A stretch of 64,000 nt of DNA, taken from the NCBI RefSeq assembly GCF_023055435.1, contig NW_025963802.1, forward strand, positions 742,355 to 806,354, in the 5' to 3' direction. The translations under genes were made by a program, and so were the position numbers. Shown here in pieces: positions 1 to 64,000 of this stretch; positions within the stretch are counted from its first letter, which is position 1, and the number at the start of each line of letters is the position of its first letter. Below the pieces are notes generated by a model. That model saw nothing but the letters and a program-made list of their open reading frames with translations, was not told the DNA's origin and did not search any database. This DNA is from Haliotis rufescens. Lineage: Eukaryota.

Positions 1-29
1 TTGCTGGCGAGACAAGGTGAAATGGGGTT

Positions 30-240
30 TAACGCCATGTTCAAGTGTGGTGTGGTGTGGTGTGGTGTGGTGTGGTGTGGTGTGGTGTACCTCAGACTTT
101 TGCCTGTTTTATAGTCCTAGCCCACTTAGATACCATGCCACAGTTTAACATGAATACCCCACTCCGACACAGTAAGCGAATCCAAGCTGACCAGTCCTTG
201 TTTTATCCCCTAAATGACGAGAGCCGGGGAGGGTAACTAG
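30..240 (-). mobile_element. Microsatellite-tailed interspersed repeat (copy 1, with a (TGTGG)n tail)
   Basis: Positions 100-235 (tacctcagacttttgcctgttttatagtcctagcccacttagataccatgccacagtttaacatgaatacccc...) match the reverse complement of 8990-9200. The ORFs 45..236(+) and 8893..9153(-) both read MPQ(F/L)NM.TPLRH, a mirror of this repeat. Confidence 0.55.
46..88. repeat. (TGTGG)n microsatellite, about eight units
   Basis: Direct reading. Confidence 0.95.
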
Positions 241-504
241 TACAAACTTTTAATGTCTTGATATATAAACAGGGGCTCAAACCACCCTTATGCTCTCCAG
301 GCAGGCGCTCTATCCACCACCAGGAAGACAGTCCTTTGTTGCAGAAAGCTGTGATAGGTTGCCATAGCTACTATATCCCAGAAGGTGGCAGAGTTCACTT
401 CATCCTCTATCACTATTACAGTCAAGTCTACAAGATGCTGTGGTTGACATTAGATTGACGTGGTCTTCAGCTCTCCATTGTGAAGAAACCAGGTGTTGTC
501 TCAG

Positions 505-830
505 ATGCTGGTTTGTTAAGAGCATGAATGTTATTAACACCGCACTCAGCAATATTCCAGCTATATGATGGCGGTCTGTAAATAATTGATGATGTACCCT
601 ACAATCCAGTGACTGACATCATGAGCATCGATCTACATAATTCGGATACGATGACATGCATCAACCAAGTCACTGAGCCTGACCACCCAGTCCCATTAGT
701 CGCCTCTTAGGACAATGGAATGTTAAGAAGCACCGACCACCAGCTCCACCTAGTGGCCTGACTTGCCAGCAGTAAAGGGATCCTACTCTGCCCTGGAACC
801 AGCAAGTAGTAAAACCATACACCTCTGCTG
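505..830 (-). mobile_element. SINE-A copy (diverged)
   Basis: Contains accgcactcagcaatattccagctatatgatggcggtctgtaaataattga...catgcatcaaccaagtcactgagcctgaccaccc, homologous to the 3828 copy. Confidence 0.6.
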
Positions 831-1329
831 ACACAATACAAACTGCAAGGGTCTCAACACAACACCAACAATATTTTGCCGAAAACCTTGAAAACCTTGC
901 AAAACCTCAGACAACAAAAACAAACAAATATTAACTGTTACACACAATATATTTTAATGGCGAACAAAATTATATGTAGCATATACATAACATCAACATT
1001 ACAGTTATAAAATGAGTCCTTACATGTTTAAATGCATTGTCATGATTTATGAAACCTAAGAAATATATCTCCACCAGACGTATCCATTAACCATTTTAAC
1101 CAGTACTTATATCTGATTCTTTATGGCTAAATGTCTGACAATAAGAATGCATAACTTGCAATAACAGAAATCTGACAATATGTTTGTGGGACATGATGCA
1201 CATGAACTGGGTGATTGTATATATATTGTGCTGAATAAAACATCATGAGGCAAACAGACTTATACAATTTTCACGAATGGTGTAACCTTGAATTGTTTGA
1301 TAGGCATTACTTGCTTGACAACGGCTTTT

Positions 1330-1440
1330 GTTTTGTTTGTTTGTTGTTACCTCAGCACTCAGCAATATTCAAGCTATATGACGGCGGTCTGCAAATAATC
1401 AAGTCTGGAGCTTGACAACGGTATAACGATTTATACCGAA
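1330..1440 (-). mobile_element. SINE-A fragment
   Basis: Reads ttgtttgtttgttgttacctcagcactcagcaatattcaagctatatgacggcggtctgcaaataatcaagtctgga. Confidence 0.55.
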
Positions 1441-2217
1441 ACGACGTCTTTACAGTAATAAAAAATCTCTCCATAAATTGTGTCTACTTTGGTGTAACCT
1501 TATCTCAAAGTCCTCCCAGTTTGTTGCTAGTCTTTTAACAAGACAAAAATGTTTACTATATTTATGTTTTCTATCAGTTTTCTTCAATTCCAATTTGCAG
1601 CAACATTGAAGCATTGAGAACTGGTTCAGAACTATAGCTCTCAAATGCTACTAATCTACGAGGACTAACATCCCTGGTTTTCTGGATTTTAACCTGTCCT
1701 CATTACAATTAGTTGTCTTGGGCTAGAGTGCTTGTGTGAATTTCACAGGCTGGCAAACTTTACTTATTACTCAGATCATACATTCACCTGGCCAGATTAA
1801 TCCATTCTATTAATTTCAAAAATATTTCTCATCAAAACGGATCCTGAATCCACTACTACTCAGGTTACAGGAACTTGACCTGTCCACGATGCCATTGATA
1901 GAAAAATGTTACACCCAAGTTACACAAATCGGCTCAAAATGACAAGCCAATGAGTAATACAGTTCCTAATACAAAAGCCATGTAAACATCTGAGTCTCTA
2001 GCCTCGGCAAAACATGTGAAACTTGAAACTCAAAAGAGTATGTCAAATGACCAGCCTTTCATTTATTCCTCTCCTATTCTTACCAAACCATTCAATAACC
2101 ATAGCCTTCATCCATACAAGTGTGCAATATCTGCATTCCATGGATGCAGGTCTGTTCCTTGTTGGGAGACAATTCCTCCCAAACCACAATGAGTGTCATG
2201 TCAATTTCAGTTGTGTT

Positions 2218-2343
2218 TCACATGGGAGCTGGGAGGTCCTTGACGCTTCCGAAGCACTCCTCATACGTGTCCTCGTAGTCCTCGTGAGGTTTGATCAGCA
2301 CCATGCAGAGCTGGCGGTGGGAGTTGAGGGCCGAACCAAGGTC
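2218..2343 (-). CDS. NHP2: NHP2 terminal coding exon, including stop
   Basis: Acceptor is tacacag at 2350-2344. It translates DLGSALNSHRQLCMVLIKPHEDYEDTYEECFGSVKDLPAPM*, matching the NHP2 C-terminus DLG...VIMVKPHEEYQEAYDEC. The four exons sum to 462 nt, giving 153 aa. A candidate poly(A) signal aataaa lies on the minus strand near 2067..2062. Confidence 0.75.
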   Translation of the reverse strand, partial: DLGSALNSHRQLCMVLIKPHEDYEDTYEECFGSVKDLPAPM

Positions 2344-2424
2344 CTGTGTACATGGCAACAATAAATATCATAAAGTACTTAAAAAAACAATCAAAGAGGA
2401 ATTGGTTAATTCCATGATTGATCG

Positions 2425-2540
2425 TTTGTTGCTTAATGACACACTCAGCAATATTCCAGCTATAATACGGCAGTCTGTAAATAATTGAGTCTGGACGAGA
2501 CAATCCAGTGACTGACATGAGCATCAATCTGTAACTTTCA
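2425..2540 (-). mobile_element. SINE-A fragment (NHP2 intron 3)
   Basis: Reads cacactcagcaatattccagctataatacggcagtctgtaaataattgagtctggacgagacaatccagtgactgacatgagcatcaatc. Confidence 0.55.
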
Positions 2541-2654
2541 CATGGTTACAACAAATGAATTACGGTATAAAACCATTTTGTGTTACACAAGACTTAATGT
2601 GATGATACACCTAATATCTGCTAAGATAGGCAATTACCATGTTCATGTTAACAG

Positions 2655-2945
2655 TGAGTGAGTGAGTGAGTGAGTTTGGTTTAACGCTGCTTTTAACAGT
2701 ATTCCAGTTATATCACAGCGTGTCAGCTTAATGTGGGAGGAAAGCCCAAAGTGATGTAAGTCTCAGATGTTTACCACTTCAGTGAAACCCATGAGCACGG
2801 GTATGGTGCTGACAAACCTAGAAACATAATCAGGGCGAACTGGGATTAGAACCCACAATCATAGGTTTCTGGCGTGCCCAAGGGACACAACTCTGCACAG
2901 CGAATCACGGCGCCTTAGACGACTGGTCCACCGGTGCCCCCCAAC
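2655..2945 (-). mobile_element. SINE-C copy (tRNA-derived head ggcccagtcgtctaaggc..gggttcgaatccc; shares its 3' domain with SINE-B), NHP2 intron 3
   Basis: The reverse complement matches the 43693 copy. The plus strand starts (gagt)n...tttggtttaacgctgcttttaacagtattccagttatatcacagcgtgtcagcttaatgtgggaggaaagccc. Confidence 0.75.
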
Positions 2946-3079
2946 CCTGCATCTTAACAGTTTATATTATATTTAATTACTTGGATTAACAGAACCCAGT
3001 GGTTAAGTGAACGCTCTTTCAGTCTACAATATTCCAGCTCCATCACGGCAGCATGTACATGATCCGAGTCTGGACCAGA

Positions 3080-3260
3080 CAAGCCCCAGTGCCTGAGTGA
3101 GCTTGGTTTTACGCCGCTTTTAGCAATATTCCATCAATATCACTTGGGGAGAGAAACCAGAAATGGGCTTCACATATTGTACCCATATTGGGCATCGAAC
3201 CTGGGTCTCGGGGGTAACAAACAAACGCTTCAACCACCAGGCTCACCCCACCGCCCAACC
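3080..3260 (-). mobile_element. SINE-B copy (tRNA-derived head, (ACTC)n tail), NHP2 intron 3
   Basis: The reverse complement matches ggcggtggggtgagcctggtggttgaagcg...gggtacaatatgtgaagcccatttctgg...tgatggaatattgctaaaagcggcgtaaaaccaagctcactca. Confidence 0.7.
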
Positions 3261-3319
3261 AGTGAAGAAATGATCCATGCAACTGTGACATGTAGCAGAG
3301 ACTGGTCAGCTGGACTTAC

Positions 3320-3425
3320 CTCCTTTGAGGGGACGTAGCAGTAGGGGATGTTGGCCTCCTCACACATGAGCGGCACATGGCAGATCACCTCCACTGGGCT
3401 CACATTGCCAGCTATCACCACAAGG
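3320..3425 (-). CDS. NHP2: NHP2 coding exon 3 (phase 2 in, phase 0 out)
   Basis: Acceptor is tgtttcag at 3433-3426. It translates [35 protein letters not shown], matching the NHP2 core VLAGDTLPIEVYCHLPVMCEDRNLPYVYIPSK (L7Ae fold). Donor is gag|gtaagt at 3319-3314. Confidence 0.8.
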
Positions 3426-3439
3426 CTGAAACACACACG

Positions 3440-3660
3440 GAAATCTGTGTCAATTTTCATCCTGCTTGACTAACACAACGCTGCCTCAAAATTCATCCCG
3501 CTTGACAACATAACCCCCCACAACAAATTTCATCCTGCTTGACTATATACCCCACCCTCAAATTTGATCCTGCTTGACCCCAGAACACCCCCTCAAATTT
3601 CATCCTGCTTGATTCCCCAAAACACTGCCTCAAAAAGCATCCTGCTTCACTCCCACTGCC
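3440..3660. repeat. Intronic minisatellite (about 40-bp unit, six copies) in NHP2 intron 2
   Basis: The motif cctcaaa(a/t)ttcatcc(c/t)gcttgac repeats with spacers of variable length. Confidence 0.7.
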
Positions 3661-3827
3661 TCATATAATTTTAGTACCAACAAGCAGAGGAACATATAGC
3701 TGTACATAAAAGTAATATTCTATTCCCACATTTATCATGTGCGACCGAGGGCAGAGGTGATTCTTTACCAGATTTAAATGTACAGTTATGTATTCCCATG
3801 CACCATGTAAAGATACCAAAGAAAGTT

Positions 3828-4097
3828 GGTTTGGTTGGTTTGTTGTTTGACGCCGCACTCAGCAATATTCTAGCTATATGACGGCGGTCTGTAAATAATC
3901 GAGTTTGGACCAGACAATCCAGTGATTGATATCATGAGCATCGATCCACACAATTGGGATCCATGACAGTGCATCAACCAAGTCAGCGAGCCTGACCACC
4001 CGATCCCGATAGTTGCCTCTTACGACAAGCATAGTCGCCTTTTATGACAAGTATGGGTTGCTGAAGACCTATTCTACCCCGGATCTTCACGGGTCCA
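3828..4097 (-). mobile_element. SINE-A copy (tail GTTTG-rich on the plus strand, i.e. (CAAA)n on the element strand), flanked by an 11-bp TSD ccaaagaaagt; lies in NHP2 intron 2
   Basis: This is the full-length consensus-like copy. The direct repeat ccaaagaaagt occurs at 3817-3827 and 4098-4108. It shares the domain cgccgcactcagcaatattccagctatatgacggcgg, which is the reverse complement of the 3' domain of SINE-B and SINE-C. Confidence 0.75.
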
Positions 4098-4124
4098 AAG
4101 AAAGTAAAACATCAGAATACATAC

Positions 4125-4197
4125 CCTTTCTCGCCTTTGCGGATTGCCTTCTGTACTTCCCGGACTCCTTGTACGAGATGTTTTGGCTGCTTGTAAG
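4125..4197 (-). CDS. NHP2: NHP2 coding exon 2 (phase 1 in, phase 2 out)
   Basis: Acceptor is ttccag at 4203-4198. It translates (A)YKQPKHLVQGVREVQKAIRKGEKG, matching NHP2 ...GVKEVQKFVNKGEKG. Donor is gg|gtatgt at 4124-4123. The reading frame runs on from exon 1. Confidence 0.75.
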
Positions 4198-4397
4198 CTG
4201 GAACAAATAGAGTAAGTATGTATTACACCTGGACTGACGACAGGAGAGACCTCTGATTCAAACAAACAAGCAATTTAACACAACATGACATGTTACAAAA
4301 CAAAACTACAACCTGAGTATAAGTTTCATGACCACAGACTTGGTCAAGTCTGTTTGGCAAAAGATATTTCTGCAATGACTCTAATAACCCCTCAAAT

Positions 4398-4575
4398 TAG
4401 GGATCAGGTGGTCAGGCTCGCTGACTTGGTTGATGCATGTCATCGATCCCAATTGCATGGATCGATGCTCATGATGTCAATCATTGGATTGTTTGGTCCA
4501 GACTCGATGATTTGCGGACCGCCATCATATAGCTGGAATATTGCTGAGGGTGGCGTTAAACAACAAACAAACAAA
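4398..4575 (+). mobile_element. SINE-A copy in the opposite orientation (NHP2 intron 1)
   Basis: The reverse complement matches SINE-A. It ends ...ccgccatcatatagctggaatattgctgagggtggcgttaaacaacaaacaaacaaaaac. Confidence 0.7.
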
Positions 4576-6608
4576 AACAAAAAAGAGGACAGATAACGAA
4601 GTGTAATAAATTCTCTCTCCATGACTCTGTCAGGTGATTGGGTGAGTATGACTTTGCTCAGCTTTCAACAATATCATTGTGGTCTTCACACTTTGTGCCA
4701 ATGTGGGAATCAAACCTGGATGGTACTTATTGTGAAACTTTGAAAACAGATACAAATGCTGAACTGTAGGTAGGGCAACTGCAGAGTTAAGAACTGGTGC
4801 CTTTTGTCAGTTAGGACTTTGAAACACTGTCTCTGGGTTTCCATGGGACAAATTTCAACTAGGGGTAGGGTTTGTGTACAGCATCTTCCCAAGGCAAGGT
4901 TGTTAACTGACCACAAAAGTCCAGTTTCCACCATGACCGAACGAGGCTGGAATTTCCAGGCTCAACCGTAGTGCCACTAGTGGCTATTACCACTCTTGTC
5001 CCTTCTATGTCCATCCTATTGACCAATAAGTTTCCAACGTTCGTATCGTTTGCATTTGATTAAAACAAAATGGTGACGCCCAATTAAGATGATCTGATTG
5101 ATAATCGAGATCTATTTTAAGGGTAATGCTATTTTTCAGGGCATTATCATATGCAGAAGCCCGAGGTCTTCCATTAACTACCTGACAAAGGAGGGCAGTT
5201 GAAAAGACTGAGGGCTTCTCCAAATGATGATGCCCTGAAAAATAATGTTACCGTTATTATAGCTAAAATGGATGGAATTTGTTACTAAATAAAGAGAAAC
5301 AACAATATTGGTTTTGAAACATTTACTGCAATCAACACAAATGTCACTGACCCACCTTTACAGATATGGAAACGTCACAGAACAAACCAGATGACGTCAC
5401 TATTGACGGTGACGTTGCCTATCCCTATGACGACACCTAACAACGGGCATGATTAAGGCCCGTCATCAAGCAATATGAGGGCATTATCAAGTTACAGTGG
5501 CCCGCTCATTTCTGATAACATGCGTGGGGTTTAATGATAATTCTATCCATTTTAGCTATTAATAGTAATAAATCAGGTCTTGCCCCACGAAGTGCATCAA
5601 ACCACATGAACCGATTTTCAAGTTTACAAGTTGATGGTACACTTGCTTTGCAAATCCTGCACGCTGAAATCCATGTTGTTAACGAATTGGGTGTCAAGTT
5701 CGTTTCGCGATTTTTATTGGACTATGCATAATCTTCTTAGTCCAACCAAATGTAACTCCAGAATTCCAGCCTAGTACGGCAATGGTGGAAACTGGACTTT
5801 TATAGTCAGTTAACTTCCCTGCCTCGGGAAGATGGTGTACAGTAGCTAACTTATACCCTTTCAGTTTTTCTCTAAGTCTAAGACATGAATGATTAATTAG
5901 TTAATCATGTCTCATTTTGAGAACACGATTTTGAGTTGTTCACATAAAATGTGTACGAACAGGATTCAAAACAAAGTCATTTCAGCAAATGGTCCAGGGT
6001 ATTCATCACGATAGAAAGGAGACAAAATAGCCTGGACAACTAGGCCTAAGCATAAAGTACACAGCAATGAGTATTTCCACAGAACTCAAACAAAAGACCA
6101 TAACTTTTTGTAAATTCAGTTTGGCAAATGCAACTACATACGTTCTATGCTTAATTTTTGGGTGCAGGTAACACATTACATATTTGAGCATATCACATCA
6201 CTTCCGAGATGTACACTTACGATGTGATGTTTAGTAGCACATACGGTACATACTATGTAACAGTCTTATGTCCAGTTCACTGGACCGCAGGGATCCACTT
6301 TTTGTGCGTAATATGCAGGAATATGGCATGGTAAAATTCCTTTTGGAAATTATACATACACATATTCGCCTGGGTAGTTTCTACATACGTCTCCACCAGC
6401 ATAACAGAAATTAGCCGCCGCTTGTTTGTGTACAAACCAAAGTTTAACAATTGTAATTTCGGCAAGGCGTTGAGACACAATATACTACAGCCAGTGTATT
6501 ACGTGTGAACATCAGGTTTCTGGAATTGCGAAGTTTGCAACAAACGGCATGGCCAAAATAACCTTTGGGGCATCAAGTGGGAAAAGACTCCAAAGCCCGC
6601 TGCTTTAC

Positions 6609-6765
6609 CTTTCTTTGCCGTCTTGTACAAACGCTTTGTCAGTTTACGAGATGCTAGAGGTGCAGCTATCGGACATAAATAGCGGATCTTTTCATCCCAC
6701 GAGTCTTCTCTCTCTTCGTCTTCGCCTCCCTCTGACTTGCGCTTTTCTTTCTTATCCTTGCCCAT
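6609..6765 (-). CDS. NHP2: NHP2 (H/ACA ribonucleoprotein subunit 2, L7Ae family) coding exon 1, 52 codons plus 1 nt
   Basis: Minus-strand ORF 6499..6765 begins MGKDKKEKRKSEGGEDEEREDSWDEKIRYLCPIAAPLASRKLTKRLYKTAKK. The lysine-rich N-terminus and the ...PLASR(K/R)LT(K/R)(R/K)LYK..KK motif match NHP2/NOLA2 as recalled from vertebrates. Donor is g|gtaaag at 6608-6607. Confidence 0.75.
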
Positions 6766-6784
6766 GTTAATATTTCGTTAGTCG

Positions 6785-6835
6785 CCGAAGTGTGTGTTTG
6801 TTGTCTAACCACGTGTTTTCAACCGGAAGTACCCT
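6785..6835 (-). promoter_or_regulatory. Putative NHP2 core promoter motifs (ETS/GABP-like CCGGAAGT and E-box CACGTG) just upstream of the NHP2 ATG
   Basis: The plus strand reads ...aaccacgtgttttcaaccggaagtaccc... within about 70 bp of the NHP2 start codon at 6765. ETS and E-box sites are typical of ribosome-biogenesis gene promoters. This rests on motif matching alone. Confidence 0.3.
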
Positions 6836-7589
6836 TTCTTTCAAAGCAGTAAATACAAGGCTCGCAGAAATAATATAGACCAAAGTCAAAATTGTCTTTC
6901 TTTTACCAAAATCATACTTTGCAAAATAACATATTGTTTAAATCCCTAACTGTGGAACATGAAAATCACAAATTAAACTGTACTAACTTGATCTTTCACT
7001 CCCCCAACTACCTAATTGGTGTTCACTAAAACAAGAATTTAACTCGACGAATGTGGATTCAGCTTCATATTGTTGTAAACTCTCTCATATTGATGAAAAT
7101 GACTAGACACTTTGCCACAACTAACATTATGTCAACAAATTAAAAGAAATTATTTCAAAGTTGCATCTTTAAAACGTGAATGGACCTGGGTTCAGTGCCT
7201 GCCCTTACAGACAACAAAGCCCCGTTCCACAAAGCGAGCCCACCTGTGACGATCGTTACTCGACATACTTGAATATATATACTTATAATCGTGGAACCAA
7301 GATCGTTTTGTGCAACCGGGCCCAATTTGCTGTTCCTAATTGCCTGCTCAAATTCTTGTGACAGAGGCTCAATTTTTTCAGTACGAAATCCCCCAAGACA
7401 TATCCTGTCGGATGATCAAAGGTTTGGCGGGTGATCATATAACATATGCTACATCAAAACTAATAGCGGATTGTCACATGCTGTCTGAAAAGGTGATCAT
7501 CAACGACTGTGAGAAAAAAACGTTATTCCCAAGGGCACTACAGAAATTTAATGTCCTCTATCCGGCTTCCCTTGTGGATAAGAAATGCT

Positions 7590-8935
7590 TCAAATCACCT
7601 AGTGTGTGCACGATCTCACCATGCTGTAGATCTGATAGAGTGATCGTCACATTATGAAGTGATCAGAACGTGTTATATCACCTAGTGGGTGATCACAACA
7701 TGCTATATCACCTAGTGTGTGCACGATCTCACCATGCTGTAGATCTGATAGAGTGATCGTCACATTATGAAGACCTAGCGCGGGTGACCATAATAACTAT
7801 GCTTGTGTACATCATAATGGGTGATCAAAATATACTGCATCTTATCGTGGGTGATCACAACCTTTTATTCAACTAGCGGGTGTTGAAAACATGCTACACC
7901 ACCAAGCGGGTTATGACAACATTCTATATTCACCTATCGGGTAAAAAACATACCATGATACATCACCTAGTGGGTGATCACAACATGCTATATCACATAG
8001 TGGGTGATCACAACATGCTATATCACCCAGAAGTGATCAGAACGTGTTATATCGCCTAGTTGGTGATCACATCATGATATATCACACAGTGGGTGATCAC
8101 AACACGCTATATCACCCAGAAGTGATCAGAACGTGTTATATCGCCTAGTGGGCGATCACAACATGCTTTATAACCTAGTGGGTGATCACAACACGCTATA
8201 TCACCAAGAAGTGATCAAAACGTGTTATATCACCTAGTGGGTGATCACAACATGCTATATCACCCAGAAGTGATCAAAACGTGTTATATCACCTAGTGGG
8301 TGATCACATCATGATATATCACACAGTGGGTGATCACGCTATATCAACAAGAAGTGATCAAAACGTGTTATATCACCTAGTGGGTGATCACAACATGCTA
8401 TATCACCCAGAAGTGATCAAAACGTGTTATATCACCTAGTGGGTAATCACAACATGCTATATCACCTAGTAGGTGACCACAACGTGCTATATCACACAGA
8501 AGTGATCAAAACGTGTTATATCACCTAGTGGGTGATCACATCATGATATATCACACAGTGGGTGATCACAACACGCTATATCACGTACTATGTGACATAG
8601 TGGTTTGTTTGTTGTTTGACGCTTCACTCGGCAATAGTCCAGCTAAATGACGGTCTGTAAATATTCGAGTCTGGACCAGACAATCCAGTGATCGACATCC
8701 TGTGCATCGATCCACGCAATTGGGACACGATGACATGCATCAACCAATTTTAAGTCAGCGAACCTGACCACCCGATCCCGTTAGTCGCCTCTTGCGACAA
8801 GCATAGTCGTCTGTTTGGGCAAGCATGGGTTGCTGAAGACCTGTTCTACCCCAGATCTTCGCGGGTCTCACATAGTGGGTGATCACAACACGCTACATCA
8901 CATAGTGGGTGATCACCAAATAATACATCACATAT
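7590..8935. repeat. 30-bp satellite (unit about gtgatcacaacatgctatatcacctagtgg, alternating with a ...cccagaagtgatca(a/g)aacgtgttatat variant, so a 60/90-bp higher-order unit), interrupted by a SINE-A
   Basis: About 40 tandem units with a regular alternation of two or three unit variants. The palindromic core GTGATCAC (containing TGATCA) recurs in every unit. The array lies in the NHP2-PUF60 intergenic region. Confidence 0.85.
8600..8876 (-). mobile_element. SINE-A copy inserted into the 30-bp satellite, with a 9-bp TSD acatagtgg
   Basis: The satellite unit ...gtgacatagtgg is interrupted by gtttgtttgttgtttgacgcttcactcggcaatagtccagc...gatcttcgcgggtc. The satellite then resumes with tcacatagtgggtgatcac. 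Confidence 0.75.
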
Positions 8936-8939
8936 ATAT

Positions 8940-9243
8940 CTTCTAGCGTGTGTGTGTGTCTGTGTGATTCAGCTCGCAGAGCCGGACGTCGGTGGCTCGA
9001 TACCCTGGCACAGTCATGTACCAATAGACGTTTACAGCTGGTATTTCTTCTTACCCTGGCTGGCGTTCGCCATAAAGGAGATATAACGAGGACTTGTCGG
9101 CTTGGAGTTAGTATTCCGTGTCTGAGTGGGGTGGTCATGTTCAACTGCGGCATGGTATCTCAGTGGGCCAGCACTATAAATCGGGCATAAGCCCGGACTA
9201 TCAAAAACAGCTGCACACACACACGCACGCACGCGCGCGCATG
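8940..9243 (+). mobile_element. Microsatellite-tailed interspersed repeat (copy 2, with a (CA)n(CACG)n(CG)n tail), immediately upstream of the mariner MITE
   Basis: Shares the segment catgttcaactgcggcatggtatctcagtgggccagcactataaatcgggc plus a CA/CACG-rich tail with the copy at 27465-27600. Confidence 0.55.
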
Positions 9244-9245
9244 TA

Positions 9246-9629
9246 CGAGGGGCGTTCAATAAGTTTTGCAACTTCAATATAAGACCAAGTCGCAGAATAT
9301 CTGGGCTGTAGGCTAAGTCTGGGCTGTAGGGTGGGTGATTTAACTGTTCGAACCCAGACTTAGCCCCCACTGACTTTTTCCTGTTCCGGCAAATGAAATC
9401 TGCCCTACGTGGAAGACGCTTCCAGGATGACGAGGACATAACGGCTGCCAAAGAGGCGTGGTTGGAGGGCCAATCTGCGGATTTCTATAAAAGTGGTATT
9501 AAAAGCTTGAAGGACAAATGGAATAAGTGTATTGAGGTGAATGGAGATTATATTGAAAAATAAAAGTGCAAAAGATATTCTGCGACTTGGTCATATATTG
9601 AAGTTGCAAAACTTATTGAACGCCCCTCG
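9246..9629. mobile_element. Mariner-derived MITE (internally deleted mariner) with 58-bp terminal inverted repeats and a TA target-site duplication
   Basis: Segment 9246-9303 (cgaggggcgttcaataagttttgcaacttcaatataagaccaagtcgcagaatat) is the reverse complement of 9572-9629. TA flanks both ends at 9244-45 and 9630-31. The interior, read on the plus strand, encodes the mariner transposase C-terminus NPDLAPTDFFLFRQMKSALRGRRFQDDEDITAAKEAWLEGQSADFYKSGIKSLKDKWNKCIEVNGDYIEK*. The adjacent HPPYSPD part is readable only on the minus strand, which points to a small internal inversion. Confidence 0.8.
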
Positions 9630-10329
9630 TACGTCGCTGTGTCAGTGGCCTAGTCTTGAACACGACATTAAACACCATTTTTATATATCAGCTAGCTAGC
9701 GCATCACCAGTGCACCAGTGTAGGCATTCCAATTGAGAATATTGTCCAAGCACCAGTGTTTGAAATAGACATCGGCCCGTAGGCCCGAGGCCGACAGATT
9801 TGTTCTCGCGCTGATAGTTTTAAATTTCAGCAGGCCCTTAAGGCCTGCAGTTTATCTAAGTAATTATTTATTTAGCATTATTTAAGTAATGTGACACATA
9901 ACATTCATATTTATAAACAGTACGATTAGACCATTCAAATAGTGTATGACATGTAGTCGCAAAGATGTTTTTCAAGCTGATAATTTCCTGATAAATATAG
10001 GCTTCATCTATCACCACCGAGTCTCTGGGAACTGGGTGTGATAGCAGTAAACGATTCTGGTTGACTGGTTGTGTCTTGTAATTTATATTGCAAGAGTGCC
10101 TCCCTACTTCAGCTAAAACGCCTACTGTTATCCACTGGGCCTACAGTTTGTTTTTTTCCACTGGGCCTACAGTTTGTTTGTTTTAAAATGTGCTGTCCCT
10201 TAATGTTCTCTGTTTACTCTGCTGAGTTTCAGACACTGCCTAGCGCCCAGTAAAATGAGAATCGATTGGTCACCGTTTCTGATTGTGTCCCAGCACAATG
10301 TGTGCGGAGCAGTTCTGATGCTGTCAACC

Positions 10330-10475
10330 ATTGGCGTGACCCTCCAAGAACTCGATTATCTACAGACGTGATATAACTGTAATATTACGAACTGCGGTGT
10401 AAAACAACACTCGTCCAGTCACCGAGCTTGAACACCCGATCCATTTTAGTCGCCTCTTACGACAAGCTTGGTGTA
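10330..10475. mobile_element. Rearranged SINE-A fragment
   Basis: The segment gtccagtcaccgagcttgaacacccgatccattttagtcgcctcttacgacaagc matches the SINE-A body. An adjacent piece, cgattatctacagacg, is inverted. Confidence 0.4.
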
Positions 10476-11168
10476 ATAGGGACCATGTGAGTACATGTAT
10501 TACTCTGAGAGATGGAAACACGAACTACTCTTTCTATGGTAAACATGCAAGTTTTGTTTTAGATGACATAAACAATCTTTTCAACTTCATTTTTCAAAGC
10601 AAGGAACAACTAACAGAATTATATGGGTTTTATACCTCTTTTAGCAATAGTTTATAAATAGCAAGACTCGTGACAATAAGACATCACCAATTTGCGGAAT
10701 CGAAACCGGGGTATTCACCGGAACGAGTAAATACTACCCCAAAGTCCAATTTTCATATTGATCAGAAGATTAAATATCGAGTATCATATTCCCTTAGGAA
10801 TTACGTGGCAGTGATTCAGTAACTGGAGAGTAATTTACATACAATACGCTATGCTTTTCAAATACAGACCAACTCCCAGTCTTGTAATTTTCAAATTGAA
10901 CAACGTTATAAATCCGTGGTGTTCAAGCCAAAACTGTGTCGTAACAGGCAGCCACCGTCTGACTTTTAATTCATATTATTCTCGACATTGTTAGTTATCA
11001 AACCATAAAGTAAATTCCATGCGTCTTAATTATAATATGTGTTGACTTTCTTATTATCACACATTTCGTATTTCCCCGAAGCTTTTGCGACGCGAAATTG
11101 AATCCGATTCCACCTCACAGTTCGTTCTTTGCATTAACCCATGCGCGCAGATGATCGATCAAGGCAGG

Positions 11169-11234
11169 ATGGCCGTTCCTGCTCCAGGAGTTGATATGTT
11201 AGCGGAGCCAGTTAATGGCGACGTTGCCGATCAG
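11169..11234 (+). CDS. PUF60: PUF60 candidate first coding exon (MAVPAPGVDMLAEPVNGDVADQ)
   Basis: ATG sits in a good Kozak context (a at -3, g at +4), the donor is cag|gtattg, and the exon is in frame with the next exon. This region of the protein is only weakly conserved, so the real 5' end could instead be an upstream exon. Confidence 0.4.
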
Positions 11235-11961
11235 GTATTGTAACATTGATATTAAGATACTCAAGAATCAGAATATTATAATTTCAAATGCATTAGTCGC
11301 ATGTTTCTCTTTAATGCTGATCATTTTCCCGGCTTCGTTTTTCAAAATTTTAAGGCAGCCATTTTGGTTTGTCTGCGCACATGCTTCGCTCATTGTACGT
11401 CGCGTCCACACGTAGGCCTATATATTGACCGTATTTTGTAATTGTACGCTGACATTCTTGAATAAAACATGTCACTAGTTCTCTATTCTTGTCATTAGTT
11501 GTTTAAAACGCATTGCGTTTGCAGCTTTGGCTTCAGGGTTTAGTCAAAGTAAAAAATCTTTAGCCTAACTAGGCCTATTGCAAGTTTAAACATGCGCAGT
11601 TGGCACCATAGAAAGGTTTTTGCTTCTGGTCTTCTCCCAGGCCTAAGAATTTCTGTGGCTTAGACGTTTAGAGTCTGTGGCATGGAATCTAGCATCATTT
11701 CTGTCCTAGGCATGATTATTAATATTATGATATAAGTGGGGAATTTATGTAGGATTCCAAACAAAGTGCCAATGACAAGTAATCTGTCGAACAGTCGTTA
11801 TTTAGTTGACAATTGGGATTTTGTGAGCTCTTATTTTCGAAATTGACGAATTGATGCATTAATTTATATCGAAACAATGAGGCCTCTTTATTGACCCTGT
11901 TCTCAGTGAAATACAAGACATCTTTACAAAGCTGTGACATTATGTTTAAACATGAAATTGG

Positions 11962-12120
11962 GGGCGGTCGGGTAGCCTAGTGGTTAGAGCGTTCGATCGT
12001 CACGGGGAAGACCCGGGTTAGGTTCCCGACATGGGTACAATGTGTGAAGCCCATTTCTGTTGTCCCTCGCCGTGATATTGCTGGAATATTGCTAAAAGCG
12101 GCGTAAAACCATACTCACGA
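11962..12120 (+). mobile_element. SINE-B copy (PUF60 intron 1)
   Basis: Reads ggggcggtcgggtagcctagtggttagagcgttcgatcgtcacggggaagacccgggttaggttcccgacatgggtacaatgtgtgaagcccatttctg...ccgtgatattgctggaatattgctaaaagcggcgtaaaaccatactcac. Confidence 0.8.
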
Positions 12121-12880
12121 AACATGAAATTGGAAGTTCAGAAGCGTTAGTGACATTTGCTGAAGACTTGGGGGCAAATATTGGCCTCAGAGCAGATCCG
12201 GATCTGAAGATGGTGATTAAGGAAACCAACCAAAATCGATCACTTACATAAAATGTTTTGAAATAATTCCCAACACTTACATGCAGTGATAGACTTTCCC
12301 ACCCTCATAATTAAGGGGTACTGAACAAACTGATAACAATCTACACACACACATTGTGACACATACTTTTTCCATGATATATTGGTAAGAGACACATTTA
12401 TTGTTAAGTTTTATTGTATTCCTAAATTGTTTTGGCACTCCAAAAAATTGCAGATCTACTTAAATGTAGTATTTATTACATCATAAAAGGAAAGTAAGTG
12501 TGTATATATATATATATATCATACATAGCATCCACATTTGCTATTACATGCAAAGAGCAAATATTTCAGTTCATTAATATTCTCCTAAGTATGTTTTTCT
12601 CAATCTCATTTGGATTCACATCATCATGGTGTTCATACATGGATATTTATAAACTGAGCTTTTCATGAAGTATTTACCATCTAAGGACCCATTATATGTT
12701 TCCTTTTAACATTTGGGCCATGACCACAACCCCTTTACTTTGTTTAATTTCAAACACTGTTAAAGGTTTAGCTGTTATTGTCATGAATGTTCACTGTTTG
12801 GCAGATGGTATGTTTTGTTAAGTATCAGGTTGTAATTAGCAAAATTCCAAAATACCTGATCAACTTGTTGATGTTTTCAG

Positions 12881-12947
12881 GCTCCCGCACCAGTGCTGGG
12901 AGGTCCTGACGGTGAACCAGCTTTTAAGAAGATGAAGGTTGAAAGAG
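12881..12947 (+). CDS. PUF60: PUF60 coding exon (APAPVLGGPDGEPAFKKMKVER, phase 1 out)
   Basis: Acceptor is tgttttcag at 12872-12880 and donor is gag|gtatac. Its phase 1 ending joins the 16554 exon in frame. Confidence 0.5.
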
Positions 12948-15900
12948 GTATACACTGCATTCATTTCCTTTAGCCTGCTTTGGTTAGATGGAGCTACAGT
13001 TGGAATACAATAGGAACATCACAATGTTATCCTGTCTACGCTGTAGCAAAGTTTATCCAAGAGCTGCAACTTAGTTTTGTCAATAATTGATATGTATGTT
13101 GCATGTTATTTTCTTGAAAATATTTCCCACAACAGCAGAAACATCTGCTTGTAAACACAGATGTTTGCAAATGTTTTCTTAAATATTAATGTATTGTACA
13201 GCAATCTCGAAATAAATGTGAAACGATGCATCATTGGAATGAAAATGACCCAAAGTGTGGTATAGGTTGATGAACCTGTGCTTTTGTCTCTACTTTACCT
13301 TCTATATTTTCAGTTAACCTGATTCCAAGATTTCCCCAAGTTTCCCAGGTGTAGCTTATAGGATGTATTAGAACAACTAAAAGGAAACTGCCAATGTAGT
13401 CAGTTATTGGATGTGCTTGCATGAGTTTGTACCAGTAAGAAGGAAATATTAAAAATCTGAACTTCCACCTGTTCAAAATTCTAATTGTCGGCATGACTAA
13501 TAGGGAGACAGTGTTTTGCCCACTTACGACAATTGTTGACCATTCACTGTTTTTAACAACTAAGACTACTCGGTATTAGTTAAGTTGTTTCTGATGACGA
13601 AAGATACTGAAACATGGTGTGTAACTCTATTATGTTACGCTACGTCACATAGCATCGCAAATTTGTTTGCATGACACATTTCTTTCTGAACTTAGAAATA
13701 CGTAATATTCAGTCATGGTATTTAGTATGTAGTCAGTTTTGTGTGGTGTGCAGTTTTCATGAGAGACAACAGCTAAAATCTATGCTCTTCCTGTGTTTTG
13801 TATGATCCTCAGGATTCCAAGAAGTACTCAAAGGGAGACTACTCTGCCTGTTGAAAGCGTCCAGGATAACTTGCAATATACAGAGAAGCATTACTGATCA
13901 TGCTGTGTATCTGTTTACAAATGTTAAGAATATCAACATGACTGACATTTCTTAGAAGAATTCTGTGCATATATATTTCCATGAACCCAAAGGTGCTTTT
14001 CTGACTTGATAAATATCCTTGGTGTGTATTTGAAATAACAGAAAAAATGCCGGGCACATTTTCACTTGTTGAAATGCGTCAAAGACTGCTTTCTTGTCTG
14101 TCCACTGAATACTTTGAATTGTTGTCCCAGTGACATATGCCTCTTTCTCTCCATGTATTTTCAGCGTCAGAAATATTGATGTAAGAAAATGGGGGACCTG
14201 AGAATTCCATCCACATGATAACCTACTGACTCATACTGAGTAGTGAATGCCGGAATCAACTGCCGACGGCCCTCAGCATCATTCTGATTAATCATACAGC
14301 TACTTCATGTTATCTAATCTCAAACTCAGCACTTCTTTCCTCAAAGGTTCTGCACTTATTTGAAAAAGAAAAGTTTGAAAAAAACTAGACATGCGTATTA
14401 AACATAACCTGATTCGTTGTCATTAAACACAGACAATTGTCTTCTATTGTTTTCCAAAAAATGTTTTGAGATCTTAAATATGATCAAGAGAAATGAATGA
14501 TCAGTAGACATATATTGTTAGGTAGCCCGAAGCTGCTAAGTAGGCAGTGATCTAATGCTGTCCCTTTCTCTGTCTCTGTGTTTTCAACAGGAGCGTGTGG
14601 ACATAATACAGAGGCTGTCTCCGCGTGAAACGTGTCTGATGAGCTGCAAGGCCATCCGATTGGCTATGAAATGGTTACATCAAGCACAATAACAAGTTGA
14701 CATTGTTTAGGTTCTCAATGGGGAAAACCCTCCTGTTTACTGTGTGTATACTCTATGTTGAAATTGGGGTACAAATGTTTTCTGTGAACCAAAGTTATTA
14801 GTTTGTGGGTATGATGCTTGTACTAGTAACAGATGTTTTGCAAGCACATTGTCTTGAAGTTTCCTTAGTATTAAATATTTAAAATTAATAATGCTGCAAT
14901 TGAGGACATTTTAAGAAAGTTCTCATTTTTAATTTGTATGTCATCATGTGAATATCCTTTAATTTGTTTCACACTCTTAAAATGTTCTCAATTTCAGATG
15001 CTATTCATTGAAAGTAGAATACTCATGACGTCATCCTAAGTGCAACCGACTTGATGTTATGAATATGTAGAAGCGATGACTATTATTTTATTTTACAGAT
15101 AGAAGACGAGATTCTCGACAACCAACTCTGTTCTCATCCTTGCTCAAGCATTGTTAAATGGGTGTTATGCAATCAAGCCACTCAACAAAATACTTTGCTA
15201 CACTAAGTAACATGTTGAGAATATTTTCTTAATGTTTTCTAGTGTTATGTGAGTGTATCTTATGTTTGTTTACTTATGGGCATGGTGGGTAATCTGTATA
15301 TTATACATATGGACAGATTGCCATGACATTTTGTAATAGCTCAGTGATAATGGTTTTGTGGCATAAGACTCATTTCAATGATGTAGACATTCTTTGCAAT
15401 CTCATTATTTGTCAGTTCCAAGTCAGTTTTGATTCTAGTGAAGTTGGGTAATTCAGCATGCAGTCATCTTTCCTGTTGTTCTGGAGATGTTGTTGTCTCA
15501 GAAATGGAATAGGTTTTGGAACTTTTTTTCTGAGCTTTTTGTGGTACACATTTGTCGCATGTAGGATTTCAGATCAGTCTGGCCTGTTTCTCATTACATT
15601 TGCATTTCTACTTGAAGTTTTTAAAGTCAAGTTTAGGAGGTAAAACCTTAAGATCCTTGGTTCTAATACATGATGCTATGCCCCTGGGATAGTTCTTGTC
15701 GTGATTCCTGTGCAGTGAGAAAGGGAAATCAAAACTCAAACTCTGTGGTAGTTTTTGCACCTGTAGTGCAACTACAGAAAGCTTAATGTCAGTATCCAGG
15801 TAATAATTTTGATTTTATATTAACAGATTGAATTTTGTCATTAATTTCCATCAGAAGAGGTTAGGCTAGTCGCAGACCTTTGACACGATGTCTGGTTATG

Positions 15901-16553
15901 AATCCAAAGCTTTTACACTAAGTAGTGCTGGTTCCTTTTCGGGCTGTAGGCCCATGTATGCCAAACTCTTGCTTTCTGTTCCAGGCGAGACGTTCAGTTC
16001 CAGATGATGTGCAAGAAGACTCCTATATGCCAATTACTAATGATTTCTTTCTCTTCTGTTTCTATGTTTTTCATACTGGTTTAGAAGCACTAAGTGTCGT
16101 CACCTATGAGCCAGGTTAATGACAGCTTCTGTCCCTGATCAGGCCCCTCAGCCCACTAGTAGGGCAAAAACAGAGGCCTAGCATACACCACGTTAACTGC
16201 GGTAAACATGTTTATGTGAAGTACAGCTTTTTCATCAAATTGTCACTTGTTTCTGGGTTTTAACCTTGTCTACCTCTATTCCTTGGTTGATTCAGGAAGC
16301 CATCGTGTCTGTCTTTACACATTGCATTCAACTTTGCCGCTCGTTGACTTTCAAATTGAGAAAAGGGACATGATTTGGTTGAGAATTTGGGTGTAGCAGG
16401 ACGGGTGAGAATTGGTTTTAGTCTTGAGTTATTTTTAGTTGTGTTCAGTATCCAAATTTCTGCCGGAATGTATGAAGCCAGGTTTGTTGGTAAGACAGAC
16501 ATGGATAGGCTTCAAGTTGTTGACTTTGACTTACTAGTATATTATTGCCACAG

Positions 16554-16756
16554 ATGATGATGAGCTGTTTGCTCCTCAAGCGGACCAGACAGGGTCTGTT
16601 CTGGAGGGTCCGGGTGCGAAGAGGGAGATGAAACCTTTCAGTCTGCCAAAATTAGGATCATCACAACAAGATTCCATAGCAAGAGCCAAGAAGTATGCAA
16701 TGGAGCAAAGCATTAAGAGTGTTCTTGTCAAACAGACAATAGCTCATCAACAACAA
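16554..16756 (+). CDS. PUF60: PUF60 coding exon ([68 protein letters not shown])
   Basis: The segment [24 protein letters not shown] is nearly identical to vertebrate PUF60. Acceptor is cacag at 16549-16553 and donor is caa|gtaaga. Confidence 0.85.
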
Positions 16757-16847
16757 GTAAGAAGTTACATAGTCCTTTTAGTTTTAGTTTATTACATGAC
16801 CCCAGTGGGATGTTGGTGTAGGTCCCCTGTTCCCTCGCAAGAGATGA

Positions 16848-17022
16848 GTCACATGATCAGGTGGACAGGCTCACAGACTTGGTTCATGCAGGTCATCATA
16901 TCCCAATTGCATGGGTCGGTGCTTGTGATGTCAATTACTGGATTGTCTGGTCCAGACTTGATTATTTACAGACTGCCATCATATTGCTGAAATATTGCGC
17001 AGTGCGGCATTAAGTAAACCCT
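16848..17022 (+). mobile_element. SINE-A copy (opposite orientation) 92 bp downstream of a PUF60 exon
   Basis: Reads ggtggacaggctcacagacttggttcatgcaggtcatc...gactgccatcatattgctgaaatattgcgcagtgcggcattaag. The six-frame ORF 16628..16990 is a read-through of the exon plus this SINE. Confidence 0.7.
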
Positions 17023-17235
17023 ATTCTTGTCATGTCAATCATCTAGACATCACATGTGACATGAAGATTTTTTACAATCATGCTTTCGGGTGTCCTGGTT
17101 CTTATGTGATTAATTTCAGTTTTCATGCTGACAGAACAATACTAAGTTTGGTGTGACAATATAGCGCAATATATATTTCCATGTTATTGTTATTTTTGTT
17201 GTGAAGTATGAAAACCTGTTCAATTTTGTTTTTAG

Positions 17236-17294
17236 CAAATGCAGAATTTCCAGAACACTGTTCAAAGACAACAAGCTTTAGCACTAATGTGCAG
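17236..17294 (+). CDS. PUF60: PUF60 coding exon (QMQNFQNTVQRQQALALMC, phase 2 out)
   Basis: Acceptor is ttttag and donor is ag|gtatgg. It matches PUF60 ...QRQRALAIMCR. Confidence 0.8.
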
Positions 17295-17586
17295 GTATGG
17301 TTTTCTTCATCACTACTATACAAAACTTCGGAGGATGAGTAATTCCTATGTACCACGCTGCAGTTAGGATATATTAATTTGAGCTTTCAAAATTTTAATG
17401 TTTAATTTTAATTGATATTGTAGCCTATTCTTGCAGCTGCAACTTCAACAACTAGTTCAAAGTCTGAATTTAGTGATTTTTTAATAGTAGGTTGTAAGTT
17501 TTAAGATCAGACCCTCCAGTGGATTTTTTCTGTGCTTTGTATGTAAAACTGGAACAAGTCTAAAAGAATATTTGATTGTCTTTCAG

Positions 17587-17800
17587 GATTTACGTAGGCA
17601 GCATTAACTTCGAGATAAAAGAAGACACCATCAAGCAAGCTTTTCTTCCGTTCGGCCCCATCAAAAGCGTCAATCTGTCATGGGACCCCATCACCAACAA
17701 ACACAAGGGATTCGCATTTATCGAATACGACGTTCCAGAAGCGGCCCAACTAGCCTTAGAGCAGATGAATGGCGTTATGATTGGAGGCCGCAACATCAAG
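17587..17800 (+). CDS. PUF60: PUF60 coding exon, RRM1 ([72 protein letters not shown])
   Basis: Very high identity to PUF60 RRM1, with RNP2 IYVGSI and RNP1 KGFAFIEY. Acceptor is tttcag and donor is aag|gtggct. Confidence 0.9.
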
Positions 17801-19212
17801 GTGGCTTGATATTTGACCGTGATACTTCATATTCCCTTAGAAGGACATACCCTCTGGTTTAGTTTGGCACTTCGATAAAATCATTTCATGCGTTTGCACA
17901 CCAGATCTAGACTAAAAACATTTTCAAATAAATAAAGTTCCAATTTTTTTAGAATGTTTCAAGGGGATAAGGCTCTTAAGGCTCTAGCAGTTATCTTGAG
18001 AAATGTTTTGCAAACACATGATGTAGTCACACAAAGAGGCAGATTTCAAAATCAATTTACCTGTAGTTTTGTTGCTTTTTGAATTTGTGAGGCGCCTATG
18101 AGTTTACAAATAAAAGCTTGGTTTTGTGAACTAAAGAAATCCAGTAAGTATATCTATACATATGCAAACGTCCTGCATTCTAAGAAATTGGCATTAGTTT
18201 TAAGGTTTGTCATTATTTTAGAATAGTTTGATTAATCTGCATCTTTCTACCTGCTTTCAAGACCAACAAAATGATGAAATGTATTCAAATAATTTGACAA
18301 TTGATCATTTATTTTCTTAACACATCATTTGTGTTTTCTTTCAATTTTGTTGAAGAGAAAAAACGTGTCTTGAAGGCCACCTTTTTGGGTATGTCCTACT
18401 AAGGCGAATAATAATTAAGGCAAACAATTACAATTATTTTGTTTATATCACTATCCAGCTGATTCTTCACTAGACTGTTTGTTCTTTTGTGTTTTCTTAC
18501 CCGTAGTTCTGACCAATATAATGCTAGAAAAATGAGATATTTTGAAGGACTATTTTTGGTTCTATAATCACAATGTATGCTAATCTACCATAAACCATGC
18601 TCTCGAATTTATTATCTTTACATGCGATAATATTAGACCTGAAGCTGTCCAAAGACGAAGAGCGCCAAGAGATTTGGCTGAAGGGAGGTAACTCTATGTA
18701 TTAGCCAGCTGACACTTGAGGGTGGAATGCAATGGGTGTAGTGTTTCAGAAAAAAACTTCGTACCTACGAGTTTTTTTATTATAAAACACAAACTACAAC
18801 TTAAAACAAGTATTAGTTCTTTGTTGAGCTTATGTTTACAATATTCTTTTGTCAAGATGGCCTCCAGAAAAATATGTAAATTCAGGGTATATGCCCTGGT
18901 ATATGTAAAAGTGATAATACAAGCTATTAATTGAATCAATTTTTGCAGTATGAAAGGTTGTTAAGACTGAAATATCAAGGTTTCATTCATTCTTTCATCA
19001 TGAACATTAATGTTTTCCCTACCATATAGAGTTGGTATTGCAGTAAGATACTGTTCTAGCCTTTTTCCCATTTAATGATTTGCACACCTGCATGTATGAC
19101 ATTTTCAACTGCTTAATTAAGTTGTGTATGGGACTGTTTTGTTGTTGGAAGGTGTGTACCATCAGTTAAGGATGTTTTGATGTTAATAGTTATTTTGTGT
19201 ACATTGTTTCAG

Positions 19213-19340
19213 GTGGGACGCCCCAGCAATATGCCACAAGCTCAACCAATCATTGAACAGTTAGCAGCAGAAGCCAAGAATTATAATAGGATATATGTAG
19301 CATCAATACACAGTGATTTATCCGAGTCTGACATCCAAAG
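19213..19340 (+). CDS. PUF60: PUF60 coding exon ([42 protein letters not shown], phase 2 out)
   Basis: Matches PUF60 [42 protein letters not shown]. Acceptor is tgtttcag and donor is ag|gtaggt. Confidence 0.9.
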
Positions 19341-19596
19341 GTAGGTTGTTTGCAGAACACTGATGTTATTGCAGGTTTGAGAAAATTCCCTTGTGTTGCT
19401 GCTTGGGTGATTGATTTCTAACAGTACAGGGCTAGAAAACTGGAACTTTCTGTATGGTTGGTAATCTTCTGGAAGTTAAAAACAAGGTTATACAACATTA
19501 TGGCTGCTAACTTTCATAAAACATATTACAAGAAACTAGATAAAAGGAGGTATGCGACAATGGATGATGTTTGTGTCCTAAACATTTGAAGTACCT

Positions 19597-20290
19597 TATT
19601 TTCTTGAGTATAGTGCGCACCCATGTATAATGCGCACCCCCCTCTAGCGGGTTCAATATTTTGGAAAAAAAGAAATTTGAATATTATGCGCAGAATTTTT
19701 TTACACCGTACCCTTTCAGCGAAGTCCGGCAAACAAAAGAGTGCTGAGAAACTTTGTCAGTACAAATTCGAAATTTGAGATAAAAAATCACCAGACATGT
19801 TTATTTACTGTTTAAATAGTATTTATTGTTCTGCTAGGCATTGTTTTATATTTAGGGATTAAGATTACCTTGCGTATTTGCGTAGATGTATCCATTCTCT
19901 GTCAACTAAAGTTTGTTTCAAGGCGTCAATAGCAGTATTCTGACCGTGGTTGCTGTTAATGACGGTGAGTTGTGCGATCTTCCGATCGCTTCACACACGA
20001 TTTCGCCGAAATTAATAAAAACAATATTATAAGGAAGTTTGAATAAAATCAATGAAATAAGTTACAAACATAAGTCCAGATATACATAGAACGCTTTTTA
20101 TAGCCAGACAGTGTAATTACATAATTATTTTGCGTACTTCAGTATGGATTTGTTGACATGGTGTTTCTTGCTCACGGTAATGTCTTTCCATGGGGGAAAA
20201 AAACATCCAAACTCATAATTCGTGTATAATGTGCACCCCCTTCTACACGGCTGTGTTTTTTCGAAAAAAAGTGCGCACTATACTCAAGAA
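19597..20290. mobile_element. Candidate MITE-like element (about 690 bp) with TIRs of about 24 bp, in a PUF60 intron
   Basis: The left end tattttcttgagtatagtgcgcac is the reverse complement of the right end gtgcgcactatactcaagaaaata. A subterminal motif, catgtataatg(c/t)gcaccccc(c/t)tcta...ttttt(gg/cg)aaaaaaag, is present in direct orientation near both ends. Confidence 0.45.
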
Positions 20291-20560
20291 AATACGGTAG
20301 TCCATTGATGAATGGCATCAGATCCCTGTCCCATGTAGATTCTCTGATTTTCTTTCCATCATAATTAAAGTTGTATTTAGGCCAGCTTAATTTCTTTAGC
20401 TGAATTGTCCTACTGAATCCTGTTGAACAGATATTTTTCATAAAGTGAGGCTTGGATTGATTTTTGTCTCATTTTGATTGTAGTGAAAGTTGACAGAATC
20501 TTGCAACATTGCTGCTGAGATGAGAGAATATTAAGATTTAATTGCCTGTTTGTGTTCCAG

Positions 20561-20632
20561 TGTATTTGAAGCTTTTGGTCGTATTCAATCATGTAAACTA
20601 GCCCTAGATGGATCCAAACCAGGAAAACACAA
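20561..20632 (+). CDS. PUF60: PUF60 coding exon, RRM2 part (SVFEAFGRIQSCKLALDGSKPGKH)
   Basis: Matches PUF60 [24 protein letters not shown]. Acceptor is gttccag and donor is aa|gtgagt. Confidence 0.85.
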
Positions 20633-20875
20633 GTGAGTATCAACTTTTTATTCTGGAGGCGAAATATTCCATTGCAAGAAGAATATATCCATATTCTTAT
20701 GTCACTATTGTAATAGTTTCTTAATTTGAAGACATTTCTTGGTATGCAGAAAGGTTGGTTTTGTATAACTAATGAAACATTTTCCAAAAGATAAATCCGT
20801 TCAAAGAAAGAAAATGATATGCATACAGACCATTTTTCACAGAAACCTGTATTTATACAATTCTGTCTTTGTCAG

Positions 20876-20978
20876 AGGTTACGGCTTCATCGAGTATGAC
20901 ACCCCCCAAGCAGCTCAAGATGCGGTTTCCTCCATGAACCTATTTGATCTCGGTGGCCAGTTTCTCAGAGTTGGCAGG
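20876..20978 (+). CDS. PUF60: PUF60 coding exon, RRM2 part ([35 protein letters not shown])
   Basis: Matches PUF60 [35 protein letters not shown]. Acceptor is tttgtcag and donor is agg|gtaagc. Confidence 0.9.
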
Positions 20979-21126
20979 GTAAGCCCTTTGAGCCTTGGTA
21001 AATGTTTTCTCAAAAGAATTATTGATGAAGGTTTACATTTTGACTTTTGATATTTTGATTGATATCTTATGGAGTACTTGATTTAAAACGATGAGCCCAA
21101 TGTTAATTTTTTTGTTGTTTTGTTCA

Positions 21127-21261
21127 GGCTATCACTCCCCCAGATGCTCTACAGGCACCATCAGGCCCTGGAAGCATGCCCACAGCTGCTGCTGTTGCAG
21201 CTGCCGCTGTCACGGCCAAGATCACAGCATTAGATGCACAGCAGGCTGCAGTTAACCTGGT
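21127..21261 (+). CDS. PUF60: PUF60 coding exon (Ala/Pro-rich linker [44 protein letters not shown])
   Basis: Corresponds to PUF60 AVTPP...[24 protein letters not shown]. Acceptor is tgttcag and donor is ctg|gtaagt. Confidence 0.8.
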
Positions 21262-21474
21262 AAGTTGTCTTTGTTTCATCTTTAACAGCCAGTTTTGCTG
21301 GAGACTTCACACTTCAGAAGTTATCTGAAAACAGTTGGGTTTCTGACAGTTTTCCTTCATGAGCAACTAAATTAACCTTGATAATGAGGTATTGCTGATG
21401 TGATTATGAAGTTGATGAGTTTGTCAAATTAGTGCTAAGCCATTGTTTTAATCTGTCATCACTTCTTGTTTCAG

Positions 21475-21700
21475 GCTCCACCAGGGCTCGCCATGCCGAC
21501 AACACTAGGAAATGGTGTGGGGTCACCTGATGTGAATAGAGGTGGTGTGATACAGCCAGCTGGACTAGCCATGCCTACTGTGTTGGGGCAGGCTCCTGTT
21601 TTGTCTGCTCCCTCACAAATTGCTCCACCCACTGTTATCAGTATGCCCTCCGTTGCTAGTATTCCTGCTCCACCACCGCCAGCACCAAGCAATCCTCATG
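21475..21700 (+). CDS. PUF60: PUF60 coding exon (low-complexity A/P/G/V linker, phase 1 out)
   Basis: In-frame continuation APPGLAMPTTLGNGVG...PAPPPPAPSNPH, analogous to the vertebrate PUF60 linker. Acceptor is tgtttcag and donor is catg|gtaagt. Confidence 0.7.
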
Positions 21701-22321
21701 GTAAGTTGCATGCAAGCTGTGTAGAAACAACCTACTTGCTGTTCACTTCATCAATATCAATAAGAACCAATTAGCACAATAGTACCAGGGGATGCCGGGT
21801 TAGAATTACTCCCCAGCAACCCATGCTGGTCGTAAGATGCGACTTAATAGATTGGGCCATCAGACTTCGTCTCGGTTGAAGGCGTGTCCTTATTACCCCA
21901 ATTGTGTGGATCATTGCTACCAATATTTGCCGCTGGATTGTCTGTTTTGATACTCAGTTATTTACAGGCTCCCCTCAGGTAGCTGTAATATTGCAGAGTG
22001 GTGTTAACAACAAACAAAGCCCAATAGGAACCCTGTACCCAATGTTGTGAAAATGTGTCACCTGGCTGATTGTATGTAATTGTCACTTCGATCACACTAT
22101 GACCCAGTACTGAATACTTACCCATACCTAAATAGCTGAACTTTTGCTGATTCTACAGAAATAGTAGTGAGTTTCATTAAAAGTTATCATGAAGTAGGGG
22201 AGAGGAGGTTGCTGATCTCTGCCTCAGTTGCATTCTCATTGTAACAAAGTCATGCCACGAAGACCTGCTGTTGGTTCCATTTGGGTGAAATGTTGGATAT
22301 TTCAGTAATTGTTCCTAATTG

Positions 22322-22552
22322 TTTGTTTGTTGTTTAATGCCGCGCTCACAATATTCCAGTTATGAAGGCGGTCTGTAAATAATCGAGTCTGGACCAGACA
22401 ATCCAGTGATTGACATCGTTAGCATCGATCCACGCAATTTGGATACGATGACAACCAAGTCAGCGAGTCTTACCAACCGATCCCGTTAGTCGCCTCTTAC
22501 GGAAAGCATGGGTTGCTGAAGACCTATTCTACCCCGGATCTTCACGAATCTA
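22322..22552 (-). mobile_element. SINE-A copy with a 7-bp TSD ctaattg (PUF60 intron)
   Basis: The direct repeat ctaattg lies at 22315-22321 and 22550-22556. The body reads gtttgtttgttgtttaatgccgcgctcacaatattccagttatgaaggcggtctgtaaataatcgagtctggaccagacaatccagtgattgac... Confidence 0.75.
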
Positions 22553-22603
22553 ATTGCTCATAAAGTATAAATGATGCTTTAATTATCTTCTTTTGCTTTC
22601 CAG

Positions 22604-22800
22604 CCACAGCAGCATCTGTTGCTTCCGCCCTGTCAGCGATGGCACCTGATGGGAAGGATGGGAAGAATGGGAAGAAGGAAGGAAAGCAGAACAAGCTGGA
22701 CGACGAGTCAAGTCAGAGTCTGGCTCAGCAAGAAAACATGAAGATCAGTGGCAGTAATGCCAGGCATATGGTCATGCAGAAACTGATGAGGGCACCTCAG
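22604..22800 (+). CDS. PUF60: PUF60 coding exon (...[24 protein letters not shown])
   Basis: Matches PUF60 [25 protein letters not shown]. Acceptor is tttccag and donor is cag|gtacat. Confidence 0.85.
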
Positions 22801-23033
22801 GTACATACATATATATCACCACAGATTTAGATATGATATTGTTTTGAGAGTCCACCCTCTCTTTCAAGCAATTTGAGACTTTGAATGTTCATATGGCTGG
22901 TAAATAATTATGTGCTGAGATTACATTTCTTGAAAATAACCGTCTAATTTGGAATATTGTGTTAAAAGAAAAGGTTATTGCTTATCTTAAAGTTGCACAC
23001 AGGGTGAAACTAATATTTGTTGTGTTCGTGCAG

Positions 23034-23223
23034 GCCCGCGTGATGGTGCTAAGGAACATGGTTGGCCCCGAGGACCTCGATGATGAGCTGGAGACTGAGG
23101 TGACAGAGGAGTGTGGCAAGTTCGGAGTTGTTAACCGAGTTATCATCTATCAGGAAAAACAGAGTGAAGAGGAAGATGCAGAAATTGTTGTCAAGATCTT
23201 TGTGGAGTTCACCGCACAGGATG
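23034..23223 (+). CDS. PUF60: PUF60 coding exon, UHM/RRM3 part ([63 protein letters not shown])
   Basis: Near-identical to the PUF60 UHM domain ([57 protein letters not shown]). Acceptor is tcgtgcag and donor is atg|gtaaga. Confidence 0.9.
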
Positions 23224-24459
23224 GTAAGATTTTCTGTATTTTAACAGTGTCAGAATTACAGTTACATACTTGCAGTGTCAGAAATTAAATAACTCTTACT
23301 GGGTTTTTATTATCTCTGATATTTTTGAGCCCTCACTTTCAATGTTGGTTTAAAAAAAAATATGTGCAGGTCCCAAGATGTTTAAGTTTTGCTTCCATAT
23401 TCTGTTATTGATGGAAGTTAACCCACAACTAGATTTTTGATTATGATAGAAGACGTACTGTTTAATGAAAGATTTGTTAACTCTTACATGTGTGTACTGT
23501 GAGGATAATATGATCACTCCATGGAAAGTTCAATGGAAGTAAAAAATACAAGAAAACATGCAAAAATTTGTCTTCGTCATCAAGAGCCTTAAACTGTGTC
23601 TGCAAAACACTTCTGTATGACATCTTCCACAAATCCCGACAGTCTCACACAACATTTTATGACCCTGAAAATAAACATTTACCTGCAGACAGCAATTTCG
23701 TAGTTGCCAACTGGCCCAAATTTTACGACTTTGTTACAATTTGCAACTGCAATACTAAAATATGATTTATTCCTTAATTCATACGAATAATATACCTTCA
23801 GCTGTCAAAAACACTCCATTTGTATTTTGGAAAGTTACTGTAATTCAAATAAAACCTAAGAGATTAAGTTGTCAAATGCAGGGATTCCTTGATATTCGTG
23901 CATAGTATTAACACTAATTCAGTGCGATTGAAAATCGCGTACATCTTTCAATAGTTTTATCAGCATTGACACTCTCATTTTCACCTACAAACATTGAAAA
24001 AGTTGTATTGCGTTAATAAGTCCATATTGATTTCATTTGATATGGTCAGACACCCTGTCTTTGATACAGTACACACTACAGACGGAAATAAGACAGCGAA
24101 ATTGACGAAAGCACTGGATTAGGAATGTAAATTATATATTTTTTGCCAACAAACTGTAACACCATTTGCAACTGTCGCTATTTTATGTCATCGCTTGTGA
24201 TATATTAAATTAAAATTTTAACAGACATTGTCGAAAACTAGAAATTTGCAATTAAATGAACAGCTGTTGCCTGTAAACCTGCCTTATCTATTATTGTTCT
24301 CGCAAATAATTCCTCCTAAAGTCACAATGAACTGAAATACATAAGTATTAATGTATTTTCTCCTAAACTAGACAATGAACAGAAATATTAATACTAATGC
24401 ATTTTGTTGTTGATACTAATGCCAATATTTTAAAGTATTCAAAGTGGAATAATTAATGT

Positions 24460-24812
24460 TACCGTATTCGATGTAATAAGCGCCCAGGGCGCTCTCAAAA
24501 TTAGAAATAGGGGGCTCTTATTAGAATGTTATTTTGGTGGGGGCAAAAAAGAGTTGAAAGATAAATTTCGTGGTTTATGCTGACAGCCTGAAATGTTTAT
24601 ATACAACAGATATATTTTTCCAGAATTAAATGCCCATAATTAAGGGTGCATAACACACACGAGTGCATATTATACGCGAATAAATAAGTCTTGTGTACAT
24701 TGTTCACTCGGAAGGGGTGCTGATTGGGATTGTTCAATAGCCAATATATAAGCAAATGTCGCCGTGGGCGCTTATTAGAGCCGGGTGCTTATTACGTCGA
24801 ACACGGTATATT
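24460..24812. mobile_element. Candidate foldback/MITE (about 350 bp) in a PUF60 intron
   Basis: The segment 24462-24495 (taccgtattcgatgtaataagcgcccagggcgc) is the reverse complement of 24780-24812 (gccgggtgcttattacgtcgaacacggta), at roughly 85-90% identity. Confidence 0.4.
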
Positions 24813-25174
24813 CTAGTAACATAAATTGCAACATAATTTGAGTCACAAATGCCAAATATCAAATACAGTTTCCACTATGGCAAGACAAGATGTCTCAGCA
24901 CACGCCAAAATATCTCATTGCTTTTAGACCAGGGAGGATTTTCTCTCATAGGTAAAAAATTCCAAGTATAATCCTTGCAAATGAGTTTCGAAATCACATG
25001 GCTTTATTGTACCTTGGATGATTCATAATTGTTGAGCTTTGGTGTCCTGACTGGAAGATGGTAACAAAATACTAATTGTAATGTTTGGGGAAATTGGCAG
25101 CTACTCAATTTTATCAAAGTCGGTTACTTGTTATGCCCCGCATGATATGAGCCTCTGAAACATTGTTATTTCAG

Positions 25175-25284
25175 GTCTAGAACGAGCCATTCAGTCCCTA
25201 AATGGCCGGTTCTTTGGTGGGAGAATTGTGAGAGCAGAAAAGTATGATCCTGACATGTTTGAAGCTCAAGATCTGTCTGGTTGA
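25175..25284 (+). CDS. PUF60: PUF60 terminal coding exon (GLERAIQSLNGRFFGGRIVRAEKYDPDMFEAQDLSG*)
   Basis: Matches PUF60 ...[33 protein letters not shown]. Acceptor is tatttcag and the stop TGA is at 25282-25284. A candidate poly(A) signal aataaa lies at about 26326. Confidence 0.85.
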
Positions 25285-26653
25285 AAACCTAAGGGAAACA
25301 TGGAGAAATCCTGAGAAAAACAGAGACTCTAAAGTGCTTGAATGATGGAAAGACGGTATCATTCAGTTATCCTTAAGTCAGCAAGCCAAGGTACTCCCAA
25401 ATGCTGGTGTAATGGCGTCCGTATGCACTACGTCTCAAGGGATATCACAGCGCGAGCTGTTCCAGAAATAATACCAGAAAGTGTTTCGCTTCAAAGTGTA
25501 TGTTTCCTGACAAATGCGATCCTTAAAACTGATGGGAAGTGTGTAATTTGAATGTGGAATTAGCTTACAGTTCGCATGTTTTGATGCTACCACACAGCTG
25601 ATACGATTCTAGAATTTGGTGCTTCATTTTCAGAACTTTAAGATTTGACCTAAAGCAACAAGAGTCAGATAAGGAGACGCGTGAATGCTGATAGCCTGGT
25701 TCTAAACAACTTGTGATTGAGTGAATATTTGTGTGATGGTGGCTTTATTCATTGTGTGACTTGCCAGTTTGAGTGAAAGATATGTGTATAAATCTGGTAC
25801 AACTGATTTGAATGTTTCCTGTTATGAAAATTGCCATAAGATTATGAACTAGGTGTAAATAATGTATATGAAAAGAAATTATGAGATTTTGTTTGATGTT
25901 TTCAACTCGGCTAAAGTTTTAAGATTTTAATGAAGTGAAAATTGAAAGTTTGAAATTGTGATGTATTAAGTTTTTTTCAATTGCTTGAGAAAGGTATTCA
26001 GAAAGATGTGTTCATTTCATCACTTGAGAGGAATCATGTAGATATTTTTAAGGTACATTGGATTCTTACCTTGATGGGCCCATCTACCTCAAAACATCTA
26101 CATGTTCAAAACTAAGGCTCACAATTTGGTTGTTATTTTTTGTAATGTCAAAGTATTATGTTTTGTATCGTGAAGGAATTGTATATTTCTCTTATCAAGA
26201 GTACATCAATTCAGTCCGTGTGAATGATTCTGTTTCAGCCTTAATTTCACATTCAACTTGTGTAAATACGTATTTTAAAGAATGACTTCAAAAGGTGTAT
26301 AATATGTTGATATTGACATTTTGTAAATAAACCATGATGCAAACTATGTTTGATTTTCTTATGTCTTTGTGAAAACATGGAAGGTTGAAACCCTTTTTGC
26401 AACAAGAAGTAAAGAATAACTGGATTATGTCTTTATTACAAGTTCATTGCAATATAGCAGAAAAATTGGTGGGGTGTGTTCTAAAAAATATTTGATTACA
26501 AAATACATTTAAAGTATAAGTAAACCAGATTGAAGCACCTTTTCCCAAATATTAATTCCTTATACAGTTAATTATCTTGTCGGGGGACTGATTTGATTTT
26601 GCTGTTTTTTTCCTGTTGAATTTATGACCAACTTTATGATTCATATATTAGTA

Positions 26654-26817
26654 GGGGCGGACGGGTAGCCAGTGGTTAAAGCGTTTGCTCGTCACGCCAA
26701 AGACCCAGGTTCGATTCCCAACATGGGTACAATGTGTGAAGCCCATTTCTGGTGTCCCCCGCCGTGATATTGCTGGAATATTGCTAAAAGCGGCGTAGAA
26801 CCATACTCACTCACTCA
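26654..26817 (+). mobile_element. SINE-B copy (downstream of the PUF60 3' end)
   Basis: Reads gggcggacgggtagccagtggttaaagcgtttgctcgtcacgccaaagacccaggttcgattcccaacatgggtacaatgtgtgaagcccatttctggtgtcccccgccgtgatattgctggaatattgctaaaagcggcgtagaaccatactcactcactca. Confidence 0.8.
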
Positions 26818-27154
26818 TATATTAGTAGCTCATTATGATCTTTTCATTATACCTCGTGAATGACCTAGTGTTAAGTCTATTAAAGTAAGCACCCTTTGAA
26901 AATTGAGTAGAAACTGAATGGTCACTTCTGGTCACCTGTGCACAAAGCAAAGTAGCAGAGGACATGGACAGCAGATCACTTTAAAAGAATGTGTAAGCGT
27001 GACATTATATATCACATGTGCACTGATTCAACAGATTTTGTTTGTGAGATGCCTAGAGATTGCCATGCTCTTGAGCACATGGTTCTCTGCAGAGGTACCG
27101 CCTCCGTGGTAGATCGTCCGCCCGGAGAGAGGGAGGTCCGGGGTTGGATCCCGG

Positions 27155-27162
<8 letters not shown>

Positions 27163-27218
<56 letters not shown>
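27163..27218. repeat. (CA)n microsatellite, about 28 units
   Basis: Direct reading. It is preceded by a tRNA-like motif ggtagatcgtccgcccggagagagggaggtccggggttggatcccggc. Confidence 0.95.
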
Positions 27219-27221
<3 letters not shown>

Positions 27222-27399
27222 CAGACGGCTAAGAAGTGTGAAAACAATTCAGCAGGATCAAGGCCACACTTAAAGCAACAAAATTGAAGATTATTTAAAA
27301 ATGTAAGTGCTACAAGGACTAAATAATGACATGACATTACACATATGCTTTGTTGTATGTTCTTCTGACTTATGAGAACATAATTCTATTTTACTCATT

Positions 27400-27600
27400 C
27401 AGTGTTTTTGTATTTGTATGTTGTAAGACGAGTTCACTTGGGGATAAACAGGAACAGTTGCGTATTCATGTTAAACTGCGGCATGGTATCAAAGTTAACT
27501 AGCACTATAAAACCGGCTTTTGTCAGGAGCATTACAAGCAGAGACACGCAGGCACGCACACAGGCACACAAGCACGCACACAGATTTGGTCCGTACGAGA
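27400..27600 (+). mobile_element. Microsatellite-tailed interspersed repeat (copy 3)
   Basis: Contains catgttaaactgcggcatggtatcaaagttaactagcactataaaaccggc followed by a cacgcaggcacgcacacaggcacacaagcacgcacacag tail. A tRNA-like motif plus (CA)n at 27090-27218 may be the head of the same element. Confidence 0.45.
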
Positions 27601-27789
27601 AAATCAGCTACACATACACGTGCATGCACGTCGCTATAGAAGTGACACAACTGAAGCGACGTTTTTACATTTCACCTCGCCTTTTACTCTTGACGGATTG
27701 AACAAAATACAAAACAAAGTTTCGACCAGGAACATTCTTCCATTCAACCAAACATTCACACAGCCACACATATTCATAAGTCTTATTAC

Positions 27790-30700
27790 GACCATTCATC
27801 CATCTTATCAGATTACTAATCCATCCAACTGCAATAATCATCCATCTTAATACTGATCCATCCAACTGCAATAATCATCCATCTTAATACTGATCCATCC
27901 AACTGCAATAATCATCCATCTTAATACTAATCCATCCAACTGCAATAATCATCTATCTTCATACTGATCCATCCAACTGCACTAATCATCCATATTAATA
28001 CTGATCCATCCAACTGCAATAATCATCCATCTTCACACTGATCCATCCAACTGCACTAATCATCCATCTTAATACTAATCCATCCAACTGCAATAATCAT
28101 CCATCTTAATACTAATCCATCCAACTGCAATAATCATCTATCTTCATACTGATCCATCCAACTGTACTAATCATCCATCTTAATACTAATCCATCCAACT
28201 GCAATAATCATCCATCTTCACACTGATCCATCCAACTGCAATAATCATCCATCTTAATACTGATCCATCCAACTGCAATAATCATCCATCTTCACACTGA
28301 TCCATCCAACTGCACTAATCATCCATCTTAAAACTGATCCATCCAACTGCAATAATCATCCATCTTAATACTGATCCACCCAACTGCAATAATCATCAAT
28401 ATTATTACTGATCCATCAAACTGCACTAATCATCCATCTTAAAACTGATCCATCCAACTGCAATAATCATCCATCTTAATACTGATCCACCCAACTGCAA
28501 TAATCATCAATATTAATACTGATCCATCCAACTGCAATAATCATCCATCTTAATACTGATCCATCCAACTGCAATAATCATCCATCTTAATACTGATCCA
28601 TCCAACTGCAATAATCATCCATCTTAATACTGATCCATCCAACTGCAATAATCATCCATCTTAAAACTGATCCATCCAACTGCAATAATCATCCATCTTA
28701 ATACTGATTCATCCAACTGCAATAATCATCCATCTTAATACTAATCCATCCAACTGCAATAATCATCTATCTTCATACTGATCCATCCAACTGCACTAAT
28801 CATCCATCTTAATACTGATCCATCCAACTGCAATAATCATCCATCTTCACACTGATCCATCCAACTGCACTAATCATCCATCTTAATACTAATCCATCCA
28901 ACTGCAATAATCATCCATCTTAATACTAATCCATCCAACTGCAATAATCATCTATCTTCATACTGATCCATCCAACTGTACTAATCATCCATCTTAATAC
29001 TAATCCATCCAACTGCAATAATCATCCATCTTCACACTGATCCATCCAACTGCAATAATCATCCATCTTAATACTGATCCATCCAACTGCAATAATCATC
29101 CATCTTCACACTGATCCATCCAACTGCACTAATCATCCATCTTAAAACTGATCCATCCAACTGCAATAATCATCCCTCTTAATACTGATCCACCCAACTG
29201 CAATAATCATCAATATTATTACTGATCCATCAAACTGCACTAATAATCCATCTTAAAACTGATCCATCCAACTGCAATAATCATCCATCTTAATACTGAT
29301 CCACCCAACTGCAATAATCATCAATATTAATACTGATCCATCCAACTGCAATAATCATCCATCTTAATACTGATCCATCCAACTGCAATAATCATCCATC
29401 TTAATACTGATCCATCCAACTGCAATAATCATCCATCTTAAAACTGATCCATCCAACTGCAATAATCATCCATCTTAATACTGATCCATCCAACTGCAAT
29501 AATCATCCATCTTAAAACTGATCCATCCAACTGCAATAATCATCCATCTTAATACTGATCCATCCAACTGCAATAATCATCAACATTAATACTGATCCAT
29601 CCAACTGCAATAATCATCCATCTTAATACTGATCCATCCGACTGCAATAATCATCCATCTTAATACTGATCCATCCAACTGCAATAATCATCCATCTTAA
29701 TACTGATCCATCCAACTGCAATAATCATCCATCTTCATACTGATCCATCCAACTGCAATAATCATCCATCTTAAAACTGATCCATCCAACTGCAATAATC
29801 ATCCATCATAATACTGATCCAACCAACTGCAATAATCATCCATCTTAATACTAATCCATCCAACTGCAATAATCATCTATCTTCATACTGATCCATCCAA
29901 CTGTACTAATCATCCATCTTAATACTAATCCATCCAACTGCAATAATCATCCATCTTCACACTGATCCATCCAACTGCAATAATCATCCATCTTAATACT
30001 GATCCATCCAACTGCAATAATCATCCATCTTCACACTGATCCATCCAACTGCACTAATCATCCATCTTAAAACTGATCCATCCAACTGCAATAATCATCC
30101 ATCTTAATACTGATCCACCCAACTGCAATAATCATCAATATTATTACTGATCCATCAAACTGCACTAATCATCCATCTTAAAACTGATCCATCCAACTGC
30201 AATAATCATCCATCTTAATACTGATCCACCCAACTGCAATAATCATCAATATTAATACTGATCCATCCAACTGCAATAATCATCCATCTTAATACTGATC
30301 CATCCAACTGCAATAATCATCCATCTTAATACTGATCCACCCAACTGCAATAATCATCAATATTAATACTGATCCATCCAACTGCAATAATCATCCATCT
30401 TAATACTGATCCATCCAACTGCAATAATCATCCATCTTAATACTGATCCATCCAACTGCAATAATCATCCATCTTAATACTGATCCATCCAACTGCAATA
30501 ATCATCCATCTTAAAACTGATCCATCCAACTGCAATAATCATCCATCTTAATACTGATCCATCCAACTGCAATAATCATCCATCTTAATACTGATCCATC
30601 CAACTGCAATAATCATCAACATTAATACTGATCCATCCAACTGCAATAATCATCCATCTTAATACTGATCCATCCGACTGCAATAATCATCCATCTTAAT

Positions 30701-33560
30701 ACTGATCCATCCAACTGCAATAATCATCCATCTTAATACTGATCCATCCAACTGCAATAATCATCCATCTTCATACTGATCCATCCAACTGCAATAATCA
30801 TCCATCTTAAAACTGATCCATCCAACTGCAATAATCATCCATCTTAATACTGATCCAACCAACTGCAATAATCATCCATCTTAAAACTGATCCATCCAAC
30901 TGCAATAATCATCTATCTTAATACTGATCCATCCAACTGCAATAATCATCCATCTTAATACTGATCCATCCAACTGCAATAATCATCAATATTAATACTG
31001 ATCCATCCAACTGCAATAATCATCCATCTTAATACTGATCCATCCAACTGCAATAATCATCAATATTAATACTGATCCATCCAACTGCAATAATCATCCA
31101 TCTTAATACTGATCCATCCAACTGCACTAATCATCCATATTAAAACTGATCCATCCAACTGCAATAATCATCCATCTTAAAACTGATCCATCCAACTGCA
31201 ATAATCATCCATCTTAATACTGATCCATCCAACTGCAATAATCATCAATATTAATACTGATCCATCCAACTGCAATAATCATCCATCTTAATACTGATCC
31301 ATCCAACTGCAATAATCATCCATCTTAATACTGATCCATCCAACTGCAATAATCATCCATCTTAAAACTGATCCATCCAACTGCAATAATCATCCATCTT
31401 AAAACTGATCCATCCAACTGCACTAATCATCCATCTTATACTGATCCATCTAACTGCAATAATCATCCATCTTAAAACTGATCCATCCAACTGCACTAAT
31501 CATCCATCTTAAAACTGATCCATCCAACTGCACTAATCATCCATCTTCATACTGATCCATCTAACTGCAATAATCATCCATCTTAAAACTGATCCATCCA
31601 ACTGCAATAATCATCCATCTTAATACTGATCCATCCAACTGCAATAATCATCCATCTTAATACTGATCCATCCAACTGCAATAATCATCAACATTAATAC
31701 TGATCCATCCAACTGCAATAATCATTCATCTTAATACTGATCCATCCAACTGCAATAATCATCCATCTTAATACTGATCCATCCAACTGCAATAATCATC
31801 CATCTTAATACTGATCCATCCAACTGCAATAATCATCCATCTTAATACTGATCCATCCAACTGCAATAATCATCCATCTTAATACTGATCCATCCAACTG
31901 CAATAATCATCAACATTAATACTGATCCATCCAACTGCAATAATCATTCATCTTAATACTGATCCATCCAACTGCAATAATCATCCATCTTCATACTGAT
32001 CCATCTAACTGCAATAATCATCCATCTTAAAACTGATCCATCCAACTGCAATAATCATCCATCTTAATACTGATCCATCCAACTGCAATAATCATCCATC
32101 TTAATACTGATCCATCCAACTGCAATAATCATCAATATTAATACTGATCCATCCAACTGCAATAATCATCCATCTTAATACTGATCCATCCAACTGCACT
32201 AATCATCCATCTTCATACTGATCCATCCAACTGCAATAATCATTCATCTTAAAACTGATCCATCCAACTGCAATAATCATCCATCTTAATACTGATCCAT
32301 CCAACTGCAATAATCATCCATCTTAATACTGATCCATCCAACTGCAATAATCATCCATCTTAATACTGATCCATCCAACTGCAATAATCATCCATCTTAA
32401 TACTGATCCATCCAACTGCAATAATCATCCATCTTAATACTGATCCATCCAACTGCAATAATCATCCATCATAATACTGATCCATCCAACTGCACTAATC
32501 ATCCATCTTCATACTGATCCATCTAACTGCAATAATCATCCATCTTAAAACTGATCCATCCAACTGCAATAATCATCCATCTTAATACTGATCCATCCAA
32601 CTGCAATAATCATCAATATTAATACTGATCCATCCAACTGCAATAATCATCCATCTTAATACTGATCCATCCAACTGCACTAATCATCCATCTTAAAACT
32701 GATCCATCCAACTGCAATAATCATCCATCTTAAAACTGATCCATCCAACTGCAATAATCATCCATCTTAATACTGATCCATCCAACTGCAATAATCATCA
32801 ATATTAATACTGATCCATCCAACTGCAATAATCATCCATCTTAATACTGATCCATCCAACTGCAATAATCATCAATATTAATACTGATCCATCCAACTGC
32901 AATAATCATCCATCTTAAAACTGATCCATCCAACTGCAATAATCATCAACATTAATAATGATCCATCCAACTGCCATAATCATCCATCTTAATACTGATC
33001 CATCCAACTGCAATAATCATCCATCTTAAAACTGATCCATCCAACTGCAATAATCATCCATCTTAATACTGATCCATCCAACTGCAATAATCATCAATAT
33101 TAATACTGATCCATCCAACTGCAATAATCATCCATCTTAATACTGATCCATCTAACTGCAATAATCATCCATCTTAATACTGATCCATCCAACTGCAATA
33201 ATCATCCATCTTAATACTGATCCATCCAACTGCAATAATCATCCATCTTAATACTGATCCATCCAACTGCACTAATGATCCATCTTCATACTGATCCATC
33301 TAACTGCAATAATCATCCATCTTAAAACTGATCCATCCAACTGCAATAATCATCCATCTTAATACTGATCCATCCAACTGCAATAATCATCCCTCTTAAT
33401 ACTGATCCATCCAACTGCAATAATCATCCATCTTAATACTGATCCATCCAACTGCAATAATCATCCATCTTAATACTGATCCATCCAACTGCAAACATTC
33501 TCCCACCTTTTCAGAATATTGATCTATCCAACTGTAAAAGTCATCCATCTTACAAGAATT
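27790..33560. repeat. 37-bp satellite (unit tgatccatccaactgcaataatcatccatcttaatac), about 155 copies over about 5.7 kb, with higher-order periodicity
   Basis: The 37-bp period is visible directly. Unit variants (cactaatcatccatcttaaaac, caataatcatcaatattaatac, cttcacac, cttcatac, ctaatcc) recur in the same order at 28100-28440, 28900-29250 and 29850-30200. That implies a higher-order repeat of roughly 0.8-0.95 kb. Confidence 0.9.
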
Positions 33561-33769
33561 CAAGGAATGGTCGGCTCGGAGTCGGTATACTGTATCTGAG
33601 TGGGATATCCATGTTTATCTCAGTTGGCAAGCCTTATGAAACTGACATTGCACACACGACCAACTACAAACATGTTCATTTAACTATACACAGGGACGTT
33701 TATACACCAAAGCGAAATATTCGCGGCGCAACCGCAAACATCCGAAACCACGAACATCCACCCTTAGAA

Positions 33770-34300
33770 ACAAAACATTTCCATTTAACAACAACCATCC
33801 ATCCATTTAATAACCAAACCCCGACGTTACAACGAACATTCATCCACATTTTCCCACCTAACCACGAATACTCATCCACGTTTATCTATCTAACCACGAA
33901 TATTCATCTACATTTTCCCATCTATCCACGAATATTCATCCACATTTTTTCAATCTATCCACGAATATTCATCCATAATTTCCAATCTATCCACGAATAT
34001 TCCTCCATTTAACCACAAATATTCATCCACATTTTCCCATTCTATCCAAGAATATTCACCCACATTTTTAATCTATCCACGAATTTTCATCCATTTAACC
34101 ACGAATATTCATCCATTTAACCACGAATATTCATCCACATTTTCCAATTCTATCCACGAATATTCATCCACATTATCAATCCATCCACGAATATACATCC
34201 ATTTAACCACGAATATTCATCCACATTTACCCTCCTAACCACGAACATTTATCCCAAAACCCATCTAACCGCGAACATTCATCCACACCTTCGAACTAAA
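33770..34300. repeat. Tandem repeat of about 22-32 bp (unit ccacgaatattcatccacattttcccatctat, shorter variant ccacgaatattcatccatttaa)
   Basis: About 18 units. It shares the catccat/catccac core with the adjacent 37-bp satellite. Confidence 0.8.
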
Positions 34301-34319
34301 TAGAATAATCACCCTACAT

Positions 34320-36660
34320 CGGTTGAATGTTCGTTGGATGTGACATTCATAGAGAATACTACTCATTCTTGTTAGATACTATTTTAACGAAACTCGTGAA
34401 ATTTCTATGGTATCTAACGAGAATGAGTGTGGTATTTTATTTATTACCCACGTTAAATATATTTTAAGTGTAAATACATAACATCTTTCGTTCGTTGAAG
34501 GACCAAACTGAAACTGATTGTCAAATCTGGTTGCACATGAATATTTATATATGCCCAAATATGGGCATTGTTGGCATTTCTATGCATACACATTAACATC
34601 ATATACGCCTGCAGTTGTGTTTGGAAACAAAACAGCACCGACGCTCAAAATCCTTTTTGGAGAATTTTTTCAACTTATGGTAAATCAAGCGCCATGTTGT
34701 CAGTACGTAGGACACCTATAAGAAAATTTGAAAAGTCACAGTAGCGCCGCGGTTTGAATATCGGACCAACAGTGGGTCACTCGCACTGCCGGGGTTCAAT
34801 TTGAGTGATCTGGTCGTGCAATCGTGAACAAACAACTCTCGATCGAAACAGTGCCACAAAATACGCTTCGAAGGGGACACGGATGGCACAACGGGTTATC
34901 CCAAGTAAGTCTAGATATCTGTCCAGATAGTTTAAATTGACTTCATTTCACCACGCTTATCCTTTTACATTAAATCAAATTGAAAGTCGCGAAAGTGGTC
35001 GAGTGCGTCACGCTCATGGGGACCCTCGATCTATTGATCGGTAGTCGGTCATTGTAAATGGATATCTAGCTCGATTATCTAATGTATGTAGCAGCTCTAT
35101 GCATAACTAATACAGAATGCAAACCGAATTTGATGCTCGTGCCCATCTTGTTTGTTTTAATAACGGCGCGCGGTTTTTTATGAATGAAAAAAGTAGTTCC
35201 GCTGTGACAGAGGTCACGGTTATCCAATCAAAACGAATAAAACGAGGTCAACCTTGTACGACACACGTGTGACGTACGGATTTAGTATCTTCACCACGTT
35301 GGTAATAAATAGAGAATACCACACTCATTCTCGTTGGATACGATTTTTACGAGTGGACTTTCTATGGTATCTGACCTCGCTTTCGCTCGATCAGATACCA
35401 TAGAAAGTCCACTCGTTTCGTAAAAATGGTATCTAACGAGAATGAGTGTGGTATTTTATTTATTGCCCACGTTAAATATATATTCAAGTGTAAATACATG
35501 ACAACTTTTGTTCGTTGACAGACCAAACTGAAACTGGTTGCAAAATCTGGTTGCGCATGAATATTGATACATGCCTAAATATGGGCATTGTTGACATTTC
35601 TATGCATACACATTAACAACATGCGCCTTCAGTTGTGTTTGCAAACATAACAGCACCGACGCTCAAGATCCTTTTGGAAGAATTTCTTCAACTTATGGTA
35701 ATTCAAGCGCCATCTGGGATGTTGTTTGTACGCAGGACACCTATAAGAAAAATTTAAAAGTCACATTAGCGCCGCGCTTTGAATATCGTACCAACAGTCG
35801 GTCACTCGCACTGCCGGTGTCCCGGCTGTGCAATCAAAATGGTTCGGTTTCCTTGATCTATCAGCTGAATTTATATCATGTCCATGCCACTTTGGAAGAG
35901 GGAATCAGAGTGTTCGACAAAGACATTCGTGTTAACTGAAAATCAACAAACTCAAGTCTGCTTGCATGTCAGTGACAGCTTCGAACGAAGGGCAAGGTCA
36001 CCACCGGAATGAGAAACGACAACCGTGATCTTCTCACAGCGTTTTACGCTAAAGATTGGGAATGTTATTGTTCACATTTGGGCTATTTTAGGCCACATAC
36101 TCAGGCACACTTCTACTGCGTTTTCGAATGATTTGTATCGGAAATGTTCACTTTGAGTGATTTGGTCGTGCAGTCGTGAACAAACAACCACTCCCGAAAC
36201 AGTGCCACAAAATACGCGTCGATGGGGACTTCATTTCCCAACGCTTATCCATTTACGTTAAATCAAATTGAAAATTGCGAAAGTGGTCGGATGCGTCACC
36301 TGTATCTTAACCACGTGGGTAATAAAGCGGATTATTACCCAAGTGGTGAAGATACAGTAGGCTAGATACTAAATTCGTACGTCACATGTGTGTCGTACAA
36401 GGTTGACCTCGTTTTATTCGTATTGACTGGATAATCGTGACCTCTGTCACACCAGAAGTTCTTTTTTTCATACATAAAAAAGGACGCGAGACGTTATTCG
36501 CTTTCTCAACGACAAAGCAGAACTAAAGGATTCTCATGAAAGCTAGATACATTTACACACACTTTATTAAACCAAACAAGATCGTCACACGCATTAAATT
36601 CGCTATGCATATTTAGTTATGCATAGAGCTACTGCAGACATTATATAATCGAGCCATGCA
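34320..36660. repeat. Composite direct and inverted duplication block: 34320-34820 is duplicated at 35400-35830, 34795-35020 at 36135-36300, and 35040-35330 is inverted at 36300-36660
   Basis: The sequence ggtatctaacgagaatgagtgtggtattttatttatt.cccacgttaaatatat...caccgacgctcaa.atcc...gtcactcgcactgccgg recurs in direct orientation. The reverse complement of gaggtcacggttatccaatcaaaacgaataaaacgaggtcaaccttgtacgacacacgtgtgacgtacggatttagtatc (35210-35290) occurs at 36365-36440. The reverse complement of the 35040-35160 segment occurs at 36545-36660. Confidence 0.7.
35300..35470. repeat. Near-perfect hairpin (about 75-bp arms, about 16-bp loop); terminal motif of a locally duplicated repeat
   Basis: The left arm ggtaataaatagagaataccacactcattctcgttggatacgatttttacgagtggactttctatggtatctga is followed by a loop cctcgctttcgctcga and then the right arm tcagataccatagaaagtccactcgtttcgtaaaaatggtatctaacgagaatgagtgtggtattttatttattgccc. 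Single-arm copies occur at 34340-34440, 49270-49345 and 51300-51375. Confidence 0.8.
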
Positions 36661-37339
36661 TATCCATGGGGGGTTGTTGGGTTGGTGGGTGTGGGTGTGG
36701 GTGTGGGTGTGGGGGGAATAATTCAGATTCCGGGAATTGAGGGGTTCACATTACAAAAAGTACTAATAAGGATCTTGTTATGAAACAAGAGTAGGTTAGA
36801 ATGATCTAGTGTTGGGGGGAAGGTGGTTGACCAATGATAGATGGAAACATGAGTAGAGCTGTGACGTAGGTACCGGTTTAAAAAGCGTCAAAAGCCCCCA
36901 AATCGAGAGAGCGGCCTGGGAGACTACATCTGGACTGGTGCTCCGCTCTCGGCTTGTTGTCACGATCTTTCGAACCAGAAACCAAACTTAGGCACCAGCA
37001 TTTCGACTGAGACTGAAGCTTTGCGGCCGAAGTCTCGTATTTAAGTGACAAATAGAGTGGGTTGACTCGCAACACAAAGTTGGAATAAAAGCTGTTTAAC
37101 GAAGATCACTCTTTGTGCTTGTTGGAGTAACTACGGTAATAGGTCCAAGGACCTCGAGTACTGACATTGTACTTCTCGCTCGTCCCGGACTGTCAGCACC
37201 AAGAACGAGGGGATTGCCGTAGTTCAGGCGAAGAGGTACACGAATTGCTACCTTCCGATTACGCAACAGTTACCCTCGATAACATCATAGAATTACCTTG
37301 GACTGATGCGGGGTACGATCTTCTCTGACGACTGCCAAA

Positions 37340-37800
37340 AAGCATTGTCAGGTGACGGCGTGCAGCGGTTGCACAAGTGAAGTGACGTGCAGAGGTTGCA
37401 CAAGTGAAGTGACGTGCAGAGGTTGCACAAGTGAAGTGACGCTGTGCAGCGGTCGACCAAGTAAGGTATAACAAGGTGCGGTGGTTGCACGAGTGAAGTG
37501 ACTGTGTGCAGCGGTTGCACCAGTTTGGTAACAACGCGCAGAGGTAGCGCGGGTGAGGCAGCAGTGTGCAGCGGTTGCACAAAATCTCCCCTAGGTGGTA
37601 CGTTGACAACACCGACGCGGTGAATACACCAGAGCAAACCATTGAGAGTTGGCTGTGCACCGGTTGCACGAGAACGTCCACTGTGAGGGAGATTACAGTC
37701 GTTGGGAGGAACGGTGCAGACGTTTGCACATCCGGAACGGTGCAGACGTTTGCACATCCAAAACGGTGGAGACGGTTGCACATCTACGGACCACTCCGGG
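37340..37800. repeat. GC-rich minisatellites (unit of about 29 bp, gtgcagaggttgcacaagtgaagtgacgt, about seven copies; then a unit of about 23 bp, acggtgcagacgtttgcacatcc, three copies)
   Basis: Direct tandem repeats. They account for the overlapping 174-aa and 162-aa minus-strand ORFs and the plus-strand ORFs at 37566-37957. Confidence 0.75.
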
Positions 37801-38814
37801 CTTACTATGGTGGGGCGGTAGGAGTGACGAGTGGACGGTCACACCTGGACCCAGTGGTGGAGTGACGTGCCAGGAAGTGATGGACAGAACTAACAATTGT
37901 GACATTTTGACATTTTGTGTGGTGCCAAGTTTCATTGGACCGGGCCTGGTTAGGTAAGCAATATTTTGATGCATTGCATTGAATGCATATTGTAAAAGAA
38001 CGAGATCCTTGAACATAATCATGCCACTAACACGAGACTCAAACAATAACGGTACAACAGTCGATCAACAGTGTCGACGCGGGTCGGCTTAACTTTCATT
38101 TCCACTCACAAGTAGTAAGGTCGTTCCATCTGACCTAGTGAGCCCAGCACCAATAATAAGCACTCCGGTAGCATACCAGTCTCATGGTGCCAGTACACAT
38201 TCCAGGCCCTCAGTGAATGGGATCATCACCGGCCTCGCACGGCTTGGCGAGGTAATTGAGAGATGATTGCTCCTAGCAAAACTTGAAGAAAACATTTCCC
38301 AATGAAATTCCCCGAACTCAATCATTACGCTAAATAGTGCCAATGACCTTATTGACATGAAACAACAAACGTTTGAGTCATTTACTTACTTCTTACAAGT
38401 GGTCAGACATCCAACGGCTATAATTGGTCGAAACAAGGATGATTTTATCGGGGATCTTGTTCTTGGAAATGCATCTCAGAATGTAAAAACATTTGTGATT
38501 ACTAGACGATATTCTACACTTGCTAAAGTTATTTAGAACACAGCTTACGCTGCCGGGTCCCCTCTGTTTGAGTCAAAAGAAAACATGCAATCCACTTACG
38601 GAGTGAACAGGTGGACAGGCCCACTAATTCGCGACAATCTTCACTCCAACCAGTAAATGTTGTTAATTTGAGCCAGTACCTTCGTGCCCAAACACCACAA
38701 GACACGCACACCTACCTAGAGCCCTAGAGACACATACACAGTCAACATTTAACTGACCTCAGAATAACAGCCATAATCCAGGGAAAACCACAATTTACAA
38801 ATAGAGCAGAAAGT

Positions 38815-38836
38815 CCCCCCCCCCCCCCCCCCCCCC
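38815..38836. repeat. Poly-C homopolymer of 22 nt (poly-G on the minus strand)
   Basis: Direct reading. Confidence 0.95.
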
Positions 38837-39459
38837 GTGTAGGGGAGGTTATACTACACTCCAAGGCAGGGTTCAGTAAGTTACTCACAGCACACTTTGT
38901 GGCACAAGCCAGACCTCTCCCGGCCAGCAATCCCCCACTTCATTTTTTCTCACTGAACCTGATACTCATGAACCATGATCTTATCAGTTGTTCCCCCAAT
39001 AAAACAGGCAGGCAGGGGCGAGCTGGTCCGAGTTGTTTACATTATGGCACTGATGGTGTAGGCCAGTGTCTATTAGTCTAAAAAAACAACAACATTAATT
39101 TTGTTAGAAACCATAACTCCAATAAATTGAAAGAGATCCAAACTGAGATGAGAGATTCAGCTTTGGAAAATTGTAGACTTGCTTCATTTTTAGGGCTGTA
39201 TCGTTACAGTTAGGGCTAGGCAGAAGAAAAATAAGGTTCAGGTTCTGTGAGGCAGACTAGTAATTTAGTAGCATCATGGTATTTACATGTGAGGAAAACC
39301 AAGATAAAAATGTTCCTATATAATTCGTTTTAACTGAACTTCTCGCCTTCACATAAATATCACCAGAAGACCACGAGCATCAATAGTAGCACTGGGCAGA
39401 AACATGATGTCCATAGCACCTGCAGGGGTATGAATACGGTTGTAGGATATTTCTTATTA

Positions 39460-39634
39460 CAGTAAACTACGGTTATAACGAACACGCTTATAACGAACTG
39501 ACGGATATAACGAACTTACTTTTTGGTCCCGACTATTTGCTGTAGTTATGCTGTATATATGCTTATAACGAACTTCGGTTATAACGAACTAAAATTAGTA
39601 GTCCCTTTGAGTTCGATATAACCGTACTTTACTG
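39460..39634. mobile_element. Tc1-type MITE (175 bp) with TIRs of about 26 bp beginning CAGTAAA and TA flanks
   Basis: The left end cagtaaactacggttataacgaac pairs with the right end gttcgatataaccgtactttactg. TA sits immediately outside both ends at 39458-59 and 39635-36. The subterminal motif ggttataacgaac repeats four times. Confidence 0.6.
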
Positions 39635-40129
39635 TATGTCAAATGTTGAATCCAGTTTATTGTTTCTACTAAAAAAGACCCCAAAACACAAAAAACAACC
39701 TACCTGATTCGTTAATTAAGAACTTTTGTTTTTATAATCCATCAATGTCTACTTTGGTACTTTTGATATTTTCGTACAAAATTGACGTGAAAAACGTTTC
39801 ATGGTAAATGAGTTATTCTTTGTAATGTGTGCTTCCTGCTTTGAAAGCATTTGAAAGGCAATTGTGTTACTCCCAATGAACGAAAATCCAAATGGTTCAG
39901 TCACAAGTGGACCGATATCTTTTTAATCTGCAGAACATAGATAAGATAAGATAGATAAGATAATATTTATTGCAGAAACATTCCATTACGGGACAGATGC
40001 AATTTTGTAAAGACGAAACATTATGATTCATTTATACATATATACAGACATACATACATTCTTGAAGACACAAAAACCGATCAATATTACATATTTGATG
40101 ATAATATTATACATAAAATGTCAACGGTT

Positions 40130-40270
40130 GGGCCGTTCGTCACGCTGAAGACCCGGGTTCGTTTCCCGACATGGGTACAATGTGTGAAGCCCATTTCTGG
40201 TGTCCCCCTCCGTGATATTGCTGGAATATTGCTAAAAGCGGCGTAAAACCATCCTCATTCACTCACTCAA
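40130..40270 (+). mobile_element. SINE-B copy, 5'-truncated
   Basis: Reads ...gttcgtcacgctgaagacccgggttcgtttcccgacatgggtacaatgtgtgaagcccatttctggtgtccccctccgtgatattgctggaatattgctaaaagcggcgtaaaaccatcctcattcactcactca. Confidence 0.75.
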
Positions 40271-40559
40271 CGGTTGATTAGGATGAAGGGGTATTTATTG
40301 TTGTTTAAAATGATAGACATGGAAACAAATGCAATTGATATTGATGGCTTCATTTTTTGACAGGATGTAGTGAAATAATTTGTTTTCATGGCTTTGGACA
40401 TGTACATTTACATTTTATGTGGATAATTTTCCAAAGAGTATATATGTCTTTTTGAGCGTGTTGGGTACAGTGAAGTAGGTAGTGTTTTTCATCTGCAACG
40501 GTTGAACATGTAGAGCATAGCCTCTGATATAGTGGGGTTGGTGGCTTTGTATGTCTTCC

Positions 40560-40765
40560 AAGTTCAATATTTAATTTATGGTTACTTAATCTTAGTTTAG
40601 AAACATAAATGTTTCGAAAGTAGTTAAACTTACATCAATATTTTAGAATGAGAATATTTTCTGGACACACACACACACACACCTGTCATCTGCCGCAGAA
40701 GAGCTTGTGGTCATTAATCGGCTTTAATTTATGGTTACTTAATCTTAGTTTAGAAACATAATTGT

Positions 40766-40809
<44 letters not shown>

Positions 40810-40810
40810 C

Positions 40811-40852
<42 letters not shown>

Positions 40853-40893
40853 GTCATCTGCTACAGAAGAGCTTGTGGTCATTAATCAGCTTG
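40560..40893. repeat. Tandem duplication of about 167 bp, each copy ending in a (CA)n or (GCAC)n(CA)n microsatellite
   Basis: The segment ttaatttatggttacttaatcttagtttagaaacataa ... (ca)n cctgtcatctgc..cagaagagcttgtggtcattaatc occurs twice (40560-40725 and 40727-40893). Confidence 0.7.
40766..40850. repeat. (GCAC)n followed by (CA)n compound microsatellite
   Basis: Direct reading. Confidence 0.95.
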
Positions 40894-40904
40894 ACACCGC
40901 AGTG

Positions 40905-41065
40905 TAGCCGGTGTCCCGGTATAAACTCTCCCCCGTACAAATTCTCCCCCCGGAGATTTTACACGGTACAGATTCTCCCCCGGCGAATCTGTTCTGAAAT
41001 AAAATCTCCCCCGGGCGGATATATTTCGCGCCCCCCTCAGTATAAAGTCTCCCCCCTGATTATTC
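40905..41065 (-). mobile_element. G-rich/TATA repeat family, copy 1 (inverted relative to the other three)
   Basis: Its reverse complement carries the sub-repeats gggggagattttatttc, ggggagaatttgtacg and ccgggggagaatctgtaccg, together with the ccggtataaa core. Confidence 0.5.
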
Positions 41066-42284
41066 GGTTTGTTGCAATGTCTTTAAGTACTATATTCTTT
41101 AAATAATTATCTTTAATGTAAGGAGGGTTACTTTAAAAAATAGATTATGAAATATGGTCATAATGAATTGATATTTCAGAATATTTTATTTGGTAACTGT
41201 ACCTTCCATCCTAAAATAATTATAAGACATAATCATACCAAACAAAGGATGGGAGACATGAGTCTCTACATAACTTGTTGTTTCTAATACAGTTGTTGTT
41301 GTCTGTATACATTTTTTTAATATACCAGTTTGAGTCTACATGTGAACACAATCGATGGTTGAAATGTTAGTCTAAGAACAAAACATGAACTAATTCTAAA
41401 GAACTCTGATGTATAAAGTTACCTTCATCTTTGATTGACTGATGTATTTTCAATCTTTATTCGGCACTGAAGAGGCCACAGGCCTATAGTACGAAGCATT
41501 AAGTTTATGAATAAACTGTTATAAAGTATTCATAAAGTATCAGGGGTCATTTCAACTTGCAAAATGATTGACATGGTCCTTTATAGAGCGAGGATTGGGC
41601 TGTTTTCTCACCCGATTGACTGACATACAACATTCACATGGTTTAGAATGGTACAATGAATGGTAAAGCATGCAAATTACTCTAATACGCGATATTTCAT
41701 AAGAAAATATCATATCTCCGTTAAAACATAAAACCAATATTTATGAGTCTACATATTGATATAAGACTTTATCACTGTATCCAATTCCAACATTTTAGAT
41801 ATAAACTTTCGGACAGTTCAGTTCAAAATTCTTCAACCTTTAATACATCACAGGGATTTGTAGCTAGACGACGGGAATCTACAGTCTTGACTGTGTGTGT
41901 GTGTTTTTTATGAGAATGTTTCTCACCGACCTTAGCGTGTAGGGGTGTGATGTCCTGGGCAGGAAATGACAGTATTTTGACTACTCGTCTTTCATTAATT
42001 AACGTTATGGGCATCCCTAATTAACATTTACTAATTCATGTTAAACCAACACAGGATGTTTTCTGGAAGTGGACAATCGCGAATGTAATAGGGCTGACAC
42101 GACATGTGTTAATAACTGTCCTAGAACTTCTTAAGTTACTAAACATTCTTTATATCTAACGACTAATATTATATCCACCTATATACCACTTTATTGTCTC
42201 ATATTGCGGTAGTAAAGAAAACACAGTGCTCAAAGTGAAGCCCATTTCACTCCACATTCTCAACATCGTCTCTATCAGAAGTGT

Positions 42285-42432
42285 TTGGCAACTATTGAAC
42301 TGCATGGCAAGTATTTATAAAACGACCGGGGGAGGAAATATTCTGGGGGGGAGATTTTATTTCGTAGGGTGGGGGAGAATTTATTTCGAGAGGGGCGGAA
42401 ATGTACCGGTATAAATGACACCGGCCGCATGG
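42285..42432 (+). mobile_element. G-rich/TATA repeat family, copy 2
   Basis: Reads gaactgcatggcaagtatttataaaacgaccgggggaggaaatattctgggggggagattttatttcgtagggtgggggagaatttatttcgagaggggcggaaatgtaccggtataaatgacaccgg. Confidence 0.6.
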
Positions 42433-43083
42433 AACTCTGGGTTGGAGAGTGTAGTTGTCGCAGCGCGCATTGATCCGGGAACCAGACCGGAAGTGACAGT
42501 TTGGACCGTCGCTTATATCATTTCAAAAGGAGAGTTATTTCCCTTTGGAACAAAAAGATTGCCCAATAGTCAGTGTTGATAAGTCAATAATGATCGGTTA
42601 ATCATCACACGAACAGTGATGATGGCGTTGAAATATGAGCACACACAGTCGTGCTGTGACTCATTTGATTGAATTTGTTGTTATTTATTGTCAAAAAAGA
42701 AAGACAATATTTGCAATTGCAATAAGCTCCCAATTTATGCATCACACAATATGTTATTGCAAATTTCCATTTCATCTACCCTGAGCCTTTTTCCAATATT
42801 AAGTGTTCAGCTCTTACAAGGAACGTCACAGAAAGTAGTATAGGTAATGGTGATTCTGCCGCAACCCCACTGGAGCCAGATTTATATACCTATACTGCTA
42901 CTACAGGGGGATTTTTTTTATGTGTAAACGCTGATGCGATTCAACGATCGTCATGAGATTAAGTTAAATTGACTCTAGCTCACCACTACCTTGAGTCAAT
43001 CAATGATACCATAGAGGGAATTTTTAGCACAAAAACGATGATGAGACTAAACTAAATTGTAATGAAAATATTCTCTATTATTT

Positions 43084-43347
43084 TTACTCATCCATATACC
43101 ATAATTTTTTAACAAAGTGATATTCAACATTTTTACTAAGTTCTTCGTTCATTTTACTAGGAGACCAGACTATATACTCTTCTTGGTAATTGGAAAGAAA
43201 CAATTGATGACCGTATTTGGTTGGTCTGACATCATTGATATAATATATACCTTGTAGTAATTCTCTCCATTTGATAATTTTGTCCCTGAGCATAAATGCT
43301 TCGATAGCTTTTTCGAGTTCTTCCTTTGTTGGTTTGTGATTCTCCAT
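43084..43347 (-). CDS. Hypothetical intronless 87-aa ORF (MENHKPTKEELEKAIEAFMLRDKIIKWRELLQGIYYINDVRPTKYGHQLFLSNYQEEYIVWSPSKMNEELSKNVEYHFVKKLWYMDE)
   Basis: Complete ATG-to-stop ORF in unique, non-repetitive sequence with a non-low-complexity composition. I do not recognise any homology. It may be a chance ORF in AT-rich DNA. Confidence 0.15.
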   Translation of the reverse strand: MENHKPTKEELEKAIEAFMLRDKIIKWRELLQGIYYINDVRPTKYGHQLFLSNYQEEYIVWSPSKMNEELSKNVEYHFVKKLWYMDE

Positions 43348-43692
43348 TATTATATATTTATGTATGCATTCGTTTAAATGAATGTATGATTTGTTATGCG
43401 GTGCGATCCAATGATAGGAAACAATCTATTTTTAATCTCCAACCAGTTCTTTGGTTTTGGCACGGAATAATTGACGCGCTTGTGTCCCCTGTTCTATTTA
43501 CTTTTTTTCTCGTCTTCGCTAATACCACTGATCTTACGATATTAAGATCGAATCTCCTGCTTTATTGTGTTGTATTTGGTGAGTTCTGACAACACTGAAC
43601 GAAAATCCTCCTCGGATATCTTACAATCAGCCAGTGCTGTTGAAATATGATCCTCAATGCTGTTCAACTTTGCTTCGGCGAGTATCGGGGGC

Positions 43693-43957
43693 ACGGGTGG
43701 CCCAGTCGTCTAAGGCAGAGTTGCGTCCCTTGGGCACGCCAGAAACCTATGATTGTGGGTTCGAATCCCGCTTCGCCCCGATTATGTTTCTAGGTTTGTC
43801 AGCACCATACCCGTGCACGTGGGTTTCACCGAAGTGCTAAACGTCTGAGACCTGCATCACTTCGGGCTTTCCTCCCACATTAAGCTGACACGCCGTGATG
43901 TAACTGGAATACTGTTAAAAGCGGCGTTAAACCCAACTCACTCACTCATTCGGCGAG
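43693..43957 (+). mobile_element. SINE-C copy (full length)
   Basis: Reads ggtggcccagtcgtctaaggcagagttgcgtcccttgggcacgccagaaacctatgattgtgggttcgaatcccgcttcgcc...cacgccgtgatgtaactggaatactgttaaaagcggcgttaaacccaactcactcactca. Confidence 0.8.
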
Positions 43958-45689
43958 TATCCGAATATTATCATGTTTTAATGCTTTCTTTGGCAACTTA
44001 CGAGAAATAAATTTTATCGCTATTCCTGCCAGTCCAGAGACTCCAGCGGCTATTTCCATGTCAAGTACGATAGGCGTGGCGATTATAGTTGATAGTAAAC
44101 CAACACCGGCTACACCGAGTCCCATGCCAGCCTTTACAAGCATACGTTATCAATGTACCTCGAGTACAAGCAAGTAATATCCATGTACTGGTACAGCATA
44201 GCATTTTATGAATATGAAATCACAATAGCACATTTTCTTTTTAAAACAGGCAAATTGTGCGTTGATAATGCTTTAATCTCTACATTAACAATCCCGGAAG
44301 AAAACTAACCCCTTTATTGCACCACTGTGCCCAAGCTTGTTCTATTATGCCAACAGTTCAAACTCGAGACCTAGCAACATATCCGATTACACTTGGCCCA
44401 GGCTGACCCTAGCGGGATTCCGTCAGTTCTCAATGCAATACTCACGTGGTAGTCTGTCTCCTAGGCCTGGTCCTGCGCCATGACTGTGGAATTTATATTT
44501 TTTAGGTATTCTGTTTTACTAAATTCCTAGGCAAGTCTAGATCATACTAACCAAGTCTAGTTTAGTTGATTCCATAACAGCAGAAGGAGAAAGGTTCTTC
44601 CGAATAAAACAAATATATTTTAAAGAAATGTTTTCATTGACTATGTGTTACTCTATCTGTCCCCAGATCCTAGAGAATATATTTGAAACGGACTCCAAGT
44701 AAAGAATGATTTGACAAGTCTAGATTGCCTAAGTTCTGGTCCTGAAATCAAGCATCGTTCTGGGATCCATTTGTATTCTATTGAGTAGATTTATAATTTT
44801 AACTACGTGAAATTGTATTTCTGGGATGTTGGTTGATTTTAGATGTGGGTATTTATAGATAACAAAAAAATATGAAATATATATTATTTATGATGTAGCT
44901 AAGGTATGTGCACGTTTAAAAACTGTAGTTTGTAGTCAACCAAAGAAGATATTCAACACTTTAGATTGTATATTGTTTTGAAATGTCTCGCCTCATGAAC
45001 ACGTTCCTTATTTCAATATTGTATTCAATTCCACCCATGACTGTACACAACATTTATATATTTACATGTATACGACGGCTACATGGGCAAGTATAAAGGT
45101 AAACACAAACGTGTGTTTGTTTAACATTTTTGTGTGTTGAAACACTGTTATATTAAAGGGAAATATAACCATTTAGTCTGTTCGGGTAACCAATTCTAGC
45201 TATTATTTCCTGAATAAAATATTATCTACTTCAGGCATACACATATTGTTTTGTGTCATGTGACACCAGATGTTGTTATCAACCAATACTCATAACGTAA
45301 AAAAACATAGAAATGTGAAACATCAATGCTAGAGAATAACCAAGTTCGATTTTCCAACGAAAAAAATTCCTTTTGGCGTGAACGTTGACAATAGCGGTAC
45401 AAATATATTAATGGATCACTGAAAATCAGTGATGACGCAATTGTTTGCAAAAGTCTGTTGCCTCCGATGAATAGATGAAGTTATTCCGAAACAGTAAGCC
45501 CTTAGAAGTCTTGTTTGCCAGCCGGGACCATGTCAGTATATCAGGTGTGAAATGCATTTACACGTTGAACGCATTGACAGAGAGTATTAGTTATCTTGAA
45601 CGGTTGGTGAAACCGCGCAAATCGAAACAGTTCATTTATGGTGTAGTATTTCCATTGGCAAATCAAAACAGTTCATTTATGGTGTAGTA

Positions 45690-45940
45690 TTGTCCACATA
45701 TTGATATAAGACTTTATCACTGTCTTCAATTCCAAAATGTTAGATTTAAACTTTCGGACCCAACACAAGCCAAACACAAGTATTTATAAAAATCCCTACG
45801 AGATTTTATTTCGTAGGGTGGGGGAGAGTTTATTTCGAGAGGGGCTGAACTGTACCGGTATAAATTCGCCGGGAGGGGGGGTGGGTGTGGGTGTGGGGGT
45901 GGGGTATTCTTGGGGCGAATATATTTCGTGACACCGGAAC
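45690..45940 (+). mobile_element. G-rich/TATA repeat family, copy 3, with a shared 70-bp upstream flank also found at 41755-41825
   Basis: Reads ...caagtatttataaaaatccctacgagattttatttcgtagggtgggggagagtttatttcgagaggggctgaactgtaccggtataaattcgccgggagggggggtgggtgtgggtgtgggggtggggtattcttggggcgaatatatttcgtgacaccgg. The flank ttgatataagactttatcactgt..caattccaa.at.ttagat.taaactttcggac is shared with 41755-41825. Confidence 0.6.
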
Positions 45941-46759
45941 TACTGATGTAACTGATTTCAGAGATCTTATTAATCCTCGCAAACATTCGGTTTTAACACT
46001 AACTACGTAAAAACTGTCAACATAACCACGCCGTTATACTCTGATTAAAGATCTTAAATATATTCCTTAATACAGGCTACCATTTGAAAATGGTATCAGT
46101 GTAATACCAGGGGCTAGAATATCATGGTGCAACCAGGTTTCTGTTAAACATACAACATCATAACTATCTAATTCAGCACTGATTAAATCTACTTTAAAAT
46201 CTACTAAGACTGCGTACGTTTACATGTATAATCTTTATAAGCAAAGTAACCCAAAATATAGATAATGTGTATCATCTTCCCGAAATGATTAGCATGTAGA
46301 ATAGATTCAAAAACACCTGTATTGAACATCAACCGGCATCGTCAAAGCAAAGTGTACATGTAATTGTTACAATGGGGCTGGCGGTGAATATTAATGAAGA
46401 ACATCTTGTTAAAAAGACACACCGAAACTGATTTGCATAACTGATGACCACAACATATTGCAAAATATCAAAATAGTAAAAATGATACAGTTTAACCTCA
46501 CACTGAAGAGAAAACAAGAACGACACAGAAAAGTAAAATAGTACGTCTTATAGAACTGAGATAAAGTAATCTGAGAAGGGATTCATACGTTATATACAAC
46601 TTAAAAATATAATATTATGAAAAACGAAAGGAAAAGTGGGCCCCCCTCCACCCCCCACCACACACCCCACACAAGTAACTAAATGTATAATTCAGAAAAA
46701 ATAAAGGAGATAAAAAAAAAATGAATAAAAAAACACATAAACAAATTAACATTAAAACT

Positions 46760-46940
46760 ATTGGCAACTGCATGGCAAGTATTTATAAAACGACCGGGGG
46801 AGGAAATATTCTGGGGGGAGATTTTATTTCGTAGGGTTGGGGAGAGTTTATTTCGAGAGGGGCGGAACTGTACCGGTATAAATTTGCCGGGGGGAGATTT
46901 TATTCTGGGGGCGAATATATTTCGTGACACCGGCAAGAGG
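46760..46940 (+). mobile_element. G-rich/TATA repeat family, copy 4
   Basis: Reads ctgcatggcaagtatttataaaacgaccgggggaggaaatattctggggggagattttatttcgtagggttggggagagtttatttcgagaggggcggaactgtaccggtataaatttgccggggggagattttattctgggggcgaatatatttcgtgacaccgg. Confidence 0.6.
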
Positions 46941-47769
46941 ACCCTGTTGATGATGTTAGGGGGAGTTCTGGGGGGGGGGATAGGAATGCAGTTAGCTGTT
47001 TCTCACTTCGAGGTTTTCAAAGACCCTTGTGCCACCCAGCACAGCACGGGTTATGCCCAGATGGCTAACGTCATACCTTTAACCCCTCCACAACATTTGA
47101 ACTCGTCAATAGATCACCGAAACCTGGCCCTTCCCCAATAGTAGACTGCCCAAAGGAGAAACCATGGCAGTGCTCAGGAATTCTTCTCTACCTGACCCCT
47201 CTCTCCGGGTGAACTCAAGATAAGCAACCCAACCTATAACCCTCAGCTGGAATAGATGTATCGGGATATCTGGTTATAACTGACCACAGTGGTGCTGTTA
47301 CCCCCTATTCATCATTAAATCTCTGTGCGCCACCTACAGTGCGCACCTTGCAAACTTGGCACCTCTGGTGGCCTGGCACTGGATGTAAGGTCAAATAACC
47401 CCAAACACTCTGTCCCCACTGGTGATATGTCACCAACCTATGTGTCAATTACGGTAGCATTTAAAGTATCTCACGTTGGATTGGGTTTCATGAGAGAAAA
47501 GTACAACAAAACTACCGAGACTCGCATACATTTCGTATCCGACACACGACACATACATGGAATAACATGTTGACGGTAAACTTCCACGCTAGCCGCACAA
47601 GGACTATGAAAACGCGTCAGAGGACGAAACAAGAACAACAAATGTCACCCAAACTCAGTACCCCACAATGACTTGCACAACAGGAACGGACTAAGATGAA
47701 AGGTCACTGAGATTTCGTTAAACAAACACATCAATAGCATACAACACGCGACACATACCTAGAATGGTG

Positions 47770-48215
47770 GCAGGTTTCTTGTCGAGGAAATAATGCCGCC
47801 GAGATGGGTTCTTGTCGAGGAAATAATGCCGACGAGATTGGTTCTTGTCGAGGAAATAATGCCGTCGAGATGGGTTCTTGTCGAGGAAATAATGCCGACG
47901 AGATGGGTTCTTGTCGCGGAAATAATGCCGACGAGATGGGTTCTTGTCGAGGAAATAATGCCGACGAGATGGGTTCTTGTCGAGGAAATATTGCCAACGA
48001 GATGGTTTCTTGTCGAGGAAACGATGCCGACGAGATGGTTCCTTGTCAAAGAAATGGATTGGTGATTCACTTAAAAGGTGGACATAAGCTGACGAGATGG
48101 AGTCTTGTCGAGGAAATAATGCCGACGAGATGGTTTCTTGTCAAAGAAATGGATTCGTGATTCATTTGAAAGGTGGACATAAGCTGACGAGATGGAGTCT
48201 TGTCGAGGAGATGGA
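47770..48215. repeat. 33-bp satellite (unit cgagatgggttcttgtcgaggaaataatgccga, about 10 copies, plus two longer variant units of about 100 bp at 48040-48215)
   Basis: A period of 33 bp equals 11 codons. This produces the repetitive ORFs on both strands (MPTRWVLVEEI repeats and their reverse). Confidence 0.85.
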
Positions 48216-48589
48216 CACCTTGGTGCACTTGAAGAAGTGAGCTTAGCAAGAGCGAGTTCCCTGCCGCCACGGTCCCTTGGAGGTAGGCAACACGTATTTT
48301 CAGGATATCGAGAGGTGCCTGCCGCCACGTAACTTGATAACGTAAGTTAATTTTGTTGCCCGGACCGAATAGCCACCTTCTGCAGGGGATGATAGTCGGT
48401 TCCGTCATAAAGGACATGGGTGCCAGGAGTTATTGACGTTACAATAACAACAAAACAAGGAAATAAAAAGGACACGAGAGACATTGACATTGACACCGGT
48501 AGAGAACACACATACACTACAGACAAGTTGGCTAACGAACCGACAGGTACAATAGTCAACTATACCACGTTGGGGCCACCGAGAGATAA

Positions 48590-50800
48590 TTGCAGTCCAG
48601 GTTGTAGTGCTTATTGGGCAGGTACACTTTCAATAACACATGACATGTCATGGCCTCTTATAAGACCGAACCCGATACACGGTAAAAAAACATGGCCAAT
48701 CTAAAACGGCATATCACCAGTAGTGAAAGCTCACTCCCACGAGTCACCTATACAAGAGTTAACGTTAAGCCTATGGTGTTGATATTCTTAAATTAAAAAC
48801 AAAACAACAACAAAATACCAAATAACAGACAGAAACAACGACTGTGACAGTCATATGTTGGCTGGCAACTCCTATGATAGACTTACATTTAGTCTCTCAA
48901 ATCTTATATTACACAATATCCTTCTTGACTCTAAAAATAAAATAAAAATTCCCTATGCTTATTTCAGAATAGAGCTAGCTTGAGCTGGCTAGACTTGCTT
49001 TTGTATGCATTTCTAGATTATTATTTTTTTTATAAAATAAATATATTCCACGGTCATGGTGCAGGACTACTCCTATGGTCTCACCATGTCACGTACACGA
49101 ATATAGACATAATATATTTACACAAACATCCATTGGGATACCTTTGAGTGAAGATTGTTGCCTTAGAATTATTAAACATTACATTGGTGTGTAACCCTTT
49201 CGAAATTTCCATCCTTCTTATGGTATTGAGAATTGAGAATCACATAGGTGTGTGTGGCTTTTCGCTCGGTCAGATACCAAAGAAAGTCCACTCGTTTCGT
49301 AAAAATGGTATCTAAGGAGAACCAGTGTAGTATTATCTATATATTTCACTCGAGTTATCTGCCTGCATAACACACCTGCATTCTAAATACATGGTAGCTA
49401 TTTATCTCCCCTTGACATGGCCAGCGTGAATTTGTGTAATTGATTTGTCATTCGTCCAGCTGTGAGTCATTTGTTCGTGAGTTATGCACTTGATCCTGTT
49501 TTTGTTGTTGTTTAGCTTCGCACTCACGCAGGTTCCATTTACATAATATAATTAACTTATGCGACAGAAATGAGATTCAGCGCATCACGTGGACTCGTGC
49601 TGTGAAATGAGATTCAGCGTTTCTCGACAGCTGTTGACAACGGCCTGTTGCACTTGTGGACGTTTTTAAATGTTCGCCAATAACACGTGGCTATAAGACC
49701 CTATAAAGCTGTATAATAGACATTCTCTGACGCTGTGACATGCTACAACGGTTGTATATCTTACATAACTCCACGTGTTTTATCTTGTTTACACGTGACC
49801 ATAGCCTGATAAAACAAAACGTGCTTATCGGGGAATGACCTAAAACTCGCAGCGGATTCTTCGCTTTGGTAAGAAGTACTAACCGATAATGTAATTTTTT
49901 CACTCCCCTGTTTTAGCAGCGGGAGACTTCGCTTAAATATTTATCGACTATTAATTTCGTCCCTGCAGGCACTTCCACGGTCCCACGCTTGGCAGTGTTG
50001 ACTCTCAACATCCTTGAAACTAGGTTAAAAGAAACAAAACAACACAGCACGATCTGTGTCAGGCACCGAGTCTTGAACAGGCTGATTTCTTGTCATTAGG
50101 TGAGTAACTGTGTTTCTTCACTATAGAACTTATGATTTTCTTTTGCTACTTTATGTTCAAACCTTTTTTTCGTTATCATGTGGCCGTGTTTCGGCAATGC
50201 TCAAGCGTGAAGTCCAATGTTAATACCTCAGTGAATAGCCTACCGTGACGTATTTCCAGGAATTTCCCGCGAACAGGGTTTAAATAAAATGGTTTGTTCG
50301 TACATTTTTAAACAGGGTTTACGATATTAGTTTTGTTGTTTGGTTAAGAAACATATACCTCTGCAAATAGCCTTATTCACAAACGTGGTATCATTGGTTA
50401 TTGATACAAACATACACAGCTTGTCAAAATATTCGGTTGATTTTGCTTTATTTTTATACTATTTCAACGCCCACGCTTTCTCATGATGTTTGTGAGTTTT
50501 GAGTGGTTTCGTCTTTAGATGAAAAGAAAAAACCCGCACACACTATAGAGGGTTAAATGTTGTTTATGGAATCATCTACTACCCAGTGTGGTTTAGGTGT
50601 GTTCGTTTTTTACCAGAACGCGATACTTATATATGTATCTTTATTGCTTTTTTGTATATAAGATAGTGGGTGAGTGAGTGGGTGAGCGAGTGAGTATGGT
50701 TTGACGCCGCTTTTAGCAATATTCCTGCAATATCACGGCGGGGGAGACCAGAAATGAGCTTCACACATTATACCCATGTCGGGAATCGAGCCCGGGTCAT
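48590..50800. repeat. Tandem segmental duplication, copy 1 (about 2.2 kb)
   Basis: Blocks from 48590-49930 recur at 50810-52165, including the identical 70-aa minus-strand ORFs 49691..49903 and 51925..52137. The tail at 50280-50800 recurs at 52170-52465. Copy 1 ends inside a SINE-B. Confidence 0.8.
50660..50798 (-). mobile_element. SINE-B copy (truncated); the tandem-duplication junction falls at its end
   Basis: Reads gtgggtgagtgagtgggtgagcgagtgagtatggtttgacgccgcttttagcaatattcctgcaatatcacggcgggggagaccagaaatgagcttcacacattatacccatgtcgggaatcgagcccgggtc. Confidence 0.7.
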
Positions 50801-50809
50801 GGTACAAAA

Positions 50810-52465
50810 GTCAATTAGGTTGTAGTGCTTATTGGGCAGGTACACTTTCAATAACACATGACATGTCATGGCCTCTTATAAGACCGAACCCGATACACGG
50901 TAAAATAACATGGCCAATCTAAAACGCCATACACCAGTAGTGAAAGCTCACTCCCACGAGTCACCCATACAAGAGTTAACGTTAAGCCTAATGTGTTGAT
51001 ATTCTTAAATTAAAAACAAAACAACAACAAAATACATAATAACAGACAGAAACAACAACGACTGTGACAGTCATATGTTGGCTGGCAACTCCTATGAGAA
51101 CGATCTTTGGCTCAGGGTCTCACCATGTCACGTACACGAATATAGACATAATATATTTTCGCTGTTACACAAACATCCATTGGGATACCTTTGAGTGAAG
51201 ATGGTTTCCTGAGAATTATTAAAAATTACATTGGTGTGTAACCCTTTCGAAATTTCCATCCTTCTTATGGTATTGAGAATTGAGAATCACATAGGTGTGT
51301 TTGGCTTTCGCTCGGTCAGATACCAAAGAAAGTCCACTCGTTTCGTAAAAATGGTATCTAAGGAGAACCAGTGTAGTATTATCTATATATTTCACTCGAG
51401 TTATCTGCCTGCATAACACACCTGCATTCTAAATACATGCTAGCTACTTATCTCTCCTTGACATGGCCAACGTGACTTTGTGTAATTGATTTGTCATTCG
51501 ACCAGCTGTGAGTCATTTGTTCGTGAGTAATGCACTGGATCCTGTTTTTGCTGTTGTTTAGCTTCGCACTCACGCAGGTTCCATTTATATAATATAAGTA
51601 ACTTATGCGACAGAACGCATGACCAGTGTCTCTATGGTACTAAACCCTTTAGTGTGAGATTACAATAAAATACATTGTTTCCTACTAAACAAAGTCTAAC
51701 AAAATCGTCCTCATTAAATGGGTACTAGACATAATTCATATAATTCACATAGTTGATTCAAACGGCGATAGCGCAACGATGCTGAATTAACGTGAAGTTC
51801 CTCGACACCACGTGCAAATCACGTGGACTCGTGCTGTGAAATGAGATTCAGCGTGTCTCGGGAGCTGTTGATAACGGCCTGTTGCTCTTATGGACGTTTT
51901 CAAACGCTCACCAATAACACGTGACTATAAGACCCTATAAAGTTGTATAATAGACATTCTCTGACGCTGTGACATGCTACAACGGTTGTATATCTTACAT
52001 AACTCCACGTGGTTTATCTTGTTTACACGTGACCATAGCCTGATAAAACAAAACGTGCTTATCGGGGAATGACCTAAAACTCGCAGCGGATTCTTCGCTT
52101 TGGTAAGAAGTACTAACCGATAATGTAATTTTCTCACCCCCCTGTTTTAGCAGCGGAAGACTTTTACATTACATTTTTACACAGGGTTAACGATATTAGT
52201 TTTGTTGTTTGGTTAAGAAACATATACCTCTACAAATAGCCTTATATATGTATCTTTATTGCTTTTTTGTATATAAGATAGTGAGTGAGTGAGTGGGTGA
52301 GCGAGTGAGTATGGTTTGACGCCGCTTTTAGCAATATTCCTGCAATATCACGGCGGGGGACACCAGAAATGGGCTTCACACATTATACCCATGTCGGGAA
52401 TCGAGCCCGGGTCTTCGGCGTGACGAGCAAACGCTTTAACCACTAGGCCACCCGAACGCCCCCTT
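50810..52465. repeat. Tandem segmental duplication, copy 2 (with indels: it lacks about 170 bp near 48900-49080 and about 630 bp of 49930-50620, and gains about 190 bp at 51610-51800)
   Basis: Collinear with copy 1 at high identity. The junction reads ...gagcccgggtc|atggtacaaaagtcaatta|ggttgtagtgcttattgggcagg. Confidence 0.8.
52283..52462 (-). mobile_element. SINE-B copy
   Basis: Reads (gagt)n...tatggtttgacgccgcttttagcaatattcctgcaatatcacggcgggggacaccagaaatgggcttcacacattatacccatgtcgggaatcgagcccgggtcttcggcgtgacgagcaaacgctttaaccactaggccacccgaacgccccc. Confidence 0.8.
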
Positions 52466-52656
52466 ATATAAGATAGATAAGCATGGGCTGCCATTCATTC
52501 CAAAATACAAAGTTGAAATAAAGTACGCAATAATAGTCAAATGTTACGAATAAAGAATGAATGTTACAAATAAAGGTCATTTTTTTACATACAAATAATG
52601 AACTCAAAATACGAAACAATGCCAGTGAACATCCTGCAAACAAAAGACGTCATTTG

Positions 52657-52833
52657 GAGTGAGTGAGTGAGTTTGGTTTTACGCCGCTTTTAGCAATATT
52701 CCAGCAATATCACGGCGGGGGACACCAGAAATGGGCTTCACACATTGTACCCATGTCGGGATTCGAACCCGGGTCTTCGGCGTGACGAGCGAACGCTTTA
52801 ACCACTAGGCTACCCGACCGCCCCTCGTCATTT
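52657..52833 (-). mobile_element. SINE-B copy
   Basis: Same family, about 200 bp downstream of the previous copy. It ends ...gcgaacgctttaaccactaggctacccgaccgcccc. Confidence 0.8.
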
Positions 52834-53517
52834 GGAAAGAAAGAACAATGTGTACTAAAGAACGTCAGTGCTCAAAAAGGACACCAGACTGCTGAAGGAC
52901 AACGTTGACAATAAAAAAAAACAAAAAAAACGCCAGATGGCGCTGCAAATTGTAAAACATTCCGAGTTTAATCAGTTTGTTCCGCCGTGTATATGATAAA
53001 TGCATGCTGAAGTGCTCATTGGTTACGTCATTCATCATGCACTCAGCGTGTGACGTCATATCCATTATGTGTAATATAACGCACGCGCGGCTCTGAGTAC
53101 CTCAGACTACGCTATTTTTATTCAGGGGTGTAAAATGTTAATTTCATGTCTGATGGTGTAAATGTAACTGCAAATATTAAACCGATTCGAAAAAGAGACA
53201 CAGCTAAGTATTGACCGAGATTTTGTTATGCATACAAAACAGCACATTTTGACACACCGATATATATATCGTTCGTTTTCACATATGATCGATTTATTGC
53301 ACTTGATTTTATCCAGACCTGATGTATAAGCCCCGAAGACACATCACCCGCCCCCCATCATCCACACACATGCCCAGATATCCGTGGTCACTAATTTGCT
53401 TTTTTGTTTTTGAATTTTCAGAGATAATATCCCATATTTAAATTTCAAAACACACACGAGATGTAGCGATATGTACGATGTACCTAATTTTCAGAAGTCG
53501 TTTTTAGTAATCAAGCA

Positions 53518-53546
<29 letters not shown>
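53518..53546. repeat. Poly-C homopolymer of 29 nt, followed by an A run
   Basis: Direct reading. It terminates a partial copy of the 790-bp repeat. Confidence 0.95.
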
Positions 53547-53548
<2 letters not shown>

Positions 53549-53779
53549 AAAAAAAAACATTTGTATCCGAATGAGATGAGAGAAGGCGTTATGCTTTGAA
53601 CTACGCTCCGATATTATTCGGCTTATTCTGTGATATCAGTAAACTAGTATATGATATAGAGATTACTACACGAGTAGTCTGTCAGATACAACTGATCTTA
53701 CAACGAGTTGTTTCAAAACGCATCTAACGATCGAAAGCGAGTGAGATACGCCCTGTAACAACGAATTGTAAGATCAATG

Positions 53780-54300
53780 GTATCTAACAGGCACGAGTGC
53801 AGTACAATCTCATTAAAATCAGACCTTAGTTCTCGCTACCGCTGAACAAAGATCTGAGAACATCCCATTAGGGGTCACGTCAGAACGACCTTTCATCCGA
53901 CCAATCAGAGCATCGCTTACCAGATTATGAAAGTGACAGTCGGAATGAGATTTCTAATCCTGCAACCTCGAAAACTTTAACTCCGAACGATAGTTACGGG
54001 TTTAACAACTGAATCCATACACTATAGACCATATGTTAGCCATTTCGGAATGTTCTTTTGTTCAGGTTTCAAATTTATAATCGAGAATTTGTCAAAATAT
54101 GTTTCGAAGCGTAGTCGCCAATTTGAAATTAGTGCCGTAAAGCACGAGAAAGCTGCCTTCTGATTAGTCATTCCATTGGTCAGTCAAAGTTTGCGCAAGG
54201 TCGGTCTGACGTGACCCGTAATGGGATGTCCTCAGATCTTTTTTTAGCGGTAACGAAAACTAAGATCTGATTTTAATGAGATTGGAGTGCAGTAATGTGT
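53780..54300. mobile_element. Foldback element: inverted repeats of about 100 bp (53800-53900 against 54185-54290) around a spacer of about 290 bp
   Basis: The reverse complement of cattaaaatcagaccttagttctcgctaccgctgaacaaagatctgagaacatcccattaggggtcacgtcagaacgacctt aligns at about 85% identity with aaggtcggtctgacgtgacccgtaatgggatgtcctcagatctttttttagcggtaacgaaaactaagatctgattttaatg. Confidence 0.6.
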
Positions 54301-54975
54301 TTCTTACACACCCTAAAATCGCACCGATAGAACCGATGCAATTTGTCTAGCCTCATGATTGCCGTAGCCCACTAATACATAACACTACTGTCATAAGTGA
54401 CGTCACCCTTTGTACTGCTTACTACTCATAAATAATGTGACCCTACACAAAAAGGTTTCCGCCATATCTGTAGATTATCAAGGCGATGATGATAATGCAA
54501 ACTAGACAAAAACAAAGAACACCCTGGGTGCCGAGTTAAAAGTTTACGCCTCAAAGAAATTACCAAATATGTACAACAATGTTTACTTCCGTATGACATC
54601 ACTACCGGTGACCGACTTTTACAAAATGGCGTGTTCACTGACAACAGTCCGCGGGATTTCCAGAGGAGGATTTTCGTTGATTGAGGGATCGTATATATAC
54701 TCACACGCAAAAGAAACGCAAGTGGTTTTAAGCAAATAGGTAACAAACACGGAACCATAAATTTATACGAGTTTTAGCATGTAGTGAAGCCTGATGGTGT
54801 TATCAATATTTTTTGTTGCTTTTTGATAGCCCCGAGTAAAAAACGCAACATAGAAAACGAATCGCCAAAACGCACCATTTCAATGAATATGTGGGTATCA
54901 TGCACCCATTTCTCGCGAAATCGAAAATGCACGAACTGTCACGACCTGTTGTGGGTATAAAACTGTGGCCGATTC

Positions 54976-55901
54976 TTGGACCGTCTCCTGCATCGATACA
55001 ATGCTACACAGACCACAGCTGACCTTGCTCGGAGCGGTCGTCCTAGGGTCACCACACCTCGACAAGATCGGCAGATTACCCGTCAACACCAGCGACATCT
55101 GTTCCTAAATGCAAGTGAAAGTGCTCGACAGACCATAGGAACAAATAATCGACACATTAGCCGTGACACTGTGATCCGACGTCTCCGTTCCAACAACCTC
55201 AGATGTCGCCGACCAGCACGTCGTCCTGTTCTCCAACCACAGCATCGACAAGCACGACTTCAGTGGGCACAGGGTCATCGCAATTGGCGTCATCGTGAGT
55301 AGAGGCGTGTCATCTTCTCTGATGAAAGTCGCTTTTGTGTCTCCCATGCAGACGGAAGAGTCAGAATTTGGCGGCGTCGAGGTGATCGTTTCGCTGACAG
55401 AAACGTTGTGGAAAGGGATCCATAGGGTGGACCTAGCGTCATGATATGGGCAGGGATTGGACTTAATTCGAGACTTGGACCCATGTGCTTTCTGAATGTT
55501 GGTTAAGGTCGGGGACACGGCGTCACTGCTCAGCGGTATATCGACCAAGTGATCAGACCCCACGTTGTTCCATTTTTTGCACAACATCAACAACACATTT
55601 TCAAGCAGGACAACGCTCGTCCCCATGTTGCCAGAGCTACCATGGCCTTTCTGCAACAACACAACATCTACCGTGGCCAGCCTTCAGCCCTGATCTGAAC
55701 CCAATCGAACACTTGTGGGATGAGGTTCAAAGGCGTCTGCACAATGTGCGCCCAGTCCCTACAACTGCCGATGAACTACGCACAGCTGCTCTGGATGTGT
55801 GCAGGAGGATCCATAGGGCCTTCACAAATCGTCTGATCCACTCAATGTACAGGAGATGTGTGGCAGTGATCAATGCTAATGGTGGTCACACCAGGTATTG
55901 A
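54976..55901 (+). pseudogene. Tc1-like (DD34E) transposase pseudogene with internal stops and at least one frameshift
   Basis: Reading 54976 onward gives ...ARSGRPRVTTPRQDRQITRQH... (HTH), then ...RLQWAQGHRNW..., then VIFSDESRF (first D), FKQDNARPH (second D), and the hallmark AFSPDLNPIEHLWDEV (third acidic residue). In-frame stops follow RHRE, RDP and NVG, and there is a frameshift between the DNARPH and PDLNPIE blocks. An upstream in-frame TAA shows the N-terminus is lost too. Confidence 0.8.
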
Positions 55902-56549
55902 CTGACATTTTGGGTATTGACCCGAAACTGTGTAAGCCAAAAAACAATTATGTCATCTGCCTTTTAATCCATTAAACTGTCTTCAGTCAAATTTTTGTCA
56001 ATCTTGCCCTATTAGTATTTCTTGTCTTTACTGTTGAAAATAAATAACATGTATACTGCATACTCGACTTGCGTTTCATAAAGTATACATAAATGTGTCA
56101 CGTAAGTAATCAGAAACATTCTGACAATCTGCGTACTGTTATTTGTTTACCATGTTTTCGAATGTAACAAAGAGAATTAGTCAGAAATGCAGATAACTAC
56201 CGTCATCGTTGTGCGTGATTTAGCGTCAGTCATGGCGTCACACAGGACGGAAACTTTTACGGCTTCTGTTGAATTTACCACATCATTGTAATGTGTATAT
56301 GTGTAATTCCATACTAGCTTAGTGCAACGATGCTCTTCCCATGATTATTCTCAAACGCGCGATCGAGCCAATGTATGCAACAATTAGACGAAAGTACCTC
56401 TAAAAATCAACACAGTGTACAATCTGAATTTTGCTTTGTTTACAGTTTTCCGAGAACAGTTTTCGTTTCCATACCTAATTTATTTCGCATGATTTCATCT
56501 AGATAATTTGCATTGGCGGCAAAGACCATTTGTCATTTGTTTCTCAAAT

Positions 56550-58140
56550 GTATGAGGAATTCAGGGATGCAAGTATAGAAGCTGAGTTTGAAATATACCT
56601 GATCGAACAGGCGTCTCATAACCGGCATTTTGTAAACACAATCCAATATGGCGGAACGTACACTTCGGCGTTCGTGTATGCGTATTTTCCCAAACATCCT
56701 AAACGATTCTAGGCTTATCAGCGACGTTGAAGAATTATCATTAGTGATTTGATGCCCGTCATGACTTATATGCTATTTTTCTACTTTATTTTTTCGAGTA
56801 AATATCCGATATTTAGATTTCTAAACACACAGTAAATAACGCCGTGAATTGTGATTTGGCGAGATTTACGATGTACCTAATTTTTAGAAGTCACCTTTAG
56901 TAAATGTGCTTTGCCTAAAATGACAGTAAATGATAAACAGAAGGGGGAATTCAAAACTGTGCTGTGTATTAGTTTGCTGATGTATTTTGAATTTTAATCG
57001 ACTTCGAAGTGAGTGTGGAAGAGGAAACACACGTGTCGCTGTGGCATCCATGGAGTTTACACCCTAAACAATGATAACGTTGACATAACAACAGGTAATG
57101 TAACTGATAATAATAACAAACAAACTCGCAGACGAGGACGAGTTTATTTTTATTATTAATTACACGGTCCTGTGGTTCAATACAGACGTAGGTGAACATT
57201 CGACTGAAGCACGTGAAACTTGAATGACTTACACTCAGGAAAGTAGTCCGTCATCATCTGACCTCAGGTCATCACCATGGAATAGCCAATCACGGGCCTG
57301 GAATTCGATCTCACACATATGTTTGATACCAGTTATTCAGGGATGCATGTATAGCAGCTGAGTTTGAAATATACCTGATCGAATAGGCGTCTCATAACCG
57401 GCATTTTTATTAACAGAATCCAATATGGCGGAACGTACACTTCGGCGTTCGTGTATATGCGTATTTTCCAAAACATTCTAAACGATTCTAGGCTTATCAG
57501 CGACGTTTCAGAATTATCATATAGTGATTTGATACCCGTGATCGCTAATATGCTATTTTTCTACTGTAATTATTCGAGTAAATATCCGATATTTAGATTT
57601 CTAAACACACAGTAAATATTTAGATCTTATATAACGCCGTGAATTGTGATTTGGCGAGATTTACAATGTACTTAACTTTCAGTCACTTTCAGTAATTTTA
57701 AATTGCCTAAAATGACAGTAAATGATAAACAGAATAGGGAATTCACAACTGTGAAGTGTATTAGTCTGCGTGATGTATTTTGAATTTTATTCGATTTCGA
57801 AGTGAGGCCAGGTTGAAGAGGAGGGACATATGTGTCGCTGTGGCATCCAGGGGGTTTACACTCTGGAAAAACGATAATGTTGACATAACAACAGATAATG
57901 TAACTGATAATAAAAACAAACAAACACGCAGACAAGGACGAGCTAGTTTATTTTTATTATTAATTACACGGTCCTGTTGTTCAATACATACGCAGGTGAA
58001 CATTCGACTGTAGCACGAGCAACTTATGAATGACTTACACTCAGGAAAGTAGTCCGTCATTATCTGACCTCAGGTCATCACCATGGAGTAGCCAATCACG
58101 GGCCTGGAATTCGATCTCACACAAATGTTTGATACCAGTT
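56550..58140. repeat. Tandem duplication of about 790 bp (56550-57340 and 57340-58140), abutting the 39-bp satellite
   Basis: Both copies contain gatgcaagtatagaagctgagtttgaaatatacctgatcgaacaggcgtctcataaccggcatttt...aatccaatatggcggaacgtacacttcggcgttcgtgtat...gtcatcaccatgg.atagccaatcacgggcctggaattcgatctcacaca.atgtttgataccagttat. A partial third copy at 53390-53520 ends in poly-C. Confidence 0.75.
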
Positions 58141-58184
58141 ATCTCAAATGGGTTTCTCACACACAGGTGTGTAAGAATATCTGA

Positions 58185-60185
58185 TCTCAGGTGGAATCAT
58201 GATGGCAAGCTGTGACTATCTGATCTCAGGTGGAATCATGATGGCAAGCTGTGACTATCTGATCTCAGGTGGAATCATGATGACAAGCTGTGACTATCTG
58301 ATGTCAGGTGGAATCATGATGACAAGCTGTGACTATCTGATCTCAGGTGGAATCATGATAACAAGCTGTGACTATCTGATCTCTGGTGGATTCATGATGG
58401 CAAGCTGTGACTATCTGATCTCTGGTGGAATCATGATGACAAGCTGATGACTATCTGATCTCAGGTGGAATCATGATGACAAGCTGTGAATATCTGATCT
58501 CTCGTGAAATCATGATGACAAGCTGTGAATATCTGATCTCTCGTGAAATCATGATGACAAGCTGTGACTATCTGATCTCTCGTGAAATCATGATGACAAG
58601 CTGTGAATATCTGATCTCTCGTGAAATCATGATAACAAGCTGTGACTATCTGATCTCTGGTGGATTCATGATGGCAAGCTGTGACTATCTGATCTCTGGT
58701 GGATTCATGATGACAAGCTGATGACTATCTGATCTCAGGTGGAATCATGATGACAAGCTGTGACTATCTGATCTCAGGTGGAATCATGATAACAAGCTGT
58801 GACTATCTGATCTCAGGTGGAATCATGATGACAAGCTGTGACTATCTGATCTCTGGTGGATTCATGATGACAAGCTGTGACTATCTGATCTCTGGTGGAA
58901 TCATGATGACAAGCTGTGACTATCTGATCTCTGGTGGAATCATGATGACAAGCTGTGACTATCTGATCTCAGGTGGAATCATGATGACAAGCTGTGACTA
59001 TCTGATCTCAGGTGGAATCATGATAACAAGCTGTGACTATCTGATCTCAGGTGGAATCATGATGACAAGCTGTGACTATCTGATCTCAGGTGGATTCATG
59101 ATGGCAAGCTGTGACTATCTGATCTCTGGTGGAATCATGATGACAAGCTGTGACTATCTGATCTCAGGTGGAATCATGATGACAAGCTGTGACTTTCTGA
59201 TCTCAGGTGGAATCCTGATGACAAGCTGTGACTATCTGATCTCTCGTGAAATCATGATGACAAGCTGTGACTATCTGATCTCTCGTGAAATCATGATGAC
59301 AAGCTGTGAATATCTGATCTCTCGTGAAATCATGATAACAAGCTGTGACTATCTGATCTCTGGTGGATTCATGATGGCAAGCTGTGACTATCTGATCTCT
59401 GGTGGATTCATGATGACAAGCTGATGACTATCTGATCTCAGGTGGAATCATGATGACAAGCTGTGACTATCTGATCTCAGGTGGAATCATGATAACAAGC
59501 TGTGACTATCTGATCTCAGGTGGAATCATGATGACAAGCTGTGACTATCTGATCTCTGGTGGATTCATGATGGCAAGCTGTGACTATCTGATCTCTGGTG
59601 GAATCATGATGACAAGCTGTGACTATCTGATCTCTGGTGGAATCATGATGACAAGCTGTGACTATCTGATCTCAGGTGGAATCATGATGACAAGCTGTGA
59701 CTATCTGATCTCAGGTGGAATCATGATAACAAGCTGTGACTATCTGATCTCAGGTGGAATCATGATGACAAGCTGTGACTATCTGATCTCAGGTGGATTC
59801 ATGATGGCAAGCTGTGACTATCTGATCTCTGGTGGAATCATGATGACAAGCTGTGACTATCTGATCTCAGGTGGAATCATGATGACAAGCTGTGACTTTC
59901 TGATCTCAGGTGGAATCCTGATGACAAGCTGTGACTATCTGATCTCAGGTGGAATCATGATGACAAGGTAATGAATATCTGATCTCTCGTGAAATCATGA
60001 TGACAAGCTGTGACTATCTGATCTCTCGTGAATTCATGATGACAAGCTGTGACTATCTGATCTCTGGTGAAATCATGATGACAAGCTGTGACTATCTGAT
60101 CTCTCGTGAAATCATGATGACAAGCTGTGACTATCTGATCTCTCGTGAAATCATGATGACAAGCTGATCCCTTGTGGAATCATGA
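58185..60185. repeat. 39-bp satellite (unit ctgatctcaggtggaatcatgatgacaagctgtgactat, about 51 copies) with higher-order punctuation
   Basis: A period of 39 bp equals 13 codons (MMTSCDYLISGGI). The variant subunits are tctcaggtggaatc, tctctggtggattc and tctctcgtgaaatc. A 1-nt-longer unit (caagctgatgactat) recurs at 58447, 58721, 59424 and about 59971, spaced 274 bp (seven units plus one) or 703 bp (18 units plus one). These break the artifactual ORFs into 82-, 82-, 225- and 173-aa pieces. Confidence 0.9.
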
Positions 60186-60469
60186 TGACAAGCTGTGACA
60201 GGCACGTTTATATATAAGTGAAAAAATTGATTGGTGATTAGGTTTGACAGGGAACAATTTCAGTTAAGAATCTTGTTTTCTTTAAAGCGTGCACTCTTGT
60301 TGTCTCTTGTTCCTGTAAGGTTATTTGTAAGGTACATATCATAATGTGAGATCAATGTGCAGTAAGTGCCAGATTGCACCTACTAATTAATCAAAGACAA
60401 ACACTCAACCCTTATTTACGTGAAATAACGAATAAAACACCATATGTATTCTAATAATATCTAAGGCGC

Positions 60470-60722
60470 CGTGATTCGCTGTGCAGAGTTGCGTCCCTTG
60501 GGCACGCCAGAAACCTAATAGTATGATTGTGGGTTCGAATCCCGGTTCGCCCCGATTATGTTTCTAGGTTTGTCAGCACCATACCCGTGCTCGTGGGTTT
60601 CACCGAAGTGGTAAACGTATGAGACCTGCATCACTTCGGGCTTTCCTCCCACATTAAGCTGACACGCCGCGATATAACTGGAATATTTTTAAAAGCGGCG
60701 TTTAACCCAACTCACTCACTCG
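60470..60722 (+). mobile_element. SINE-C copy, 5'-truncated
   Basis: Reads ...gcagagttgcgtcccttgggcacgccagaaacctaatagtatgattgtgggttcgaatcccggttcgcc...cgccgcgatataactggaatatttttaaaagcggcgtttaacccaactcactcactc. Confidence 0.75.
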
Positions 60723-62029
60723 AATAATATCATGTCTATGGAATAGCTATTATCAAGTCAATGGTTTTATTCCGCGCATGCATATATTTATTACCCACCT
60801 CAAAGGCAACTGGGGTTGTATACTCCCCGTTGAGCTGAGAATGAAATTCAAGTGTATACTGATCAATTGACCAGGGCAATAATACTGTAGTGCCACGAGA
60901 ATTCACTGAATGCAATGAGGACGTTATATATGGACTTTTAGAAAACGTAATGGATAGTACACCTATCATATTTAAGCCTTTAAACATTGACATGTTTTGA
61001 ATGTCATGGTGTATCATGCACTCTGATATCTTTAATCCTTTTTTTGATGAATGTTCTTATAAATAACTGATACTTGTTGTTACTATTTTATTTTATATGA
61101 TTGCAATACAACATATGTCCACCCCTTGCTGGTCACAACTAATACCGCCTTTGTTGTTGCTCACGGCACATCATTAGATAGTAATGCAGAGCTCCAGATA
61201 AGCTGCGTATCTGCGTGAAATACGCATAAAAACTGCAGAAATACGCAGTAAAATAAAATCCAAGCGTATCAAATACGCAACGAATCTTACAGATACGCTA
61301 CAAAAATAAAACTTGTGCGTATCATCAAAATAATGTTAAGTTACCCTGCGTATTCGATTAGCCAATCAGCAACTTATTTTGAAATTATAAACGGGCATTC
61401 CGTCAAACTTGCCAAACTCCACGATGACAGTTACATCATGATCATTTGCAATCACACTTTCTTGTGGAAGTATCGTGGTATTTTTGAGTCCTATAAAGCT
61501 CTCGAACCCACACGACACCAGTTTGCAAGAACCAGATGAATAGTGTTTTTAAATATTTAACTTAAATACCCACATGTGTAAAAACAAGTGGGTAACAGAA
61601 ATTTGAATACCCAGATAGAATTACTGATACCCAATGATTTTAAAATGCATGGGTAAAATACCCACAACACCAAAGGCTTATCTGGAGCTCTGGTAATGAG
61701 AGAGATATTCTTACGGTTTGGTTATGCCTGTTTAATCCTGTCATTGTTGGTATCCTGCCTTTGAAACATATACATCTACATCCATGTCAATATTGTTGAT
61801 GGTATATATTTCAGCTGAACTGAAATGGCGCGAAGCTGCACACTAGGCCTCGTGGGATACGGCTGAAACAAAACATGTATATTTTATTTGCCTACATCTG
61901 CGGATTCGTGTGCCGACAATGTCATTGTGGAATTGTTGTGAGTGATTTGTTTTGAATTGGATGTGATATAACGAGACGTAACATCAACTGTATATGCATA
62001 TTCCGTTTTCTGTACTATTCCATTCTGTA

Positions 62030-63145
62030 TTAGAGAGAGTTGGTTAGTTTCTATATAATCAGAGTGAGATGGTTAGTTACTATGTTATTAGAGACAGTTG
62101 GTTATTTACTTACCATCAGTGAGCGATGGTCACTTCCTTTATCATTAGCGAGAGTTGGTTATTTACAGTATCATTAGAGAGATAGTTGGTTACGTACTGT
62201 TTCATAAGAGAGAGTTGGTTACTTACTTTATCATTAGAGAGAGTTGGTTTCTTACATTATCATTAGAGGGAGTTGGTGACTTACTTTATCATTAGAGAGA
62301 GTTGGTTATTTACTGTTTCATAAGAGAGAGTTGGTTACTTACTTAATCATTAGAGAGAGTTGGTTTCTTACATTATCATTAGAGAGAGTTGGTTACAGAC
62401 TGTATCATAAGAGAGAGTTGGTTATTTACTGTTTCGTTAGAGAGAGTTGGTTATTTACTTTATCATAAGAGAGAGAGAGTTGGTTACTTATTTTATCATA
62501 AGAGAGAGTTTGCTACTTACTTTATCATATGAGAGAGTTGGTAATTTACTTCATCATGAGAGAGAGTTAGTTATTTACTTTATCATAAATAAGAGTTGGT
62601 TATTTATTGTTTCATTAGAGAGAGATGTTGTTTACTTTACAATTACAGAGAGTTGGTTACTTGCCTTATCATAAGAGAGAGTTGGTCATTTACTTCATGA
62701 TTGGAGAGTTGGTGACTTACTTCATCATTAGAGTGAGTCGTGACTTACTTTATCATTAGATGAATTTGGTTGTTTTCTTTATCATTAGAGAGTTAATGTT
62801 TGCTTCATTATTAGAGAGTTAGTGACTTACTTCATCATTAGAGAGTTGGTTTTTGTTTTGTTTGTTTGTTGTTTAACGCCGCACTCAGCAATATTCCAGC
62901 TATATGACGGCGGTCTGTAAAATAATCGAGTCTGGACCAGACAATCCAGTGATTAATATCATGAGCATCGATCCACGCAATTGGGATCGATGACATGCAT
63001 CAACCAAGTCAGCGAGCCTGACCACCCGATCTCGTTAGTCGCCTTTTACGACAAGCATAGTCGCCTTTTACGGCATGCATTGGTTGCTGAAGACTGTGAC
63101 TTACTTCATCATTAGAGAGTTGATGACTTACTTCAGTAGTATATA
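62030..63145. repeat. Satellite with a unit of about 29-32 bp (unit (a)gagagagttggttacttactttatcatt), split by a SINE-A insertion
   Basis: About 27 units lie before the SINE at 62857-63097 and two after it. This explains ORF 62447..62674. Confidence 0.8.
62857..63097 (-). mobile_element. SINE-A copy inserted in the 30-bp satellite near 62 kb
   Basis: Reads ttttgttttgtttgtttgttgtttaacgccgcactcagcaatattccagctatatgacggcggtctgtaaaataatcgagtctggaccagacaatccagtgattaatatc...ggttgctgaagac. The satellite continues after 63097. Confidence 0.75.
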
Positions 63146-64000
63146 ACGGGTCGCCAGAAGGCCATTTTGGTTGATCCGGTTGATCCAGGCATATGCGAAG
63201 TTGATTGGCTGATCCAAGTCACGTGATCGGATAGGATGACTCATGCATCAACAACGCGTCGGGAAAAGGGGGGAATGAAAGGTGTGTGTTTATAAGGCAG
63301 AAAAGAATTCATAAGAAAACAAAAGTAAAGGGTTATGAATAGAGCTATGTGTATAGCGTGCTGCCCTAAATAGACAGACCGTACCCGTCAGCCCAGTTTG
63401 AATTGAGCGCGCTTGACAACTGACGTGGCCTCGTCGTTTAACCCGCGCTCGCTAGAGCGTGCGACCGGTTTTGATGAATACAGGGTGTGTGTTGAAAGTA
63501 CATCATACCACAATAGAGACGGGTTGTGTCAACATGATATACGCCGGGTAATGTAGGAATAAAAAATGTACGTCTAGCTGGATCAAATTCATCTTCTACG
63601 GTCTACAAGTTGTACACAATGAACGTTAGACAACCTGTATAGAAAAAAATATAGACAACATAGATAAGACTACACAATCAGCAAGCTAGCAGTGTCGTTT
63701 AATTACATTTAGCGCGCAACAACGAAGTAGTCACGTCACCCTGCATTGACTATAACGCTGAAGGCAGCCGGATTTCGAATCACCCGCGCTGCGTACTATT
63801 GTGAACCATTTGTAAAGAATTATTCAGCCCTATGTCCCGACTTGCTGTTTCAATGCTAGCTTTTCCATTTAACGCGATGACAAATAACCCCTACGGTTTG
63901 AGTCTTAACCGTGTAACATGATGTGCACAGTTTTACTTCAGAACGTGCTATTTTGAAAATAGATAGAAAACTGATAAGTACATGTAGCAGTGTGACGACA

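Follow-up and report, generated by a model that had tools for sequence, protein, structure and literature searches.

A TA-inserted, internally deleted mariner-type element with a probable strand-switch repair scar at its deletion junction

Mos1 of Drosophila mauritiana is a mariner with TIRs of ~28 bp, and its internal deletion derivatives, which are attributed to gap repair, are common. In humans, the mariner Hsmar1 (cecropia subfamily) has given rise to the 80-bp MITE MADE1. MADE1 is a non-autonomous mariner derivative that arose by internal deletion and kept its TIRs and TA duplications (PMC3814204). Goblin, a Stowaway-like MITE of Aedes aegypti, derives from the Tc1/mariner element Ozma and carries 54-bp TIRs that hold inversely duplicated 3' subterminal sequence of this parent; its origin was ascribed to a template switch in the course of synthesis-dependent strand annealing (SDSA), with end joining as the last step (Yang et al. 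2013, PMC3814204). Here we describe a miniature mariner-type element that can be compared with these systems.

We observed that positions 9246-9629 of the window, by which we mean the whole 64-kb stretch of DNA analysed, hold a mariner-derived element of 384 bp. Its ends and flanks comprise the following features.

9244-9245, no strand: left copy of the TA target-site duplication, read directly from the letters.
9246-9302, plus strand: left TIR of 57 nt, CGAGGGGCGTTCAATAAGTTTTGCAACTTCAATATAAGACCAAGTCGCAGAATATCT, complementary to 9573-9629 at 56 of 57 positions.
9573-9629, minus strand: right TIR of 57 nt, matching the left arm at 56 of 57 positions.
9630-9631, no strand: right copy of the TA target-site duplication, read directly from the letters.

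When the two arms were compared over their 57 nt, the lone mismatch fell at TIR position 37. An earlier note on this DNA had reported perfect-to-near-perfect TIRs of 58 bp with TA at both ends; the near-perfect match and both TA copies are indeed there, and the length is corrected to 57 nt. An automated repeat search returned 60 nt at 98% for the TIR pair, since the match runs on through the palindromic TA and a single accidental G/C pair. A 30-nt TIR probe, allowing up to 3 mismatches, hit 2 sites in the window, namely the two ends of the element, and had no match in 100 dinucleotide-preserving shuffles. We rejected a chance palindrome or hairpin on the strength of these shuffles and of the mariner homology of the encoded peptide. 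The element thus has the two terminal marks of a mariner, a long TIR found nowhere else in the window and a TA duplication.

The sequence on either side of the element belongs to another dispersed repeat, with further copies at window positions 1-250 (minus strand) and 27420-27620. Within the first copy, the stretch 1-140 (minus strand) can be aligned with both flanks but has no counterpart of the 384-bp element; this alignment is approximate, running through a variable CA/CG-rich microsatellite. Cut-and-paste transposition placed the element in a TA inside this repeat, and the empty site before insertion would have read ...GCGCATGTACGTCGCTG... with a single TA. Both the anatomy of the element and its status as an insertion are shown by the sequence. 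Other repeats lie nearby: about 7650-8600 is taken up by a 30-bp satellite, and 8600-8870 by a SINE-like repeat of roughly 270 bp that has at least 8 copies in the window.

Between the TIR arms lies a core of 270 nt (9303-9572), the length that had been given for it before. The 3' part of a transposase gene fills most of it.

9353-9563, plus strand: 3' transposase remnant of 69 codons (PDLAPTDFF...NGDYIEK) with a TAA stop at 9561-9563, identified by translation and homology.
9564-9572, plus strand: 3' untranslated sequence of 9 nt from the stop codon to the right TIR, read from the letters.

Upon translation, the plus-strand frame 9351-9563 reads NPDLAPTDFFLFRQMKSALRGRRFQDDEDITAAKEAWLEGQSADFYKSGIKSLKDKWNKCIEVNGDYIEK and then stops. 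The core had been thought to encode the last 70 or so residues of a mariner transposase, which we can now put at 69 codons and the stop. The codon for the third catalytic aspartate is kept (GAC, 9372-9374, in PTD). On the minus strand, 9352-9311 encodes FEQLNHPPYSPDLA, as seen by translation and by tblastn. The HPPYSPD block had been described as legible only on the opposite strand, and this is the case, with the HPPYS codons in the spacer between two 13-nt repeats and the PDLA codons in the left of these repeats. Flipping the spacer on paper gives one continuous frame, FEQLNHPPYSPDLAPTDFF / FEQLNHPPYSPDLAPTDFFLF..., and a rejoined peptide of 79 aa. Two further ORFs, one of 139 aa on the minus strand (9032-9451) and one of 56 aa on the plus strand, are transposon debris and not genes; exact-sequence look-ups found neither of them on record.

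To place the element in a family, the rejoined peptide was compared with known proteins. In a PDB sequence search, it matched the last 77 residues of the transposase domain of Hsmar1/SETMAR (E 1e-20, 34/77 identical) and of the Mos1 transposase (E 5e-14, 31/77 identical), which bears out the mariner match that the earlier note had anticipated. Pfam returned DDE_3 below threshold for the 79-aa fragment (15.7 bits against a cut-off of 28.6). A weak score is expected here because Pfam's mariner model, Transposase_1 (PF01359), matched an upstream part of the protein in the relatives, and this part is deleted in the element. A match to DUF3567 was dismissed as spurious. In a large protein collection, 233 proteins matched the rejoined peptide at E <= 1e-5, the best of them at 70% identity.

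Two of these proteins led us to their loci, L001 and L005, both from one ENA metagenome assembly (ERZ25074796). The elements at these loci are 1.29-1.30 kb long and TA-flanked, and their TIRs, of about 36-40 nt, start with CGAGGGTAGTTCAATAAGT, or more fully CGAGGG(G/T)(C/A)GTTCAATAAGT; the TIR in the window has the CGAGGG start as well. Their ORFs match HTH_48 (PF17906, the HTH of Mos1), Transposase_1 (PF01359) and DDE_3. With one frameshift corrected, the L005 transposase (349 aa) can be aligned with Mos1 from one end to the other, over all 345 aa of Mos1 (E 7e-43). It shows TGDETW, LHDNAP and APSD in register, and the 34 residues between the last two aspartates make this a D,D34D protein. 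Of this triad, the element in the window has only the third aspartate left (PTD), the first two lying in the deleted part. Its peptide is 60-70% identical to the C-termini of the metagenomic mariners.

A second set of relatives was obtained by scanning metagenome contigs with the first 24 nt of the TIR. This retrieved L002-L004, three Ga0209781 contigs from one JGI sample, in which the outer 28-32 nt of the ends are identical to the TIR in the window, come directly after a TA and lead into 3' transposase DNA of ~69% identity. All four of the Ga0209781 ends are of the right-end type, and TA precedes every related end in L001-L004. Across L001, L005 and the Ga0209781 contigs, the internal DNA is about 67-69% identical to that of the element. 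No relative closer than ~70% in protein or ~69% in DNA was present in the collections searched. We conclude that L001/L005 and L002-L004 are sister families in other organisms and not the parent of the copy in the window. A common host with the Ga0209781 contigs found no support, as the window shares only transposon sequence with them. The same TIR scan gave zero matches in a bacterial/archaeal genome collection and in a viral contig collection, and we saw no sign of contamination or viral carriage in these empty scans. A literature search for the TIR string matched solely an unrelated Pseudomonas paper with a 12-mer.

Judged by its sequence, the element is best read as an internally deleted DD34D mariner of the Tc1/mariner superfamily, derived from a sister family of these relatives. 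An internally deleted Tc1/mariner origin had already been suggested, and it is upheld by the peptide homology and by full-length relatives that combine HTH_48, Transposase_1, TA flanks and a similar TIR start.

We then used the relatives to define what is missing. Mapped onto L001, the element lacks ~965 bp (about 0.9-1 kb), a loss that takes in most of the 5' UTR, the region for the DNA-binding domain and the codons of the first two catalytic aspartates. What is left is both transposase-binding ends and 69 of about 349 codons, in a remnant free of stops and frameshifts. The stop codon lies 66 nt from the end of the element, compared to ~65 nt in full-length L001, which shows that the right end still has its native surroundings. 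Searching the whole window with the 349-aa relative by tblastn recovered residues 280-349 in direct orientation (9351-9560) and residues 271-284 inverted (9352-9311). Neither blastn nor tblastn, including tblastn with this reconstructed relative, found any other mariner copy or fragment, or a full-length mariner, in the 64-kb window. The element is thus a non-autonomous, internally deleted copy that is unable to move alone; it could be mobilised only if a related transposase were made elsewhere in the genome.

The deletion junction itself, next to the left TIR, has a composite structure.

9303-9310, plus strand: filler GGGCTGTA of 8 bp at the deletion junction, part of a 13/13 direct repeat.
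9311-9323, no strand: left arm GGCTAAGTCTGGG, the reverse complement of the PDLA codons, from a 13/13 inverted repeat.
9311-9352, minus strand: 42-nt inverted copy of the codons FEQLNHPPYSPDLA, residues 271-284 of the 349-aa relative, at 14/14 identity by tblastn.
9353-9365, no strand: right arm CCCAGACTTAGCC, natively oriented PDLA codons with which the direct remnant starts, from the inverted repeat, translation and the L001 alignment.

From left to right, the segments run from the left TIR (...ATATCT) through the filler GGGCTGTA and the inverted GG CTAAGTCTGGG CTGTAGGGTGGGTGATTTAACTGTTCGAA to the direct CCCAGACTTAGCC CCCACTGAC..., and the last of these continues to the stop codon and the right TIR. 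Both short inverted repeats reported earlier are present and match at 13/13 (9311-9323 and 9353-9365), although the spacer between them measures 29 nt rather than 30. The 13 nt at 9300-9312 (TCTGGGCTGTAGG) are an exact repeat of 9318-9330, 13/13 in direct orientation at a spacing of 18. The microhomologies at the successive junctions are TCT (9300-9302), GG (9311-9312) and then 0-1 nt, so that they range from 0 to 3 nt.

By blastn, the inverted copy matches L001 at 3087-3045 in reverse orientation with 86% identity and overlaps the match of the direct remnant at 3076-3285. There are two copies of the 13 nt encoding PDLA, one direct and one inverted, and the residue ranges 271-284 and 280-349 overlap accordingly. 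Upstream of its FEQ codons, L001 has GAGTGCAAG (codons ...ECK), and the left arm is absent there. The doubling of PDLA and the absence of the left arm from L001 indicate that the segment is an inverted duplication made at the deletion junction. The earlier note had spoken of a 30-bp inversion that splits the transposase C-terminus; the HPPYS part is reversed as it said, but a duplicated PDLA, a left arm missing from L001 and a filler make this an inverted duplication instead. Next to the left TIR and its filler, 9311-9352 carries inverted 3' codons (271-284) that overlap the direct part, which is the arrangement expected of a strand switch. All of the sequence from the left TIR to 9352 is a bottom-strand copy of the parent's 3' part. 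The breakpoints are placed by reference to relatives whose identity to the element is 60-70% for the protein and about 67% for the DNA.

A true inversion was nevertheless considered, in which an ordinary deletion derivative later had ~30 bp flipped between pre-existing 13-nt repeats. The geometry fits, with arms of 13/13 around a 29-nt spacer, and the flipped spacer restores the continuous frame. The left arm, however, reproduces the PDLA codons exactly in reverse, at a place where the transposase should read ...RECK, and since L001 has its own sequence at this site, the arm cannot be taken for pre-existing coding sequence. The arm also abuts the deletion junction and the 8-bp templated filler, which makes one complex repair event more economical than a deletion, the creation of an arm and an inversion in succession. 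Moreover, no mechanism other than strand switching is obvious for an inversion over 13-bp repeats with a 29-bp spacer. We therefore consider a later inversion unlikely and favour an inverted duplication formed as the deletion arose.

Whereas the structure and family of the element can be observed, the repair mechanism and the origin of the long TIR are what we infer from it. The deletion probably arose when a full-length copy had been excised and its gap was being repaired, through interrupted SDSA, also called abortive gap repair. Yang et al. proposed this kind of history for Goblin. A strand extended from the left end would have quit its template once past the TIR and paired again, over 3 nt, with the opposite strand in the PDLA region. 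From there it may have copied 10 nt, slipped back 18 nt and copied 42 nt, reversing the FEQLNHPPYSPDLA codons, before it was joined at the PDLA codons to the strand from the right end. These steps would account for the 13-nt inverted repeat and for 50 bp of templated filler in inverted orientation. The long TIR might share this origin if the right end served as template for the inner half of the left TIR, a suspicion raised by the 57 nt of the element, compared to 36-40 nt in L001 and L005. Under the inverted-duplication model, the parent would be expected to read ...TTCGAACAGTTAAATCACCCACCCTACAGCCCAGACTTAGCCCCCACTGAC... without GGCTAAGTCTGGG upstream; at the junction, it would lack both GGCTAAGTCTGGG directly upstream of TTCGAACAG and the inverted segment. 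As regards the order of the steps, the single end product fits more than one sequence of events, and a two-step history, with a deletion and a later small rearrangement, gives an identical sequence. Taken as a whole, the explanation of the locus as a TA-inserted, internally deleted mariner with a probable strand-switch scar from gap repair is one that we hold with high confidence.

A related structure occurs in the metagenomic contig L004. At 2478-3047, this contig holds a 570-bp, TA-flanked, near-palindromic element made from the 3' end of a related mariner, with arms of 164 nt at 91% that both carry C-terminal transposase codons. This fold-back element indicates that strand-switch products recur in this TIR group. 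It also bears on the idea that the inverted duplication is an assembly or sequencing artefact from a chimeric or fold-back read. Library or long-read artefacts can yield small fold-back structures, which gives this idea its footing. The scar, however, is just 50 bp long and sits inside a coherent element with matching TIRs and a target-site duplication, its junction microhomologies are typical of repair, and the similar architecture of L004 comes from an independent data set. We regard an artefact as scarcely credible, and retain strand switching during repair as the probable source of the scar.

The element had further been labelled a MITE. As a structural term this is apt, given its 384 bp, its TIRs, its target-site duplication and the lack of a functional transposase gene; in the multi-copy sense the label is putative, the TIR probe and tblastn counting 1 copy in the 64-kb window. 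The copy may belong to an amplified and recently active MITE family that shares the scarred junction and is mobilised in trans by a full-length mariner of the host. Its TIRs at 56/57, the intact TA and a remnant without stop or frameshift suggest a young copy, its 384 bp are a typical MITE size, and the relatives that share the TIR include L004 as a second miniature derivative. On the other side stand the single copy in the window and the lack of a close copy in the protein, metagenome, bacterial/archaeal and viral collections searched. On balance, such a family is a realistic but tentative prospect.

A more ambitious version joins several of these ideas into one account. It holds that a young, still mobile MITE family exists in a mollusc-like host, that its 57-nt TIRs and inverted ORF piece stem from one Goblin-type event, that, taken with the L004 fold-back element, mariners with the CGAGGGGCGTTCAATAAGT terminus repeatedly give birth to miniatures by copying their 3' end onto their 5' end, and that the hairpin near the PUF60 promoter region might feed small-RNA pathways. 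We find this combination unlikely. If it were true, copying of 3' onto 5' ends in CGAGGGGCGTTCAATAAGT mariners would be a lineage-specific route of MITE birth.

Downstream of the element, homology mapping placed PUF60-like exons at 16553-25281 on the plus strand. The first mapped exon, at 16553, opens at a splice acceptor, and an ATG exon must therefore exist further upstream, with a position near 11.5 kb conceivable. The earlier note had put the element about 1.9 kb upstream of a candidate PUF60 ATG, a figure that is provisional in view of the unmapped exon. The best resemblance was to the gastropod Elysia marginata, with 89% identity in the RRM1 exon compared to 77% for human PUF60, which hints at a molluscan host; the protein collection searched contained no near-identical protein to these exons. 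The distance from the element to the first mapped exon is ~6.9 kb.

This position raises the question of co-option, whether for cis-regulation of the PUF60-like gene or as a precursor of a hairpin or small RNA. Copies of MADE1 give rise to the human miR-548 family. The element lies upstream of the PUF60-like gene, and its RNA, if made, is predicted to form a long hairpin with a 57-bp TIR stem (-169 kcal/mol, z = -14.5 compared to shuffles). Any element with long TIRs yields such a fold, however, and the hairpin says nothing on function. No sign of conservation or expression emerged, and ~6.9 kb lie between the element, in its setting of satellites and SINE-like repeats, and the first mapped coding exon. 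Co-option thus appears very improbable, and an ordinary transposon insertion remains our reading of the locus. Annotation of the region upstream of PUF60 should treat the element as a transposon and mask it.

Few features are as common in animal genomes as mariners with internal deletions and the miniature elements derived from them, and as one more of these the element has little wider import. Its junction, on the other hand, offers a clean case, at a single locus, of a transposon deletion whose breakpoint carries inverted, templated filler, and such scars have been used to attribute the origin of MITEs to strand switching in abortive gap repair. Should the host genome contain many copies that share this scar, together with their parent, this would be a second well-resolved MITE birth of the Goblin type, outside insects.

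Set against the known systems, the element shows likenesses of differing depth. With Mos1 it shares the protein family, TA targets and ends of the short-TIR kind, and its relative L005 aligns with Mos1 over the full length with the DD34D spacing; its own C-terminal identity is 31/77, and its TIR is about twice as long as that of Mos1 and unrelated in sequence. With MADE1 it has in common an internal deletion, both TIRs and TA, and its remnant is homologous to the SETMAR domain (E 1e-20). MADE1 keeps essentially the TIRs alone, whereas 69 codons of the ORF are left here. The comparison with MADE1 and Hsmar1-derived elements drawn in the earlier note is sound as an analogy but not as lineage, and with 34/77 identity to the Hsmar1-derived SETMAR domain, membership of the Hsmar1/MADE1 family was rejected.

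The likeness to Goblin goes furthest. Both are miniature deletion derivatives of Tc1/mariner elements, both have long TIRs, of 54 bp for Goblin and 57 nt for the present element, both carry 3' parental sequence inverted beside the left TIR, and both have short microhomology at their breakpoints. They differ in transposon lineage and host. In Goblin the inverted piece is subterminal, whereas here it is only 42 nt long, comes from inside the ORF and is accompanied by an 8-bp slipped filler, and the microhomology is 6 bp in Goblin compared to 0-3 nt in this element. Goblin is also a documented multi-copy family with a known parent, while the present element is known from one copy. In conclusion, the element is a further example of a well-known type with an unusually legible repair scar, for which Goblin, by analogy of structure, appears to be the closest published parallel.

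The mariner derivative, an internally deleted 384-bp element with TA flanks, lies within repetitive DNA. Its insertion site is the microsatellite of one copy of a dispersed repeat family, whose members share a conserved body (…CATGTTAAACTGCGGCATGGTATCT.AGTGGGC.AGCACTATAAA…) followed by a CA/CG-rich microsatellite. A short way upstream of the element we observed a satellite array built from 30-bp units of GTGGGTGATCACAACATGCTATATCACCTA, with higher-order periods of 59, 89 and 148 bp. A dispersed SINE-like repeat of ~270 bp is present in at least eight copies in the 64-kb window, at 75-86% identity.

Repeats in the window, by position
9040-9720; 1-250 (-); 27420-27620: dispersed repeat family, its 9040-9720 copy hosting the mariner insertion
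~7650-8600 and 8868-8934: 30-bp satellite array
8600-8870: SINE-like repeat
3832-4095; 62860-63094; 22321-22546; 543-715; 2424-2529: SINE-like repeat, other copies
4400-4572 (-); 16835-17004 (-): SINE-like repeat, minus-strand copies

The mechanical ORF list includes a 139-aa reading frame on the minus strand (9032-9451) that spans the left half of the mariner derivative together with its left flank. We rejected it as a gene: the frame consists of debris from a transposon and repeats, and no gene annotation is warranted.

Some SINE-like copies sit in introns of a PUF60/half-pint-like splicing-factor gene, for which exons encoding RRM1, RRM2 and the C-terminal UHM were placed on the plus strand (16553-25281). 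The nearest match to these exons is an Elysia marginata protein, with 89% identity in the exon encoding RRM1; the initial exon, which carries the ATG, was not found.

Further features were noted elsewhere in the window.

Other features in the window
54976-55901 (+): Tc1-like transposase remnant, two ORFs
52748-52819 (-): weak tRNA match
47759-48160: long tandem repeat with ORFs open in several frames
58747-59971: long tandem repeat with ORFs open in several frames, (MMTSCDYLISGGI)n, unit ~39 bp

The two tandem repeats are minisatellites rather than genes. The tRNA match scored 30.9 bits against an Rfam gathering score of 29 (E 0.018), and ARAGORN called no tRNA at this position; it may be the head of a tRNA-derived SINE or a pseudogene. 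The transposase remnant matched HTH_Tnp_Tc3_2 (E 1.3e-13) and DDE_3 (E 2e-6, including the motif SPDLNPIEHLWDE) and is a second Tc1/mariner-superfamily element in the window, unrelated to the mariner derivative.

A further mariner derivative was located in L004, a JGI metagenome contig with mariner ends that share the outer 28-32 nt of the abalone element's TIR.

Mariner derivative in L004
2478-3047: fold-back derivative, 570 bp, TA-flanked, nearly palindromic

At its centre, TIR-like inverted repeats recur as an inner pair (2679 and 2835; GGACAGGCGTTCAAAAAGTTCTG...), which may represent a nested or reiterated end.

What the first reader, a model, noticed from the sequence alone, without database searches (positions are those of the whole stretch)
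27790..33560. A 5.7-kb, 37-bp satellite with a higher-order repeat of about 0.8-0.95 kb, directly downstream of the PUF60 3' region
Specific unit variants recur in the same order in at least three blocks (28100-28440, 28900-29250, 29850-30200). That pattern indicates unequal-crossover amplification of a multi-unit block. A related shorter-unit array (33770-34300, core catccat or catccac) sits at its distal edge, which suggests one satellite evolving into another. A large satellite block within 2.5 kb of a conserved gene end is notable and may be an assembly-collapsed region.
Basis: seen in the sequence. Interest (0 to 1): 0.5.

Follow-up and report, generated by a model that had tools for sequence, protein, structure and literature searches.

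The report
Ordinary mollusc 37-bp tandem array
A 5.7-kb non-coding run of 155 copies of a 37-bp unit lies 2.5 kb past the PUF60 gene of a mollusc (probably a bivalve); part of it was recently enlarged by copying blocks of 22-28 units, which is ordinary behaviour for such repeats in these genomes.

Summary
A 37-bp tandem array spans 27814-33554: 155 units, one indel, and 5.6% mean difference between units. It starts 2.53 kb after the PUF60 stop codon.

Secondary periodicity is real. Exact long k-mers recur at lags of 814, 925, 1036, 1739 and 1850 bp, and unit-order shuffles do not reproduce this. It is not an array-wide higher-order repeat, though. It comes from about three recent tandem duplications (22 units, 25 units and 3 units), all within 27925-30884. 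The distal 2.6 kb shows none.

The neighbouring 22/32-bp array (33725-34290) is significantly homologous to the 37-mer. Degenerate units of that older type also lie at the left edge (27725-27813), so the 37-mer is a younger variant that expanded from an older array.

The host is a mollusc (PUF60 exons 89% identical to Mya arenaria). In bivalves, gene-proximal tandem arrays are the norm. An unrelated 39-bp array in the same window shows the same kind of block periodicity.

The array is non-coding, nearly CpG-free and unstructured. There are no telomeric repeats or gaps, and Helentron (HINE) hallmarks were not found. Both arrays follow truncated copies of one SINE, but a SINE origin could not be shown.

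Verdict: a real, ordinary feature of low interest.

The parts
27814..33473 (+). Homogeneous 37-bp tandem array, 153 units, consensus TACTGATCCATCCAACTGCAATAATCATCCATCTTAA. The + strand is the C-rich, G-poor strand.
   Evidence: TRF; segmentation; 153 core matches against 0 expected. 34 unit variants, 49 units identical to the consensus, mean pairwise difference 5.6%, 5.3% G, 2 CpG in the 5,741-bp array (27814-33554).
33474..33554 (+). Two degenerate 38-bp units, separated by 5 bp, forming the eroded right edge of the array.
   Evidence: units 153 and 154; one search shows about 8 and 7 departures from the consensus.
27725..27813 (+). Left-edge remnant: about four degenerate units of the older 22-bp type (CCACGAATATTCATCCATTTAA). 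The last of them merges into the first 37-mer; a partial unit runs from about 27790.
   Evidence: Local alignment to the 22-mer concatemer scores 33 against a shuffle mean of 8.6 (z = 13.1). Control windows further left, scored against the 32-mer, give 6-7.
27925..28738 (+). Block copy I: units 3-24, 22 units, 814 bp.
   Evidence: Units 3-21 equal units 25-43 with 3 mismatches in 703 bp. Lag 22 exceeds every shuffle.
28739..29848 (+). Block copy II: units 25-54. Units 25-46 duplicate copy I. Units 30-54 are the source or partner of copy III.
29849..30884 (+). Block copy III: units 55-82, 28 units. It is a 25-unit copy of units 30-54 plus an internal 3-unit duplication (units 65-67 and 68-70, 30219-30440).
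   Evidence: Lag 25 for units 30-42 against 55-67 (2/481). Lag 28 for units 40-54 against 68-82 (4/555). Lag 47 for units 8-20 against 55-67 (0/481). K-mer lags 925, 1036 and 1739.
30885..33473 (+). Distal part of the array (units 83-152) with no significant block periodicity. It carries its own private variants (T13, T29).
33725..34290 (+). Older, degenerate related array with 22-bp and 32-bp units in a 108-bp compound period. It has about one CpG per unit.
   Evidence: TRF periods 22, 30-33, 87 and 108, with 75-97% matches. Homology to the 37-mer. 22 CpG in 566 bp.
27433..27583 (+). 5'-truncated copy of a tRNA-derived SINE ('SINE-B'), body plus CA-rich tail, upstream of the 37-mer array.
   Evidence: BLAST to the full copy at 330..61 (-) (85% over 62 bp) and to the 8991-9224 copy; four-way alignment.
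33561..33690 (+). Second 5'-truncated SINE-B copy, lying between the 37-mer array and the older array.
25159..25284 (+). Last coding exon and stop codon of the PUF60 orthologue (...LNGRFFGGRIVRAEKYDPDMFEAQDLSG*). An AATAAA lies at 26326.

Best explanation
This is a standalone, non-coding tandem array in intergenic DNA 2.5 kb downstream of PUF60 in a mollusc, probably a bivalve. By size it is a minisatellite or short-monomer satellite DNA: 37-bp unit, 155 copies, 5.7 kb.

The 37-bp unit is a variant of an older 22/32-bp repeat family. Degenerate remains of that family survive at the left edge and as a 0.57-kb array on the right. The 37-mer variant was amplified and homogenised from within or beside that older array.

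The array changes by out-of-register exchange between copies, meaning unequal sister-chromatid or homologue exchange, or replication-template misalignment. The latest events were a 22-unit (814-bp) tandem duplication, a 25-unit (925-bp) tandem duplication, and a 3-unit (111-bp) duplication inside the newest copy. Together they give a local pattern, in the proximal 3.1 kb, that looks like a higher-order repeat.

What is shown: the anatomy, the statistics, the homology to the neighbouring array, and the lack of coding or structural potential. What is inferred: the exchange mechanism, the old-to-young direction, and selective neutrality (no function).
For: - Array anatomy and significance.
- Block structure. 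Block copies differ by 0/481, 2/481, 3/703 and 4/555 bases, against 5.6% between random monomers, so the block events are much younger than monomer diversification.
- The three lags differ (22, 25 and 28 units) and have different breakpoints, as expected from independent misaligned exchanges and not from one fixed repeat unit.
- Variants are regional. A5, C1, C11 and T30 occur only in units 0-83; T13 and T29 only in units 98-148. This fits short-range homogenisation.
- The edges are degenerate, as expected where exchange is least effective.
- Homology of the 37-mer to the 22-mer and 32-mer units. Older-type units at the left edge: z = 13.1.
- The older array is less homogeneous (75-92% matches) than the 37-mer array (93%).
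- An unrelated 39-bp array at 58178-60166 has its own 703-bp (18-unit) period covering 41-46% of positions, so block duplication is generic here.
- Non-coding: longest stop-free stretch 52 aa. Also 2 CpG in 5,741 bp, no single-strand structure (z = +1.7 and +1.9), and no Rfam family.
- Host is a mollusc. Dispersed, gene-proximal tandem arrays are typical of bivalve genomes, and unequal crossover is the accepted way arrays are maintained (PMC8268682, PMC7492417, PMC10048060).
Against: - Only one locus in one assembly was seen. Genome-wide copy number, other loci, population polymorphism and read support are all unknown.
- The mechanism is inferred from the pattern. Gene conversion or replication slippage could give similar blocks.
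- Block I and block III cores are identical (0/481), while the intervening block II differs from both by 2-3 bases. That fits either later mutations in II or a I-to-III conversion event, so the exact order of events is not resolved.
- Both arrays sit just 3' of truncated copies of the same SINE. A purely standalone origin does not explain this.
- At 155 copies this array is longer than most arrays reported for the oyster, where arrays of more than 5 monomers are a minority (PMC7492417).
Confidence: 0.8

Rival explanations
1. SINE-tail origin. The repeat family was seeded by, or carried with, the 3' end of a tRNA-derived SINE ('SINE-B'). Either a 'SINE 3' part plus proto-array' unit was duplicated, or a second SINE-B copy inserted into the old array and split it. 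This concerns origin only and is compatible with later growth by unequal exchange.
For: - Both arrays lie about 65-140 bp 3' of a 5'-truncated SINE-B copy, in the same orientation: 27433-27583, then old units from 27725; and 33561-33690, then the old array from about 33725.
- Only four SINE-B copies exist in 64 kb, so two such adjacencies are unlikely by chance.
- The two fragments overlap in SINE coordinates, so they are separate copies and not one SINE split by the array.
- SINE-B carries an internal simple-repeat tract (CCACA/CA-rich) that could nucleate repeats.
- SINE-derived satellites are documented in molluscs (PcH-Sat from Nin-SINE, PMC11121367).
Against: - The 3' region of the best-preserved extended SINE-B copy (9637-9860) does not resemble the 22-, 32- or 37-bp units above chance (z = 0.6-0.8).
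- The stretches between SINE body and array on the left and right share no significant similarity (z = 1.0).
- The left and right SINE bodies are only weakly alike when compared directly (z = 3.5).
- No further SINE-B copies could be obtained from public contigs.
Confidence: 0.25
2. Transposon cargo. The array is the internal tandem-repeat module of a Helentron-type non-autonomous element (HINE) or a similar MITE-like element, as is common for bivalve satellite-like repeats, and has over-expanded in place.
For: - Superficial resemblance in layout: microsatellite (CA)28 at 27163-27218, a variable spacer, tandem repeats, then a hairpin-forming sequence at 34361-34436 soon after the last repeat.
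- HINEs are the main carriers of such arrays in oysters (PMC7492417).
Against: - No inverted 11-12-mer pairing between any left and right flank combination clearly exceeds chance; the best combination was matched by 1 of 40 shuffles.
- (CA)28 is 596 bp from the first unit, outside the 10-500 bp reported. It abuts a tRNA-like fragment and is not the usual tetranucleotide type.
- The hairpin belongs to a separate ~1.02-kb repeat that recurs at 35296-36299 without any array.
- No second copy of the flanks or of the 37-mer exists in the window.
- The monomer is 37 bp, while HINE monomers are typically 160-180 bp.
Confidence: 0.08
3. Assembly artefact. The array length, or the block duplications, come from collapse or false duplication during assembly and are not the true sequence.
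For: - Near-identical blocks (0/481 and 3/703 mismatches) are the kind of sequence that assemblers mis-join.
- No reads are available to check.
Against: - No Ns or gaps.
- Perfect 37-bp register, with a single 1-bp indel in 5.7 kb.
- The blocks have private substitutions and different lengths, including a clean 3-unit internal duplication. That looks biological and not like a chimeric join.
- An independent array in the window shows the same type of structure.
Confidence: 0.07
4. One locus of a major chromosomal satellite (centromeric, pericentromeric or subtelomeric).
For: None directly. The strong strand asymmetry and homogeneity are compatible with any satellite.
Against: - No telomeric repeats in the window.
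- The array is only 5.7 kb and is flanked by interspersed repeats on both sides, with a housekeeping gene 2.5 kb upstream.
- No other copy in 64 kb.
- No match in metagenome contigs or in the searchable literature, though neither resource is suited to detecting this.
Confidence: 0.05

Closest known systems
Euchromatic, dispersed satellite-like tandem arrays of bivalves (e.g. the Crassostrea gigas satellitome, CgiSat families)
   Same: Non-coding head-to-tail repeats in gene-containing, transposon-rich regions of a mollusc genome. Arrays run to a few kb. They are interleaved with mobile-element fragments and evolve by non-reciprocal exchange (PMC8268682, PMC10048060).
   Different: The monomer is 37 bp; the reported range is 21-3287 bp, with 160-180 bp dominant. 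At 155 copies this array is longer than most reported ones. No Helitron or Helentron association was found here. The sequence family itself was not found in the searchable literature.
Higher-order repeat (HOR) satellites such as primate alpha satellite
   Same: Multi-monomer blocks are repeated with much higher identity (99.3-100%) than that between monomers inside a block (about 94%).
   Different: There is no fixed period (814, 925 and 1036 bp). Only three copies exist, confined to about half of the array. Monomers differ by only about 5%, compared with 20-40% in alpha satellite (figure from my own knowledge). This is best called nascent or segmental block duplication, not an established HOR.
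Classical minisatellites (10-100-bp units, arrays of 0.5-30 kb)
   Same: Unit size, array size, interspersed unit variants, and strong strand asymmetry in composition (5.3% G on one strand).
   Different: It is not G-rich or GC-rich like many vertebrate hypervariable minisatellites (35% GC). Whether it varies in length between individuals is unknown.
Transposon- or SINE-derived satellites (Cg_HINE tandem repeats; PcH-Sat from Nin-SINE in limpets)
   Same: The arrays are physically adjacent to truncated SINE copies, in a genome where tandem repeats derived from mobile elements are common.
   Different: The repeat unit shows no detectable homology to the SINE. No HINE subterminal inverted repeats were found.

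Membership tests
Non-coding tandem repeat (satellite or minisatellite DNA) | Head-to-tail repetition of one unit far beyond chance | tested here: met
   TRF gives 153.6 copies, 93% matches, score 10102. 153 core matches against 0 in shuffles.
Non-coding tandem repeat (satellite or minisatellite DNA) | No protein-coding or structured-RNA potential | tested here: met
   Longest stop-free stretch is 52 aa over six frames. No Rfam hit. Both strands fold less well than shuffled sequence.
Non-coding tandem repeat (satellite or minisatellite DNA) | Genomic abundance, or many loci (classical 'satellite' sense) | not testable with these tools
   Only one 64-kb window is available. There is no other copy in it and none in JGI metagenome contigs.
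Higher-order repeat (HOR) satellite | Multi-monomer blocks more alike than the monomers within a block | tested here: met
   Blocks differ by 0-0.7%, against 5.6% between monomers. Lags 22 and 47 exceed all shuffles.
Higher-order repeat (HOR) satellite | One regular period maintained along the array | tested here: not met
   Three different lags (814, 925 and 1036 bp), three copies only, limited to 27925-30884. No significant period in units 83-152.
Helentron-associated element (HINE) carrying tandem repeats | Matching 11-12-bp subterminal inverted repeats in the left and right flanks | tested here: not met
   No left/right flank pairing gives inverted 11- or 12-mer matches (up to 1 mismatch) clearly above shuffles; the best was matched by 1 of 40 shuffles. 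Criteria taken from PMC7492417.
Helentron-associated element (HINE) carrying tandem repeats | Left flank ends in a microsatellite 10-500 bp before the first repeat | tested here: inconclusive
   (CA)28 lies at 27163-27218, 596 bp before the array. It is a dinucleotide repeat and abuts a tRNA-like fragment.
Helentron-associated element (HINE) carrying tandem repeats | Right flank of about 60 bp with a 3' palindrome | tested here: inconclusive
   A hairpin at 34361-34436 follows the distal array. It is part of a separate ~1.02-kb repeat that recurs at 35296-36299 without an array.
SINE-derived satellite | Repeat unit homologous to a segment of the SINE | tested here: not met
   The SINE-B 3' region (9637-9860) against the 22-, 32- and 37-mers gives z = 0.6-0.8.
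SINE-derived satellite | Array physically continuous with a SINE copy | tested here: inconclusive
   Both arrays follow truncated SINE-B copies in the same orientation. The intervening stretches are not homologous to each other.
Centromeric or subtelomeric satellite | Chromosomal position at a centromere or next to telomeric repeats | not testable with these tools
   No (TTAGGG)n or (TTAGG)n in the window. Chromosomal position and FISH data are not available.

The most novel reading that the evidence does not exclude
The locus may preserve the successive stages in the birth of a satellite, all in one place. The proposed sequence is: the 3' tail region of a tRNA-derived SINE nucleated a 22/32-bp minisatellite; one compound variant became the 37-mer and expanded to 5.7 kb; that array is now forming its first higher-order blocks. 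If genome-wide SINE-B copies end in one or a few such units, this would be a clean, datable example of the path from SINE tail to minisatellite to satellite to nascent HOR in a mollusc.
Probability: 0.2. Interest if true: 0.35.

Novelty: new member of a known kind. Interest (0 to 1): 0.15.

Why it matters
It matters little beyond annotation.
- The region should be masked as a tandem repeat and not mistaken for a functional element of the PUF60 3' region.
- Its length should be treated with caution until long reads confirm it.
- For satellite-DNA evolution it is a tidy small example. An older array, a younger derived unit and three datable block duplications are all readable in one 6.5-kb stretch.
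- It could serve as a length-polymorphic marker. GATC occurs once per unit, in 144 of 155 units.
- The SINE adjacency is a modest lead on how such arrays start in molluscs.

Tried and rejected
1. Raw autocorrelation at multiples of 37 bp. It was misleading, because a single 1-bp deletion at unit 97 breaks the register. I replaced it with unit segmentation and an exact-k-mer lag spectrum.
2. By eye, the 3' region of the 9-kb SINE-B copy seemed to contain a single 32-mer-like unit. The test was not significant (z = 0.6-0.8), so I dropped the idea.
3. Segmental duplication of a 'SINE + spacer + array' composite. The left and right post-SINE segments are not homologous (z = 1.0), so there is no support.
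4. HINE/Helentron subterminal inverted repeats. Four left/right flank combinations gave nothing clearly above chance.
5. Other copies of the repeat family in the window. Only weak, AT-rich, low-complexity matches were found, with no arrays.
6. Public sequence. The exact 28-nt core and the SINE-B core each gave 0 hits in JGI metagenome contigs. That collection is not expected to hold much mollusc DNA.
7. Literature string search for the unit: 0 papers.
8. Orthologous locus in Mya arenaria: the protein is not on record for contig retrieval.
9. A nearby downstream gene. ORFs at 37-48.7 kb have no Pfam match; only Tc1-like transposase remnants appear, at about 55 kb. The downstream neighbour gene is not identified.
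10. Single-strand secondary structure of either strand: none, both fold worse than shuffles.
11. tRNA callers on the tRNA-like stretch at 27105-27153: ARAGORN calls nothing in the window, and Rfam finds only 52748-52819.


Full report
**What is there.** Tandem Repeats Finder reports a single 37-bp array at 27814-33494, with 153.6 copies, 93% matches and consensus TACTGATCCATCCAACTGCAATAATCATCCATCTTAA. A consensus-guided dynamic-programming segmentation gives 155 contiguous units from 27814 to 33554. Of these, 152 are exactly 37 bp, one has lost a base (unit 97, at 31403), and the last two at the right edge are degenerate 38-mers separated by 5 bp. A 28-nt core matches 153 times with up to 3 mismatches, always on the + strand and only inside the array, where shuffles give none. 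Among the 153 homogeneous units there are 34 sequence variants. 49 units equal the consensus, and random pairs of units differ by 2.07 positions, or 5.6%. The + strand has only 5.3% G, with a GC skew of about -0.7.

**Secondary periodicity.** Simple autocorrelation was misleading, because the one-base deletion shifts the register, so I worked with unit variants. Written out as variants, the array shows the same ordered run of about 10 distinct variants three times:
- Units 3-21 (27925-28627) match units 25-43 (28739-29441) at a lag of 22 units.
- Units 8-20 (28110-28590) match units 55-67 (29849-30329) at a lag of 47 units.
- Units 30-42 match units 55-67 at a lag of 25 units.
- Units 40-54 (29294-29848) match units 68-82 (30330-30884) at a lag of 28 units.

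At base level these blocks differ by 3/703, 0/481, 2/481 and 4/555 positions. Counting identical non-consensus units per lag gives 14 at lag 22 (z = 5.6) and 17 at lag 47 (z = 8.7). The largest value at any lag in 500 shuffles of unit order was 13.

**What kind of periodicity.** This is not a regular array-wide higher-order repeat. The copies are 22, 25 and 28 units long and all lie in 27925-30884. Units 83-152 (30885-33473) show no lag that exceeds the shuffles. The variant strings fit three separate tandem duplications:
- units 3-24 to 25-46 (814 bp);
- units 30-54 to 55-82 (925 bp);
- a 3-unit duplication (units 65-67 and 68-70, 111 bp) inside the newest copy, which turns lag 25 into lag 28.

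Block copies differ by 0-0.7% while monomers differ by 5.6%, so these events are much younger than the diversification of monomers. Several variants are regional: A5, C1, C11 and T30 occur only in units 0-83, and T13 and T29 only in units 98-148. The array edges are the most degenerate parts. All of this is the textbook signature of short-range, out-of-register exchange. The mechanism itself is inferred, not observed.

**Relation to the neighbouring array.** The array at about 33725-34290 has 22-bp and 32-bp units in a 108-bp compound period, with 75-97% matches. The 22-mer (AATATTCATCCATTTAA...) aligns to the second half of the 37-mer (AATAATCATCCATCTTAA) with a score that none of 500 shuffles reach. 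The 32-mer aligns over almost the whole 37-mer, and 8 of 500 shuffles reach that score. In addition, the 90 bp just left of the 37-mer array (27725-27813) consists of about four degenerate units of the 22-mer type (score 33 against a shuffle mean of 8.6, z = 13.1; control windows further left, scored against the 32-mer, give 6-7). The older repeat type therefore borders the 37-mer array on both sides. Together with its lower homogeneity, this suggests the 37-mer is a younger compound variant that expanded from within or beside an older array. That direction is an inference.

**Genomic context.** The PUF60 identification is right. Exons on the + strand between about 16.5 and 25.3 kb give 89% identity to the PUF60-like protein of the clam Mya arenaria and 88% to that of the sea slug Elysia, well above the vertebrate hits. 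The window is therefore molluscan, probably from a bivalve. The last coding exon ends at 25281 and the stop codon follows, so the array begins 2.53 kb downstream. A canonical AATAAA at 26326 suggests the transcript ends about 1.5 kb before the array; that is an inference. The window is full of interspersed and tandem repeats:
- a tRNA-derived SINE family with at least seven copies (one copy is the only Rfam hit);
- a second SINE family;
- Tc1-like transposase remnants;
- four further minisatellite arrays.

One of those arrays, an unrelated 39-bp array at 58178-60166, has its own 703-bp (18-unit) period covering 41-46% of positions. Block duplication inside arrays is thus generic here. Published work on oysters describes this landscape: tandem arrays scattered through euchromatin, close to genes and mobile elements, and maintained by unequal crossover (PMC8268682, PMC7492417, PMC10048060).

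**Is it transposon cargo?** In oysters such arrays are often the central module of Helentron-type non-autonomous elements (HINEs). These are defined by subterminal inverted repeats, a left flank ending in a microsatellite 10-500 bp before the repeats, and a short right flank with a 3' palindrome (PMC7492417). Here a (CA)28 tract lies 596 bp upstream and a hairpin lies shortly after the distal array. However, no left/right flank pairing gives inverted 11-12-mers clearly above chance. The hairpin belongs to a separate ~1.02-kb repeat that recurs at 35296-36299 without any array. No second copy of the flanks exists in the window. I therefore do not file it as a HINE.

**The SINE association.** Part of the left flank (27433-27583) and the spacer between the two arrays (33561-33690) are both 5'-truncated copies of one tRNA-derived SINE. 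Its full copy lies at 330..61 on the minus strand, and another lies at 8991-9224. Both arrays thus begin 65-140 bp 3' of a copy of the same SINE, in the same orientation, although only four copies exist in 64 kb. I tested two stronger versions of this idea and neither held:
- The extended 3' region of the 9-kb copy does not resemble the repeat units (z = 0.6-0.8).
- The post-SINE stretches on the left and right are not homologous to each other (z = 1.0).

The association stays unexplained. One simple reading is that the right-hand SINE inserted into the old array and the left-hand adjacency is coincidental, or reflects seeding at a SINE tail. No further copies could be retrieved from public contigs.

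**Function.** The array has no open frame longer than 52 codons and only 2 CpG in 5,741 bp. It has no Rfam match, and both strands fold less well than shuffled controls. There are no telomeric repeats or assembly gaps in the window. I found nothing that points to a function. The most likely status is neutral repetitive DNA.

**What could not be tested.** I could not check read support (collapse or false duplication), genome-wide copy number, chromosomal position, presence at the orthologous locus in other species (one search failed), or polymorphism. The unit sequence was not found in the searchable literature, so as a sequence family it appears to be undescribed. As a phenomenon it is well known.

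**Verdict.** This is a real but ordinary tandem array in a repeat-rich mollusc genome, with a clear record of three recent block duplications and a related older array. Interest is low.

Noticed in passing
window 58178-60166: Unrelated 39-bp tandem array (about 51 copies, 94% matches) with its own secondary periods of 703 bp (18 units, 41-46% of positions) and 234 bp. Because 39 bp is 13 codons, it carries stop-free ORFs of 225 and 173 aa (58747-59424 and 59450-59971, 'MMTSCDYLISGGI' repeats). These are probably spurious.
   Followed up: partly
window 330-61 (-), 8991-9224 (+), 27433-27583 (+), 33561-33690 (+): A tRNA-derived SINE family ('SINE-B') with a tRNA-like head, a body, an internal CA/CCACA-rich tract, and a further 3' segment (CTTGAACAYGRCRTTAAACMCCATTT; z = 8.4 between two copies). 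Two truncated copies sit just upstream of the two related tandem arrays.
   Followed up: yes
window 9246-9629: A 384-bp mariner-like MITE with 55-bp terminal inverted repeats (1 mismatch) and TA on both sides, read by eye from the sequence. It is inserted into the simple-repeat tract of the 9-kb SINE-B copy. The overlapping ORF has a 'HPPYSPDLA'-type motif but no Pfam hit.
   Followed up: partly
window 26641-26817; also 52660-52825, 52298-52473, 11961-12118, 40137-40265, 3094-3256, 50683-50798: A second tRNA-derived SINE family ('SINE-A'), with at least 7 copies at 85-95% identity. The copy at 52748-52819 (-) is the only Rfam tRNA hit in the window. One copy lies between the PUF60 polyadenylation signal and the array.
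   Followed up: partly
window 34349-36667: Composite repeat just after the distal array. It has two direct ~1.02-kb copies (89-90% identical). One begins with a long, near-perfect hairpin (35315-35455); the other begins with a similar hairpin-forming sequence (34361-34436). It also has ~230-290-bp inverted arms (35069-35290 and 36364-36654). The ~85-bp hairpin-arm sequence also occurs at 49260-49345 and 51304-51391. This may be a foldback or MITE-like element and is not classified.
   Followed up: partly
window 27105-27218: A tRNA-like stretch (27105-27153) resembles the heads of both SINE families (z = 4.4-4.9) and is followed directly by (CA)28. ARAGORN and Rfam do not call it. It is unclear whether it belongs to the downstream SINE-B fragment.
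   Followed up: partly
window 33725-34290 versus 27814-33554: The older array keeps about one CpG per unit (22 in 566 bp). The derived 37-mer array has almost none (2 in 5,741 bp), so the expanded variant is a CpG-free version of the repeat.
   Followed up: no
window 7847-8584, 47776-48209, 62029-62845: Three more minisatellite arrays with 30-, 33- and 29-bp units. The first has 59-, 89- and 148-bp compound periods. Tandem arrays occupy an unusually large share of this 64-kb window.
   Followed up: no
window 54976-55901: Remnants of a Tc1-like transposase (Pfam HTH_Tnp_Tc3_2, E = 1.3e-13; DDE_3, E = 2e-06, just below its curated cutoff), broken into separate frames.
   Followed up: partly

What the first reader, a model, noticed from the sequence alone, without database searches (positions are those of the whole stretch)
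34320..36660. Duplication block carrying a near-perfect hairpin with 75-bp arms; it looks like a foldback transposon or a replication-slippage hotspot
A repeat of about 1.1 kb appears twice in direct orientation, with its 34795-35020 part a third time. Its 3' part, 35040-35330, is present again inverted at 36300-36660. The boundary between the direct copies is a 170-bp near-perfect palindrome (35300-35470). A second 58-bp palindrome lies at 36300-36358 (gtatcttaaccacgtgggtaataa/ttattacccaagtggtgaagatac). Single arms of the 75-bp motif also occur inside each copy of the 2.2-kb tandem duplication (49270-49345, 51300-51375). The motif is therefore a dispersed TIR-like end. Long perfect palindromes are unstable and rare, so either a recent foldback-element insertion or a rearrangement occurred here.
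Basis: seen in the sequence. Interest (0 to 1): 0.55.

Follow-up and report, generated by a model that had tools for sequence, protein, structure and literature searches.

The report
Hairpin repeat element at duplication junctions
The "palindrome" is a real, roughly 190-bp, non-coding, hairpin-shaped interspersed repeat of an animal genome that sits at each junction of an old, decayed 1-kb local duplication; this is ordinary repeat-rich DNA, not a recent event or an assembly error.

Summary

- The direct repeat has a 1,019-bp period with only about 550 bp of alignable sequence at 88-89% identity.
- There is no third copy of 34795-35020.
- The 35296-35472 palindrome is imperfect: a 26-bp perfect core, with arms 76-86% alike overall.

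**What the palindrome is**
It is a self-contained hairpin element, here called HP. It has two arms of about 85-95 nt and a conserved, asymmetric 16-nt loop.

**Where HP occurs**
- A full copy at 35285-35472.
- A copy at 34349-34453 with a 62-bp centre deletion between 9-bp direct repeats.
- A 58-bp remnant at 36300-36357.
- A half copy at 49259-49350, duplicated at 51304-51396.
- A divergent full copy at 53650-53815.
- A full copy on an unrelated metagenome contig.

None of the copies outside the cluster carries the neighbouring modules.

**Interpretation**
HP is best read as a near-palindromic MITE-like (miniature inverted-repeat transposable element) repeat. It was carried along, and the rearrangement possibly provoked, by a 1-kb tandem duplication plus an inverted partial duplication. 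It is non-coding and old (11-24% divergence). No target-site duplication or transposase partner could be defined. It is not a classical foldback transposon and not an artefact. Interest is low.

The parts
34349..34453 (+). HP1: hairpin-element copy with a centre deletion. It has a left arm at 34349-34415 joined to the distal right arm at 34407-34453. It lacks the outer 24 nt of the left arm and abuts the minisatellite flank.
   Evidence: (I11). One search shows that deleting 62 bp between the two ATGGTATCT repeats of HP2 reproduces this sequence.
34454..34792 (+). Module A, unit 1
   Evidence: 87.6-88.8% identical to 35473-35817. No other copy in the window.
34794..35011 (+). Modules B (34794-34878) and C (34939-35011) of unit 1, separated by a 60-bp unit-specific insert (34879-34938)
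   Evidence: B is 88% identical to 36146-36229 and C is 89% identical to 36227-36299.
35058..35284 (+). Module D, direct copy, directly abutting the left end of HP2. It is preceded by a 46-bp unique spacer at 35012-35057.
   Evidence: Inverted homologue at 36364-36667 (I1/I3/I4, 3, 28).
35285..35472 (+). HP2: full hairpin element.
- Outer left arm: 35285-35308.
- Left arm: 35309-35374.
- 16-nt loop CCTCGCTTTCGCTCGA: 35375-35390.
- Right arm: 35391-35459.
- Truncated outer right arm: 35460-35472.
- Perfect 26-bp stem: 35349-35374 / 35391-35416.
   Evidence: I5, I7; dG -71.3, z -19.4; L002 aligns to 35285-35463.
35473..35817 (+). Module A, unit 2
35818..36145 (+). 328-bp sequence present only in unit 2 (either an insertion here or a deletion in unit 1). 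No ORF of note and no other copy in the window.
36146..36299 (+). Modules B and C, unit 2.
   Evidence: (D10, D14, D15).
36300..36357 (.). HP3: 58-bp remnant that keeps only the outer 26 nt of both hairpin arms around a 6-nt filler, AGCGGA.
   Evidence: (I8, I10, D17). The same outer-arm sequence belongs to the family copy on L002.
36358..36667 (-). Module D, inverted copy, attached to the right end of HP3. Relative to the direct copy it carries a 14-nt insertion (next to HP3) and a 72-nt insertion (36492-36563).
49259..49350 (+). Half copy of the hairpin element: 12 nt of the loop plus the right arm.
   Evidence: nhmmer E 4e-29.
51304..51396 (+). The same half copy, doubled by the ~2.0-2.2-kb tandem duplication.
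53650..53815 (-). Divergent full hairpin copy in the opposite orientation. The loop is conserved (CTCGCTTTCGATCG at 53728-53741 on the minus strand).
   Evidence: local alignment score 72, against a maximum of 36 for 1,821 control segments. (116.8 bits).

Best explanation
THE ELEMENT
The palindrome is one copy of a short, non-coding, nearly fully palindromic interspersed repeat, here called HP. It is about 190-210 bp long: two arms of about 85-95 nt around a conserved asymmetric 16-nt loop. HP is most likely a MITE-type derivative of a DNA transposon with long terminal inverted repeats, moved in trans by a transposase that is not present here.

WHAT HAPPENED AT THIS LOCUS
1. One HP copy lay next to module D.
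2. A segment of about 1.02 kb (HP-A-B-C-D) was tandemly duplicated to at least 2.1 units.
3. The D + HP end was also duplicated in inverted orientation.
4. As a result, an HP copy now sits at every junction.
5. The copies then decayed as palindromes usually do: a 62-bp centre deletion between 9-bp direct repeats (HP1), loss of the whole interior (HP3), truncation of one outer arm, and 11-24% point divergence.

SHOWN VERSUS INFERRED
- Shown: the anatomy, the family membership of copies at other loci, the deletion, the absence of coding capacity, and the age.
- Inferred: transposition as the means of dispersal, and a causal role of the hairpin in the duplications (through hairpin-induced breakage or template switching, or through aberrant transposition).
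For: THE WHOLE HAIRPIN IS THE REPEATED UNIT
- The divergent copy at 53650-53815 and contig L002 (positions 952-1141) each have both arms and the same asymmetric loop, in unrelated flanks.
- L002 shares only the hairpin with the window and none of A, B, C or D.
- A, B, C and D have no copies elsewhere in the window.
- The half copy at 49259 retains 12 nt of the loop.

THE DUPLICATION CARRIED HP WITH IT
- The left arms of HP1 and HP2 share ...TATTCTCTAT.
- The right arms share ...TATTTTA--TTTATT, plus the same truncated outer arm and the same junction with A.
- The period is 1,019 bp.

DECAY BY SLIPPAGE
- Simulating a 62-bp deletion between the ATGGTATCT repeats of HP2 reproduces HP1.

NON-CODING
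- No ORF longer than 67 aa.
- A six-frame protein search found nothing.
- Rfam gave only sub-threshold, generic miRNA-hairpin hits.

OLD, AND NOT AN ARTEFACT
- Units are 88.8% identical, the D copies 81-88%, and the arms 68-76% over their full length.

ARMS CO-VARY, AS IN INVERTED-REPEAT ELEMENT FAMILIES
- 23 of 62 stem pairs show changes on both sides among three members.
- Between elements there are 7-18 differences shared by both arms of one element.
Against: - No target-site duplication could be defined, and the outer termini are poorly conserved.
- No autonomous partner with matching ends was found. The Tc1-like remnant at 54976-55901 shows no matching ends.
- Genome-wide copy number is unknown because the source genome could not be searched.
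- Only one external member was found, and it was ascertained through the loop pattern.
- The best-conserved part is the hairpin tip rather than the ends. Against pal2, the copy at 53650 is 67% identical in the tip and 47% in the rest of the stem. This is not what a transposase binding the ends predicts.
- The order of events at the third junction (loss of direct D, loss of the HP interior, inverted D) needs several steps and cannot be reconstructed uniquely.
Confidence: 0.6

Rival explanations
1. The unit is a ~1-kb non-autonomous TIR (terminal inverted repeat) transposon, with the arm as its ~90-nt TIR (arm-A-B-C-D-arm). Several copies inserted end to end, so each palindrome is simply two abutting TIRs of neighbouring elements.
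For: - The 1,019-bp unit is bounded by inverted arm copies.
- Left-type and right-type arms are each consistent between units.
- An inverted D next to HP3 would be an inverted neighbouring element.
Against: - The 16-nt sequence between the arms is conserved and asymmetric at independent loci (53728-53741 and L002 1045-1060), and is partly kept in the half copy. It therefore belongs to the element and is not inter-element DNA.
- Copies elsewhere have both arms adjacent to each other and no A-D modules.
- Three exact end-to-end insertions would be very improbable.
Confidence: 0.1
2. No mobile element is involved. The palindromes arose locally by fold-back or template-switch replication errors, and the other copies in the window are segmental duplicates of this locus.
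For: - All junctions of direct and inverted duplicates coincide with palindromes.
- The window is full of local tandem duplications.
- Template switching at inverted repeats is an established source of such structures (abstracts of PMC10766183 and PMC7999016, listed).
Against: - The same hairpin, with the same loop, occurs in unrelated flanks at 49.3 kb and 53.7 kb and on a metagenome contig from another source.
- The members differ by 25-40% yet each keeps its own arm symmetry.
Confidence: 0.08
3. The hairpin is a structured-RNA gene family (a long hairpin RNA or miRNA precursor, possibly derived from a MITE), and its fold is kept by selection.
For: - The hairpin is kept in three diverged members, with 23 of 62 pairs changed on both sides.
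- The tip is more conserved than the mid-arm.
- There are weak matches to miRNA precursor models.
Against: - The Rfam matches are far below gathering scores (40 vs 66 bits; 37 vs 195 bits) and occur on both strands, as any long hairpin would give.
- Copies are freely truncated, centre-deleted and halved.
- Arms that co-vary are also expected for any inverted-repeat element.
- No expression data are available.
Confidence: 0.08
4. It is a classical foldback (FB-type) transposon.
For: - Almost the whole element is inverted repeat, with a very short middle.
- Foldback elements have been reported in invertebrates, including the sea urchin (PMC4079207).
Against: - The arms are about 90 nt, not hundreds to thousands of bases.
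- There are no tandem sub-repeats in the arms. Tandem Repeats Finder reports nothing in 34300-36660.
- No 8-10-bp target-site duplication could be identified.
Confidence: 0.05
5. It is an assembly artefact, such as a chimeric or fold-back read.
For: None beyond the general risk that palindromes pose to assemblers.
Against: - The arms, units and inverted D copies are 11-24% diverged and carry private indels.
- Related hairpins exist elsewhere in the window and in independent data.
Confidence: 0.02

Closest known systems
Near-palindromic MITEs (miniature inverted-repeat transposable elements made almost entirely of the two terminal inverted repeats of a parent DNA transposon, such as MADE1/Hsmar1-type or Stowaway-like elements). 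This comparison rests on my own knowledge.
   Same: - Small (~190 bp), non-coding and 61% A+T.
- Two inverted arms around a few unpaired bases.
- Multiple copies in different flanks.
- Truncated and internally deleted derivatives.
- Arms co-vary between subfamilies.
   Different: - No target-site duplication, no defined termini and no autonomous partner were found.
- The hairpin tip is better conserved than the ends.
Foldback elements, with Tetris and its MITE relative DAIBAM in Drosophila virilis (PMC4079207)
   Same: - Non-autonomous.
- Dominated by inverted repeats.
- Associated with rearranged forms, local tandem amplification and rearrangement breakpoints.
   Different: - Foldback/Tetris inverted repeats are up to 1.7 kb, modular and contain tandem repeats, with 8-10-bp target-site duplications.
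- Here the arms are about 90 nt without sub-repeats, and no target-site duplication is seen.
Palindrome-driven rearrangement: hairpin or cruciform breakage, centre deletions, and template-switch inverted duplications (review PMC7999016; ODIRA model PMC10766183; abstracts only)
   Same: - Junctions of direct and inverted duplicates lie at palindromes.
- There is a centre deletion between short direct repeats.
- There is an interior-deleted remnant, HP3.
   Different: - The arrangement is direct-direct plus a partial inverted copy, not the inverted triplication expected from ODIRA.
- The events are ancient, so the mechanism can only be inferred.
Tandem-repeat-associated mobile elements of bivalves (DTC84 in Donax, PMC3879986; Helentron-borne arrays in oyster, PMC7492417; abstracts only)
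   Same: - A repeat-rich setting in which short mobile elements and tandem arrays are interleaved.
- The cluster abuts a 5.7-kb 37-bp minisatellite.
   Different: - HP contains no internal tandem array.
- The 1-kb unit is repeated only about twice.
- No Helitron-type ends were identified.
- The source organism is unidentified.

Membership tests
MITE (non-autonomous DNA transposon) | Small size (under ~800 bp) and no coding capacity | tested here: met
   About 190 bp (35285-35472). ORFs are at most 54 aa across it. The six-frame protein search found no hit.
MITE (non-autonomous DNA transposon) | Terminal inverted repeats | tested here: met
   Arms of about 85-95 nt are seen in three full members. 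The outermost ends are only partly symmetric: HP2 lacks 11 nt of the right outer arm.
MITE (non-autonomous DNA transposon) | Multiple dispersed copies in unrelated flanking DNA | tested here: met
   Three independent loci in 64 kb (34.3-36.4 kb, 49.3 kb and 53.7 kb) plus metagenome contig L002. Genome-wide copy number is not testable with these tools.
MITE (non-autonomous DNA transposon) | Target-site duplication of fixed length flanking each copy | tested here: inconclusive
   The flanks of five ends were compared. No direct repeat was found and the termini are uncertain. A TA next to GAGAATAC turned out to lie inside the element once L002 was aligned.
MITE (non-autonomous DNA transposon) | Sequence-related autonomous element (matching inverted repeats plus a transposase) | tested here: not met
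   None in the window. The Tc1-like remnant at 54976-55901 has no HP-like ends. The rest of the genome could not be searched.
Foldback (FB-type) transposon | Very long, modular inverted repeats (hundreds of bp to kb) containing tandem sub-repeats (PMC4079207) | tested here: not met
   The arms are about 90 nt. Tandem Repeats Finder reports no array within 34300-36660.
Foldback (FB-type) transposon | 8-10-bp target-site duplications (PMC4079207) | tested here: inconclusive
   No duplication was recognisable at any copy.
miRNA / hairpin-RNA precursor | Match to a curated RNA family at its gathering score | tested here: not met
   mir-1502 scores 40.3 bits against a gathering score of 66. MIR8007 scores 36.8 against 195. 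Hits occur on both strands. No hit at gathering thresholds over the whole window.
miRNA / hairpin-RNA precursor | Discrete small-RNA products from the stem | not testable with these tools
   No expression data are available.
Helitron / Helentron-type element | Short (16-20 nt) 3' sub-terminal hairpin, no long inverted repeats, and defined 5'/3' end motifs | tested here: not met
   The hairpin arms are about 90 nt and make up the whole element. The end motifs were judged by eye only.
Hammerhead-ribozyme repeats (retrozyme-like) | Hammerhead catalytic core detectable by a covariance model | tested here: not met
   The loop region reads CUGAUCGAG...GAAAG on the minus strand, which only superficially resembles the core. 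No ribozyme family was reported at E <= 1.

The most novel reading that the evidence does not exclude
HP may not be an ordinary MITE bound by a transposase at its ends. It may instead be a hairpin-dependent element whose conserved tip (the asymmetric loop CCTCGCTTTCGCTCGR plus the stem GGTATCTGA/TCAGATACC) is the functional site. That site could serve a structure-specific nuclease or replication-based copying mechanism, or it could act as a hairpin-RNA source. On this reading the hairpin actively seeds the direct and inverted duplications seen at every junction here, making the cluster an early stage of satellite formation.
Probability: 0.12. Interest if true: 0.5.

Novelty: new member of a known kind. 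Interest (0 to 1): 0.2.

Why it matters
Its importance is limited.

- It is a clean, small example of how a nearly palindromic interspersed repeat ends up at the junctions of tandem and inverted duplications. It also shows how such palindromes decay, through a centre deletion between 9-bp repeats, loss of the interior, and truncation of an arm.
- This is useful for annotating repeats in this still unidentified invertebrate-like genome, and for judging whether palindromes in assemblies are real.
- Only if the hairpin tip proved to be the functional site, or the element proved to trigger the duplications, would it bear on the wider questions of how MITEs move and how satellites are born.

Tried and rejected
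1. Identifying the organism.
   - A PUF60-exon protein search found no same-species annotated protein.
   - The closest DNA is Logan contig DRR299178_18431, 95.2% identical over 1,470 bp.
   - The accession numbers DRR299178 and Ga0115572 appear in no paper held.
   - An exact look-up of a window ORF found nothing on record.
2. Reaching other genomic copies through called ORFs.
   - The six-frame translation of 34340-36670 gave no hits.
   - ORFs flanking the region at 37.3-38.0 kb gave no hits.
3. Exact arm patterns in public collections.
   - Arm patterns in metagenome, viral and prokaryote-genome collections gave 0 hits.
   - The loop-centred pattern gave 0 hits in the genome and viral collections and one hit in metagenomes.
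4. The model of a 1-kb TIR transposon with abutting TIRs. This was my first working idea. I rejected it when the loop proved to be conserved at 53.7 kb and on L002.
5. The 36300-36357 stub as an empty site or excision footprint, and a TA target-site duplication next to GAGAATAC. Both were rejected because L002 shows that the outer 24 nt belong to the element.
6. Candidate extra copies at 45682 and 63661. Neither has a hairpin, so they are not members.
7. A covariance-model scan of the window found no further full hairpins.
8. Hammerhead-like reading of the loop: rejected.
9. Similarity between the arm or outer arm and the adjacent 32-bp minisatellite monomer. There is only a shared 9-mer and weak matches, which I judged to be chance.
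Full report
**Setting**

The window is eukaryotic, 39% G+C and very repeat-rich.
- It holds several minisatellites, among them a 37-bp unit repeated 153 times at 27814-33494. This array runs up to the finding.
- It holds tRNA-derived SINE-like (short interspersed element) copies, one of which gives the only Rfam hit at gathering score.
- It holds Tc1-like transposase remnants.
- It holds exons of a PUF60-like gene at 16.6-23.3 kb.

The organism could not be named. The closest public DNA is a 1,470-bp Logan contig from run DRR299178, 95.2% identical to 22524-23969.

**Checking the observation**

A self-comparison gives this map.

| Feature | Coordinates | Notes |
|---|---|---|
| HP1 | 34349-34453 | partly deleted hairpin |
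| A | 34454-34792 | |
| B | 34794-34878 | |
| 60-bp insert | 34879-34938 | unit 1 only |
| C | 34939-35011 | |
| 46-bp spacer | 35012-35057 | |
| D | 35058-35284 | direct |
| HP2 | 35285-35472 | full hairpin |
| A | 35473-35817 | |
| 328-bp segment | 35818-36145 | unit 2 only |
| B, C | 36146-36299 | |
| HP3 | 36300-36357 | 58-bp palindrome |
| D | 36358-36667 | inverted |

- The A copies are 88.8% identical over 394 columns, with a period of 1,019 bp.
- B and C are 88-89% identical between units.
- The D copies are 81-88% identical, with a 72-bp and a 14-bp indel.

It is the second copy of B-C, displaced by the 328-bp segment.

The main palindrome folds at -71.3 kcal/mol as single-stranded DNA (z = -19.4 against shuffles). 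It is imperfect, though. It has a 26-bp perfect stem next to a 16-nt loop, then 95% complementarity over 38 nt with a 5-nt indel. Identity over the whole arms is 76-86%.

The single arms at 49259-49350 and 51304-51396 are real. They represent one ancestral copy, doubled by a ~2.0-2.2-kb tandem duplication.

**What the palindrome is**

Three results changed the picture.

1. A profile of the arms picked up a weak cluster at 53.65-53.81 kb. That stretch is itself a 165-bp hairpin.
   - It aligns to HP2 over its full length in the opposite orientation. The score is 72, against a maximum of 36 for 1,821 control segments.
   - It carries the same asymmetric loop: CTCGCTTTCGATCG versus CTCGCTTTCGCTCG.
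2. A pattern centred on the loop found one JGI metagenome contig, Ga0115572_10191608 (locus L002).
   - It has a complete hairpin at 952-1141.
   - It is 75.5% identical to 35285-35463 and shares nothing else with the window.
3. The half copy at 49259 keeps 12 nt of the loop.

The repeated unit is therefore the whole hairpin including its loop (HP, about 190-210 bp). It is not a pair of abutting ends of a 1-kb element.

Modules A-D are private to this locus. The L002 alignment also shows that the 24-nt outer sequence GTATCTTCACCACGTTGGTAATAA belongs to HP. The 58-bp palindrome HP3 is consequently an HP copy that has lost its entire interior, not an empty site.

**Evidence on history**

- The left arms of HP1 and HP2 share one set of variants.
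- The right arms share another set, together with the same truncated outer arm and the same junction to A.
- The hairpin was therefore already in place when the 1.02-kb unit was duplicated.
- HP1 equals HP2 minus 62 bp lying between two direct ATGGTATCT repeats (35364-35372 and 35426-35434). Simulating that deletion reproduces HP1 apart from point differences. This is a classic slippage deletion of a palindrome centre.
- Divergence of 11% between units and 14-24% between arms shows that the structure is old, which also rules out an assembly artefact.

All three junctions coincide with an HP copy: minisatellite flank | HP1, D | HP2 | A, and C | HP3 | inverted D. This suggests, but does not prove, that the hairpin promoted the rearrangements. 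The route could be hairpin-induced breakage with template switching, or aberrant transposition.

**Nature of HP**

HP is non-coding and 61% A+T. The only RNA-family matches are generic miRNA-hairpin hits, far below threshold and on both strands.

Among the three full members, 23 of 62 stem pairs carry changes on both sides. Between elements, 7-18 positions differ in the same way on both arms of one element. This is expected for families of inverted-repeat elements and does not by itself indicate an RNA function.

A near-palindromic MITE-like element is the best fit. Three of its defining features could not be shown:
- no target-site duplication was found;
- no sharply defined termini were found;
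- no autonomous partner was found.

One observation does not fit neatly. The hairpin tip is better conserved than the mid-arm and the ends. In the copy at 53650, which was not ascertained through the tip, identity to HP2 is 67% in the tip and 47% in the rest of the stem.

HP is not a classical foldback transposon. Those have inverted repeats of hundreds to thousands of bases with tandem sub-repeats and 8-10-bp target-site duplications (PMC4079207). Here the arms are about 90 nt and Tandem Repeats Finder reports nothing in them.

**Verdict**

It is wrong in calling the element a foldback transposon with TIR-like ends, and wrong in calling the event recent.

This is an ordinary product of repeat dynamics in a repeat-rich animal genome. 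It is a new member of a known kind and of low interest. It leaves a small residual possibility that the conserved hairpin tip reflects something more unusual.

Noticed in passing
window 27814-34290: A 37-bp minisatellite of about 153 copies at 27814-33494, with strong strand asymmetry (GC skew about -0.7). It is followed by a degenerate 32-bp array at 33832-34290 that runs up to the hairpin cluster. By eye, an inverted monomer-like stretch at about 34318-34345 ends the array.
   Followed up: partly
window 3094-3256, 11960-12118, 26653-26817, 40137-40268, 50679-50798, 52294-52462, 52655-52824: Seven copies of a ~160-bp tRNA-derived SINE-like repeat with an (ACTC)n tail. One gives the only Rfam hit at gathering score in the window (tRNA, 52748-52819, 30.9 bits). 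ARAGORN finds no intact tRNA.
   Followed up: partly
window 3826-4068, 8601-8867, 62852-63094, 22321-22509, 534-715, 4400-4580 (-), 16855-17013 (-): A ~180-270-bp interspersed repeat. Three of its copies lie 7-180 bp downstream of 29-35-bp minisatellite arrays (3450-3647, 7847-8584, 62029-62845). This may be a mobile element that carries tandem repeats.
   Followed up: no
window 53798-54291: A 494-bp MITE-like element with 95-nt terminal inverted repeats (89% complementary, 304 nt apart). It directly abuts the divergent hairpin copy at 53650-53815.
   Followed up: no
window 54976-55901: Remnants of a Tc1-like transposase. 54976-55302 matches HTH_Tnp_Tc3_2 (E 1e-13) and 55485-55901 matches DDE_3 (E 2e-6, just under the cut-off). 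The frame is broken and no clear terminal repeats were seen.
   Followed up: partly
window 48599-52413 and 56559-58146: Two further local tandem duplications. One has a period of ~2.0-2.2 kb (95-98% identity, several indels) and the other ~780 bp (88%). The second lies next to a 39-bp minisatellite of 51 copies at 58178-60166.
   Followed up: no
window 16628-23288 (+) and 6499-6765 (-): Exons of a PUF60-like splicing-factor gene (RRM and C-terminal domain segments). On the other strand there is an exon that looks like the N-terminus of an NHP2-type protein, judged by eye (no Pfam match). These are the only clear host genes seen.
   Followed up: partly
L002 (JGI metagenome contig Ga0115572_10191608) 952-1141: An environmental metagenome contig carries a full member of the hairpin family in otherwise unrelated, apparently eukaryotic sequence. 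A relative of the source organism is therefore present in that sample.
   Followed up: partly
window 36668-36720 and 37359-37785: A G-rich (GGGTGT)n-like microsatellite lies immediately after the inverted D module. Beyond it are 26-27-bp tandem repeats that create long spurious ORFs on both strands (37259-38046). A protein search with those ORFs found nothing.
   Followed up: partly

Follow-up and report, generated by a model that had tools for sequence, protein, structure and literature searches.

The locus analysed here raises the question of what a cluster of four G-rich, non-coding repeats of 140–180 bp each, lying inside 6 kb of repeat-rich animal DNA, might be. The window, which is the whole 64-kb stretch of DNA that was analysed, is of animal origin and contains a PUF60 gene besides SINEs and Tc1/mariner relics. 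The sequence-only reading had described an unclassified family built from sub-repeats, and this family proved to be genuine and non-coding. As outlined below, the copies look like leftover ends of non-autonomous mobile elements rather than promoters. Tentatively, and with somewhat less than an even chance of being right, we regard them as decayed ends of a non-autonomous transposon, which carry a subterminal array of putative protein-binding motifs and were amplified locally.

BLAST and a profile built from the four copies recovered all of them at the sites where they had been noticed, three in direct and one in inverted orientation as had been described (Table 1). No further copy was unveiled by either method in the 64-kb window, the family being confined to 6 kb. 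A possible fifth copy, suggested by the 13-mer CCGGGACACCGGC at 35809–35821, was rejected for want of BLAST or profile support. Furthermore, exact and degenerate pattern scans of viral, metagenome and prokaryote contig collections gave no match to the family, and exact look-ups of two ORFs of the window in public assemblies yielded no entry.

Table 1 Coordinates of the repeat copies and of associated features in the window.
Feature	Position	Strand	Evidence and remarks
Copy 1	40908–41091	-	profile match 41091–40901, E 1.6e-40; oldest, inverted
Copy 2	42290–42424	+	profile E 9e-34; BLAST 42290–42416 vs 46756–46883, 95.3%
Copy 3	45775–45937	+	profile E 4.8e-41
Copy 4	46756–46933	+	profile E 1.6e-52; most complete
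Canonical G4 motif (G3+N1-7 x4)	45871–45891	+	regex scan; in copy 3, within its microsatellite-like GGGTGT tract
68-bp segment	41747–41814	+	91% identical to 45692–45759; about 480 bp upstream of copy 2
Partner of 41747–41814	45692–45759	+	immediately upstream of copy 3
7-bp inverted repeat GACACCG / CGGTGTC, 9-nt loop	40893–40915	.	outer end of copy 1; hairpin in DNA fold
Maverick/Polinton-associated gene fragment	43542–44143	-	residues ~65–171 of a 181-aa protein; between copies 2 and 3

Copy 4 contains six sub-repeats besides the leader AACTATTGGCAACTGCATGGCAAGTATTTATAAAACGACC, the core CCGGTATAAAT (46873–46883) and the terminal GACACCGG (46926–46933). In copy 2 the leader, four sub-repeats and the core CCGGTATAAAT are followed directly by GACACCGG, and the copy corresponds to copy 4 without 42 nt (46884–46925). 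Copy 3 exhibits a shortened leader, a 5'-truncated first sub-repeat and one sub-repeat replaced by (GGGTGT)n, with GACACCGG again at the end. For copy 1 six sub-repeats were identified, together with the terminal GACACCGG at 40915–40908 in element orientation and a short leader-like ATTGCAAC on the inner side. A terminal gacaccgg had been announced for each copy, and GACACCGG is indeed present in 4/4; likewise, the leader said to be common to copies 2 and 4 is identical at 53 of 53 positions (42298–42350 versus 46766–46818). Both of these copies start at the same 5' boundary AACTATTG..., with unrelated flanks on either side. The identity among copies 2–4 amounts to 91–96% (95.6% for copy 2 versus copy 4), that of copy 1 to copies 2–4 is 76–78%. 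The alignment of the inverted copy 1 to copy 4 runs inward from the terminus (BLAST 40907–41035 versus 46934–46796; 68.8% over 144 columns, E 1.7e-12), and its terminal inverted identity to the other copies is perfect over 8–9 bp and about 70% thereafter.

The family is characterised above all by its G-rich sub-repeat. With up to three mismatches, the motif GGGGAGANTTTATTTCG gave 12 matches in the 64-kb window versus 0.39 expected, a 30-fold enrichment that confirms the sub-repeat and was reached by 0 of 100 shuffles, and all 12 matches lie inside the four copies. The sub-repeat of about 17 bp consists of a run of four to six G, (A/C)G(A/G), 1–3 nt and T(T/A)TAT(T/A)(T/C)CG; its iterations are 17–30 bp apart and the array closes with the fixed GACACCGG(C). 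Whereas three or four sub-repeats per copy had been claimed, 4–6 were counted, an iterated motif near the terminus as in hAT-like ends.

The (GGGTGT)n tract reported for copy 3 was found again and holds a canonical G-quadruplex motif (Table 1). The proneness to G-quadruplex formation that had been proposed is therefore upheld by the regex scan for copy 3 and not for the other copies, which contain no canonical motif and whose G-runs are 13–25 nt apart; four G3+ runs with loops of at most 7 nt are a property of copy 3 alone and not of the family. A similar GTGGGT microsatellite is located at 36685–36713. Protein coding was rejected: Pfam gave no match in six reading frames, nothing scored as a protein homologue when the 126-aa ORF spanning copy 4 was used as query, and copy 2 is frameshifted versus copies 3 and 4. 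Structured RNA was rejected as well, Rfam yielding no relevant match. In the DNA fold copy 4 reached z = -1.7 and copy 1 z = -3.7, the latter because of its internal palindrome and end hairpin.

A perfect TATA core had been ascribed to every copy. The core CCGGTATAAAT is exact in copies 2–4 only; in copy 1 the homologous position reads ACCGTGTAAAAT, and the match CCGGTATAAAC (40916, + strand), which does not lie at the homologous position, is the reverse complement of the last sub-repeat (GGGGAGAGTTTATACCGG). Taken as an 11-mer, the core was matched five times versus 1.0 expected, a number reached by 1 of 100 shuffles, and on its own it is not enriched. If the copies were functional cis-regulatory cassettes, their G-rich upstream elements and TATA boxes would drive local transcripts. 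This agrees with two TATA-like boxes, TATTTATAAAA and GGTATAAAT, which are conserved in copies 2–4, and with a CpG observed/expected ratio of 1.1–1.3 in the copies versus 0.69 in the window. However, both boxes are degenerate in copy 1, neither an RNA family nor an ORF follows any copy, and the closest gene relic lies on the opposite strand, 1.6 kb from copy 3. Moreover, no sequence common to the regions downstream of the copies was found, which argues against a common transcript, and such cassettes appear extremely unlikely. The suggested clustered promoter module is weak because the core of copy 1 is degenerate and nothing downstream is conserved; a conserved TATA position combined with a conserved transcribed sequence, the mark of a core promoter, is not seen in the family. 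The TATA boxes could also represent the U3 promoter of a TRIM-like non-autonomous LTR retrotransposon with copies 2–4 as its terminal direct repeats (small or solo LTRs). These three copies are directly oriented, copies 3 and 4 are separated by a TRIM-sized 1018 bp, copy 2 continues with ...GGCCGCA followed by TGG and copy 4 with ...GGCA, corresponding to a CA end, and a purine-rich tract is found 30–50 bp upstream of copy 4. Short direct repeats with TATA boxes at such a spacing resemble TRIMs and solo LTRs, and TRIMs are known in bivalves (PMC6934838). Yet only the CA end and the TGG after copy 2 fit an LTR element: the shared 5' boundary has no TG, a 4–6 bp target duplication is absent for every pair, the intervals between the copies are not similar to each other, the putative PBS is tRNA-like over about 12 nt only with no TGG after copy 3, the purine tract (PPT) does not adjoin copy 4, relics of RT, IN or gag are absent, and copy 1 is inverted. 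The retrotransposon origin is thus considered quite improbable.

Terminal inverted repeats were not found within any one unit, the 5' leader AACTATTGGCAAC... and the 3' ...GTGACACCGG not being complementary, and a search for target-site duplications gave no direct repeat of at least 4 bp around any unit, with offsets of up to +/-6 bp allowed, and no duplication for any pairing or offset. A minisatellite-bearing MITE, one of the original proposals, is consequently not supported. Rolling-circle elements have neither TIRs nor target duplications, and in molluscs they carry microsatellites and short tandem arrays. The copies might be the end module of such an element (Helitron or Helentron/HINE), in keeping with the missing TIR and TSD. 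Furthermore, a 7-bp stem-loop closes copy 1, which lies directly next to two tandem units of ~160 bp with (CA)n/(CACG)n microsatellites (40570–40892), an arrangement reminiscent of HINEs with their subTIR, IR, microsatellite and tandem repeats (PMC7492417, PMC4067079). The hairpin, adjoining the last tandem unit (40723–40892), and the tandem neighbour are however restricted to copy 1, Helitron termini (5' TC, 3' CTRR) are absent from the shared boundaries, and the CTGA beside copy 1 is part of the adjacent tandem unit, as its recurrence in unit 1, where the element is missing, shows; the Helitron end of the sequence-only reading is therefore not supported. Helitrons also have a hairpin about 10 nt ahead of their 3' end and insert between A and T. 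Helentrons and HINEs lack a TSD and are recognised by a pair of subterminal inverted repeats of 11–13 bp, by a palindrome at the 3' end and by a T-rich (TT) target (PMC4067079, PMC7492417). The lack of a TSD applies to all copies, the palindrome, microsatellite and tandem units to copy 1 only, and neither a subTIR pair nor T-rich flanks were found at any copy. Like mollusc and insect HINE/DINE-1 elements the family is non-coding and without target duplication, and copy 1 has a short palindrome at its end beside the microsatellite and tandem units (PMC7492417, PMC4067079); it differs from these elements by lacking the subTIR pair, the TT target and a palindrome at the 3' end of each copy, and no equivalent of the G-rich array is known from described HINEs. 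A rolling-circle end is therefore rated as distinctly unlikely. A non-mobile low-complexity module may instead have multiplied on the spot, through segmental duplication or replication slippage, with gene conversion homogenising copies 2–4 and with flanks eroded by indels and transposon insertions. Four copies within 6 kb and none in the other 58 kb, the lack of target-site duplications and the 68-bp segment common to the copy-2 and copy-3 loci (Table 1) are consistent with such a process. Nevertheless, the similarity of copies 2 and 4, which are 95.6% identical, ends abruptly at the same two boundaries between unrelated flanks, one copy is inverted, and random segmental copying would not be expected to give 4/4 copies a discrete common terminus, so that we consider local duplication unlikely, although it retains some weight.

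According to the transposon-end interpretation, the four copies would all be non-coding, decayed remnants of a single mobile-element family; most likely they would represent the ends of a non-autonomous transposon of the cut-and-paste type. As copy 1 faces copies 2–4, the cluster may be read as one old left end (copy 1) and three younger right ends (copies 2–4). This pattern could have arisen if elements inserted locally more than once, transposed abortively or underwent internal deletion. Copy 2 with its 42-nt deletion, copy 3 with its GGGTGT expansion and the 68-bp flank common to the loci of these two copies would agree with such a history. Support comes from the motif enrichment restricted to four loci, from the same 3' terminus in every copy and the same 5' boundary of copies 2 and 4 between unrelated flanks, from the alignment of the inverted copy 1 to copy 4, which proceeds inward from the terminus, from indel variants typical of non-autonomous elements, and from the lack of any Pfam, protein-homologue or Rfam match. 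In addition, a graveyard of transposons (SINEs, a Maverick gene relic, Tc1/mariner relics) surrounds the copies, and the identity among copies 2–4 is comparable to that of the SINE copies in the window (87–94%). Counting against transposon ends are the missing target-site duplication and transposase relic, the short perfect part of the terminal inverted identity of copy 1, and the single 6-kb cluster, which purely local duplication could produce too. The family itself, its motif array, the common terminus, the orientations, the lack of a coding or RNA signal and the confinement to 6 kb of the 64 kb are shown, whereas mobility, local hopping and the binding of a protein to the motif are inferred.

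In hAT, CACTA, pogo-related MITE and foldback elements, too, the subterminal regions are arrays of an iterated motif; the transposase binds this motif and needs the array in cis. Transposase binding to iterated subterminal motifs has been documented for Herves (PMC3143072) and for Emigrant/Lemi1 (PMC1636448). With cut-and-paste DNA transposons and their MITEs (hAT elements such as Herves or Ac, CACTA En/Spm, Emigrant/Lemi1) the family shares a 150–200 bp non-coding, motif-filled region beside a fixed terminus, copies that vary by internal deletions and ends that face each other (PMC3143072, PMC1636448). Unlike in these elements, no target-site duplication, clear 10–25 bp TIR or autonomous partner was found here, and the family motif measures about 17 bp versus 6–8 bp for typical hAT motifs. 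CAG-type ends can be read 8–15 nt past GACACCGG. An element extending to such a ...CTG end (hAT-like CAGNG) was rejected, since the similarity of copies 2 and 4 drops at GACACCGGC, falling from 95% to about 50%; hAT-like YARNG termini with an 8-bp target duplication were not identified, there being neither an 8-bp duplication nor a partner end. The GGAACT 6-mer shared in the flanks is expected by chance (estimate about 0.6 for four 25-nt flanks). Foldback-type ends (Drosophila FB, Galileo) consist of tandem sub-repeats whose number varies between copies, the paired ends being imperfectly symmetrical, and the present ends are alike in their tandem sub-repeats of variable number. Foldback ends are however long and paired around a short middle, whereas three ends of the same orientation and one opposite end occur here, and this single opposite end (copy 1) is 22–24% diverged, unlike foldback pairs.

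The unit might also be a portable binding-site array for one sequence-specific DNA-binding protein with two embedded TATA boxes, spreading locally without the hallmarks of a known class (TIR, TSD, Helitron ends). We consider this very unlikely; if true, the unit would be either a regulatory cassette that is mobile or a non-autonomous element of a kind not yet described, and the retained CpGs would point to methylation protection. Such a repeat family is ordinary for a repeat-rich animal genome and has little significance beyond repeat annotation, many comparable "Unknown" families being contained in consensus repeat libraries of poorly studied invertebrate genomes. The defined boundaries, motif and terminus would allow masking and perhaps linking to an autonomous partner. 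If the motif array served as a platform that binds a transposase or host factor and has promoter activity, the family would offer a modest case of regulatory sequence carried by a transposon.

With respect to the neighbourhood, copy 3 had been reported to share its upstream flank with about 41755–41825, which was corroborated by the 68-bp segment (Table 1) and suggests that some copies were part of a longer unit with internal deletions. A link of the family to the Maverick relic, as its TIR or promoter, found no support: the motif is absent from three comparison loci (L001, L002 and L003), among them a complete Maverick with ~1-kb TIRs (L001), a comparison that is a weak test because these loci come from unrelated species. 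No other Maverick gene was found in the 64-kb window. The Maverick gene fragment itself is split by a SINE (43687–43951), which is accompanied by the 13-bp target duplication TTCGGCGAGTATC.

Four copies of a short non-coding G-rich repeat within 6 kb, three direct and one inverted, had been described in the sequence-only reading, and they proved to be real in the motif scan, BLAST and profile search. Scanning the window for GGGGAGANTTTATTTCG with up to 3 mismatches gave 12 matches, all within the four copy loci, versus 0.39 expected; 0 of 100 shuffles gave as many as 12. Self-BLAST of 40.4–47.5 kb against the entire window returned the four copies and no others, and an nhmmer profile built from them retrieved the same four loci alone (E 1.6e-52 to 9e-34). 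Pairwise identity was 95.6% for copies 2 and 4 and 90.8% both for 2 and 3 and for 3 and 4; copy 1 shares 76–78% with each other copy. Each copy terminates in GACACCGG, in three cases with a C after it; of the six occurrences of this 8-mer in the window, four are these copy ends. The leader common to copies 2 and 4 (53 of 53 positions identical) and the flank of copy 3 (68 bp, 45692–45759, matching 41747–41814 at 91%) were likewise corroborated. The family is genuine, unclassified and ordinary; its earlier outline was good, with the TATA core and the G-quadruplex over-read. Pattern scans for further copies in viral, JGI-metagenome and prokaryotic collections found none, and exact-protein look-ups of two window ORFs yielded no match. 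At 35809–35821 (−) lies a 13-mer, CCGGGACACCGGC, identical to the copy 1 terminus, with GATATAAATTCAGC ~50 nt upstream; this could be what remains of a very old fifth copy, which neither BLAST nor the profile detected.

Coordinates of the G-rich repeat copies and other features of the window
Feature	Position	Strand	Remarks
Copy 1	40908–41091	−	motif scan, BLAST, profile
Copy 2	42290–42424	+	motif scan, BLAST, profile
Copy 3	45775–45937	+	motif scan, BLAST, profile
Copy 4	46756–46933	+	motif scan, BLAST, profile
Two ~160-bp tandem units	40570–40892		each with (CA)n or (CACG)n(CA)n microsatellite; adjoin copy 1 hairpin end
Maverick/Polinton-associated gene fragment	43542–44143 (44143–43946 + 43694–43542)	−	...KHDNIRILAEAKLNSIEDHIS...
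Intact 87-aa ORF	43084–43347	−	MENHKPTKEELEKAIEAF...; downstream of Maverick relic, same strand
PUF60 (poly-U binding splicing factor)	16637–25281 (about 16.6–25.3 kb)	+	multi-exon gene
SINE, tRNA-derived	2660–2941, 43687–43951, 52657–52819, 60483–60721 and others		conserved tail ...CCGTGATATTGCTGGAATATTGCTAAAAGCGGCGTAAAACC(ACTC)n
Tc1/mariner transposase relics	55485–55901, 9032–9451	+, −	motifs ...FSPDLNPIEHLWDE... and ...PPYSPDL...
Minisatellite, 5.7 kb	27814–33494		~154 copies of 37-bp unit (TACTGATCCATCCAACTGCAATAATCATCCATCTTAA), 93% identity
Tandem array, 2 kb	58178–60166		~51 copies of 39-bp unit, 94% identity
Tandem array	7847–8584		30/59/148-bp periods
Tandem array	47776–48209		33/95-bp periods
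Tandem array	62029–62845		29-bp period

Copy 4, the most complete of the four, consists of a ~40-bp leader (AACTATTGGCAACTGCATGGCAAGTATTTATAAAACGACC), six units at a spacing of 17–30 bp (GGGGGAGGAAATATTCT, GGGGGGAGATTTTATTTCG, GGGGAGAGTTTATTTCG, GGGGCGGAACTGTACCGG(TATAAATTTGCC), GGGGGGAGATTTTATTCT, GGGGGCGAATATATTTCG) and the terminal sequence TGACACCGG. The order of units is retained in copy 1, which also has six and can be aligned with copy 4 over ~140 bp from the terminus inward. Copy 2 lacks 42 nt, corresponding to 46884–46925 of copy 4, and in copy 3 the leader is shortened and one unit replaced by a (GGGTGT)n tract. The GC skew of the G-rich strand ranges from +0.27 to +0.49, and CpG observed/expected is 1.1–1.3 in the copies versus 0.69 in the window, at only 7–12 CpGs per copy. 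Just inside copy 1, a 120-bp AT-rich imperfect palindrome (41103–41223; 71% over 129 columns) is possibly a small insertion of the foldback or MITE-like type.

Copies 2–4 carry the supposed TATA core, CCGGTATAAAT, without mismatch, but the homologous position of copy 1 reads ACCGTGTAAAAT; CCGGTATAAAC at 40916 of copy 1 lies on the strand opposite to the element and is just the final sub-repeat of this copy in reverse complement. Taken alone, the 11-mer is not significantly enriched in the window. What follows the four copies downstream is unrelated sequence in each case, so a promoter of a duplicated transcript was rejected, and we consider it extremely improbable that the copies form a functional promoter cassette. 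A canonical G-quadruplex motif is present in copy 3 (45871–45891) and missing from copies 1, 2 and 4, because their G-runs are too widely spaced. The folding z-score of copy 4 was unremarkable (−1.7); that of copy 1 (−3.7) is due to two features missing from the other copies, a palindrome inside it and a hairpin at its end. Rfam gave nothing at gathering thresholds and only a CA-repeat artefact at E ≤1, ruling out a known RNA family. An ORF of 126 aa spans copy 4; a protein-coding repeat is ruled out by the frameshift in copy 2, the lack of a homologue among 5.8 billion proteins and the lack of a Pfam match in six frames of 40.4–47.5 kb.

With respect to known element classes, a MITE as defined was rejected: a unit lacks terminal inverted repeats, and no target-site duplication was found, whether units were taken singly or copy 1 was combined with copy 2, 3 or 4 (all offsets up to 6 bp). 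A canonical Helitron was rejected as well, neither a 5' TC nor a 3' CTRR being present. The CTGA at the side of copy 1 is part of the abutting ~160-bp tandem unit, since AAGCYGATTAATG is found again in unit 1, where the element is missing. The end hairpin of copy 1 adjoins the microsatellite-bearing tandem units and recalls the layout of Helentron-derived HINE elements, as published for those of oysters (PMC7492417) and for DINE-1 (PMC4067079). It occurs at this one copy only, and a Helentron/HINE end appears quite improbable. Copy 2 continues ...CA|TGG; by the usual criteria an LTR or TRIM was rejected (no TG start, target-site duplication, adjacent PPT or internal similarity among inter-copy intervals), and a TRIM or solo LTR appears quite improbable.

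Tentatively, we favor decayed ends of a non-autonomous transposon carrying a subterminal array of one putative protein-binding motif. The organization (fixed terminus, several iterations of one short motif within 150–200 bp of this terminus, indel variants between copies, facing ends) matches the subterminal regions of hAT, CACTA, pogo-related MITE and foldback elements, in which the iterated subterminal motif is the transposase binding site. Such binding has been reported for Herves (PMC3143072) and Emigrant/Lemi1 (PMC1636448). One old inverted end and three younger direct ends in 6 kb would then reflect local reinsertion or abortive events. Since the loci of copies 2 and 3 have a 68-bp segment in common, the units may be longer ones that underwent internal deletions. 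We infer both that the family is mobile and that its motif serves for binding. The missing target-site duplications and autonomous partner count against the transposon-end reading; that the copies arose purely by local duplication with gene conversion seems rather unlikely.

Between copies 2 and 3, the Maverick/Polinton gene relic is split by a SINE (43687–43951) with a 13-bp target duplication, TTCGGCGAGTATC; removal of the SINE restores the reading frame. Homologues of the relic are 55–59% identical, and one resides in a 17.9-kb contig (L001), which was read as a Maverick/Polinton because of a Pfam match of called genes to DJR-like_dom (capsid), faint matches to rve (integrase), Pox_A32 (ATPase) and DNA_pol_B_2, and ~1-kb terminal inverted repeats. 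In Maverick elements (L001), relic homologues adjoin ATPase, DJR capsid, pPolB and integrase genes. The window holds no other Maverick gene, and none of the three Maverick-bearing loci that were fetched (L001–L003) contains the G-rich motif. We therefore regard the relic as an indication of a transposon graveyard and not as a partner of the G-rich repeat. At the nucleotide level these loci have no similarity to the window, and the 87-aa ORF has neither a Pfam match nor similarity to neighboring genes in them.

The window is repeat-rich animal nuclear DNA with (CA)n and other microsatellites and three long minisatellite arrays. Its PUF60 is 82% identical to the closest relative in the protein collection (molluscs ~77%), and the G-rich copies lie at least 15 kb downstream in non-coding sequence. 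The SINE copies share 87–94% identity, one of them being the sole Rfam tRNA match of the window. The 27814–33494 minisatellite displays an extreme C-over-G skew (−0.6 to −0.7) and is followed by related arrays (22–108 bp) at 33832–34287, and one frame of the 58178–60166 array is open, resulting in a spurious repetitive ORF.
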